DNA of 64,000 bases, taken from contig NC_087250.1 of assembly GCF_037042905.1 (NCBI RefSeq), positions 26,290,001-26,354,000 of the forward strand. Reading direction: 5' to 3'. This document shows, piece after piece, positions 1 through 64,000 of the stretch. This DNA comes from Lytechinus pictus. Its lineage: Eukaryota. The notes under the pieces are model-generated. The model saw nothing but the letters and a program-made list of their open reading frames with translations. It was not told the DNA's origin and did no database searches. Within the stretch, counting starts at the first letter, position 1; each line of letters starts with the position of its first letter. A program made the translations under genes and the position numbers.

Positions 1-405
1 CGATTGTTTTTTTACTGGGGTGCTAATGTAATTTTGACAAGCAAAAAAAAAAGGAGGTTTCACTGCAAAATATAAGTCATTTTCCTTTCATTTATCAAAT
101 TTGAACACCTGCCATATTTGAGTGGGTACTGCCAGTGGAGAATAATACGAAGGAAATCTTGGGGGTGCTTCATCTCCCCAGCACCCCCGCTTCCCAGGGT
201 CATGCGCAAAGCCTTGGTCTGGGTTTACTGTATGGCAAACAAAATTAACGCGAGGAAGCAACGAGAGTGACAGATCATGACAAAATTCTCCTTCTGGTAC
301 CTGGTATGGTTAAGTCTTATTTACCGTATGAAAATTACAAAACAAAATGAAAGTGTACAAAAGTGGATGATTGCTACAAAATGTGAACATAATGCCTATT
401 CTTAA

Positions 406-836
406 AGCCCCCATCACACTTATTCCGAATCAAGCAGAATTGGCCTGAATGAAAGGACTATTGTTTGACCACCAGTTGGTCGTTTAAATCTACTTCGAAC
501 ACCGTTCGAAAATATCCCTCGAATGTTTTAAACATGACCAAAACCTTCGGGACGGCCAAAAGAAATGACAAAAATATTTCGAATGCACTCAGAATGCAGT
601 CTGGATATTTAAAATGCCCCTAGAATGTCCAAGAACGTAGCACGAATTATCAATCTGACTCCACTGCGGTACATTTTGACTAGTGTATGATGATACACCT
701 GGTCAATTTACTGAATTTCAACTCCAGTTTGGTGAATTTATAAGTTCCTCCCAATTTTTTTTAGATTTTTTGAATATTTTGTTCTTTCCAGCTTCTGCTT
801 GATTCCTGCTGATTACGAATAAGTGTGATGGGGGCT
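406..836. mobile_element. Non-autonomous TIR element (MITE), PIF/Harbinger-like
   Basis: TIRs agcccccatcacacttattc ... gaataagtgtgatgggggct; flanks taa/aaa (imperfect TWA-type TSD); no ORF. Confidence 0.7.
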
Positions 837-1498
837 AAAAAAATACAATACTGAACGATGACGCTTCTCTTCGCCATTGATTTCATGGTTCTGTTCTTCC
901 TATAGAGGTTCTTTCAATATAACAGAATAAATAACATACGGATAAAATTCTCAATTTTAAATAAACCTGACAATGGTGCCGTGACCTGGAGACCTTGCTG
1001 TACAGTCCTATAGACGAAACCGACTCCAGAAAAAGGCATTGGGAAGCAGGGTTAGAGGGGGTGCTGAAGCGCCAAAATTTCCTTTGGGATGCTGCGTGCA
1101 TTATTTTTCATAGGCAACATCCCCGAGTATTCTGGAAGATGTGTCGAATTTGGAAAGGGTAATCAAAATGAAGTTCACTTTGCAGTGAAACTTCTTTTTT
1201 TTTTTTGGGGGGGGGGGTTGATATTACTCTGAACCGATTTGACCTCAATTTTGTAGTGAGAACCCTTTTCCCCCAATTTTTTTATGAACCAATTTGAAAT
1301 CCATGTAGTAGTAAGAAACCTTTTTTTTTTTTTTTTTTTTTTCATCAGCATCCCGAGTTAAAATATTATTCCCAGGGCCTTGCTTCAGACCGACCGAAAT
1401 TCTTTACGTAACATTTCCAAAGAGGGGACATTGGTCGGTGTCGGTTTGGAGTCCGTGTTGTCAGTATTGGGATTGTTTGTAACATTTTTATTAGTATC

Positions 1499-4170
<2,672 letters not shown>

Positions 4171-5425
4171 TGGCGTAGAAATGTCGGAAATGAAGTTGTA
4201 TCCCATGTACATGATTTAGGGCTAATCTTTTAGAAAGAAAGTAGAAATCTCGGGGGCGAAAGTTTCAGGTTTTTTGGTGGTACACGCAAAAGTATAGGAA
4301 GGAAGACCTGGCTTCGTATGAGAGTAACCTTACGTTAGTAAAAGATTTTTACTCTCTAGAAGCCTCCTGGCTAGGGAGCTCCAGGCCGGAGCTCCCTTGG
4401 TTAGCTCAGCTCTGGAGAAGCGATGCATGACAAAGCCGCCAAAGTAGTCAGACTTTCAACCACAATTGTGCAAAATTCAAGAAAATTTTATTCTTTATTT
4501 ATACCTTAGTTTGATATGATTTTTTTTAGTATAAATTAAAGTAACTCAACTGCACAAACAGCATCACTTAATAATGGGCAAGTTGCCTTTGAGGCTGTGT
4601 TGTTATTGCCTTGTTGGGTAAATTTAGTGAATGGGAAAACACTTCCTATAAACTGTGTCTAGTCATTGTTAATTGTTTGTAGATCCTGTCTATAATAATA
4701 GTGTTCGCATTTTTTTTTTCAAAATTTATTTATTCAGATCCAACTGGAGAAATGTTGGAACTAGATCTAGCCTCGGCTCGAGGACGAGGACTCTGTGATG
4801 ATATTTTTAAAATTTTGAGTTGACAGTGTCTTGTCATTATGGAGCCGGAGCACGCGCTAGGCTAGGGCAGGCCTGCGTAGGGTTGTGTCGGTGTGTGTCG
4901 AAGAAGTTGGTAAAATTGTCAATGATGAATGATGGAATCCCCTTCAATATCCACATCACTGCCAATTGGTTAGAATACACTGAATGGAATTAATTTAAAT
5001 TTTATACCTTTTTACCACCTAAACTAAAGCATATAAAAGGAATAACAAATATTATGTAGGGCCTAAATATAATGAAAACATGAAAAATTAGAGGTTTCTT
5101 ACCAGACCGATCTAGTGACTAGTGGCCATGGCAAAATTTTGCCATCCCTTGCTCACCCTGCGTAATACATAGGCTTGACTCAGTTTGTTTATATGATGTA
5201 GCTACAATACGATGATCTACGTTATGAAGCGCCATTCTATAAAACAATTCATTGAATTAATTATTTTAGCAAATGATATTATGAATTTACATTTTGGTTG
5301 GAAATACTATCATTTAATCTGGCAGATTTGAGAGATGTTGAATTATGTCCATTTATTTAAAAAAAAGTAATTTCATGTAGATCTACAGGTCTGTACTTTT
5401 TTTTATTTCCGCAGTAAATTTTCGA

Positions 5426-6226
5426 ATGGATGAAAACATCTTACAACATGCGCAGGCTGTCCTGAAGAATGAAGGACGATTGTTAGAGAGGTATGTTAAT
5501 TTTTTTTCTATATGGACTATTGTCTATTTTCTAAAAAAAAAATTGGTTTCATGATAAAGAAGCATGTATTTTGATCAATTTCAAACTTGGTTGACGTACA
5601 CATCTGACAGTTACTGAACTAATCTTAATTCTGTGTCACATGATCAATGGTCATAGAGTACTAGACCAAAGGCTTCAGTCTCTGTATTTTGGTTGTTCCG
5701 CTGAACTGCGTAAAGGATTATAGTGAAATGTCAGAAATTGTTAAGGAAATCCCCAGAAACGACGGTTATTCCTGTCTAATAGAGTACATGCCTAAATGTC
5801 AAAAATTTTGTAGATCCAGTTGATCAATTTAAATTTATGAGAATGACAATGTGATTAGGTTGGCAAAATAAGGAATTCATAAGTCAACTGACCAAATATG
5901 CAGATTTCTCAAAAGGTAGGCCAATAAATTTCGACAATATGCAGTAAAGGTAGTTAATACATAGTTGTTGTTTATTCAATGTTGTTTAAATATTTTCTTT
6001 TGCTTCTTACTCTATTCTAACTCACTAGGAATATGCCAACCAGAACTGCAATTAGGAGTCATTGACAGGAGGAACCTTTGTGACTTGTACGAGGATGAAG
6101 CTTTCAAGCACCACACGCTACCTTATCAACATGCTTGAAGATGATCTGAGCCTGAGGAGGGACAAAGGGCCTAGTGATCGACTACCTTTGTATCTGCAAA
6201 TATCGACAATTCTGCGTTTGTATGCG
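5426..6226 (+). pseudogene. Decayed, intron-containing PIF/Harbinger (HARBI1-like) transposase, N-terminal part
   Basis: Putative exon 5426-5490 (MDENILQHAQAVLKNEGRLLE, donor gtatgt) and exon 6029-6226 (acceptor cactag, donor gtaagt) giving, across frameshifts, IDRRNLCDLYEDEAF and TTRYLINMLEDDL...LPLYLQISTILRLYA, resembling the Harbinger transposase N-terminus that ends in QxxxALRFYA. Confidence 0.6.
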
Positions 6227-9200
6227 GTAAGTATTTCTTTTATAAGAAAGTTATGACATAAACATCTCAAGACAAGCCTAATAGTGTATGCAAATATTAA
6301 TGATGTTGCTGTATAAAGAACTCAATGTAAAAAGTGATAATAAATTTTGGCAACTGCCTGTTTTTAATTCACAATGAACTGAGCCTATGATTATTATTTT
6401 ATATTTTTGAAAAAAATAGAAAATACAATCAGAAATGTAAATTCGAACTAGAAGTTTTGTCATCCATTGTCGACAGATTCTTCCAAAATCCATACTTTAC
6501 ATTTAGGTTGTATAATTATCTTGGTTATTTTAAAAAAGTATTGTATCTGCTTTGCTCAATGTATGTTTGTCACACAATTGTTTATGGGGTTGGGAAAATG
6601 ATTCAGCCCCCCCCCCCCCCCATATGATCTCGGCCGTCAATCACGCTATCGCAACGAAAATTGGCACGCACGTTACCCATGGCATAATCTACAAAATTAT
6701 GAGATCAACTTCTGAGAAAATCTCATTGCTAATTAATGCGTAAAATCAACAGTTTGCTCTAATTAACTAAATAATGACCCTAAAATGCTAAATATTGTTT
6801 CACAGACTCGTTATATGAATCTGATCACATTTATTGTAAAAAATCAACATCACATTTATTTTCGTATATATTTTATTATTATTCTAAATTTAAATGCATT
6901 TTTTAGTTTTTCGACTTTTTGTTTTTTATTGTTACCATAGACAATATGAAATTAATTGATTTTAAGCAGTGAAAGGAAATATAATGATACATTCATGAAT
7001 TTCGGCTCAAAACACTATTTGCATTGGATTTGTACACAAATTCATGTTTTCGAGCAATTTTGTGTCTGCATGCACTGAGAAAATGTTGCGTAATTTTGGA
7101 CACGCACCCGGGGGTTGCAATTTTGGTGTCAAAAGTTGCGCGAGACTTGAAAGTAAAAAAAATCAGCGAACGACGCGGTCAAAAAATTTTGCGCGGCAGA
7201 TTTATCACAAAAAATGTCAAGGAGGGACCCCAGTTTTATTAGGGCTAAGTCAGAACATGTGTCTAATCAAAGGAATTAAATCTATTAAATTTCTTCCCAG
7301 CATTCATTTGGCGCACAATCTGTTTGGTTTATTTTTTTTATTCCGTCTTTCAAATCGGAAGAGACCAATTATTTTGTACTGCAATAGAATTCCTAGATAT
7401 TTTATGTACAAATACAAAGAATAATTTATTTTAAAATTGATATAATGATTTTGTGGTTATAACAATGATTGGGACGAAATAGATGAAAATGATGTATAAA
7501 ACAAGAAATCAGAAAAACTACAGAGAATTTTCATTTTGAAGATGCTTTTATTTCAAGTAAATTTGTTCAATATAGTACAACTACAAAAAAGTAAGTTGCC
7601 CACAATACACATTCAAAGTAACAAGTAAAACGTCTTGTTTTCAACGGCCAGGCAATATCAGCACATTCAGTAAAAAGGGTATAACAGTTTCATGGGAAGG
7701 GTAGAAGCTTCACATTTTCATTACGATACAACATTTGAGACATCATTTAGTTTAGGGAATAAACATTATAGAATATTTATTTAGGGTACTGTAAGATGGG
7801 CAAATTAAGAGGGAAATTCTGGGGAAGTCTGTGCTCGAGCATGATGTCTAACTGCTAATAACAGTGACCCCAACACATTTTCTCGTGTTTTCTGACACCC
7901 CTGGCCTTTCATACAAATAACCATCATTTCATCTAATAAGAGTTTAGAGCCTAGTAGATTCTCCATTACTCCATGGATACTAAGACTGATCTGATGGTCC
8001 GTGATCCTATTTTGAGTTCTCTTTGCTCATATCATAAACTTCTAGGATTCTTTCTCGTATATTCTGACACTCCTCGCCCTCCATACAAATAACCATCATG
8101 ACATCTAACAGTTCAGATCCTAGGAGATACTCCATGGATACTATGACTGATCCAATTGTCCATGATCTTATCATAAATTATCTTTGTTTGTACCATAAAT
8201 AATTATAATTCTTTATCCCATATTTTTTCACTGGTTGCCATTAAAAACCCTCTGAATTTATCTACTCCATTGGCCGATCATGGAAAATATATATATGAAT
8301 GTATACTAATTTCAACTGTCCCCAACCCCTCGATTCCTACGCTCCCTCTGGCGTAAATTATTGTTTCACTCCTATTGCAGGAGAGGGGGGGGGGGGGGAG
8401 GGATTAGGAATAGTGTTATATCGAAAACTTGCAAACAGTGTACCGGACATGTAAAAACATAGCAGACGACGTTTGCAGACCTCGCGATCATCGTATGACT
8501 AGTGGTGCAAAATGTTCCATTGCGGCTTTATGGGGGAAATAGCATTACGGAGGGATAAAATGTATAAACAAATAATGTTTCAGCGTAGTTTTTTGTGTCA
8601 ATTTCATAAATTATCGTTGTTTGAACATTTAAAACGTCATTATAAAGTAAAAGGAATAAGCAAAACTTAATTTCCAGACTTACCTATGCAGTGGTAAGCT
8701 AGGATGCACCCCTCGTATACATAATTGACCCGTCACAATATCCAGAGACATATCCAACTTTCACAGAATAAAATTGATTTTTGTTGGCAAAAATAATGGT
8801 ATCTGATATATTCATATCCATAGTTCGGACTGACAAGGTATATATATTTATATATTCCTAATAAAATGTTCAGCACTGCAATGGAAAGAGCTAGAAAACC
8901 GCTGTGACTCGAACAACACACCGACGAACACAAAAGCTCTGTCCAGCCCTATATGTTAAATGAACGTCGAGTGTAGGTTTGCTCTTCAGACATCACTATC
9001 ACAAAGAAAATATCCTCTGATTTGATGATAAAAGTGCCCTATTTCCTTATTAACTAATCTCCATGGCTTATTCATGAGTATTTGCCTTACAATGTGCCCT
9101 TTATTATGATCTGGGCGAAAATTCTTGATATTATCACCTACCGATGTGACGACGGATGTAATCCACCCGGGTACTATAAAAATGTCCCCCTAACCATTAT

Positions 9201-10096
9201 TCCAATACATATTCCTGACTATGGATGGTTTTGAGTGACTTTAATGTAATATTTCCCACCAACTGAATGTAAAAAAAATTATGGTCATATGATAGAAGAA
9301 GTTGTTAACATTCATTTTAGGGGGGCGGAAATTCTATCTGAATCAAAGATTGTCCTTGATACACATTTGTTTGTGAAAAAAAGGGTATGATGCAAGGGAA
9401 TTATGCGTGTTATAAGGGTGTGCGCGTGCAGCGAGGACCGTCTGTCCGCTAGTTTTCCATATGGCGGCCATCATTTCGACCTGAAGAGCATGCCGTCATG
9501 AATTCACGCCCGTGAAAAGAGATTAAAAGGTTTCCTACATACGTATATTCAGTGGTTAGGTATGATACTTATACATTTATATTTATTTGTTTTAACTACC
9601 GCCCTCATCTTATCAGTTGAGAAAATATTGACACTGAATCGCGCGAGCAAGTATTAATTTGTTAATTAATTACATATACATTTACCTCAGGTGCCAATAA
9701 AAAGAAGAAAAAAAGTTTGTATGATAGCATCTTTTTGCTGGACTATCACCTTTTATTGGCAGAACTAATTGAAAAAACTTAATTTTCAATGTTATCATGG
9801 TATTTGAAATTCCGGCAACAGTTGCTTACATCATGAACATAACAATTATTTATTAAATTGGGGGCCTGCTTTCTACCGCCCACCCCCTTCCCGACAGTGG
9901 CAAACCTAGGGGGGGGGGGTGAGATCCACCCCCCTCCCCCCCCCCCCCAAAAAAAAAAAGAAATAGAGAGAAGGGGGATCAAAGTACAACATTCCCTTCC
10001 CTGCTGCCGAGGGTAGGTCAATCAGAGGAGGATCCAAGAGGGGAGGGGGTTCCTAGCTCAAATTGGCCAGACCAACTGGTCAAATCACCGTCTTAA

Positions 10097-10669
10097 AGGG
10101 GAATCCAACCCAAATGAAACCTTTTTTTTATAAGGAAAATAAAAATCAGGCAAGTTGATAGGCGAAAGTTTGAACAATATTGGACAAACAACTAGAGATT
10201 TATGAATTTTTAAAAGTAATATTGGTTATCACTTTACCCATGAAGACTTCAAATTGGCCGCATATGGGATCATACTGATGTAAGGCAAGGACTGCTCTTC
10301 CATGTACTTCAATACATATTATGGCTAAAATTGCATTTTCCCCCAAAGTTTTATATCAAATTATATTTTTCTTTCATGAGGACATAAAACAGTACACTAC
10401 ATGTACCTGGGTTATATTTAGATTACTGCCCTAGTGGAATGGGTACTTAGGAGAAACCCACAAATCCCTGATTATTAGGTACATGGTCTATGGGAAAGTT
10501 GTCTATGCCCCTCGTCATAATTTGCTTATTAAATTTGAAATGTACATAGTGATCTCAATTTTTAAGCAGTTATTGCTTGTCCGATATTTTTTTCAAACTT
10601 TCACCAGTCTGTTTAATTTATTTTTCTCCTTCCCAACACAACATTTTATGGCCAAGGCTGGATTCCCCT
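10097..10669. mobile_element. MITE, Kolobok-like
   Basis: TIR aggggaatcca ... tggattcccct; flanks ttaa / ttac. Confidence 0.65.
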
Positions 10670-10674
10670 TTACT

Positions 10675-10705
<31 letters not shown>

Positions 10706-10772
10706 CAGTCAACCCCCCCCCTCCTCCCTCCCATTCCCTTTTCTCTCTCCTCCATTCTCTCGTGTACACAAT

Positions 10773-12073
10773 CAGTGGCGTACCGTGGGTCATGGCATTG
10801 GGGGGGCACCAGCAAAAATGTTGAGTCACTTAGTGAGCGCGCAAAGCGCGCTCATTTGCCAGGTATACTGACCTAATAGAGACATTTTAAGGACGGTGCC
10901 ATTAAACGGATATGTATCTCACTTATCAAATAATGCGAGCGCGAAGCGCGAGCTGAAAATTTTTGATATTCAGACCTAAGAAAGGATATAAGCAAAGTTT
11001 TGTAATCATGATACGTCCCTCTCTCACAAAACAAACAATGCGAGCGCGAAGCGCGAGCTGAATTTTTTTGTATATATTAACCCGAAAAAGGGAAATTTTA
11101 AGGACTGTTTTAGGGAATTCATAAAGAGCATACATATCTAACCATAGTCATCTAATGCGAGCGCCATGCAAGTGCTTGCTGATTTTGTTAGATTTACACA
11201 TAACCCATGAAACACCTTTTGTAGTCATTGTAATCATGAACATGATACACATCTGACTAATCAAATATTGCGAGCGCGAAGCGCGAGCTGAAAATTTTTG
11301 AAATTCAGACCTGAAGAGGGGCATTCTAAGGCTTGTTTGTAGGAATTCACGAAGACCATACATATTTCACTAACCAAATTATGCGAGCGTGAAGCGCGAG
11401 CTGAAATTTTTTTTTATATGAAGAGCAGACATCTCGCCAGTCCACTAATGCGAACGCAAACACGGACAGGAATTTTTTTATATTCAGACTTTAAAAGGGG
11501 GCAATCATGAAATAATCATTAAAAAAAGCATATGTTACTACATAAAACAATAAATACTCGAAGTGCGAGAAATTATATTTGGTGTATATTGACTTGAAAA
11601 CGGGATGTTTTAGTACAACAGGATTATGTATATAAATTAATATATCTCATTACTAAGACAATGCAAGCACCAGAAGTTATGAACACATTAGCCTTCCGTA
11701 CGCCCTAAGCCAATTATGTTTAATAAATTTATGAAAAAAATATTTATGTAATATGATGTGATATAATATGATATAATGTAATATAACATAACATAATATA
11801 ATATAATATAACATAATATAATATAATATAATATAATATAATATAATATAATATAATATAATATAATATAATATAATATAATATAATATAATGTAATGTA
11901 ATATAATATAATATAATATAATATATAAAATACAATAATTTCTTCTACCCCACTACGTTTCTCTTTCTTTCTCCTTCCTTTTCTCCTTTTCCCCCTTTTT
12001 TTTTTTTTTTTTTTTTTTTTGGCCAGCCGATTGGGTGGTCCCCCCATGCCCCCCCCCCGTAGTTACGCCACTG
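10773..12073. mobile_element. Non-autonomous hAT-like element
   Basis: TIR cagtggcgta ... tacgccactg; exact 8-bp TSD tacacaat on both sides; internal repeats of tgcgagcgcgaagcgcgagctgaa and an (ATAAT)n tract. Confidence 0.9.
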
Positions 12074-14326
12074 TACACAATCATGACCATCTTGATGTCC
12101 TGTTGTTTGTGTTAATCTTTCTCCCTTTCTTTCCTTTCTCTCCTTCTTCTACTTTTTCTTCTACTTCTTCTCCCCCTTTGTCGTCTTATTCTTCTTCTCC
12201 TCCTCCTACTTCATCGTCTTCTTTATGTTCAACTCCTCCTCCTCCTTCTTCTTCGTTTCCATCTCCTTCTTTTAATCTCAACTTTCTTCTCCTTATTGCC
12301 ATCTTTCTTTATTTTTTTTCATCTTTATTCCATTCGTCGACCATAGCTTAACTGAAGTTCAAACTGAATGACTTGCTGATTAAAAAATTGAAGCTACATA
12401 TAAATCTTTGTTGTATTTTTTTATTGTTAGATGCTGAGGATGCTATGGGATGAACATTTCATACATTCTAGCAATTTGTAAATCTTCTACACCAGAATGA
12501 GTTACTTGTTAAACTATGCTACGAAAAAAAATCTACGATCGATCCAGGTTCGTTAATAATCAGTGATAATAGGGACACTGTCAATGAATGGGCATGCATG
12601 CCGATATAATAATAGTCTAATAACATATCCGTTTTTTTGTTTGACATTTAATTTCGTTTATGCTGACAAAATTTCTTGATTATAAAAATACATGATTATT
12701 TGTGCATTAAAAATCACCCTCCTTATCACCACGATGATGACCTCAAAATACATCCTGCAAAGATTCCGATTAATTGATAACATTTTATTTGGTGTTAATA
12801 TTAGTGTGTATTCGTGTGTATTCATATGATTGACAAACTTATCTCGATAAGTAAATGTACTTAATTACCATAATCAGTGTAATAACGTTCCCTTTCTACT
12901 TACACATGACTATTTTCTGCTCGCAAGTTAAAATCATTTCGTCATGATTAAAGTTCATACATCCACTAACTTTTTTCTATTCAACAGCAAGTGTTAGTAA
13001 TATACAACAAAACATAATGAAAATATATTTTATTAATCACAAAACGTATACTTTCTACTCATTTTGCAATATACGCTTAAAATTATATGCCATTACATCA
13101 TAATAATTTTTTACATTAAGTCATAATAGAAATGTGCACTATTTACATGAGTTTTTCTAGTTTTATGAAGCGAATTGTAATCAGCTGTATAAAAGCAAAC
13201 AACAAATATTGAGCAAAAAAGAAAAACAATATCGGATTGTCAAGAGTTTCATTTGACAGTTCGCATAGTAACATCGCTTCTCAGGCAATCACAAACAAGA
13301 AAAGTCGTTAGATCTGACACATCGCCGAAAGAAAATGTTGATATATAGCACTTTCTCCCGTTCCATTTTTTATGTTTTTAGGAACAAATTTCGAATAACC
13401 TATGTGAATCCCTTATGATCAGAAGAAAACAATCGTTTTCATCTTTAGAAAATTCACTTTAGCTAATGCCTCTGGCATAGTCTTCCTGTTTACACACTAA
13501 ACACAATTTAAAATGGAAACGAAATAAACAAATGAATTGAATTGAATTAAATATTATATCAACATGAAACCTCGAGCAAAAGCTACATTATGTGCAGTTA
13601 TTTGACACATTTTCTAGTTCTGTCTGATATATATTCTTGTTATATTTATTTACAGCACATTACGATCAACCAGTATCGGATGTTTTTATTTTTATGTTTA
13701 TAATGAAATTAATTTGACTTGATTTCATGATGTTGATAAACAGCACTGAACGTAGTAGGCGCAAACACATTATTACAGTACGTCAATACAAATAACTAAA
13801 AAAATAAAAATAAAAAATGTTTCAACTCCATATGATACTTTAGATTCCCTAGTCACGTAGCCAATGTGTAAGATGAATAACCCGATCAATGTTAGGAGAA
13901 TAACATCGAATGAAATTGAATGAAATGTCGTTTAGTAAATGATCGGGTTAAGTTCAGACAAGTAAATTATTAACACGTTCAATGCTGAATTCAGCCATTC
14001 TAAAAGACTTTCTGCAATAACCATCTGGTTAAAGTAAGAAATTCGTGAACACATTTGTATTTATTTTGTTCAGGTTACGAGTAAACTATTCATTTTGGAT
14101 CGGAAGACATTCACTACAGACCTAAATCGAGACGGATGAATATTAGCAACAACTTCCTATATGGATTGATACAACATTACACACCATGACCATGTGTATA
14201 TGAATGTAGTCACGTACATACTAGCTAGAAGGATGTAAATTTTAAATGGAAGCAAAAGTGAAAACAAATCTCTGGTCTTTATTTCTCTTAAAAATCCGAT
14301 TTCATTCCTTTGAAAGTCTAGATGAT

Positions 14327-15879
14327 TTACAAGATAAATTTATTCTTGTAAATAATAAGTTTGTCTTTATCACATCCTACAATGTTACCAGAAGGAGTAA
14401 CGAGACAAGGGCTGATGTAGCGAGGGCTATCTGATTTCACGTATTCCACGATCCTCCTTGCCTGGATTATACCATCACGTGACACCTGGTCAACTGCGTA
14501 GGTCTTACGCGCTCTATCCCGGTGCGTGACGTAGAGTGTGTCTGTCAGTTTGTCAACTCGACACTCGGACCAGTCCCACTCATCACAGTGTATGACAGCC
14601 TTCACTTCTCCTGATCGTGAGATGACAGTGTATTTATTATTATCTGTACTCACAACGATATCACCTGACGACAAGGCTTGTATCTCACCCACCACCTTCT
14701 TACCCTGCATCGTAATAGTGTTTACTCTCTTACCATTAGCAGGATTGATGACGTAGATATTAGACTGAGCTAACTGAGCAGCGATGATCATCCCATCCCT
14801 GTCAACATCAACACACACACTCTCCTCTCCAATCATCGGTTTGCTGATGTCTCTAATCACCTTCCATTGTCTGTCATAGAGAGTGACGATTCCATAAAAC
14901 GTGGAACTCTCGTCATGATACCTCTGAATACCACATACTATTCTGTTACTGTCTATCGGCGCACATGATGCAATGCACGTGTTACTATTTCCAACCATTA
15001 CTTTATTTGTATCATGAGTACTGATGTTTGCAACATACCAGTCATTGCTACCTTCGTCTTGCACACATATCTCATTATCACTGACCAAATCACACACAGA
15101 TTGGGGATTAACAACCAATGAACCAATTTCGATTGACTTGGCAAGTTCCCATTTACCGATATACCCACCAATTCTACCATAGTATTCTCCACCTACTTCC
15201 CCCTCTACAAACTTCACTCTCTCAACTTCACTCTCTATTCGGTCAAGACAGTCGCTAACATCTTGATGAACATTCAAACTTAAATGTTCATCAATAGATG
15301 CAAGTACTTGAGGAGCTTCATCATGTTGGTTTATACGTGTGATGGTTGATTCAATATCCTTCATTGCATTCTGAATCTTACTATTAAGATCGCTTATCTT
15401 CTCTGAAACTCTTTTGCTAATTTTATCTGTGTCTGATAAGCATGATGACAATTTTGTTATTTTGTCTTGTAAAAATGTCCGTTCCAATTTCATCTTGACA
15501 TTATGATGTTCAATCTGTTTTTGTCGCATTTCATTTATACCTTGTATTTTCTTATCTGCCTCCTCGTTTATATCACGAATACATTTCTCATGTTCCAGTG
15601 TTATTAAATCTAACTTTAATTGAGTACCTTTCAATGCGTATTCTATACTACCTTTAATCGTTTCAAGATGCTTAATTGATGAATTTGAAACGGCATCTAT
15701 CTTGCGTCTTTGTTTTGTGTCCTCTAACATGACCCGTTTCTCCTTCAGCTTCTTCCTTATCTCATCTAGCTCAGGTTGTTTGTGGTCGTTGCCTTCGGTA
15801 GTGTTCGGGCTATTAGAAGACATTTTGACATTGCGTTGCTCCCCTGTTACATCTGTTTCAGGTTGGGACACAGAGCAAC
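14327..15879 (-). CDS. Intact terminal coding exon: coiled-coil followed by NHL-like beta-propeller (TRIM-NHL-like C-terminal region)
   Basis: 514-codon stop-free ORF; helical K/E/L-rich N-half, then beta-strand repeats (VCVDVDRDGMIIAAQ, IQALSSGDIVVS, CLVTPSGNIVG). Splice acceptor ...acgatatag|GTTGCTCT at 15879, phase 1, so the ORF-track start is not the true start. Confidence 0.85.
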
Positions 15880-15974
15880 CTATATCGTAAATAATGATTA
15901 AAAATTTTTCAATTATGAATGGTTAAGTTTTTGTAGTGTTATATTTGATGATAATGATAATAATGACCCTTTTA

Positions 15975-16115
15975 CCCATACTGGGCTGCACTCAACCCAG
16001 GTGAGGTAAGTGGGTACCAACAGGAAGTAATTCCTCAAAAAGCTGACAGCACCGAAATCGTTAGACTAGCTTAGCAGAGTGTAGGAGGAGAGCTTAATAA
16101 GGTTGATACGCGCTT
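15975..16115 (+). mobile_element. SINE fragment (same family as about 39060-39260 and 43490-43675, both on the minus strand)
   Basis: Shared motif gctgcactcaacccaggtgaggt..tgggtacc recurs three times in the window. Confidence 0.6.
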
Positions 16116-16356
16116 TATACCATGTATACAGTGCGTCCCAGGAAAAAAAACTGGAATTCATTTTAATTTTTGCCATCATCATTATATATTTTCTTCTTGA
16201 GATGAACATCATTAAAAAGATACGCTATCCCTCTTCCATTTTAAAGCTCATATCAACGTTATAGTGCTAGCTTGACTGAGTTAGAACAAAGTGGTGCTAG
16301 CAAATTTCATTATGCACGAGCAAATTACGAATTGAGATGACCTTTGCTGGCTTTTA

Positions 16357-16552
16357 CACTCTTAAAAATGTTGGGCAACATACGGTCCACACAACAATTG
16401 GTTAAAACTTTATCCAATTCTGGGTAGTTTTACACCAATACTGTGTAGTTTTCACCCAAAGCACACATTATTGGTGTAAAACTACCCAGAATTGGATAAA
16501 GTTTTAACCAATTGTTGTGTGGACCGTATGTTGCCCAACATTTTTAAGAGTG
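16357..16552. mobile_element. Palindromic MITE, CAC termini with TA TSD (EnSpm/CMC-like or Tc1/mariner-like)
   Basis: ta|cactcttaaaaatgttgggcaac...gttgcccaacatttttaagagtg|ta; long inverted arms; second copy at 58981-59176. Confidence 0.85.
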
Positions 16553-17329
16553 TACTGCTATGTAATTGGAAAAATAAAAGTTCTCATCGTTTATATTAAT
16601 CTTTCATCTTTCATATGAGACCCTGTGCATGAAATATGATCGACGCATTGTCGAAAAAAAGATGCATGAAAACATGTTTGATTTTTTCCATTTCATCTAT
16701 TAAGAAAACGAGCATTTTCAACAAGCGACAGACAACGCAACGGGCTACGGGTAAATGCACGGTGAATGTGATTTTATTGCTAGCTTGAAAGTGATGTTTG
16801 AATTCTTTTTGTAAAACTTGTAAAAATATGCTTCATATGACAAGACGAGTTAGGGTGGTGTGGAATATTGGAAAGGGGGGCGGGGGAAGGGGTGACTCAC
16901 TTAAAGGAAACCAAGAAAATGAGTTACTCCCCTTCAATTGTAAAAAGTGATGTACCCCTTTTCTGCTGCGCCCTACCCCTTTCAAACATATTCTGCCGCC
17001 ATGTGATGTGGAGCAACGAATGAGACGAATGAGAAAAGTTTGAGATAAAACTTATCGTAATTATTACAATTGTATTATTGAATTATCGTAACCATATACT
17101 CCAGTCCGCAACAATAACAGGGGCCGCGGAACGGTTTTCAAGGGGGGGGGGGGTGGCTGAGTGGCTGACCATGCAACAAATCACAATCATATGGTCGTTT
17201 TTTGTGCACTTATTATTGAAATAGATAGCAGTTAAAACCAGCAAAAACTCACTCAAAAATCATAATTTTGTCGTGCAAATGGAAATTTGGTACCACGACG
17301 TTTCGGTTTACTGACGGATGGACTATTGT

Positions 17330-17860
17330 CACTTGGTCTAATCATCAGATGGGCTAACAACATTCGGGTTAAACCAACTTAGTCATATTCTCTTTTGGTC
17401 TAATGACCCCTTGGTCTAATAGCCAATTAGTCTAATGACCACGCGGTCTATTAGCCACTTGGTCTAATTACCATTTGGTCTAATAGCCAATTGGTCTAAT
17501 TACCACTTGGTCGAATAGCCGCTTGGTCTCTTGCCCAGTTGGGCTAATCGTCACTTGGTCTAATTCTCATTTGGTCTAATTGCCATTTCGTCTAATGTAT
17601 TTTATTATCACTTGGTCTAATTGCATTTGGTCTAATACCACTTCGTCTAATAATCGGATGGTCTAATACTAGTTGGTCTAATCCTCACTTGGTCCATTAT
17701 TCATTTGGTCTATATTGCAGTTAGTCTAATGTGCAGTTGGTCTAATCCTCACTTGGTCCATTATTCAGTTGGTCTAGTTTCCATTTCGGCCAATTTCCAC
17801 TTGGTCTAATTTCCAGATAGTCTAACATTAATTTCGTCTACATGCCATTTGGTCTAATTT
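17330..17860. repeat. Degenerate ~20-bp tandem repeat (core cacttggtctaat)
   Basis: More than 20 consecutive units sharing ttggtctaat. Confidence 0.9.
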
Positions 17861-19479
17861 GTAAAGTCTGCATGGTGACTTGTTTTCATTTTTTTTGTGT
17901 GAAATTTTTAAAGTTACTTTCCGCGCACCGGCTTCGAATCTTCACACGCGCGCCCCTCGAAATTGGAGTACAGTTAGAGTGACGTATATTTCGTCCTCAG
18001 CTGGATTTTGAAAATTTTGGGATTTTCGAAAGCCTGTGGGGACGAAAAAAATATGGGGATTAAACAAACTTTGGGATTTTTTTTTGGTCTGTTTCAGGGG
18101 ATTTTTGAAGGTTTTGGTGAAAAACAATCAAATTTGCTATTTTTCTGTAGAATAACGCTAATATAGCGGTGGAAAAAAAATATGATATTTATTTATCCTC
18201 CTCTATGTATACGATTTACTATAGATAGTTAACGCTGGCTTAACCCAATCATGGTTCCCAACTTTTCAAGAAACAAAAATCCCTGATTTTTCTCTGATGA
18301 AGTTTAAAAATTCCCGAATTATTTAAACCCAATTCCAGTTTATCATGTCTTCTAAATTGTTGCAGTGAAATACAGGTATTATTATTTTTTTTATTATGCA
18401 TCTATAATGTACCAGTAGGCCTATTGTAGTAAGAGAGGCTACATGAAAAAAAAACCATAACATGTCATTCAATGAATGCTGTGTTAATATACAACAAAAT
18501 ATAACAGAGTCTGAATGACTATCGTGCTTTCGACTTTTGGGCCGATCAAAATTACCTGATTTTGCCCTCAAATGAGGCATTTTCCCCGGATTGAGGCAAT
18601 ATCTGATTGTAGGAACGTTTAAAAAATCCTAAATTTCCTTGATTTCCCTGATGGGGTGGGAACCTTGCCAATCCATTTTAAGGAGGAGGCGAAGAAGAAG
18701 AACACAAAACAGAATGAGAAGATACATAAGATAAAAGACTACTGATAAAGGTGTGCAAGCGTAGACTATACTGTGTTATTACACGTCAGAATGAAGTGGC
18801 TGCTACCAAAATGGTCGCAGTGATGTTGTTGCATATAACCCGATAGACCTGTATAGTGTTATCAAACTTTATTTAACTGGTCTGTTATTTGCCTCCAAAC
18901 TAACTATTGAAATAACTAAACAAAATATTCATAACGAAATTACATAATCTAATGGCTTTGCAGTTTTGGAATCCCCCAAACTGCATAACTAGGCCATCAA
19001 GTTCAAGTATCGTCCATAATGATGCATCACAATTATTTAAAAGAGGCATAAACATGTTTACCAAATACGTATCCACACAATCAATTACATCATTTTTGTT
19101 CCTTTCTTCATAATAGTTTTATTCTGATGAAACCCCGCCATTTGACCATTATAAGCTACAAGGTCCCCAACTTATTGTTCTGTAAATGTGCATGCGGCGA
19201 TGTAATGATTATGAGTATGATTTAATTTTCATCATCATCTTATAATCGATATACAGGCCTAATTATAAGATTTATTTGATTAGAATAATTCATTTGATGA
19301 GCGACAATCTCATCATCGATATTCCTTCACGGTGAGGTTTTGCGCCCACCATGCAGCCCTACTAGGCAAAGAGCATTAGGTTTAACATGGAAATTTCTGG
19401 TAACAAGCTGATTTTTTTAGGATAGGTCCTGCAATGTGTCTAGAATAACATACTAAAAGTCCCCATAAATCCTCCGTGG

Positions 19480-20205
19480 GGGTTTTCCGCAATCCAAGAT
19501 GGCGTCCAAAATGGCCGCCATCCACAGAAAATGCGCATAACTCACTCATTATTCACACTAGACATTACATTTCAGTGCATATTTCATGGTTAAAAGAGGT
19601 AAAAAAAAATATAGTGATATAGGTTAGAGTGAAAATAAGCATACCAGGGTACCTAAAAATCCAATATGGCGTCCAAAATGGCTGCCAAAGCCTAAAAATC
19701 CACTATTTATCTATTACTTACTATAACGTCTTTAATTTGGTCTCTATTTAATGGTTTTAAGTAATGGTTTTTCAAGTAATAAATTAGGACAAGTTACAAG
19801 GACAGTCAGTGGTCAAGTATGTCTGAAAATGCAAGATGGCTTCCAAAAATGGAGTCCAAAATGGCCGTTTTTACTTGCAAATGGATTTGAGTTTGGTGTC
19901 TAAACCATGGTTAGAAAGGTAAAATAATACATTTGAAAACGCTAAAAGGCCATTCAGTGGTCAAGTTTGTCCAAAAATCCAAGATGGCTTCCAAAAATGG
20001 ACTCTAAATTGACTGCTGTTACTAAAAAATTGGCATACTTCATTAAAAATCCACCTGAGATATATAATATTGGTGTCTAAACCATGGTTTGAAAAGTCAA
20101 ATATTACATTTGGACAAGTTAAAGGGACATTCAGCGGTCAGGTATGTCCCAAAATCAAAGATGACTTCCAAAAACGGAGTGTAAGTTGACTGCTGTTACT
20201 GATTT
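19480..20205. repeat. Interspersed repeat with reiterated aatccaagatggc(g/t)tccaaaatgg blocks
   Basis: Five diverged copies of the block spaced about 150-180 bp apart. Confidence 0.6.
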
Positions 20206-20551
20206 TTTTTTTAATTGCTGTATATTTGCTACGGATGGTTAAGTGCAGTGCATACATGTAGATTGTTTAGAGTAACACCCATATGTTACCACAATGTGCC
20301 ACAAAATATACCTTTTATAGGGAAAATAAATCTATAAAATCACCTGTGACATTTAGTCTTCAATAAGAGTTATATAAATATCTAATCATCCAACATTATA
20401 TTACATCCATATTAACTATAAATTCGTTCGAATTTACAATCTCGATTTACAATTTCGCGATGTTTAGGCCCCTACAGTCAATGAAAACTTATGCACTGTT
20501 ACTTTACAATTACATGTATTACCAATTCTCACCTTAGCTTTAAACAATATT

Positions 20552-20671
20552 AAAACGTCTCTATTAGGTCAGTATACCTGGCAACTGGGCGCGCTTCGAG
20601 CGCTCACTAAGTGACTCAAATTTTTTGCTGGTGCCCCCCCCCCCCATGCCGTGACCCACGGTACGCCACTG
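20552..20671 (-). mobile_element. Terminal fragment of the hAT-like family at 10773-12073
   Basis: Reverse complement of about the first 115 bp of that element; it directly abuts and truncates the pseudo-exon. Confidence 0.85.
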
Positions 20672-20956
20672 GCAGCAATGATCATCCCATCACTGTCAAC
20701 ATAAGCATACACACTACTAACATGAGTAATCCGGAAACCAGTCATTGGTATGCTGATGTTTCTAATCACCTGTCATTGTCTGTCATAGAGATAGATGCAT
20801 CCATTCAACATGCGTCTCTTACCACATACTATTACATTACTGTCTATGGGCGCATACGATGTAATCAACTTACCTACGCCAATTAGTTTCTCTTTGTGTT
20901 GAGTATTGATGTTTGTAACTTACCTGTCTTTGTTACGTACGTCTTGCACACATATC

Positions 20957-22109
20957 TATGAGGCGCCGATTGTACCAATATTATATAGAACAATTATTTG
21001 TTATATAATCATTATTTATTGAATAATAACTATTATTTATATATAATTTACATTTTATTTGTAAATAATTACTATTGTATAAAATAACATTTCTAATTAT
21101 TTATATATAATTCCAAGTAATACTTCATTATTTGTAAATAATAATAGTTCGACATTCCATTATTTATAAATAATGATTATTTGTTTTTCATTATTTAGAA
21201 ATAATGATTATTTGATTTTCATTATTTATAAATAATGATTATTTGTTTTTCATTATTTATAAATAATGATTATTTGATTTTCATTATTTATAAATAATGA
21301 TTATTGTTTTTCATTATTTATAAATAATGATTATTTGTTTTTCATTATTTATAAATAATGATTATTTGTTTTTCATTATTTATAAATAATGATTATTTGT
21401 TTTTCATTATTTATAAATAATGATTATTTGTTTTTCATTATTCATAAATAATGATTATTTGTCTTCTATTATTTATAAATAATGATTTTCGTTTTTCATT
21501 ATTTATAAATAATGACACTACATACTTCATTATTTATAAATAATTGCAATTCGTTTTTCCATTATTTATAAACAAGTTTTCTATTATTTATAAATAATAA
21601 TTATTTGCGAGAATAAATACAGATCGAACATGAAATTGCCGTTTCTCAACTTTATTGCCTCTGGGGGATTTTACCAGAATCATTAAAACGACATTTACAA
21701 TATTTTAACAAGTACACAGTTTCTAAACAATATTCATCAAGCCACAATCAACCAGATTTTAAGGGGGAAACCGGGTCACGTGACCTCCCAGAAGGAAGAG
21801 ATCCAACGGGATCCCAGGACAGGTATTTCCTGGGGTGCGGATTCCCCTCTTTACATTTATCATCTATTCAATACAAGATTATCTCATGTGTGAAATAAAA
21901 TTGGGGGAGAGGCTTCAAGACCAGAACGTGAATTCTTGGAAGGGGAACCTGCCGGAAGACATCCAGCCGGACTTCCAAACCAGGAGACTTTGGAAAGTTG
22001 GGTTCCCCTGTCCCGATTTTCTTGACATAATTAGTATACAGTGCCTCCCCCTGGTGTTGAAATTTGACAGATATAAGAAAAAATACCCACAAAAAAGCGA
22101 AAGCCCCAA

Positions 22110-22159
<50 letters not shown>

Positions 22160-25100
22160 CGTGACACTTGGCAAACACTATTGGATTTTGGGAGTCCCTT
22201 CATGTCAAGGCCATCCCTCCCAAACCATCGCGTCTGGTTTCCTGGTTGCAACTCATGGTTTCGGAAACCCATAAATTATGCTCTCTCTCCCTTGTCCTCT
22301 GCACTAGGACCAAAATATATACTATGAGCGTCATCTTCTTTTGTCATGTAATTATACTCGTACTTCAATAATGTCGCCATTATACTAGTATGAGAATTCT
22401 ATTTTGTGCATTTTATCGTATAATAATACTCGATAAAATAAGGGCCACTCTTCCAAAGCACCCCCGATATCATGACTAAGGTAGGATTTGGTCCCATATT
22501 CTGCCTCCTCGGCGGCGACCCTAAATGGTAGAATAGAGGGCCGTGCATCGGTGCCGTCGACTTTAAATTATCAAACCATTGCCTCCCCTGGAAAGCTGCT
22601 GTCAAAGCTACCGATAATAATCAGTCGGTAATTCTGTAACCAAGCCCAACCAAGCCATAAGTTCAAAAGTGAGTTTTCACGCTCGACAACCCAGCCAATT
22701 CAATAATCAAGGACAACAACAACTAAGTTAATGATCAATAAACCATGCCAGCCATCGGAATGGATAGTCAACAATCAAAAAATTATTCCATACAAAGCAA
22801 TCTCATGCGATCAACGAATGGACGCATCATATACCATACTCTTCGTCTACACCTCCAAGTTGTTATAAATATCTCTACATCAATTGGACATTGGCCAACC
22901 ATTCTCACTCTAAACCATTAACAAGCTTGACAACATCGCATCCTTGCTTATTTCATTCCCCCTGCGAGTGAATGTTGTTCGCAAGTTTGAGCCCTCGTTG
23001 CACTAAACATAACTCATGCAACGAGAGCTGAAACCAATTCCACGTCAAGTAGGTCCAGGGTAAAAAACCAGAGATAAAACTCGGTGAGAAGAAACTCTGG
23101 AAAACCTTCGGATCCACTTTTGCGGAAATGTGAAACAACAAATCAACAAGTGTCTTGGCACACCTTAAAAAGGAGTACCCTTCTTTCAACTAATTTCAAC
23201 TTAATGTCAATTAGGGGGTCATCGAAGTGACTCTAACATGAAATAATTTGAGGCCAAAGAATATATCAAATTAATGTATAGCCAAACCATGCTAGTAATT
23301 CTATCATTATTGTACAACTCAACTGTTTGATGAAATGCCATATAAAATCAATCTCCACAACTATTTGATAAATGTGTATTTCTTTTCAAGTGAACAAACT
23401 GTGGCCTCCATAACCGTTAAATAAGACCATTGAATTTCATCATCCCTGGTAACAGTTCATGCATTAGGAAATTTTGCATGATTTTCTCATGTGTAATGTT
23501 AATGTAGGAATGCCTTCCTTCAAGCTAAGAACCGGGATTTTTTTTTTTTTTTTTTTTTCGTTTTTGGTCACCAGTGTGAATCGAAACAAATAAGATCCAT
23601 TCCACATCGATTAATGAAGTTAAATGGGGGCATAAAAATCAAGGCGTGCATTCCCACATTCAAGTTGGCTTCATATATGAGATCGCCTCTTACAACAGGT
23701 GAGGTTATGTCTTAAAGGAAGAGACATATATAAGCACATAAATGCACCAGAGGGACATGCCTCACATTTTTTGTTTATATTCTTGGTTATCGATGCTTCA
23801 ACCGACTTTGCTGGCTGCCCAGAATTGCAAATAGATACGAACTGAAGGTGTTCCCATAATGCCCCTTTTTTCCAAGGTTTTTTAGTTTTCTCCGAAAGGG
23901 TTATACTTCTCAACAACTTCGAGATTATTCATGTTTCCTCTTCAAGTCTGGACTTAAGGATCTTGATCACTGCATTTCTCAACCTCTCGTCTATTTAGAG
24001 CATTACGTTAAACCATAAATCCGGCATCTTCAAATGAATCCGGATTTCTCATCTTGCAGTGTGAAAACCTTTGCAACCACTGTCATCCAATGTGAACCAT
24101 AGTAAGCCAAGTCTAAGCCCTGTCCCTTCGTACACTAGTCCAGGTCAAGCTTAGCTAAGTCTCCTCGTACCTCAGTCTGGGTCTAGGCTTGATCATTTGT
24201 GCCCTGGCCAATTAACTTCAGACTCCACGTCCCTGGAGAGGTAAAAAACAAACAAATCTTCCGGCAGAGTATTGTTCAACACAACGTGACAAGAATGTGT
24301 GCAAGGAATTCCATACCTGTTCCCTTATACTTTCCACAACTAATCGCCTCAACCTGCAACGCTCCAGAATTGCAATAAAAGGGGATTTTCCCAGGCGCCC
24401 TTTTAAAAAGTATGCCAATGAATTTGTGAATCCCGCACTCGTTCCCTTCACTTTTCACAACTAGGGGCCGAACCTACAGCGTTGGATAAGCTTTAACATG
24501 GCAATAAATGGGGTTTTCCAGGGCTCTTTTGAGCACTTCGGGGGGGGGGGGCACAAACGCCCCCAACCTCCCCTCCTCACCCGGAATGACACAATCGACG
24601 TATATTTTATTGTGGTTATGTCCTATCTTTACGCCATCTTATAAACTCGAGGCCGGCGAGAAGGAATAAGTGGTACGGACACTGGGCATACATTGACTAC
24701 ATTTCCGAACTGACATTTGGTAATAGAGGTCTATAAAAAAATGACGTATCTTAGCATTCCCCAACCTCATCAAGCAACTAAGCTGCCAGTTAATTCATGT
24801 AGGTCCAGAACAGGATGAAGTTGACCAAGCAAATAACTATTATTACACACGCCCAATGGACAGCAAAATACGGATTACGGTACATCGACCTATACCTCCA
24901 CCATCCATCTCAACGAATAATATCGTTTTAGTACCGGTAGGCGAATGCAGTTTATTTCATCATATTTATCGTATCCCTGTTCACACCGAAGCCAGCCACC
25001 CCAGTTTCATTTATAGCCCCTATCCTGTTCATTTTGGGGAATTTGGTTACAAAATGCCAGCTGATCAATGGGCTCAAATTATCGTGGGATCCAGCTTGGT

Positions 25101-28100
25101 GTATGGAGCATCGTTTATTTCTTTTTTGTTTATTTTGTAGCATGAGCCGGGACTCAGCTGGCGAAACAGAATGTTGATCCTTTAATTAGATCCAACACAA
25201 AAAACCCACACCGTGATAGGCCTTGACCTAACATTTGACAACCCAACTCAGTCCACTGTCCAACGCTGCCTTTCCGAGTGGGGCGCGACGCCAAGCCCTC
25301 CGATTCGACCCTCACCAACGCTCTCATAAAGTCATATTGAATCAACTTAACTCATGGAGCAACCCAACTCCAGTCGCAAACCAAGCCGAGTCGAAGCTAG
25401 CCTAGGTCCTTCAGTTTCCATTTATCCTGCATTCCCGCAACCACATTAGAAATATATTGAAAAATGTTCGGTCCTATTAGATCGAAGCCAAAGGGGTTAT
25501 AGGGATAGATCCAGGTCCAGAGAACATTTAGTCTGAGTTGGAACTTTGAATTTGGTCAATAGATATAGGCCTAGATCTAGTATCACAAGTTATAACGTTA
25601 GAGTTCCGGGCCCCAGTTAAGTAATAGCTATACTATAGCGGCCGGTTCAGGCCAAATTCATTTAAGGTCTAGGTCAAGATGTGCAACTACAAGTACAAAC
25701 ATGGATCCAAACACTCACCGGGTCAAGATATATACACTGTGGTCCGGGCCCTAACTCCACTCCATTCGCATCAACAATCAATTAGATCCAGCTCCATCGA
25801 ACTCGAAGCATCGCCGGCAGTTTTATCACAGGCACAGCCTCAAAAGACAATCGGCCTAGTTGTACTCATAGGAGAACAACTCCGGCAAATATCCTCATTC
25901 ACGGCATTGGTCAGAGCTTCCGTTTGACTGAAAGTACTTATTATTCCTGTGGAAGCTGATGTATATTCCAACTCTGCAGTCTCACCGATAGACCGTGGCA
26001 AATAGCGGTCGATCTAACGTTAGACCTCTAACGAGAACGGTGATCCCGGCCTAACTGAGATAGTCCCTGTAGGGGTTCGGTAATTCAGCGTTGTATCCGT
26101 CCATCCCTTCACTGCACTCTGCAGCTCCACCAGCGTGTCGTCAGCGAGATCTGGACGGCTAGCCATTCATAATGTTGATAAAAACGCTGAGAATTAATTT
26201 TCCCGGGATCCATTTTATCCTGACATCCCTGTGACCTGGGATGAGCAATACTAGTACTTGAATTGTTTGTATTAGCCTGCTAAAGTGAGGCCTAAACTAT
26301 GATGATCCAAGAACGGTTTCATAGCGAACTACGAATTAACGTCTTGCATCCCCCAGAGCTTAGTTGAGAATGAACATGTGCTTCCAAATCTGTCGCGTAT
26401 TGCGCACGTCCCTGAATTCTTTCAATGCATTTCATTGGTTCTTTTTAGCGTAGAGGCTGTGCCCCCGTTGCCGTTGCCTGGCTGTCACCAAGGGCGCTGT
26501 GTAACGGCGCCATCCATGACATGCCCAGCCAATCACAGACATGTTGCTGGGGGCGTGTCCTTGGAGAATTCCCGCGGAATCGCAGGGGCGCGCTTTGTTT
26601 TCGCGGGCCGTGTATGGCTTGCCAATAATTGGTTTTTTGAGAAGACCTGTCTTCTCTCGCAAACTATCTTCTTCGCTTATTCGAATAATCTTATTATTAA
26701 CAATGCCAGTGCACATTTCTTTATTTATAAATAATTTGTTGAGTTTCCCATTATTTATAAATAATGATTATTTGTTAAATAATGAAAACGTCTACTTCAT
26801 TATTTATAAATATTTTTTTCGAGTGCGCCATTATTTTCATTATTTACAAATAATTATTATTTAATGTTCGAGTTTTCCATTATTTATAAATAAAGATTAT
26901 TTGTTAAATAATGAAATATCTACTTCATTATTTATAAATAATAATTTAGTTTCAATATCCCATTATTTATAAATAATCATTATTTATAAACAATTTTTAC
27001 AGTTTGCCATTATATACAAATAATCATTATCTATTAAATAATGCCATTATTTATTAAATAATGGAAAACACGCTATAACATGCAAATGTGGGACCGGCCA
27101 TGATATTAATATTCATGATGCGATTTCCTTTTTCGTGATTTTTCTTCACAATTTTTTGTCCGTTTCCTCTTCATAATGGCATTTCTTGAAGCAATTTTCT
27201 AGGGATTTGGTCTGATTGTAATATTCTTCATTTTCTATATAACTTCGTCTTCGTAGAAATATCAAAAAGTGTAATTTTATACGATTTTTCCTACAGTTCA
27301 CAATCCCCGTAGGCGCGCGTGTATTTCACCTTTTCTCTCTGATCGTAGGAACAACCCAAGGGTTCATTACATGTTGTCGCGCACAGAAAAATTAAGCCAT
27401 AGAAGTTGCGTGTTGTGGACACCAGAAGTGAGATCCCAGCACACGCGACCCACTTGTTAGAAATCCACTGACCGGTGAATCGACGAAATGCTCTTCATCG
27501 AAATATTACGTTGGTTGGTCCCCGGAACTGTCGGGCGGAATTTAGCCCGAAATCCGGATCAAGTGCATATGAGCTGAGAGAGTGAGTGTAAGTGAATCAG
27601 GCCCTTCTACTTTCTATAATTTTTTTTTTTTTTTTTTTGTTAAGTTAATTTTTCCCAAAAATGCTCGCAACGACAATACGGGGGCATGATGACCCCTAAA
27701 TTTTTGAAAAAAAAGTGCCCAAATTACAAGCTTGGTCGCTTCGCTGTGTCGCTTTCAACTTGAGAACGAGTTTACACGCATGCTCCCCCCCCCCCCCCCC
27801 CCCCCGAAAGAAATTCTGTGTACAGCCATGCTCAAAAGAGCCTGGCACATTGATTTATATATACTTTTCATTTTCATTATTTTTATATTTTTTTTCTAAA
27901 TTATCACCATGGCCTCACGCATAATTTTTTCAGGGGGGGGGGGGGAGCATGACGCGCGTAAACTTTCCAATAAAAAAACCTTGAAAGCGAGACAACCACG
28001 CGACCAAGCCAAAATGACAAGCTTGGTCGCTTCGCTTTTTCAAGATTTTTTTTAGAAAGTTTACGCGCGTCATGCTCCACCCCCCCCCCCGGAAATTTCT

Positions 28101-30149
28101 GCGTAAGGCCATAGTGATAATGAGATAAAAATAATGAAATTGAAAATAATTTCTTTTGGGAGATGGGGGCAGACGCGCGTAAACGCTCTCAAGTTGAAAG
28201 CGAGACAGCGAAGCGACCAAGCTTGTCATTTTGGCTTGGTCGCGTGGTTGTCTCGCTTTCAAGGTTTTTTTTTTGGAAAGTTTACGCGCGTCATGCTCCC
28301 CCCCCCCCCCTGAAAAAATTATGCGTGAGGCCATGGTGATAATTTAGAAAAAAAATATAAAAATAATGAAAATGAAAAGTATATATAAATCAATGTGCCA
28401 GGCTCTTTTGAGCATGGCCGTACACAGAATTTCTTTCGGGGGGGGGGGGGGGAAGCATGCGTGTAAACTCGTTCTCAAGTTGAAAGCGACACAGCGAAGC
28501 GACCAAGCTTGTCATTTGGGCACTTTTTGGAGTTTTAAAAGTGAAATATGAAGGCTTTCGTGCACACTTTTGGTGAATTTTGTGATAATTTTCAATAGAA
28601 AAATAAGTTTTCAAAAATGTAGGGGTCATCATGCCCCCGTATTGTCGTTGCGAGCATTTTTGGGAAAAATTAACTTAACAAAAACAAAAAAACAAAAAAT
28701 TATAGAAAGTAGAAGGGCCTGATTCACTTACACTCACTCTCTCAGCTCATATGAACTTGATCCGGATTTCGGGCTAAATTCCGCCCGACAGTTCCGGGGA
28801 CCAACCAACGTAATATTTCGATGAAGAACATTTCGTCGATTCACCGTTCAGTGGATTTCTAACAAGTGGGCGCGTGTGCTGGGATCTCACTTCTGGTGTC
28901 CACAACACGCAACTTCTATGGCTTAATTTTTCTGTGCACGACAACATGTAACGATCCCTTGGGTTGTTCCTACGATCAGAGAGAAAAGGTGAAATACACG
29001 CGCGCCTACGGGGATTGTGAACTGTAGGAAAAATCGTATAAAATTACACTTTTTGATATTTCTACGAAGACGAAGTTATATAGAAAATGAAGAATATTAC
29101 AATCAGACCATATCCCTAGAAAATTGCTTCAAGAAATGCCATTATGAAGAGGAAACGGACAAAAATTTGTGAAGAAATATCACGAAAAAGGAAATCGCAT
29201 CATGAATATTCATATCATGGCCGGTCCCACATTTGCATGTTATAGCGTGTTTTCCATTATTTAATAGATAATGGCATTATTTAATAAATAATGGTTATTT
29301 GTATATAATGGCAAACTGTAAAAATTGTTTATAAATAATGATTATTTATAAATAATGGGATATTGAAACTAAATTATTATTTATAAATAATGAAGTAGAT
29401 ATTTCATTATTTAACAAAAAATCTTTATTTATAAATAATGGAAAACTCGAACATTGAATAATAATTATTTATAAATAATGAAAATAATGGCGCACTCGAA
29501 AAAATTATTTATAAATAATGAAGTAGACGTTTTCATTATTTAACAAATAATCATTATTTATAAATAATGGGAAACTCAACAAATTATTTATAAATAAAGA
29601 AATGTGCACTGGCATTGTTAATAAATAATTATTATTTATAAATAATAGAAAACTTATTTAAAAATAATGGAAAAACGAATTGCAATTATTTATAATTAAT
29701 GAAGTATGTAGTGTCATTATTTATAAATAATGAAAAACGAAAATCATTATTTATAAATAATAAAAGACAAATAATCATTATTTATAAATAATGAAAAACA
29801 AATAATCATTATTTATAAATAATGAAAAACAAATAATCATTATTTATAAATAATGAAAAACAAATAATCATTATTTATAAATAATGAAAAACAAATAAAA
29901 ATTATTTATAAATATTGAAAATCAAATAATCATTATTTATAAATAATGGAATGTCGAACTATTATTATTTACAAATAATGAAGTATTACTTGGAATTATA
30001 TATAAATAATTAGAAATGTTATTTTATATAATAGTAATTATTTACAAATAAAATGTAAATTATATATAAATAATAGTTATTATTTAATAAATAATGATTA
30101 TATAACAAATAATTGTTCTATATAGTATTGGTACAATCGGCGCCTCATA
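20957..30149. mobile_element. 9.2-kb long-TIR DNA transposon, IS3EU-like, apparently non-autonomous or decayed
   Basis: Termini tatgaggcgccgattgtacc ... ggtacaatcggcgcctcata; exact 6-bp TSD catatc (empty site visible in the intact paralogue near 15071); TIRs over 500 bp built of ~31-bp repeats containing the palindrome cattatttataaataatg. Superfamily inferred only from TAY..RTA ends and the 6-bp TSD. Confidence 0.8.
26694..29624. repeat. Large inverted repeat (arms about 26694-28036 and 28207-29624, spacer about 170 bp)
   Basis: Arms are near-perfect reverse complements, e.g. ttattaacaatgccagtgcac / gtgcactggcattgttaataa and gcttggtcgcttcgct / agcgaagcgaccaagc. Confidence 0.92.
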
Positions 30150-31578
30150 CATATCTCATCATCACTGACTAAGCCACAAACATACGACTCATTAACAACC
30201 GATGGAATGTGAGTTGACTCGTCAATTTCCCATTTACCGATATACCCATCAATTCTACCATAGTATTCTTCACCTACTTTCCCCTCTACAAACTTCACTC
30301 TCTCAACTTCACTCTGTATTCGGTCAAGACAGTCGCTAACTTCTTGATGTATCAACAGATGCACGTACTTGATGAGCTTCATTCACCGATGTTTCATCAT
30401 GTTGGTTTATTCGTGTGATGGTTGATTCAATATTCTTTATAGCATCCTTAATCTTACCAGTAAGATCCATTATCTTCTCTGAAAAGAATTTTGCTGATTT
30501 AATCTGTGTCTGACAAGCATTTTAACAATTTAGCTTCTTTTTTGTTGTTGTTGCTTAGTTTTCGTTCCCGGGCTATCTCACCTTCGTAGGCTTCGATCTG
30601 TTTTCGTCGCCTTTCGTCTATTGCTCGTATTCCCTTATCTGCCTCCTTGTCAATTTCTCGAATCAATTTCTTTTTTTTTTCCGTTCTATATCATTACAAT
30701 TACCGTTAATATCTGCCAATGTCTCTTGTATATCACCCTTAATCATGTTACTTGTATGAAGATGCTTACTTGATGGTTTTGAAAGGTCCGTTAGTTTCCA
30801 TTCAACTATCTTGCTTCTTTGTTTAATTCCCTCTAACATGGCCCGTTTCTCATCGAGTTGCTTCCTTATGTCGTTTGGATCACGTTTTTCCTGGTCGTCT
30901 TCTTTGATACTCGGAGGAGGAATTTCGACGTTGTGTCGCTTCGCTTTGACATCTCTGTCTTGCATTTCAGTCTGAGATACAGAATAACCTACATCGGAAA
31001 TAATAACAAAGAATATTGAATTACTTCAATGTGATTGTTTTGGCTTCTGATTTCCAAGCGGTTGCCAATTAGGTAATATGTTTTTATCTTATCAAAGACT
31101 AATACGTTACTCTCTTGATAAGAAGAAAGAAGGTCAAATGTTTTAACTCTTAAACTCTTTTTACCTCTAACAGTATAAGACAGGTGCTCTACCACTATAC
31201 TTCTCTGACCGGATATCTTAAGATGAAATCATTACACAAAATTTGAATCACTAGCTTTCAAAAATTGGAAAATGTTAATTCTTATTAAGAATTAGGGAAG
31301 TTATAAAAATAAATTATTTTCTTAATAAAATGTATATTGATCTCAAGGATCAATATTAGAAGAGGCCCGCCGTTGGCGGAGCAAAGAAAAGGGGAACAAA
31401 GAGAAAAAAGGGGGATGAAGAAAAGAAGGGACTGATAATAAAAAGAAGAGGAAGAAGAAGGAGAACAATAAATTAGCACGGTGTAATAATACCAAAAATA
31501 CCATGGAATGATTTTTTTTTAAAGCGGCCAGATACTTGTTATTAGAATAAACAAGATTTTTACACTTTTTCTTCTTAC

Positions 31579-31855
31579 TTGAAGGAAAGAGTTCATCAGC
31601 CAGTCGAATTTGACCAGCTTTCTTCAGAGCAGTCTTCAGACCTTCTCTCTCTGTCGCAATTTCTTGACCTTTACGCCAATCCCGGAGCATTTGAAGAGTT
31701 CCATCCCAAGTAATGTTATGTGTTTTGTGATTAGTTGCTATGTAACGTTGAACATCGGTAGGAGTAAATCCAAGCTCTCTTCCCAAGCTGCCGATTTCCG
31801 AGTTTTGGAAGACTTCTCTAGCCACTTTGATCAGGACATCTTCAAAATTCGCCAT
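31579..31855 (-). CDS. First coding exon encoding a DEATH domain
   Basis: GCCATGG start with an in-frame upstream TAG; helical pattern LIKVAREV...SLGRELGFTPTDVQRY...TLQMLRDWRK...LKTALKKAGQIRLADEL; donor TCAA|gtaag at 31579 (92 codons + 1 nt, phase 1); acceptor ctacag before 31879. Confidence 0.85.
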
Positions 31856-32984
31856 GGCTTCTGCCTACTTTGGGGTTACCTGTAGACTGAACAATTAAAA
31901 ATCAAACCTAATGGCATTAGTAATGATCATGGGTGTCGATCCTGAGCGGATGGGAGAGGGGGGATAAATCCTCAAAAAAATCAGGTGGGGATGGCCTTTA
32001 CAATCACCACCCCCCCCCCCCTCCCCTAAATAAGGGCATGGGCAAAAGAAACGGTATATCTCCAGAAAATAATCGATAAATGTATTAAAATACATAAATC
32101 AATAAAAAATGACAACAGAGATTAATACACAAAAAAGAAAGAAAAACAAAATTAATTTTCAAAATCGGTTCCATTTTATATTTTGTCTGAAGTTGACAAG
32201 TCTGTTTTGAAAGCAGGTACCTCACTCATCTGTTTGTGATACTTAGTAGGTGAATGTGAATATATCGGGTGATTTTATTAGCCATAAATAAATGCATATG
32301 TTTAGGCCTCTCTAATTTTGATGGTGCATAATAGGTCCATGATAAAAGTAAGGTATTTTTATACCCGTTCTTATTAGTTTAACAGAAGTTACACAGGTTG
32401 GATATACAGCTTGTGCGTTTAAAACTTTGAATGAACTTGCGGATTGAAGGGCAACAAGACACTAATCCAAAATCGTAAAAAAAATATTACGCAGCCTCAA
32501 ATTTCAGGCGACTCATTATAATGTGAGCGTACGTTATAAACCTGTTTGGAAATTTTGAACTTTGATGGTACTATATTTTCGTTTTGCCATGTTAACAATT
32601 ATGTCAGAATCTTACACTATAAATTTGATTGTGATATGTTATATATTGTGTATATGTAATTATTTTATTTGTTCTGTACTTCGTCCTAAAGAACCAAACT
32701 ACCTGGACTTATTTTCATTGTTTGTAATTTCGCTTTGTTTTGTTTTGAATAAAGGTGATATAAAAAAAAATGAAAGGATCATGTAGTTATCTCATAAAAC
32801 TGACATTTTGACCTTACACAAAACTGTATTTTCATGTTTTACCTTTTATCATTGGCGTAATTAACAACGGGGGAACGTGCCACCCCATTTGCTGGCAAAA
32901 GCGAGATAAAAAAGATTCAAAAGAGGAAGAATGAAAAATGCAATAGGGGAGAATTAACTATTATTATATATATATATTGATATG

Positions 32985-35356
32985 CAGGGTGTTTCTGAAA
33001 AAATAAGGCAACCGAAGTTCAAAGGTCAGTTATATCTCAGATAAATATTCTTGGGATTTCTTTTTACATAATTGAGCAACTCATCAACTTTAATTTGACA
33101 CCTTTCTTGTGTCATAATTTTCACGTGATACAGAATTATGGTCCACCGAAGGCGAAAAGTACAAAACCCACTTTATCCAAGTTTTTTTGGTCTTAACGTA
33201 CAAGCACGAAGCCTACTTTGTGTAAGGTTTTAGTTTCATCAGAGTTTTCCTTCACATTTCAGTTGAATGCTATCCTCTCTGTTAACTTTTTTTGTGAGTT
33301 AGTCCTACTGGCATTTACATATCAACTGCCTAGCTTCGATCTCTGTTGAACACGTGATTTACCCCTAATTTTGCATCAACACATTCAATATTTTTACAAT
33401 ACCTCACATTTGACGCTGCATGCACCGGCGTAACAGGGGTCGGTGGCCAGGGGGGGGGGGGAGGCAAGAGCCAAACATTTCCCGGTCATATCATGGTATG
33501 AACAGGCGTAATGGTATAATGAGGCGAGTATTTTGAGAAGGCCAGATATTGCGTATAGGGCAGAATTTATCTTTAAACAAAAATGCGAGCGAGCGAAGTG
33601 AGCGAGCCAAAATGTTGACCTTTTTAATACAAAAATCAAATTTTGTGATAGACTTTGACATGATATCCAGAGAATAATATATTTCACTTTTCTCTCTTTA
33701 GATTCATTTTTTGTGGTCTGTACGCCACTGTGAACAGGATTCTTTGCGGCAGTAGCGTGAAGAGTAAAACAAAAAACAAGGGGCGCAGTATAGGACATGT
33801 GCTAAAAAGCTGATTTATATAAGTCCCGAGCGAGCGAAGCGAGCGAGAAAAAAATCACCTATTCATGATCGAGAATCTAAGTTTGAGCTATTTTTTAAAC
33901 ATTATATTCAGTAAATAAACTTATATCCTACACTTTTCCTTTCTTTTCTTTTCTCTTTTTTTGTTCTTGTTTGTAGAACTTTTTTGGGCCATGGCCCAAC
34001 CCTTCCATACGCTGTGCTGTGCGGTTGGGGTCCGGGGCGTAGCCCCCGGAATTTCTTGATATCAAAGCCATTTTAACCTCGCAGATGGCGCTCTTTTAAT
34101 CAAATCGCGGGCAAATACAGAATATAGCTTTTACACAACACATTTATTCAACCCAGTTGCGTAATGAACCAAATATTTTGAAGGGGCAAAACATAGCAAT
34201 GTGGGAAAAATTTGTAAAAAGTCGCAAGCGTGCAAAGCGAGCTGAAAAAAAATTGCCTATTGAAATTAAATTCTAATTATGTGATAGATTTTTCCATTAT
34301 ATTCAGCAAATAACACATTTCATTGTTCCATTCATTTTATTATACGTTGTCTCCAAGACCAAGACCCCCCTCCCTGAACGGGGGGCGTTATAGAGCCATT
34401 TTAAGGTTATTAATGAAGAGCCCTTACTGCGTTGGGTCTGGGGCAAAGCCCCGGTAGCTTATTTACATGAAATTTAGCAAGCTTATAGCACAATGTTGTA
34501 TGCAGTCCATCTTTCTTCCCGCTCTTTGATTTCAATCATCGGCAGCCCGGTTGTGTTATTATTTTTGTCTTTGTCCCTTGTCTTTGTTTTCCAATTTAGC
34601 GTTTGACTAATTACATTCTACATTCGTTTCCCGCTATTGTTTGCCATTTTGTCATCTTTTATTTTTTTTTCCACTATGCTATTGCATTACATAGGCATAT
34701 TTCGGAACGATTTGTTCTTTCTCAAATGTTCTTCTTTCATACATTTTCCCGCTTTCCTTCCTTTTCCATTAAAAATAAAAATTTCTTCGTTTTCTTTTCA
34801 CTTTTCCCTTTCCTTTTTTTCCTTTCTTTTTCCCCTTACCTTCCCCTGTCCCTTTCTTTCTCCCTCCCTTTTTTTCTTTTCCCGTTTTTCTTTTATTTTC
34901 CCGGTGAAATCCGCCAGGGGGCAACTTGCCCCCCCCCCTTGCCCCCCGCCTGTTACGCCACTGGCTGCATGTCTTTCATTGCCCTAACCATTGCGGGATT
35001 GTGGCGAAGAACATGTCATACATGTATGCATGCAAGTCACCAAGGATATGCTGAGCCATAATTGCATCTAGACACCAGTGATGTAACATTTGTTCGATAA
35101 AAAAACATTTCACTGAAATTTGCAGGGAAAATATCTGATGAAAGCAAAAGTAAAACCTTACAACAAAATTGGTTTGTACTTGGAAAAAGTGGGTTCTGTA
35201 CCCTTCGCCTTCGATGGACTATATCTCTGTGCGAGGTAGGTGTCAAATTTTGACGAGTTAGCCAATTATGTAGAATAAAAATGGCAAGAATACTTTATAT
35301 ATTCTTTATAAAGCTGACATTTAAACTTTGGTAACCTTGTTTGGAAACAACCTCTG
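32985..35356. mobile_element. Degraded Tc1/mariner-like non-autonomous element hosting a nested insertion
   Basis: Imperfect inverted ends cagggtgttt...ggcaaccgaagttcaaaggtcagt / agctgacatttaaactttggtaacc...aacaacctctg|ta. Confidence 0.5.
33423..34963. mobile_element. Non-autonomous hAT-like element
   Basis: Ends caccggcgtaacagg ... cctgttacgccactg; exact 8-bp TSD gctgcatg. Confidence 0.85.
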
Positions 35357-36986
35357 TATTATATCACATTATAGGAACAATATTTCCATAACTTTATAAA
35401 TCATATTTTGCTTTAATAGGACCTATGAGTTCACCATTCCTATTATCTGTATAATGAAATATCTATAATCATGTTGTACTAAAAAGTCCCGCTTCAAATT
35501 CAATATACACCAAACATTTTTATCGCACTTCGATATATTATTGTTTTATGTAGTTACATATGCTTCTTTTTCAGGACTACTTAAAGTCATTGTCCCCTTT
35601 TTAAGGTCTGATTATAGAACATTCACAGCCCGTGCTTACGTTCGCATTAGTGGGTTGGTGAGACATGTCCACTCTTCATGAATTTCAAGAAATGGTCCTT
35701 AAAAGTCCATTTTTTCTGGTATGTATATCATAAATTCCAGATTGCGCTTCGCGCTCAAATTATTTGGTTCACGAATTCCTACAAACAAACCCTAGAATGT
35801 TATATGTGTAAGTGTAATTTGGAGTGTAATTTGGCGTGTCAATTTCTTAAAAAGTATCTATCGTGGGAGGGGGTATCCCCCTCCCTATCCCCCCCCCCCC
35901 CCCGCTGAGACACCAATCATCACAAGAAATCGACACCTACGGTAAAAAAAATACAGTGCTATCAATCCAGATCGATCAGGATTGATTATCACGTTATTTG
36001 CAATGATATACCGATGGTTTTTTTGTATACGTTATTTACTATGACATATTTTGGTTTGTTGATTTCACCCTGTTAAAAGTGTATTGGGAAAATAAGAGAA
36101 AAGAAATAGGCCTAATAAAATATATTGCCGAAGGTTTGAGATAAATCCATCCGCGAGATACGTTATGAAGAAAAAAAAAACCCTATAGGAGAAATCAAGG
36201 GCAGGCTACTAGCAACATATTTAGTGCAGATGTCCTAGAATTGCATACTCTAAATGGAGATTTCATTTATTATCAGGAAAAAAAAATATCCCCCAAGCAT
36301 GGGATTTTTGATTTTTGCTTTGTTGCAACGCTTGTTCTTGTCAGTGCTAAATGGAAATTAGACGAGCTACACGTGTCGTAGGGATGACGTCATTAAAAGG
36401 GATTTTTATCAGAAAGACTCGGTATGACATTTGTTTTTAAGCACAGTCATGTCCAAAACAATAGCCAAGTTATAGTAAAGTAGATCAAATGTATTTAATG
36501 TAAGTTATCAAAGTCATGTTTTTTAGTATTTTCCCAAACAATATTTCCAAAGCTACATACTCACCAATAAGTTCAAGTATACACGCTCTTTCAGCTAACA
36601 ATCTCTGCACACTGGGTGAATGAATGCGAATTCGATGTACAACATGTGTTAGACAGTGTGTATTAAAACATATTGGGGATTTTCCTCATCATGGATCGGG
36701 GGGGGGGGGCACAGGGAGCACGTGCCTCCTCTTTTGAGGAGCAAAATTCAAATTTAAAAAAAAGAGGTGTTACTTTTTTTTTGCTTGTCAATTTTGTTTT
36801 TTTCGGGTACGAAATATCCTAAATTAGTGGTTGAAACTTTTTTTTGCTTGTCAAAGTTTTCCTCCGAAAAATTGCCCCCCCCCCCCCTATTTGAAAATCT
36901 TGGATCCAACCCTGCTGAAACGGAAGAGAAACTATACAGGTTGTTGAGAACATGTACCAGTCTTGCGTAAAATTATTCGTACCTTA

Positions 36987-38285
36987 AGCCCCTTTCACAA
37001 TTGACGTACGACAGTTTGCGACCTTTTGGTCGTGCGATAGGCTGCAACAGGCATCAATCGCTAGTCATCTCATAAGATCGCACAGAGGCTTTCACAGTTG
37101 CAACAGCCGTCGTACAACAAAAACAACCAGTAAACCCCGTTGCACGAGTAAGTCGCATATGCTCTTATTGTGCTCGTGCGATCACATGCGAGTGTTGCAC
37201 GAGGGATTGCGAGTGGAACGGTCGCATACATGCGAATGAAACGGTAGTGCAATGTTGTAAGCCGTTGCGATCGGTCTTGCAACAGTCTTATGGCCCATAT
37301 TATTATCGCAACCAGTCGCAAGACAGGTCTATGTACATGTAGGTCGCTTGCACATGTGCAAGTGTTGTACGACCTCCAGTCAAGTAAATGATACTACTTA
37401 GTTGTGCCACCTCTCGCACCAAGTCGTACAACGTTGAACAACACTCGCACGATGATCGCCCGAGCGATGGTACGACCCCGGGTACGGCCTGATGCGAGTG
37501 AATCGATCGTATTTGATCGCGTTCGGATTTTGAACATGTTCAAAGTTCAGATGTGACCAGTCACGACCATCTCGAGTTCGTGCGACCGTCTACAACGACT
37601 GCGAGTGCTCGCAAGACACCAAGAGATCGATCGTGCAACAACAAGAAAAAACTGTTGCAGGCGGTCGTAAACTGGTCGGACGTCAATTGTGAAAGGGGCT
37701 GAACAGTCGCATACAAGCGAATGCAACGGTAGTGGAATGTTGTAAGCCATAATTTCGATCGATCTTGCAACAGTCTTATATTATCGCACCCAGTCGCAAG
37801 ACTGGTCTCTGTAGGTCTCCAGCACATGTGCAAGTGTTGTACGACCTCCAGTCGACTAAATGCGACTATACTTAGTTGTGCCACCTCTCGCACCAAGTCG
37901 TACAACGTTGAACAACACTAACACGATGGTCGCCCGACCGATGGTACGACTTGTTGCGAGTGAATCAATCGTATTTGATCGCGTTTGGATTTTGAACATG
38001 TTCAAAGTTCAGATGCGACCACTCACGATCACCTCCGACCACCTCGAGTTTGTGCGATCGTCTACAACGACTGCGAGTGCTCGCAAGACACCAAGGGATC
38101 GATCGCGCAACAACAAGAAAAAACTGTTGCAGGTGGTCGTAAACAGGTCGTACGTCAATTGTGAAAGGGGCTTTAGGGGCTTTCACAATTGCTCGTGCGA
38201 TCGTTTGCGATCATTTGGTCACAATGTACGTTGCACATAATCGCAACCGTTGTAAGCAGACGTACCACCAATTGTGAAAGGGGCT
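36987..38285. mobile_element. Harbinger-like MITE with duplicated right half plus an adjacent mini-copy
   Basis: tta|agcccctttcacaattgacg left end; right end caattgtgaaaggggct at 37700, 38172 (followed by tta) and 38285. Confidence 0.8.
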
Positions 38286-39469
38286 TTATACGAACAGCTT
38301 TATAAAACACCCACAAAATCGATTTTCTTCTCTTTTATTATTGTTTCGTTTTTTGGTTACCGTTTCCCCAGTGGATGTCGGTATATTATTATCGACATAA
38401 TGGTACTGTCTCTGTTGAAACGCAGTAAAATATAATCAACGTAATATAATAGTGTTTGTTGACACGCAATGGAATATTATTAACATAATATACCGGCGAA
38501 TTGTGTTAATATTTTTTTTTCATTCTGGGTGAATTCCTAATAAATTGATCAAATAATCATAAAGAAGATGATTTATGAAACTTCGCTAATAATAATGATT
38601 TCTTGTCTAACGCACAAAACATACAGTTAAGGATTCTTGCATGTCAAAATTTGAGAAAACTTTCCCCTCCAACCCCTCTGTTTTTTTATATTTTATTAGA
38701 ATATTTATTGGCGTATAAACCGTGCATCATCAACTCTTTGGGTAATCATTTATGTTTGATTTATATAATGTAACTCTCGTTCAGAATTAAATTATTAATA
38801 TTCCAGATCTAACTAATATTTCTTATTCGAGGAAAACATTTAATAACCACAAAAAAGCGCTGTTTAGTTTTATACAATGTCATCTACTATCAGTCTTTAC
38901 AGTACAGTTTAAACAACCATGTTTGATTTATTAAATAATAATTATAATAAATAACAATAGTAATAATAACAATAATACTAACAATAATAATATTAATAAT
39001 AACAATAATAATAACAACAATAATAATAATAGCAATAATAATAAAATCGACATTTAACTATGTAGCGCCATCTATCTAGAAACAATCTATTTAAAGGCGC
39101 ATTGCTATTATTATTGTTACCCCGGCTTTAGCTCGAGGTGCGTTTTATTTACCTCACCTGGGTCGAGTGCAGCACTGTGTGGATACATTTCTTGCTGAAA
39201 GAGATAATGCCATGGCTACGGTTTTAACCCCTAGAGTCAAGACCACTAGACCACAATGCGCCTATATTGCATATTATATTTATTTTTAAAAACCGAACTT
39301 TGTTGTTCAAGACTTAAACATGTTCAAGAACTTGTTTGAACTGTTAAACAACTATTCTCAACCTGTTAACGTTCATGTAGCAAACAATGTTGTAAAAATT
39401 AAAAAAAAAAAATAAAATTGAGTCAAGTCTAGTCTCAGTGGCTTGCATTTTTCTTTACACATCTTAGTA

Positions 39470-41150
39470 ATTATTCTGTCAAAACTGAAAACAATGTACA
39501 CATCACTTTTATTATAAGCCTGGTTGGCATGGTTTGGGAAAGATAGAAAATATATTGTAGCGTGTTTTACATGTATACTTACACTTAGAATGATCAATGA
39601 ATATCTTATTCGATCAATAATTTTAAAACTTTTCAGAAAAAATATATCGCCAGCTCTCACCCTCCCTCTCCCTCTCTGTCTTTAGCTTTAAACTTAATAG
39701 TTTCATTTCAATTCAAATGCAGATTGCATATTAATAGCTTCTGATTTTAACTGATTTAATGTCTAAAACCACAATTTCATCAAGGGCTTCATTATGAGCG
39801 TAATGTAGACTTGAAAGAGCGCCATCTTTCGACGTAGAATGGGAGAGCATAACAAGGGGAAGTTCCCCAATAGATGTGGCCGACTTCAGATCACTGCCAC
39901 TTTATGGAGGCCAAAACTACTGGGGCTTCTAATGCAGAAGAAAATCAATTTCAATGGGTGATTTGATAAGCCAGTTGAGTTGCTCAGTATGTTTATGCAT
40001 ATATTATCTTTTGTTAGATATATTTGAAGCCCCCTTCCCCCTTGAGGAAGTACCATGAAAACAGAGACAGCATCTATACCATATTTAGGAACCTTCAGAC
40101 GTTACAAACTAAGCTTTTTATGCAGGTTATTTTACATATTTCACTTTCATTAAATACCATTGTCATAATCTTCTGTATTCTGTATTATAATCATGTATTT
40201 CTTGCATTGTGATATTATGTTTTGATATATTTTTTTTTCCATAAATTCAATATGACAGTGGTGTAGGTTTTTTAATAAATCGAAGTAGCATAATGTTATC
40301 ATTAAATATAATTAAATATAATGTGATCGTATTTCATTTCCTGGTTATACAAAGAGTAAGAAGCGTTCGGATTGTTCTAATCTTTCTTCCTCTCTCTCTT
40401 ATTCCATCTTTATTCCCATTCTCTCTCTTTTCCCCCTCTCACTCCTCCACATCTCTCTCTCTCCCTTTCTCAGTCTTTATTCTTACTGTCTCTCCATTTT
40501 TCTCCCCTTCTTCTATTTTTCTCGTCTCCCCTCTCTCTCTCTTTCTCTCTCTCTCTCATCTTTTCTATCCCTCTCCTTTCCGTCTTCTTATCCATTTATT
40601 TTTATCTTTCCTCTCTCTCTCTCTCTCTTTCTCCGTCTTTACTTTCCTCGTCTCTCCATTTTTTCTCTCACTTCCCTCCAGTTTGCCAACCCCTCTTTCT
40701 CTTTATTTTATCCTTTTCCCCTTCGTCTGCCACCATCGTTCTATATTATTTTTATCAGTCTTATCATGTCCAATATACTCATTTGTAAATGAGAAATATG
40801 AACTGCATATAGAGTGATGGTTTTTTTTTTTACATTTCATTTCGTTTATGCTGACAAAATTACTTCACTATGAAATTGCATGATTATTTGTGCATTAAAA
40901 GACACCCTCCACTTCAATTGGGCGTTGTGGCGTGCGCCTGTAATCCAAGCTGTGGGGAAGTTACAAATTGATGCAGAGGTTCGAGGTTCGAGCCCTGGTC
41001 ACGTCTTTCGGATGGTGACGTTAAAGGTCGGTCCCAGACGTAAATAATCATATCTGATTGATACACGTCTGACAAAACTCAAATACACACACACACACAC
41101 ACACCATGATGATGACCTCAAAATACACCCTACAAAGATTTCGATCAATT
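39470..41150. repeat. Segmental duplication, paralogous to about 56064-60090
   Basis: Collinear non-coding blocks (tgtcaaaactgaaaacaat; gccgacttcagatcactgccactttatggaggccaaaa; catgtccaatatactcatttgtaaat) with copy-specific TE insertions. Confidence 0.9.
40919..41103 (+). mobile_element. Short SINE-like element with 7SL (Alu-domain)-like head, copy 1
   Basis: gggcgttgtggcgtgcgcctgtaatccaagct resembles the 7SL/Alu 5' end; B-box ggttcgagccc; (CA)n tail; absent from the paralogous sites near 12725 and 60035. Confidence 0.75.
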
Positions 41151-41803
41151 TAACCCTATATAGGTTAACTCAACGAATCGCGCGATATTTTCGCCGCGCG
41201 AAATTTTTTGACCGCGCCGCTCGCTGACTGTTTACTTTTAAGTCTTGCGCAACGTTTGAGACATATTCTGCCTCACCCAGATACGTGGTTCTGAAATTAT
41301 GCAACATTAGGTAGTGCATGTCAGACCAAAAATTGCTCAAAAACGTGGTTTTGTGTACAAAGTCAATGCAACTTGTATTTCAACCAACATTCATAAATGT
41401 ATGATTATTTTTTTGCTGGTCTAAATGTATTCATTTAATGCTTTTTATGATCTCAGAAGAGTCCCCAACAAATTCAATTGAAAAAAAAAGAAAAAAATGT
41501 ATTAAGAAAAATAAAATAAAAAGTAATACATAACTAATTTCAAACAACATGAACATGATTTGATATCGCAATTTTTCATGAACATTTGCTAAGAACACCA
41601 CGAAGAGTTTCTATACCAAATATTAGAACATTTGGAGCTTTGTTTAGGGAGTTAGAGGAAAAACTATGATTTCGCATACTAATTACGCTTAAATTAGCAT
41701 AATCACTTATTTGCAATTCGTATGAAATAATTACAATACAAAATACAGATTTTTAGAGTATGTCCCAGGCAACCCGCGTGCCAATTTCTACTTTTTGGCA
41801 AGC

Positions 41804-43483
41804 ACAAGCGGTATTTTCGATTTTTCTCATGGTGAAATAACAGAGAAAAAGGTTAGTACGAAAACTTGAATACGAGATGATGTAGAAGACGCAATGTATG
41901 ACGTTTACTCCAACGTTTACTCCAAGTGAGATAGAAGCCCACAAAAGTATTAAGTTGACAACGTTCACAAAACTCGTTTTTACTCAAGAAGAAAACTTAG
42001 ATAAGTGTGTCAGAAAGGAAAGTTACAGTTTTCATCCGTCTTGTGATGATGTAAAAAACAAAGAGATAGGGCAGAGAGAGAGAGAGAGAGAGAGAATGAT
42101 AGAGAGAGCTAGGTACCAAATCAGAGACTTTATAGTGAGTCACAGGTCAAAGGTGAGTGTGCTGTGTAGGATCACTACTGACCACTTTTGACATGTATAA
42201 TGCCAAGGACTCTACACATAAGCAAATTACGAGGATCTCAAATCCAATTTTGCAAGAGAAATACGGGCATAATCCCGGCATCTGATTGGAAAATGGAGAC
42301 AAAAATAACGATAGTGTAAAATCTCAGCTACAACATACTCAAAGCTCTAAGAAAACCGACAAGAAATAGTGGAGATATGGCTCGCGAAATAGAGAAATGT
42401 AAAATTCAGTTTTGAGAAAAAGACATTTCCCATAGAGATTACACGCAAAGTGAACAAAAATAACATGCCTCTTTAAATTGCAATTTTTAGGATGACCCAT
42501 TCCTTATAATGTAAATTAAGCCAACTTAATGGATGGAGTAAGTCCTCAGCTACAACATTTAAAAAACTGGTCGAAAATTAACCAATATTTACGGAGTAAG
42601 AGTCAAATTTGCATAATTATGATGACGTCATAAGTAGCTAAATGGAAATTTTGAGTTCCGACGCCATTTTTTATGACGTCATGATAAAATTTCGGGTCAA
42701 ATGTGATATGAAATCATTTGTCCCATCCATATTCTATTCGAATATGAAAAAAAATGGGGGTCAACGGACTTCCTGAAGAGATATAATGAATTTTGTATAG
42801 GCATTTTTTTGCACATATATTGTCTATGGTTAGTGCGCGCGCGCGCGCGCATTTTGTTAACTTTGATGGAGGCTAATTCCGTTATTACTTGTCGTAGAAG
42901 GTTGATCAAGGTATTAAATTGTTCAGAATTATATTAGCGGTGCATTGATGTGAGAAAAAAAATGGCGATCCTATTTTGCATAGCGCCGTTATGCGAGTAA
43001 ATGCGAGCTTAACAGTGCGCGCGCAAATTTTGTAAATGCTTAAAAAGACCTTTGAATGAACTTTGGTCAAAAAGGGATTTTGAGCATTTTAAAATTTTGA
43101 CGCACGCGTATGCGCACGTCGTGACCTTTACATGACCTTTGACGACATGGACAGTTGACCCTTGACCTGAAGTTAATGTGGTGTAAATATGGTTAATTCT
43201 TGATAATTGATAATGAAGATATGATTGATTATGTGATTTTTCAAAATTACGTCCAGATGACGTCATGATGACCTTTTGACCTTGAACCTGTTTCATCCAT
43301 ATGACATGGTAAGTCCCCATATCTGATGATACTTTGAAGAAAATTGAAGATGTAGATTTTGAGATTTTACGCTAACAAGAAAAGGGTTGACAAATACAAA
43401 TTAATAAATAAATAAATAAATAAATAAAAAAGAAAATTCGTACGAAATTAATAGTTGATCTGTCGATTGACAGATCACCTAAT
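41804..43483 (+). mobile_element. Possible non-autonomous Helitron/Helentron-type element
   Basis: 3' hairpin tgatctgtc-gatt-gacagatca followed by cctaat; no TIR or TSD seen; left boundary uncertain. Confidence 0.35.
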
Positions 43484-46400
43484 AATACAGGTATATTTAC
43501 CCAGGGAAGCCACTTCAGTTTCGAAAACTGTTCTACCAGCGGGCCCTGCTATTATTATTACCCCGGCTTTAGCTGAGCTGCCTAGGCGCTCAAGCATTCA
43601 AGGAATTTCTTCCTACCGGGTACCCATTCACCTCACCTGGGTTGAGTGCAGCACAATGTGGATGAGTTTCTTAAATTAAATTACATCAATTTTTTTTCTA
43701 ACAGACGCAATTAATTTTTAAGGTTTCTATGTTTCCTTTCCCTTCCCTTTTTTTTTTTTTTTTTGGCTATTATGCTTCAATCATATATTTGCTTATTTAG
43801 TTTGCCTCTGCATTTTGCTCATTATATATATATATATTTCTATATTGTATTTATGTCTTTCTCCAGTGACTATGTATAAGATTGTCACTTGGTTATGTAC
43901 TTTATTCTATATCATGATTATGTCTCACGCATCGTAAATTTGTTTTGTATATTATTCCAATAAATGCAAAAAAGTCCTGCAAAAAATATACATTTTCAGA
44001 TATTTACTAATACTACAGAGAATAAATTGACATATAATTGTATCTGTATAGAGAAACCAAAATGTTCTAAGGGAAAATTATTTTTTTGCTACTTGATAAC
44101 ATAATTATTGCGTTACAAAATATGTATTGAGTAGTTAATTAGCATATTATCATTCAAGTGGGTCTATATTACTAGACTACACTAGCATTTTTGGTCAGGA
44201 AACTGGCCAGGTATGAGTAGTTGAGGACTCAAGATGGCGCTTTTGGTTCGTACATGTATCTGCTTTAAAATCTTGAATATTTATTCAGATCTTTTATGCA
44301 TGCCTGGATTGTTTTTTTACCAAAGCAAGGGTTGCAGAACTCCCTCCTCTAGCTTTTTCTTACCGTGTAAAACGTGTTTGAAAACGAAAACAAAAAAAAA
44401 CACCTGATTGAGTTCTTTTGCTTAAATACCCCAAAACTGAAGTATGTCTTGTCAATTCTTCTTTCCATTTTCTAGGGGTTTGTCCAGTCCAGTATAATCT
44501 GAAAAGGTATCCTACTTGAGTGTTCTATTTACATCAGTAATGTAGTTTAATGGACAAAAACAGTTTTTGAGGAACAGATTAAAAAAAATATATATATTTT
44601 CCCTTCACTTTCTGATTACTAGTCTTTTGAATGAATTATGCCGATATCGACCATTTATATCATAAATCCCCAAACAACGAACTCTGTTGAAATTAAACAT
44701 GGAGCCATATACATTATGCAATATTAATTGAAACAGACTTACCACGTGATGTCCAAACTCGAATATTTCCAACTAAAGTCCGTTTTCTAAAATGGTAATA
44801 TCTCAACAACGTTTGAACTCTCAGAACGATGTGATATGAACACGGATTATCCTATATCTGTAAAGAGTCACCAGCCTTTTGTGCAACAAGCTATACCACG
44901 GGGATTCCCATCGAAGTGTATGCTATGCATGTAAATGACGCATTGCCATAGTACCGTCTTCGCCTTTGTGGAAAATATGGCAGATGTTAATTAGTACAGT
45001 ACTGATGGTTGCAACGGTATCATCCAGTTATATACATAGCATACATCGTTCTTATACTTGCTCTCCTCTCTGGTTCTGTTCTTCTCTCTCTCTGTTTTCC
45101 TTTTCCTTTTCTTACCAAATCCTGTTTGTTAATTGTTTATCAATAGTTGTAGGAGGTATCCTGACACAAAGACCTGCTTTCTGGGTCTTTCGCCCTTACC
45201 CAAACACATAATTTAAACATTGTATTCGTATTCATTGTATGACATTTGTATACTTTAGGCGTATATATATGTATGAAAGATTGATGAAATGTCAAATGGA
45301 ATAAAAATGAACGTTTATTTTAATTGAATTTAATAGAATCATCAATGGGGGATGAAATCATCATACATCGTCATAGGGGACATGCACCTTGCATACCGTT
45401 TCAAAAAGGGGGGGGGGGTCTGTTTTTAAGGGGTGGGGTGGGCAAAGGCCTGGTTCTAGAATGAGCGCTAGTGATGATAGTTGATTTCATACCAAGGGTG
45501 CCAAGCGACCTGGAAAAGAATATGATAAAAAAAATGCTGCATTTGACAGAGAAACCGACATTAAATTTTAATTGAATCATTTCGGTATTGAAATCCAATG
45601 ATTTTTTTTTCTAAATGTTTGAACAGGTGTCTATGTAGAGTAGTAGGCCTATCGTTAACTGTTCTTTTTTTCATCTGCTTTCATATCTATCGTGGTAGTC
45701 TAATGGTGATCGGTAAAACCAAACAAAAGTTGCTTTTAGGACAAAAATAATTATTCATTTGGAGATAAATCTTCAACTAAACTGCGCAAAATTACCGTTC
45801 AACCAAAAATTAACAACGTTTAGCGGTTCTAGACTTTCTACCAGCAATTTCTCCAAAATTTAAAGCTAACATTAGGTCTATTTGGTTAAATTTTGAATTC
45901 AAACTTTCATTGTCGCAAAATTTACACAAGGTGAGAGGATGTATTCCCTGTATGGGCAATGCATCCTCTCACCACCCAAATGTTTTGATCAACAACTGTC
46001 CTTTTTTTCAAGCCACCAAAATTTACGAACATAATAGTCTGAACAAGATCAAAACATTAACCAGTACACTACAATTCTGTCACTGTGCCTTCAACAAACA
46101 ATTCTGCAGTGAAACTAATTAATTTGTTAACATGATGTTTTATTGTCATGTAGACAAACTCATTAGTAATTTAAATAAAACCATCATGTTTTCTTATTTT
46201 CCACATTAATTAACTCATAACGATTTGACACGGCGTGGCTTGTCCTCTAATTCATGAGTGTCTGAATGGAGAACAAGATTCAGGAGGTTTACGTGGGAGT
46301 TTGTCCAGGACAGGTAACAGTAAGAGCTTGTCCGGACCAGCAAACGTAACAGTGGGGGCTTGGTGAGAGTCGAACCAGAACTCTCGGCGTAAGTTGTATC

Positions 46401-47028
46401 GAAGTACCGTATACCGTATAATGCTAGCGCCGGCAAAGTCGCATGAACGTATAATCTGTTTCTGTTTTCGATGCGAGTGCAATTGTATTCAACGTTAGGA
46501 TTGTCATTAGACATTTACATGGGTGTGTGTACACGTAGATGTAATGCCAGTGTGTGGATATCGCTGTCAGTGTTGTGTATGACGCTGTGTGGTGAGCGCA
46601 CAAGGTTGAGTATGGCGAGCCGTTTGTTCCATGAGGCAATTCCATGTATTTCAGTGTGCCTCGCTGTGCGATGTGTTTTGTTCACGTAGTGTTGAATGAA
46701 ATTTGGGTTGGTGATATTTCAACTGGTTAACCATTTTTTTAAGTAAGGGTTGCTGTGTCGGTTAATGATAACTGACAGTGTCGACTGGAGTCAAGTTGAC
46801 AGTGAGGTTGGACAATTTTTATCTGGGGTGGCCGAGTCAGGTTACCCTTTCTGTAGGTTGAAGTCATATCTACAGGGTCAGCCAGGTCAGGTTGACATTT
46901 TCTTCTGTGGTTGATATAATTTTCAACTGTGATAACCGTATTGGTTATTGTCTTGGCTAAGAATTAAAGGTTTTCTTTAGCTGTTTCTAGTCTTTTCAGC
47001 GTTGAAGATTAAGGGTCTTTTGTTGACC

Positions 47029-48379
47029 ATGGCGGAATTTTCTTTGGACGATTTCGTTGACTCTCCCAGTGTTGAGAAGTTGCTGGTTCTGAAGAAGGTT
47101 CATCTCTTGGAGATTGCTCATTACCAGGTTGCTGAGGTAAAGAATACTTGGCGTAAATTAGAAATTCTGAAAGCTGTAATTCAGTGGTTAGTGGAAGAGG
47201 AAGATGTCCTTCCACTTGAAGCTTTATCTAAGGTTCCGATTGAATCTGTGAATGTAGACTTGACAGAGAAATTGCGTTTAAAAGAGTTGGAACTAGAGAT
47301 AGCGAAAGTTGAACTTGAACGAGAACAAGTAGTTTTGAGAAGGGAGCATGAGAATGCTCGAGAAAGAGAAGAAATTAGGCAAGTAAAGTCTGATTTTGAT
47401 GTTGCGAAACATGTTCGAATGGTTCCCGTTTTTCAGGAGAAAAGTAGCTGTTAGTTTGAGTTGGCCGCAAGAAAAATGGTCACACTTGTTACAATCTCAG
47501 TTGAAGGGTAAAGCTCGAGATGCTTAATCAGCTTTGTCAGTTGATGATGCGGGTCGTTATGTCGTTGTAAAAGCAGCAGTGTTGCGTGCTTATGAGCTTG
47601 TACCGGAGGCGTACTGTCAACAATTTCGGAAAACACGCAAAGATGAGACCGAAACTCATCTTGAGTTTGCTAGGCGCAAACAACAGTTGTTTGATAGATG
47701 GAGTTCGTCACTCCATGCAGATACCTTTGATAAGCTTAGAGAAATAATTCTTCTCGAAGAGTTTAAGCGTAGTGTGCATTTCGATGTTAGGTTGCATCTT
47801 GAAGAGCAGCAAATAGGAACGCGTAAAGAAGCAGCGAAGCTTGCAGATGATTATGCGCTAACGCACAAAATCACAAACAAAAAATCAGATGAGACAAACA
47901 AATCTGGAAAGTGGAAAAACAAAATCAAAAATGGTGCTTCAGCACACAACAAGAAAGAAGTAAAACCAAAATCTAAAGATGACGAGCAAGAAAAGAAATG
48001 CTATGCATGTCACAAGGTTGGTCATTTTAAAGCAAAGTGTCCTACATGTACACTTAAAGGAAAAGCAAGTGAATCAAGTAATGCACATCCAAATGCATTT
48101 GTGAAAAATTTGCTAAGTTCAGAGAGTAGGATTGAGCCAGTTAACTTAGAGAAAGTGAAAATGCAATATGAACCGTTTGTTTCTGTAGGATATGTTTCCC
48201 TAGCTGTTAGTGTCGAAGCAAGAAAAGTGAAAGTGTTGCGTGATACTGGTGCTTCTCAGTATTTGATCTTGGAGAGTGTGTTGCCTTTTGGTGAGAAATC
48301 TTGTGTTGGAGCTAGTTGTGAAAATGGCTGTGAGACCATCACTTCCGATGGCAGATGTTTCCATCATTTTAGGGAATGA
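47029..48379 (+). pseudogene. gag: gag (capsid/SCAN-like region, CCHC knuckle) and aspartic protease, frameshifted
   Basis: LRAYELVPEAYCQQFR, ILLEEFK, CYACHKVGHFKAKC, LRDTGASQ. Confidence 0.9.
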
Positions 48380-48659
48380 TCTTGCTGGTGATAAAGTTGT
48401 GCCATGTCCAGTTGTGAGTGCTATTCCGTGTGAGAGTAGTGAACAGAGCAGTTGGTTGCAGAATTTCCTACTGTGTTTCCGTCTTGTGCTGTAACTCGTT
48501 TGATGGCAAAGAAAGTAGAGTCTGAATCGAAGTCTAGTGAGCTAGATGAGGTTAACTTGGGATATTATTTCTATTGTCGTTTGATTGATGATGAAAGTGA
48601 ATCAAATGTGAATGAGGGTGCAGGGGAAACTCAAAGTACAGAAGAGAAAAGTAAAATGT

Positions 48660-51538
48660 GAACCAATGCCGATAAGTAAGAGTAAGTTGTTGGAGGAGCA
48701 ACAAAAAGATCCTGAGTTAGTATCCATGTTTGAGAGAGCGATCTCTGAGGAGGAGGCATTGACCGTGCCTGTTTGTTATTATACGAAGTCAGGTGTTTTG
48801 ATGAGAAAGTGGAGGCCGATAGATGTTCCTGCTGATTAAGTTTGGAAAGAGGTCCACCAGATTGTAGTTCCTTCTACCTATAGGCCGGAAATACTTAGTC
48901 TTGCTCATGAAGCACCACTTGCAGGTTACATTATACATTTGCACTTGCACTTGTGAGTCTATAAGACTCGGGAGAAAATCCTTTCTCATTTCTTTTGGCC
49001 AGGTTTATAAAAGGATGTTGCAAACTATTGCAGAAATTGTCATGTTTGTCAGGTAGTAGGTAAACCGAATCAGAAAATACCAGTCGCGCCATTGAAACCA
49101 GTGCCAGCGTTCGATGAACCGTTTGCAAGAATTATCATAGATTGCGTAGGTCCGCTTCCGAAGACAAAAGCGGGTAATGAATTCCTGTTTACCATTATGT
49201 GCGCAAGTACCAGGTATGTCGAAGCGATTCCACTTAGACGCATCACCGCAAACAATGTGAGCAAGGCGCTGATCAAGATTTTCACGACTGTATGATTACC
49301 GCGTACCGTTCAGTCTGATCAAGGATCAAACTTTATGTCGAAAGTCTTTAAGCAAGTGCTAGGGCAGTTAGGGATTGAACATGTAATTTCTAGTGCATAC
49401 CATTCTGAATCGCAAGGAGCACTTGAGAGATGTCATCAGACACTCAAGAACATGCTCAAAACATATTGTTTGGACACAGAGAAACAATGGGATGAGGGAA
49501 TTCCATTGTTGCTATTTGCTTTGAGAGAATCTGTTCAAGAATCTCTTGGTTTCAGCCCATTTCAGCTCGTGTATGGACATGAAGTTCGTGGACCCCTCAG
49601 GTTGTTGACTGAAAGGTTGTTGTCAGATGAGGAAGATGTGAATATGTTGGACTACGTATCGTCTTTCCGTGAGAGATTGCATCATGCTTGTGAAGTTGCT
49701 AGGAAGAATTTGTCTGATTCTCAGGAGAAAATGAAGTCTTGGTATGACAAGAAGTCCAAGGAAAGGAATTTCAAGGCAGGTGATGAAGTTTTGGTTTTGT
49801 TACCAGTAGTTGGTAATGTTTTGCAGGCTAGATTTTCTGGACCGTATACCATTCTGAAGAAAGTTGGTGATGTTGACTATGTCGTCAAAACCCCAGATAG
49901 GAAAAAGAAAAAGCGTGTATGTCATGTGAATATGATAAAAGCTTATGTTCGACGAGATGATGAAAAGAGAGCCCAACCGGTGTTGAGTGCTGTAGAATCT
50001 GAGCTGAATGATGAAAGTGAAGAGATGTGTAACATTGAGAGAGATGAACCATGTGTGAAATTGAAAAAATCAGAAGTTCTAACACACATCAATGACAAAC
50101 TAACCCACTTGTCTGAGAAGGAGAGGAGGGATGTGAAAGAGCTGTTGAATGAGTATCCGCAGTTATTTGCAGATATCCCATCTCGTACTGATGTTGTTGA
50201 ACATGATGTTGATGTGGGAGATACCGCCCCAATCAAGCAGGCACCTTATCGTGTTAATCCAGTAAAGATGAAGAATTTTGAAAAAGAAATAGAGTACATG
50301 CTGCAGAATGGCATCATCGAGCCAAGTAGCAGCGCATGGTCGTCACCATGCATCTTAGTTCCGAATCCGGATAAGTCGTATCGTTTCTGTACCGACTACA
50401 GAAAAGTCAATTCGAGTACAAAGACCGATTCTTTCCCGATACCGCGCGTAGATGACTGTATTGACCGTATAGGCAAGGCGAAGTATGTGAGCGAGTACAA
50501 AGACCGATTCTTTCCCGATACCGCGCGTAGATGACTGTATTGACCGTATAGGCAAGGCGAAGTATGTGAGCAAATTTGATCTGCTTAAAGGCTATTGGCA
50601 GATTCCGTTGACTAAGAGAGCGCAAGAAATCTCTGCATTTGCTACACCCCAATGCCTATTCCATTACACTGTGATGCCATTCGGTATGAAATACGCGCCG
50701 GCTACTTTCCAAAGACTTGTGAATAGTCTTGTCTCTGGTCTTGAAGGTTGTGAAGCTTACATAGATGACTTGCTTGTGTATAGTGAAGATTGGGAAGTTC
50801 ATGTACAAAGAATCAGAGATTTGTTCAGGAGATTGTCTGATGCCAAATTGACAGTCAACTTGGCAAAGAGTGAGTTTGGAGGTGCTCCTGTTAGTTTCTT
50901 GTGTCACGTTGTTGGTTCAGGTCATGTTCGACCACTCTCAGCGAAGGTAGAAGCTATTCTGGCGTTCCCGACTCCAACCAACCGGAAGGAACTGATGAGG
51001 TTTCTTGGCATGGCAGGCTACTACAGACGATTCTGCCATAACTTCTCTGATGTCGTCGCCCCGCTGACCAATCTACTACGCAAGGAGGTGAAGTTCATCT
51101 CGTCGAGCGACTGTCAGAGTGCTTTTGACCAAGTGAAAGCACTCCCTATCTACCAATCCTGTACTGGTGGCTCCAGATTTTAGTCAGCCATTCTCTCTGA
51201 TGGTTGACGCTAGTGATGTGGGTGCCGGAGCTGTTCTTACGCAGAAAGATGAACAGGGAACAGACAGGCCATTATCGTTCTTCTCAAGGAAGTTTTCGAG
51301 CAGTCAGAGAAATTATTCCACTGTGGAGAAGGAAACTTTGGCATTAATCTTTGCACTGCAACACTTCGAAGTCTATGTGAGTGGATCTCACCATGCAGTG
51401 GACATATGGACAGATCATACTCCTTTGACGTTTCTAAGTAAGATGAAAAACTAAAATCAAAGACTTACAATGTGGAGTCTACTGCTCCAAGAGTACAACT
51501 TGAACATTAGACATCTACCGGGAAAAGACAACATTATT
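48660..51538 (+). pseudogene. pol: pol: integrase, reverse transcriptase, RNase H; interrupted by stops and frameshifts; last codons displaced to 53362-53391
   Basis: Integrase: PFARIIIDCVGPLP, SDQGSNF, QGALER, GPY. RT: PIKQAPYR, FCTDYRK, DLLKGYWQI, YIDD. RNase H: VDASDVGAGAVL, YSTVEKE, WTDH. Confidence 0.93.
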
Positions 51539-53361
51539 TGATTGATTGATTGATTGAATTTATTTTTTTCTTCATTTCAAACAATTGACAAAGTAAGTAG
51601 GAACAAAACACAATATGAATAACAGAAATGAAAAAAAAGGGAACTCACTGGAAAGCTTCGCTTGTTTATGTGAGTCCCCTGAAATAAATAACTGATTAAA
51701 ATTTATCAAATACAAATATAAATTAACAATGTTCAATAAAATATTTGAAGACTACTAATGGGGTCAAGCTTCGTATGTTTATACAATATACAAAAATTAA
51801 TACAATCAAGACAATATATTCATACCCATGGTATACAAATATATATATATATATACAAGATAACGATTCAAATATTGTATGTAAGATAAATTTAACAAGA
51901 CAAGAGGGAATATTAACAGAGAAAAAAACACAAAACAAAACAAAGACAGTGTACCGAAGAGGACAAGACAGGACAAAACAGGACAGAGAAACAAAAAAAA
52001 CAAAACAAACACTACAGATAACAAGCCAAAAGACCAGAACAGACAAAACAAACAAGAAATCTGCACATTAAGAATAAAAAGAGAAGATGAAAATGTGAGG
52101 AGAGGGGAATAGAAAATAAGAAAAAAAAAAAAAAAAAAAAAGAGAATGCTGCTTAAGTAGAGACGTTGGATATCTGCGGTTTATATTTGTGGAGAAGAAT
52201 TTTCTTTAACCCATTACTGAAACTAAAATGTGTCGGTTTATTGCGCACGGATTCCAAAAGAGAGTTCCAAAGTTGTGTACCGGTAAAAATAAATGTTTTA
52301 TTCAGAAGGATGGTTCTAGCTCTTGGTGGGTGAAAAAGTCCGGCGGACCTTGTTGGATAATGATGAATATTGACATTTTTAGTGAACATGGAATAAAAAA
52401 TATTTGGTAGTTCATTTCTATCTAAAGTATACATAAGCTTTCCAAGATTATAACTATATAAATCACCGACCTTCAAAATATTATGATTGTAGAAAAGTAC
52501 ATCAGTGTGTGCACGAAAATCTGTATGACAAATAATACGCAAAGCCTTTTTCTGTAAAAGTAGAATTCTGTTGACGAGGTAGTCAGCACAATTCCCCCAA
52601 GCTATTATGCCATAGTTTAAGTGCGGCAGAACCAAAGTTGAATACAAATTAAATAATATATGGGTTGGGAAGAAAAATTTTACTTTGTTTATGATACCAA
52701 TATTTCTCGAAATTATTTTACAAATGTGATCTACGTGTTCCTTCCAGGATAAATTGCTGTCAATAGTTATACCAAGAAACTTAGTACTGTTAACTCTTTG
52801 TATGCTAGTATTTTCAAAAATAACATTGCCTGGAAGATCATCTATAATATTACTGAAGAGCATATAGTTTGTTTTTTGAAGATTAAGTGATAATTTATTG
52901 GCTTTGATCCATTCTGAAACCTGTTCGAGTTCATGATTAATGGTGGCAAGTAAATGGCGTGGATCCTTGTGGGAGAAAAAAATATTAGAGTCGTCAGCAA
53001 ACAATGTAAAAGATAAAATATTGGAAGACTTGCAAAAATCATTAATATATATAAGGAAAAGTAGGGGACCCAAGATAGAGCCCTGCGGAACACCACAGTT
53101 AACCATTTTTGTTTCGGAGATAGTATTTTCGATAGAGACAAATTGTTTTCTATTGTCTAGGTAGTTCCTGAACCACTCCAAGGCTATTCCTCTGACTCCA
53201 TAATAATTAAGTTTGTATAATAATATTTCATGATTAATGGTATCAAAAGCCTTGGAGAAGTCCAGGAACACCCCAACAGTATGCTCAAAATTGTCGATTC
53301 CCCTAGCAATCTTGTCAACTATAGTTAATAAAGCATGTGTAGTATTATGATTCTCACGATT
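51539..53361 (-). mobile_element. 5'-truncated non-LTR retrotransposon (CR1/L2 group) nested in the Gypsy pol
   Basis: (ATCA)n tail, 3' UTR, attatt TSD (51533-51538 and 53362-53367); removing it restores PGKDNIIADTLSRV-stop. Confidence 0.92.
52153..53358 (-). CDS. LINE ORF2 reverse transcriptase, C-terminal part (5'-truncated, frame open)
   Basis: FLDFSKAFD, GVPQGSILGPLLFLIYIND, LFADD, KFLGITID, YGIIAWG. Confidence 0.9.
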   Translation of the reverse strand, partial: RENHNTTHALLTIVDKIARGIDNFEHTVGVFLDFSKAFDTINHEILLYKLNYYGVRGIALEWFRNYLDNRKQFVSIENTISETKMVNCGVPQGSILGPLLFLIYINDFCKSSNILSFTLFADDSNIFFSHKDPRHLLATINHELEQVSEWIKANKLSLNLQKTNYMLFSNIIDDLPGNVIFENTSIQRVNSTKFLGITIDSNLSWKEHVDHICKIISRNIGIINKVKFFFPTHILFNLYSTLVLPHLNYGIIAWGNCADYLVNRILLLQKKALRIICHTDFRAHTDVLFYNHNILKVGDLYSYNLGKLMYTLDRNELPNIFYSMFTKNVNIHHYPTRSAGLFHPPRARTILLNKTFIFTGTQLWNSLLESVRNKPTHFSFSNGLKKILLHKYKPQISNVST

Positions 53362-54535
53362 ATTATTGCAGACACATTGTCGCGAGTGTAAACTAAATCC
53401 TAAACTTTGACCAATTTGATAACATGGACTTTGTGTGAACTTTGAACTCTGGACAATGGAAGTTTAACGCCGTGTGTATCAATGTGAAATTCGGACAATG
53501 AAAGTTTGATATCATCAATGTGATAAACAGTGAACGTTTGACACCGTGTTATGTCATCATGACGTTTGAGCAGTGAACATTTGACAGCGTGTTGATTCAT
53601 CGTGACATTTGAACTGTGAACGTTTGATATTGTGTATAATCAAGATGAAATTTGGAAACTGCACTTTCTGTAAACTGTTGAACTTGAAACTTATATCATC
53701 ATGTAAATTTATACCTAAATGCTTACTTGTCATCTCAACTTAATGGATACTCCGGAATGGACTCTTTACCATGTTTGATTTGAAAGTGAACTGAACTTGT
53801 GGTTTTTTTTTTCTGGATTTCTGGATGCCAACTGAGCTCATGTTTACACTATATCTTGGATCAAGTAATCTGAACCTATACTGTGAATCTTCATGAACAT
53901 TCAATGAACCCTAACTGAAGCGATGATGTTGAACTTCGTTGAACTGAAACTATAATTGGAAGAAGATATTTGAAATCAGAAGTTTGAACTTACATCTTGA
54001 ATGATTTCTCATATTATTGACTTTTGGACTCAGTGAAGCAATGATTTTTATATTGCTTTTCTCATCACACTTGGAAGTAATATCATGTATTTTCTATGTT
54101 GATTATTCGTGTGAAATTTCTTATGACTATGTTTATTACGAACATACATGTATTTCAGAACATGCGTGTACCTTTTGATGAATAAGTTTTACTACATGCA
54201 TGCGCTATCAATACATGTCTGTTTTACTCATTTCATTATACTATGTTTTATATTATGCTTATCTTTTGCCAAAGTATGCAAAATTGCTGCACAAAGAGCG
54301 TGACATTGAAAAAAAGGCATTTCGATATGTTTTAATGCATTAACTGTGTTTGGTTAAGCGTTATATTCATTGTGATAATGTTCATTTATATTAACAAGCA
54401 AAATTTGAGTTGCGAACATACTAATTGCAATTTCTTTGAAAAATTATAAGCATGTTTTTAAGGAAGGGAGTGTGACGAGATAATAATAGACGTTTAAGGC
54501 TGGAGGAGAGACTAGCGAAAGGATATCGTTATAAC

Positions 54536-54713
54536 TGGGCGTTGTGGCGTGCGCCTGTAATCCAAGCTATGTGGGAAGTTACTAATTGATGCAGAGGTTC
54601 GAGGTTCGAGCCCTGGTCACGTCTTTCGGATGGTGACTTTAAAGGGCGGTCCCAGACGTAATTAATCATATCTGATTGATACACGTCTGACAAAACTCAA
54701 ACGCACACACACA
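54536..54713 (+). mobile_element. 7SL-like-headed SINE, copy 2 (inside the 3' LTR)
   Basis: Near-identical to 40919-41103 with unrelated flanks. Confidence 0.75.
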
Positions 54714-56479
54714 TATGTGAACAACGGACTTGTGAATGGGAATCGTCATGTCATATGGAAAAGTAGTCGCATTTGCTCCCGAGCAGCGACCGAACGCGCG
54801 TACGTGTACAGAAGCTATGGCACTCTAGATACGAAATTATGTTGTAATGGGGCCGAAATGTGAATTGACTCAAAAGTAAAATTCCTACGAAGCTCGGTTG
54901 AGTGGAAATCTATTTTCTACACCTTTTTTTATGATAATACCAAATTTTAAAGAAATTAGAGATTCAGGCTCCACGGAATTGCTGTTTATAAAACACATGT
55001 TTGAGCTTCTCCCACACCAGATTTGCGTATTATTACACGTAAATTTCCCTGTTTGCACACGCTGTGTCGAGGTGGGACGGTCTGTCAAAGACTGTATCTC
55101 ATGAACCAAACATCGTACGAAAGCCGGTTTCCCGCCAATCTGTGCAGAATATATTTCTCTACAATACATGTAAGAATGATGCTGATTGGTTAAAAATTGT
55201 CTACGGAAATAAAGAAAAACTAAGACCCCTTCATTTGTTCACCCAATCAGCCGTCAGTGCGATCTCTGCCCTCATTAGCATACCGGGTCATGACGTATCA
55301 AGACGTCTGAGTTTCATCATGGTGGATTTTACATGTAGCGCGGCCTGACATTCTCGGAAAATCAGACAACATTTGAGGTTTACTTCGGGTATTTAGCTAA
55401 ATTGGATTTTGATCTAGTGACATAAGACTGCAAAGAGTCTGAAACTTTCATTTATATGTATTGTTAAGAACAGAACGAGGAGAATTGTGTTTTTTTCTAC
55501 AATGTCGGCTCAGGATCGCCCATTCTCATAACTGTACAAAGAGAGGTTGGATAGCACCATTTGTGTCTACGGGGGGATTCCAGCTTGACAGGACGTTCAC
55601 ATAACAATATGCAGAAACAGCATAAACAACTTTTGTATTTACATGTAGATCTGCCCACTATTTAAAAAAACGAAAGAAAATGCCATAAACATCAAGCCTA
55701 CAGTGTTCTGTATGCATGTAGATTTTACGATAATTTACCCATTTTCCATAATGGACGCGTCCGTATCGTAGTTTCGTAAGCTGGCGTGCGCATTGGACCG
55801 GAGAGCTCATGAATAATTCATGAAGCGGGCGGCGTACGTCGGTGACCCGCGGAACCCGGTCATTTTGAGCAAATGCGAATTTCCACCCCAAACTTTTCCA
55901 TATGTAGATTTGTAAATAAACTGTTTTTTAAACGATTTGACACGGCGTGGCTAGTCCTCTAATTCATGAGTGTCTGAATGGAGAACAAGATTCAGGAGGT
56001 TTACGTGGGAGTTTGTCCAGGACAGGTAACAGTAAGAGCTTGTCCGGACCAGCAAACGTAACAATTCATTTTGTCAAAACTGAAAACAATATACACAGTA
56101 CTATTATTATAAGCCGGGTTGGCATGGTTTGGGAAAGATGGAAATATATATTTATCATCTTTATTCGCCAAATAATATACATGTAACATATTTATGTGGC
56201 ACTTCTATGAAAAAAAAGAGAGAGAGAGAACAAAACAAAACAAATTGTACACAATAAATTACAATTAATAAAATATAGGGAGAGAAGATAGATTAAATTG
56301 AAGCTAAGAAATACATAGGAATTCAATCAACTGACCAAATGCTTCCCTTATTAACGTGCTACAGATACTTTCCTGATTTCTTACTGCTATCCTATATATA
56401 GTAGCGTGTTTTACATGTATATTAATTATAATTTCTAGGATTGATTTGCGTGTAAAATGATGTCACCTATTACGACCCC

Positions 56480-56797
56480 TTTTGGTTTTCACTTTAATTA
56501 TGAACGTCATAATTTCTAAATGCAAACTTATCTGATTAATGTTGACTGAATGAAATCAGATTCCTTTGTAATGTACCCATGTATTTACTTACAACATGTA
56601 CATTGATCATTTTTTTTAAACAAGTGCACACCTATTAACCAATAATGCATTTAGCATTTCCATTTATTTGAAAGCAGGAGAAAAGAGCATTGTAGATTAA
56701 ATGTCTTGCTCACGGGCATAGGTGCCGCGGCCGGGGATCGAACCCCTGACTTTCCACGTATAGCCAGGCGCCTTAGACCACTCGGTCACGGCACCTC
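56480..56797 (-). mobile_element. tRNA-derived SINE
   Basis: Minus-strand head ggtgccgtgaccgagtggtctaaggcg (A box) ... ggggttcgatccccggc (B box), followed by non-tRNA body; absent from the 39.6-kb paralogue; 3' boundary approximate. Confidence 0.7.
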
Positions 56798-56830
56798 TAT
56801 GAATATCTTATTCGATCATTTACAACTTAA

Positions 56831-57424
56831 AGTTCAAGTCCACCCCAGCAAAATGTTGATTTGAATAAATAGAGAAAAATCAAACTAGCATAACACTGAA
56901 AATTTCATCAAAATCGGATGTAAAATAAGAAAGTTATGGCATTATAAAGTTTCGCATATTTTTCACAAAACAGTGATATGCACAACTCAGTGACATGCAA
57001 ATGAGTCAGTCGATGAGGTTCATCACTCACTATTTCTTTTGTTTTGTATTGTTTGAATTATACAATATTTCATTTTTTACAGATTTGACAATAGGGACCG
57101 ACTTTACTGAATCATATAGTATTAAACGATGCTAGTATCACATGTTCAGGGAGGAATTAATCACTGTTTCACTTGACAATGAGGAGATAGTTAGAATATT
57201 TGATATAATGAAATACAAAAGAAATAGTGAGTGGATGACGTCATCACTCCCCTCATTTGCATACCGACCAGGATGTGCATATAACTGTTTTCTGAAATTA
57301 AGCGAAACTTTAAAGTGTTATTACTTTCTTATTTTACATCCGATTTTGATGAAATTTTCAGTGCTGTGTTTGTTGGATTTTCTTCTTTTCATTCAAATAA
57401 ATTTTGTTGGGGTAAACTTGTCCT
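56831..57424. mobile_element. MITE with TTAA TSD, Kolobok-like
   Basis: ttaa|agttcaagtccacccca ... tggggtaaacttgtcct|ttaa; absent from the paralogous segment near 39630. Confidence 0.8.
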
Positions 57425-58473
57425 TTAAAACATATACATCGCAACCTCTCACCCTCCCTCTCTCTCTATCTTTAGCCTTAAAATTAATCGTTACATTTCA
57501 TTTCAAATATAGATTGCATAAAGCTTCTGATATTAACTGATTTTATGTCCAAAACCACAACTTCATCAAGTGCTTCCATGTGATTTTAATGTAGACTTGA
57601 AAGAGCGCCATCTTTTGAGATAGAATGGAATAGCGTACGAAAGGGATTTTCCCCCAATAGATGATAGCCGACTTCAGATCACTGCCACTTTATGGAGGCC
57701 AAAAATACTGGGGCTTCTAATGTAGAAGAAAATCAATTTCAATTTCAATAAGCCAAGTGAGTTGCTCAGTATGTCTATGCATATATAATATTTTGTTAAA
57801 TATACTTGAAGCCCCTTCCCCCGAGAGAAAGTACCATGAAAACAGAGACAGCGTCTATACCATATTTAGGAACCTCCAGACATTACAAGCTCAGCTTTTT
57901 ATGTAGGTTATTTTACATATCTCACTTTCATTAAATGCAATTGTCATAATCTTCTGTATTCTGTATTATAATTATGTATTTCTTGTGTTATTTTATTTTG
58001 ATTTATTATTCTGTAGAAGCATTGAACATAAATTCAATATGACAGTGTTGTAGTTCTTCAAAAAAATGGAAGTAGCATTGCATAATGGTCACATTTAATA
58101 TAATTTAGTATAATGTAATCGTACTACATTTTCTGGTTATACAAAAGTAAGAAGCGTTTGGATCATTCTCTTCCTCTTTCTCTCTTTCTCGCCTTTTTTC
58201 CCCTTTCCTTTTGTCTATCTCTTAAAGTCAATCGTTCCTGGCAAGCCCCTCCATTTTGTTTCCTTTTACTTAATTTCGACGAAGCCAGTTCTATCTACGT
58301 AGTTCAAATTCACCCTTTCTTAAATTTTGTTATGAATTACTAAGAATGACATGGTTTGTGATGTATTTAACTTTGTAATGTAATGCTACTTTGTTTCCTA
58401 AGAAAGGAAAATACCAATACAAATTCAATTACAAATTCATCCCCCCCCCCTCCCCCATCTCTCTATCATTCCT

Positions 58474-58884
58474 TAGGTTAACGATCGCATCATCTTCAAA
58501 ATCCTTCTCCTTGTATTCCATGCAATTAATGGCTCTGCTCCACAGTACAATATTAATCTAATCAGCAAATACACTCCAGTCAGGTCCCTACGTTCATCAA
58601 ACTCTGGTTCCCTAGTTATTCCTAAATCCGTTAAGACATGGGGGTTCGGGCTTTTGCTCACGCTGGCCCTGTTCGCTGGAACGATCTTCCCCTGACAATC
58701 CGTGAATGCACGTCCACTGATATATTCAAACGTTACCTCAACACTCGTCTATTCAATGTTCCTGAATCTATTACTATTATATTTGTACTTTTTCTCTTTC
58801 TTTCTTTCTTCTTTCACTGCGCCTTGGGCACTCTACCGAGTGGATTTGGCGCATTAAAAATCAGATATATTATTATTATTATTA
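58474..58884 (+). mobile_element. 3' fragment of an L2-type LINE
   Basis: RIIFKILLLVFHAING.APQY...RSLRS...RAFAHAGPVRWNDLP..IR...FKRYLNTRLF, then an (ATT)n tail; attcctt on both flanks. Confidence 0.85.
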
Positions 58885-58980
58885 TTCCTTGTTTCTCGGT
58901 AGTCTTTAGATCTTCTCCCCCCCCCCCCCCCTCTCTCTCTCTCTCTCCCTTATTCCATCTTTATTCCCCTTGTCTCTCTA

Positions 58981-59176
58981 CACTCTTAAAAACGTTGGGC
59001 AACATACGGTCCACACAACAATTGGTTAAAACTTTATCAAATTCTGAGTAGCTTTAAACCAATAATGTGTGCTTTTGGTGAAAACTACACAGTATTGGTT
59101 GAAAACTACCCAGAGTTGGATAATGTTTTAACCAATTGTTGTGTGGACCGTATGTTGCCCAACGTTTTTAAGAGTG
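58981..59176. mobile_element. Palindromic MITE (second copy of 16357-16552, opposite orientation)
   Basis: Same arms, TA TSD, inverted core. Confidence 0.85.
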
Positions 59177-59944
59177 TATGTTTATTGGCGGCGGAAGCCA
59201 CAAAAAATTAGAGGGGGTGGAACCACCTGCAATTTTGGAATGGGCACAGTTAAAACAATTGGATAAGCACAACAAAAAATCAACATAAATTTTAGGGGGT
59301 TCATCCCCCATTCAAATGCCTATGTCTATTTATCCCTCTCACTCCTCCACCTCTCTCTCTCTCTTTCCCAGTCTTTATTCTCTTTGGCCCGTATTCCGTA
59401 TGGGAAGCGAAAAGTATCAACAATTTTATTAAGTTGTATGTTTCTTACGTTTACTGTGCTCTTTCCTGATTCATCGATGGTAAAGACAATCTTCTATTTA
59501 TACTTCCTAGACAATTATGAACGATTTGAGAGCCGAATGAGTTGAAGTATTATATCTCTTCTGTTAATGATTTTGTAACAATTGGCTGTCCATACTTAAA
59601 CCACAACTTTAAACCTGAGTTTAAGTTAAACTCGACTTCAGAATTCTCTCTCCCCTTCTTCCATCTTTCTCTTCATCTCTCTCTCTCATATTTTCTATCC
59701 CTCTCCTTTCTATCTCTTTCTTTTATTATCCTTTTATTTTAATATTTTCTGTCTCTCTTTCTCCGTCTTTACTTTCATCATCTCTCATTTTTTTTTCTCT
59801 CATTCCCCACCCTCCCTCTATTTATCTTTATTTTATCTTTTCCCCTTTTTCTGTCACCGTCGTTCTATACATCATTTTAACCAGTCCCACATGTCCAATA
59901 TACTCATTTGTAAATTAGAAATATGAACTACATGTAAAGTCGGT

Positions 59945-60987
59945 ATTTTGTTTGACATTTATTTTCATTTATGCTGACAAAGTTACTTGATTATAAAGTT
60001 ACATTATTATTTTGTACATTAAAATCACCCGCCTCATCACCATGATGATGACTTCAAAATACAAACACCCTGTAAAGATTCTGATCAATTTCAAATATTT
60101 TATTCAGATCGGTTCATAGTTGGGTTTTTATCAGTAATGTGTATACAGCTGGTTGTCGATTGGCAAACCTTTCTCGAAATGTACTAAATACCGTAACACA
60201 TAGTAGAGATATATATATTCAGATCGGTTGATAATTGGTAATTTGATTAGTAATTTGTATACAACTATATATTGCATTGGCAAACATTTCTCAAAATGTA
60301 CTAAATACCGTAACCCAGAGTAAAGAAAAATATTTGCTTTCTATTAGATACTTGCTTTCTATTTCCACATGACTATTTTCAGCTTTTAAGTAGGTGACAA
60401 TAATTTCGTCTTGATAAAAGTCTGTACATCAAAAAAACATAGACCTTTCTCTACTCAACAGTGTTTGTATCTCCTTCACAACAAAGCGTAATGAAAATAT
60501 ATTTAAAACAAAACGTATTCATTCTACTCATCTTGCAATATACATTTAGAAATAATAGATCATGATATCATTATAAATCATCACATTATATCATAATATA
60601 ACTGCGTATTATGTGCATTAGTGAAGCGAATAAACAGCTGTATAAGAACAAACAAAAATTCAGATTCAGATTCATTAATTTATTGTCCTCAATGGAAATT
60701 CACTCTGTTGGCATTACAAAATATAAATTCATTATTCACATAGATTATAGTGCACTTACATTATTTACATACATTATAACTGCACATTAATATACATTAT
60801 ACACACCATTTATGTCATTATTTCAGTTATTATATTGCATAATATTTAGCAAATCAAAGAAAGCTGGGATTGTCAAGTGTTTCATCGGACAGTTGCCATA
60901 GTAACAACGCTTCTCAGCCAATCAAATCAAGAAAAGTCCTTACATCTGACAAATTACCGAGATAAATTTGTATAGAACTCCTTCCCG

Positions 60988-61023
<36 letters not shown>

Positions 61024-62045
61024 GGGAACAAATTTCGAATATGCAATGCTATAGACAATAACGAGCGACTAAATTGATTTAATCTTTAAACTTTAAATAA
61101 AACATTAACCCTATACCTAAACTCAATCTGTAGAGAGTTGATTATTGTAAGAATAAATTCGGTAGGATTTTTTTTTTTTATAAATGACACATTGCTACTT
61201 TTTTAACACAACACACCTTATAAATAACGCAAGATCTGATTAATTGTCAAAATAAATTTATTTATAGAACTTTCTCCCGCTTTCTCTCTTTGGGAGCAAA
61301 TTTTTAAAAAGCAATGATAAAGACAATAACAAGCTATTAAATTGATACTTCAAATAAACCCTAACTAAACAAAATCTGTACAAAGTTGATTATTATGAGA
61401 ATAAATTCGGTAGGATTTTTTTTTATAAAGGACGCATTTCTACATTAACACAACACAATTCAATTCAATCTTTATAGACAATACCGATTTATAACAAGCT
61501 ATTGAACATAAACCCTATATAGGCCTACCTAAACCCAATCTGTACAAAGTTGATTATTGTAAGAATAAATTCGGTAGCCGGATTCTTTTGTATAAATGAC
61601 ACATTTCTACATTAACACAACACACCTTAGACAATACCGATTTATATAAAACGCATCGGAGCAACATATGCCATATACAGTACAAACTGTTTACAAACTA
61701 AACGCAGTATTAAATGAAAATGAAATAAAGAATTTAAATGAATTGAATATTATACCGCCTCCCTAATATGAAGCCACGAACATAAGCTATGATATCATTT
61801 GTCTGTTACACAACAAATACATGTATATCCCTATTTTTATTTATTTACAGCATGGCACGTTCGACTAACAGATGTTTATTTGTCCATGGGATCTTTATGA
61901 TGAAATTAATTTGACATCAATTAACGATGTCGATAAACGTTACTGAACGTAGCGGGCGTCAACACATCATTACAGTCGTTAACAAAAAACAACTAAAAAA
62001 TCTTTCATCAATCAAAAGCTTGCTACTTGAGATTTCATAGCCAGG
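59945..62045. repeat. Paralogue of the 3' flank/UTR (about 12635-13865) of the intact exon
   Basis: Collinear blocks tttatgctgacaaa, gatgatgac.tcaaaataca, catagtaaca.cgcttctcag.caatc, actgaacgtag..ggcg..aacacat.attacagt. Confidence 0.8.
61020..61645. repeat. Three diverged tandem units of about 170-250 bp
   Basis: agttgattat..t.agaataaattcggtag recurs near 61135, 61383 and 61547. Confidence 0.8.
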
Positions 62046-64000
62046 TAGTAAGTGTAATATAATATATAAGATTAAACATGTGGTGAATGAAATCTTAATT
62101 AATTTTTGTTGAAAATATTAAGCCGATATGAGGATAAAGTAAAAGGTGTACAGACTTTCGAAAGTAAATGAGCTGATTAAAATAAGCGATATGATGTAAT
62201 ACTTTTATGAATATAATAAATATGGAGCGTGCTGAGTCATTTTGAGATTGACGTCACCGGATACTACAGAATGAGAATATTCAATCGGTGTAAAGAGAAT
62301 TATGGGGGAAACATATTCATTTTTGTCTGTTTTCATCATATCCATTGTGCTATGCATGCTGACTGAGCAAATATTCTATTACACAATATGAGTTTTTATC
62401 TTATTTTCTGTTAACATTTATGAGAGGGACTACGTACATAAACTGCACATACAGTGTAAACAGCATGTACATGTACGCCTACGCACATCACATTTTTAGC
62501 CGTTTCTTCTTCATTTGGAGGCTTGTTTTACCTGGTCGTGTCTAACCCTATGTTCATGTTGTCAGTTAACTACCATGGTAACGCTTATCAGCAGCCAATC
62601 AGAATCAAGGATTCCATGCAAGTTACAATTGAATGGCAACGTTACCATAATTGTAACAGAATAGCCACAGTGTACATGTAAATGCCATAATGTGGGGTTG
62701 CCTATAATCCATTCCCCTCTCCGCCCCCTGAATGAGCATATTTGACAAAACATGTCTTCAATTTCTGATACAAAACATACCGTATCTTCAATTTCTGAGG
62801 CAATTAATTCAAGAGGTAATTTCTATGACACTATAGTTTATATAGATCTACCTGTAGACCTTGCCATGGTGGTCAATGCATGGACATACATGTATGCAGT
62901 GCAGTATGTACAATACATTGTATACTGTATGGCACCTATGGATAATAACATTTTTTTTGTTTAATAAGATATATTTCGTAAATTTCCGTAGAACCCAAAG
63001 TAGAGGAATAAGAGCAATATATCATATGAAACTACTTGCTATTGTGGAACTTGTATCGTCCAATATCCAAGAACCACAAGACGATGAAAACTAATTTTGG
63101 GCTGAGAAATGGGTCTAAAAATGTGTAAATTTTGGTAAAATAACCCTTTAACTTTGCAAATAATGGTTTTTAAGTACTAATGTTAGGTAAAACAGACTGC
63201 CTGCCCCCAAAAACATATGAATAGACACCAAAACTAGAGAAAAAGACCAAATGAAGAAGTTGTGGCCAAAACTGTGATTTTGGGGGTTTTTGCGGCCATT
63301 TCGGATTTTGGTCCGGCACACTTTTTTCTCGGACCCGAGAAAAAATATTGTCATTTCATGTTGAGATACATTACAAGGAATATATAAGAACGGTTGCCAT
63401 ATTAAATTGACAAAAAAGTATTTTTGACCCATGTATAGCCCACTCCTACTATATAAAAAAAAATAATGAATTAGCAAATTTTGTCAGACACGTACACATT
63501 CCATGTGAAGTTTACATAAAATTTTGTTTGACCCATGTATAGCCCACTCTTACTTGAATTGTTCTGTTGTTGTTTCGTTTTAATATGTTCTCTTGTAGTT
63601 GTAGCTTTGAATTTTCCTTCTTTAAGCAAACTTTTTTTTTCAACCAAAGAATGAGAGAGCGTGTTCCCTTTTTCCAAATCATTTCATTGTGTGCTACAAA
63701 GGTTATGGTGCCTTTGAACAGTGCCATACAGATGGGAGGGGGCTCGGGGATGCTCCCCCCAAAAAAATGAAAATAAAGAAATAAATAAAAATCATGACCA
63801 AGAAAAAAATGGAAAGGAAATAAAAGGAAAAAAAATGAAAATGAACTATGATGTTATTTTCTAAATATGTCAACATCTATCACAAAATTGGATATTGTAA
63901 TACAAAAGGGGAAATCTTTGCTTGCTCCCTTCGCTCGCTCTCATCTTTTTAATACATTTTACCCGATCTGCCATATCTAGCTCCTTCAAAATTAACTCAA

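What the first reader, a model, noticed from the sequence alone, without database searches (positions are those of the whole stretch)
14327..31879. One DEATH exon, two alternative terminal exons: possible rescue by splicing over a dead paralogue
Seen: the DEATH exon ends in a phase-1 donor (31579). Both downstream terminal exons (30988 and 15879) begin with homologous phase-1 acceptors. The proximal one is wrecked; the distal one is fully open, and I find no DEATH exon between 15880 and 20550. Inference: splicing 31579 to 15879 (15.7-kb intron) gives a 609-aa DEATH-coiled-coil-propeller protein, i.e. a constant signalling exon with variable last exons, or a chimeric gene formed by deletion within a tandem array.
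Basis: partly seen in the sequence, partly recalled or inferred. Interest (0 to 1): 0.75.

Follow-up and report, generated by a model that had tools for sequence, protein, structure and literature searches.

The report
Two broken urchin genes spliced together
In a sea urchin gene array, the front half of one broken gene and the back half of its beheaded neighbour appear to be spliced into one open reading frame by a splice site that lay dormant inside the broken exon, a small but clear case of a new immune-type gene being built from wreckage.

Summary
The coordinates, phases and open 609-aa join are correct, and the DEATH exon does reach the distal exon in RNA, but apparently not directly. One assembled contig of run X7 carries the DEATH exon, then 219 unplaced letters, then the distal exon from its exact acceptor; its mismatch counts match the window allele in 4 of 4 intervals. 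The only 219-nt exon candidate in the 15.7-kb gap is the first 219 nt of the "wrecked" exon (30988-30770), ending at a latent donor upstream of all its lesions. Product: 682 aa, DEATH - duplicated linker - coiled coil - NHL-like propeller. Paralogues show the origin: a deletion fused a DEATH-propeller gene to a DEATH-TIR-propeller gene that lost both its DEATH and TIR exons. It is a local chimera, not a constant/variable exon system. Limits: the middle letters were inferred from length, support is one shown junction contig at depth 3, run type is not on record, and dN/dS shows no purifying selection, so NMD-proof read-through without function remains possible. The scan earlier noted the intact DEATH-TIR paralogue (e1-7810536), not this locus. 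New variant of a known kind; interest 0.5.

The parts
31579..31879 (-). DEATH exon (acceptor before 31879, ATG 31855, phase-1 donor after 31579); belongs to the B-type paralogue group
   Evidence: Pfam Death E 0.002, 18.6 bits, under the 22.6 cut-off, 20 of 21 aligned relatives match Death; groups with L032/L033 at 100/98; 31704-31579 present in X7 contig 12
30770..30988 (-). Inferred internal exon, 219 nt, phase 1-1, 73 codons: the undamaged front of the proximal last exon, closed by a latent donor TCAA|GTAAGC at 30769
   Evidence: 219 letters lie between DEATH and distal pieces of X7 contig 12; the only 219-nt candidate in 15880-31578; letters themselves not shown by the tool
30149..30769 (-). 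Dead remainder of the proximal exon, first part: frameshifts near 30680 (+2), 30488 (+1), 30351 (-20); now intron in the long form, read to a stop at 30663 in the 200-aa form
   Evidence: database model P0121
20958..30148 (.). 9.2-kb insertion: foldback-type element with long inverted arms containing 31-bp tandem repeats, 8-bp target duplication AGATATGT (30156-30149, 20957-20950), with a nested 5.1-kb dispersed repeat (about 21596-26695)
   Evidence: outer arms 171 of 174 identical
20671..20949 (-). Dead remainder of the proximal exon, second part: stops at 20922 and 20775, cut off at 20671
   Evidence: both stops shared with the sister copy
20460..20670 (.). Fusion junction between B-type and A-type gene; 20670-20550 is a 120-bp end of a high-copy repeat
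20344..20353 (-). Last 10 nt and donor of the deleted TIR exon (about 620 nt removed, acceptor included)
   Evidence: alignment with L061 and L064; no TIR match in window or sister; position
15880..20460 (-). Remains of the A-type introns (patchy homology to introns of the L034/L061/L003 and L064/L002 genes)
14327..15879 (-). Distal last exon, intact, A-type: linker, coiled coil (about aa 30-220), NHL-like beta-propeller (about aa 242-513); AATAAA at 14283 and 14065
   Evidence: contig pieces cover 15879-15328, 15159-14857, 14458-14191 in both X6 and X7

Best explanation
A young chimeric gene with three coding exons. Two tandem paralogues once stood here: upstream a B-type gene (DEATH exon + last exon) and downstream an A-type gene (DEATH + TIR + last exon). 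A deletion, ending at 20670/20460, removed the end of the B-type last exon together with the A-type promoter and DEATH exon; a second deletion removed the TIR exon with its acceptor. Transcription from the B-type start now runs on to the orphaned A-type last exon. That downstream acceptor lets a latent donor 219 nt inside the old B-type last exon be used, so the front of that exon becomes an internal exon and every frameshift, stop and the 9.2-kb insertion fall into a 14.9-kb intron. All junctions are phase 1, so the product is open: 682 aa, DEATH - duplicated linker/helix start - coiled coil - NHL-like propeller. Likely action (inferred): a RING-less, B-box-less TRIM-like cytosolic sensor that dimerises by the coiled coil, binds a variable ligand on the propeller loops and recruits DEATH-domain partners; a 200-aa DEATH-only form from the proximal exon may coexist as a decoy. 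Shown: sequence anatomy, paralogue homology, one spliced contig, allele match by counts. Inferred: identity of the 219 letters, order of events, translation, function.
For:: X7 contig 12 (897 nt, depth 3) has letters 1-128 on the DEATH exon and 346-897 on the distal exon from the exact acceptor; X6 contig 5 also enters the distal exon at the acceptor after 287 other letters; other-letter counts 14, 6, 3, 3 equal the window-versus-sister differences in 4 of 4 long intervals, while paralogues differ by far more (106-118 in the longest); one 219-nt candidate only; 682 aa open; of 6 strong donors in the proximal exon only those at 219 and 285 nt give a full frame. DEATH and proximal exon group with B-type (100/98, 100/99), distal exon with A-type (99/96). 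A-type paralogues have a TIR exon whose flanks, but not body, are in the window; 3 frameshifts and 2 stops in the 900 nt behind the donor, none in the 2049 nt used (p about 0.003 if all decayed equally long); pLDDT 85, best target TM-scores with NHL domains (0.70-0.72); pooled dN/dS 0.42 in coiled coil, 1.20 in propeller over 25 exons; 25 of 33 most variable columns in loops.
Against: The 219 letters were not displayed. Only one junction contig is shown (16 of 1340 pieces listed), depth 3; X6 and X7 are one study, their kind is not on record, and they may not be independent of the assembled animal. Raw RNA runs X9 and X10 (about 6 in 100 read) show next to no depth on the distal exon. Window versus sister dN/dS is 0.69 (8 synonymous, 20 non-synonymous; window branch 4 and 10), DEATH versus B-type paralogues 1.1-1.2, kept 219 nt 0.82-0.87 against 0.89-0.95 for the dead part: no sign of purifying selection. 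Absence of lesions in DEATH + 219 nt alone is not significant (p about 0.11), and the distal exon may have been kept by its old gene until recently. The database model P0121 stops in the proximal exon and no database protein holds the distal exon (best 68%). Promoter and first non-coding exon were not located.
Confidence: 0.7

Rival explanations
1. Same spliced structure, no function: a doubly damaged locus whose read-through RNA is visible only because this one splice choice escapes nonsense-mediated decay; the open frame is a matter of recent age.
For: No purifying signal; low depth and absence from X9/X10; 4 of 6 strong donors would give early stops and be degraded, so survivors are biased to open frames; lesion-free DEATH + 219 nt has p about 0.11.
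Against: All deletions and both remnant stops predate the sister duplication, yet the distal exon took only an in-frame 15-nt deletion while the promoter-cut sister took a frameshift; 5 lesions in 900 nt against 0 in 2049 nt.
Confidence: 0.35
2. One reading: DEATH donor spliced directly to 15879 (609 aa) as the main rescue product.
For: In frame; 36 of 51 joints and most contig pieces were not displayed, so a minor direct form is not excluded.
Against: No such joint among those shown; both contigs that cross the acceptor have long stretches that do not lie on the reference right before it (217 and 287 letters).
Confidence: 0.08
3. The living product is the 200-aa DEATH + short helix protein of the database model; the distal exon is an orphan picked up now and then.
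For: P0121 = XP_063956578.1 is exactly DEATH + proximal exon to the stop; AATAAA at 30411 and 29429 could end it; short DEATH-only proteins exist in sea urchins (P0125-P0127).
Against: Whether the model rests on RNA was not visible; it does not explain the intact, transcribed distal exon.
Confidence: 0.15
4. A regulated constant-exon / variable-last-exon system that spreads one DEATH exon over many propellers.
For: All modules are phase 1; a GT sits at the latent-donor column in 18 of 30 family exons; database model P0092 splices out of a B-box exon at this same position into a TIR exon.
Against: Only one intact last exon lies downstream in the window; the 4 other intact close DEATH exons each sit 0.5-7 kb before their own last exon; most last exons start with their own Met and B-box.
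Confidence: 0.05

Closest known systems
TRIM-NHL proteins (Brat, Thin/Abba, Mei-P26, TRIM71, TRIM2)
   Same: Coiled coil followed by a propeller whose best structural fits are NHL domains; array relatives carry a B-box, PF00643.
   Different: No RING, no B-box; DEATH domain in front; 12-16% identity; no Pfam NHL hit; hypervariable loops and tandem expansion rather than a conserved RNA-binding role.
A-type paralogue XP_063956665.1 (P0003; DEATH-TIR-coiled coil-propeller) and B-type XP_063957348.1 (P0052; DEATH-coiled coil-propeller)
   Same: The two parental gene types, same genome, 80-82% nucleotide identity.
   Different: This locus takes its head from one type and its tail from the other, lacks TIR, and has a duplicated linker through an internal donor.
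Pyrin/TRIM20 (architecture recalled; also named in e1-7810536)
   Same: Death-fold head in place of RING on a coiled coil plus recognition domain.
   Different: DEATH rather than PYD, propeller rather than B30.2, no B-box; analogy only, homology not tested.
Fish finTRIMs (PMC2657112; abstract and passages read)
   Same: Lineage-specific tandem TRIM-like expansion, positively selected loops on the C-terminal domain, exon shuffling with other immune genes.
   Different: RING-B-box-B30.2, virus-induced; no such expression data here.
Hybrid genes in tandem arrays (KIR, CFHR fusions, recalled; CYP21A1P/A2 chimeras, PMC11749890 seen as listing only) and composite internal/terminal exons such as IgM heavy chain (recalled)
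   Same: Deletion joins the head of one paralogue to the tail of the next; an exon can end at an internal donor or run on to a poly(A) site.
   Different: Here the crossover is not in register; the frame is restored by a latent donor in a pseudogenised exon across a 14.9-kb intron made of wreckage.
Foldback transposons, incl. the sea urchin element of Liebermann 1983 (cited in PMC4079207, passages read; TU name and 8-bp duplication recalled)
   Same: Long inverted arms with a tandem-repeat domain, target duplication.
   Different: 31-bp unit, nested 5.1-kb repeat; no transposase sought.

Membership tests
TRIM-NHL | N-terminal RING | tested here: not met
   No RING hit in DEATH, proximal or distal exon; none in P0009
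TRIM-NHL | B-box | tested here: not met
   Absent from this product; present in array relatives (PF00643)
TRIM-NHL | Long coiled coil | tested here: met
   Helices 55-108 and 113-184, pLDDT mostly above 90
TRIM-NHL | NHL-type beta-propeller | tested here: inconclusive
   Propeller fold certain; highest target TM with NHL chains 0.70-0.72 versus about 0.55 for WD40, but WD40 chains rank alike by E-value and Pfam NHL does not hit
Death-domain superfamily (PF00531) | Death profile match | tested here: met
   Sub-threshold for this exon (18.6 vs 22.6 bits), but 20 of 21 aligned relatives match, best E 1.7e-8; weak profile hits to ankyrin-1 and FAS death domains, E 0.26-0.4
Death-domain superfamily (PF00531) | Homotypic binding to a DEATH partner | not tested
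   No partner known; no complex job sent
Constant/variable exon clusters (protocadherin- or UGT1A-like, recalled) | Several intact alternative exons sharing one constant exon | tested here: not met
   One intact last exon in the window; other DEATH exons have their own
Composite internal/terminal exon | Internal donor used | tested here: met
   By length and uniqueness only
Composite internal/terminal exon | Same exon also used as last exon with a poly(A) site | tested here: inconclusive
   Database model P0121 and AATAAA at 30411, 29429; the reads were laid on a stretch that lacks this exon
Deletion-derived hybrid gene | Head and tail from different paralogue groups with a junction between | tested here: met
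   Trees, intron homology switch at 20670-20460
Foldback transposon | Long inverted arms with tandem repeats and target duplication | tested here: met
Foldback transposon | Cognate transposase | not tested
   Not sought

The most novel reading that the evidence does not exclude
The array carries a built-in recombination kit at RNA level: phase-1 heads (DEATH, TIR), a phase-1 acceptor before every last exon, and a dormant phase-1 donor at one fixed place in the coiled coil. Any deletion or read-through then yields in-frame head/propeller swaps, so that damaged members are recycled and one signalling head can be paired with different hypervariable propellers, a somatic or population-level source of sensor diversity in sea urchins. 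This locus would be a caught example, with the distal exon's own copy of the donor since lost (G to T on the window branch only) as an adjustment to its new role.
Probability: 0.12. Interest if true: 0.8.

Novelty: new variant of a known kind. Interest (0 to 1): 0.5.

Why it matters
It is a rare case where each step in the birth of a chimeric gene can still be read: two parental types, two deletions, a transposon, a dead sister copy as neutral control, and a transcript. It shows that an exon scored as pseudogenic can donate a live internal exon, which annotation misses (the database has a 200-aa model and no protein for the intact distal exon). It also extends a Lytechinus series of DEATH/TIR heads on TRIM-like propeller tails, in a group whose TIR domain combinations were described as few and human-like (PMC2575513, passages), and gives a testable pair with and without TIR (682 aa versus P0003).

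Tried and rejected
No RNA holder on record was listed for 14200-16000; this blank is no evidence. Search for a second DEATH exon or any TIR exon in the window: none. Search for a database protein with the distal exon: best 68% (lengths 283-903 only); TIR search among longer proteins gave 5 hits, all labelled L. pictus (weak evidence, since known S. purpuratus relatives P0122/P0123 were missed). dN/dS tests for selection on this locus: uninformative or neutral. A regular-expression look for the latent donor in paralogues failed and was redone by alignment. My first cut around the insertion was 2 nt off and corrected; the 'dead remainder' dN/dS uses the earlier cut. The TAA at 30501 was counted with the +1 frameshift, and compensating indel pairs (net -18 near 20815) were dropped before the count of 5 lesions. 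AlphaFold of P0003 gave a poor TIR region (pLDDT below 50), so the TIR label rests on weak Pfam TIR_2 hits (E 0.005 and 0.014). Sister copy as an uncollapsed haplotype: considered; its different upstream context (cut inside the DEATH exon) favours a segmental duplication, not proven. Literature: six searches listed no paper that by title or abstract start describes this family or locus; only three papers were opened, no supplements were seen, and most subscription papers are not held. Earlier scan notes near this place or by sequence: none.
Full report
Setting. The window is G000:C6:26290001-26354000 of an 812-Mb genome. Protein hits are labelled Lytechinus pictus, one of them (P0121, XP_063956578.1) identical to the DEATH exon. 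All exons discussed lie on the minus strand.

Observation. New: the proximal exon is split by a 9.2-kb insertion (30148-20958) with an 8-bp target duplication and long inverted arms; it resumes at 20949 and is cut off at 20671 by the end of a high-copy repeat. Behind position 30769 it holds 3 frameshifts and 2 stops in 900 nt.

The family. The distal exon has 85 matches in the genome (83 of 149 candidates scored), many in arrays on C6. Most of the 30 loci fetched begin with their own Met and a B-box (PF00643): single-exon B-box - coiled coil - propeller genes. A few have a DEATH exon in front. Three kinds are seen: DEATH + B-box exon (L035/L023); B type, DEATH + B-box-less exon across a 0.6-kb intron (P0052, P0124); A type, DEATH + TIR-like exon + B-box-less exon (P0003, P0001). 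The acceptor of the DEATH-linked exons aligns with an AG just upstream of the ATG of B-box genes such as L009, so the heads seem to have been spliced onto an old 5'-UTR acceptor (inference). Among the 132 proteins held, DEATH or TIR joined to this tail occurred only in entries labelled L. pictus; S. purpuratus entries have DEATH-TIR-DEATH without it.

The locus is a hybrid. The DEATH exon, its intron and the proximal exon are 81-82% identical to B-type genes over 2.4 kb; the distal exon and its flanks are 80-82% identical to A-type genes. Trees agree (17 last exons, first 600 nt; 10 DEATH exons). Homology to A-type introns starts at about 20460. The A-type TIR exon is missing by a deletion of about 620 nt that leaves its last 10 nt and donor at 20353-20344. 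So the distal exon's native partner was TIR, and the A-type DEATH exon and promoter are gone. A sister copy at C6:26.125-26.147 Mb is 96-99% identical from window 4200 to 21297, shares the junction, the TIR deletion and both remnant stops, lost 21297-31546, is cut inside the DEATH exon and has a 14-nt frameshift in its last exon. All rearrangements therefore predate a duplication of about 2.5% divergence.

RNA. Reads were laid on the sister (L065:1-7150), where donor and acceptor are 5.2 kb apart; 4 of the 14 listed runs were used. Raw runs X9 and X10 (about 6 in 100 read) gave next to no depth on the distal exon. Contig sets X6 and X7 (one study, kind not on record) each cover three stretches of it at depth 3-7. 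X7 contig 12 has letters 1-128 on the DEATH exon and 346-897 on the distal exon, starting on the first exon base. The exon ends at letter 126, so 219 letters intervene, beginning GT. The differences to the sister (14, 6, 3, 3) equal the window-sister differences in the four long intervals; two shorter pieces (12 and 16 other letters against 4 and 3) come from paralogues. A scan of 15880-31578 for AG|GT...219 nt...|GT returned one candidate, 30988-30770, with a donor as close to consensus as the DEATH donor (7 of 9) and no stop. The three-exon frame is 682 aa. X6 contig 5 enters the same acceptor after 287 letters, which fits 68 + 219 but was not shown. No direct joint is among the 15 of 51 joints displayed. 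The middle letters were not displayed; their identity is an inference.

Mechanism. Once the B-type exon lost its end and poly(A) signal and a free acceptor lay downstream, a dormant donor could be used. It is ancestral: the same TCAA|GTAAGC is in L003, L005, L022, L027 and the sister (5 of 30 rows; GT in 18 of 30, 3 rows gapped). It lies upstream of the first frameshift, so all lesions are intronic. Of 6 strong donors in the exon, 2 give a full frame. The 73 added residues duplicate the linker and first helix start of the distal exon. The window's distal exon alone changed this GT to TT after the duplication; with 14 changes on that branch this is suggestive and post hoc. Database model P0092 leaves a B-box exon at the same position for a TIR exon, but it is a prediction.

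Protein. The distal exon folds with pLDDT 85 into long helices and a propeller, best fitted by NHL domains. Pooled pairwise dN/dS over 25 intact exons is 0.42 in the coiled coil and 1.20 in the propeller, and 25 of the 33 most variable columns are in loops (pairs are not independent, gene conversion is likely). This is the pattern described for finTRIM recognition domains (PMC2657112, abstract and passages). A sensor that couples ligand binding to DEATH-domain signalling is the likeliest role (my estimate 0.4); nothing here tests it.

Is it functional? For: 0 lesions in 2049 used nt against 5 in 900 unused (p about 0.003 if all decayed equally long), an in-frame deletion on the window branch against a frameshift in the sister, and transcription. 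Against: no dN/dS signal, p about 0.11 for the B-derived part alone, unknown order of B-exon death and fusion, low depth, absence from two RNA runs. I put the transcript structure at about 0.85 and selection for the product at about 0.55.

Known and new. Hybrid genes by deletion, cryptic donor use and composite exons are known (recalled). Domain shuffling in deuterostome immune genes is known, mainly from amphioxus (PMC2575513, passages). Six paper searches listed nothing on this family by title or abstract start; supplements were not seen. Verdict: observation confirmed, interpretation partly right, new variant of a known kind, interest 0.5.

Noticed in passing
G000:C6:26125278-26147200 (L004, L043, L062, L065): Sister duplicate of window 4200-21297 + 31546-31746; a 10-kb deletion there removed the proximal acceptor and would have given a clean DEATH-to-distal gene, but the copy is cut inside the DEATH exon and frameshifted.
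   Followed up: yes
G000:C6:27.0-27.95 Mb, 22.9 Mb; C16:5.2 Mb: Arrays of B-box - coiled coil - propeller genes with hypervariable loops; series of heads: none, DEATH+B-box, DEATH-TIR, TIR only (P0001, DEATH exon broken in L064), DEATH only.
   Followed up: partly
P0124 (L033/L005 gene): Database model extends DEATH - coiled coil - propeller into ZU5 and a further death-like domain (1081 aa); may be a prediction artefact or read-through.
   Followed up: no
P0092: Database model leaves a B-box exon at the same latent-donor position and enters a TIR exon.
   Followed up: partly
window 26684-29633: Near-perfect foldback: 1028-bp arms 97.7% identical around an 833-bp palindromic core.
   Followed up: partly
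window 21596-26695: 5.1-kb dispersed repeat nested in the foldback element, at least 11 other full-length copies at 95-98%; elsewhere its last 362 bp recur at the other end.
   Followed up: no
window 16355-16554: 200-bp palindromic MITE, absent from the sister copy; second copy at 58979-59178.
   Followed up: no
window about 15985-16045 (L065 1852-1926): Short repeat in the intron near the distal acceptor with very high read depth in all four runs; probably a SINE.
   Followed up: no
window 46219-56063: Degenerate Gypsy-like retrotransposon ORFs on + (46981-51454), with a LINE-like RT fragment on - (52153-53463); 133-bp terminal repeat 99% identical.
   Followed up: no
window 57427-62442: Resembles the 3' flanks of family genes (window 12633-13803, L043, L063, L027) without an exon inside the window; a further member or its trace may lie beyond 64000.
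   Followed up: no
window 1499-4171: Tandem duplication of 1357 bp, 97% identical.
   Followed up: no
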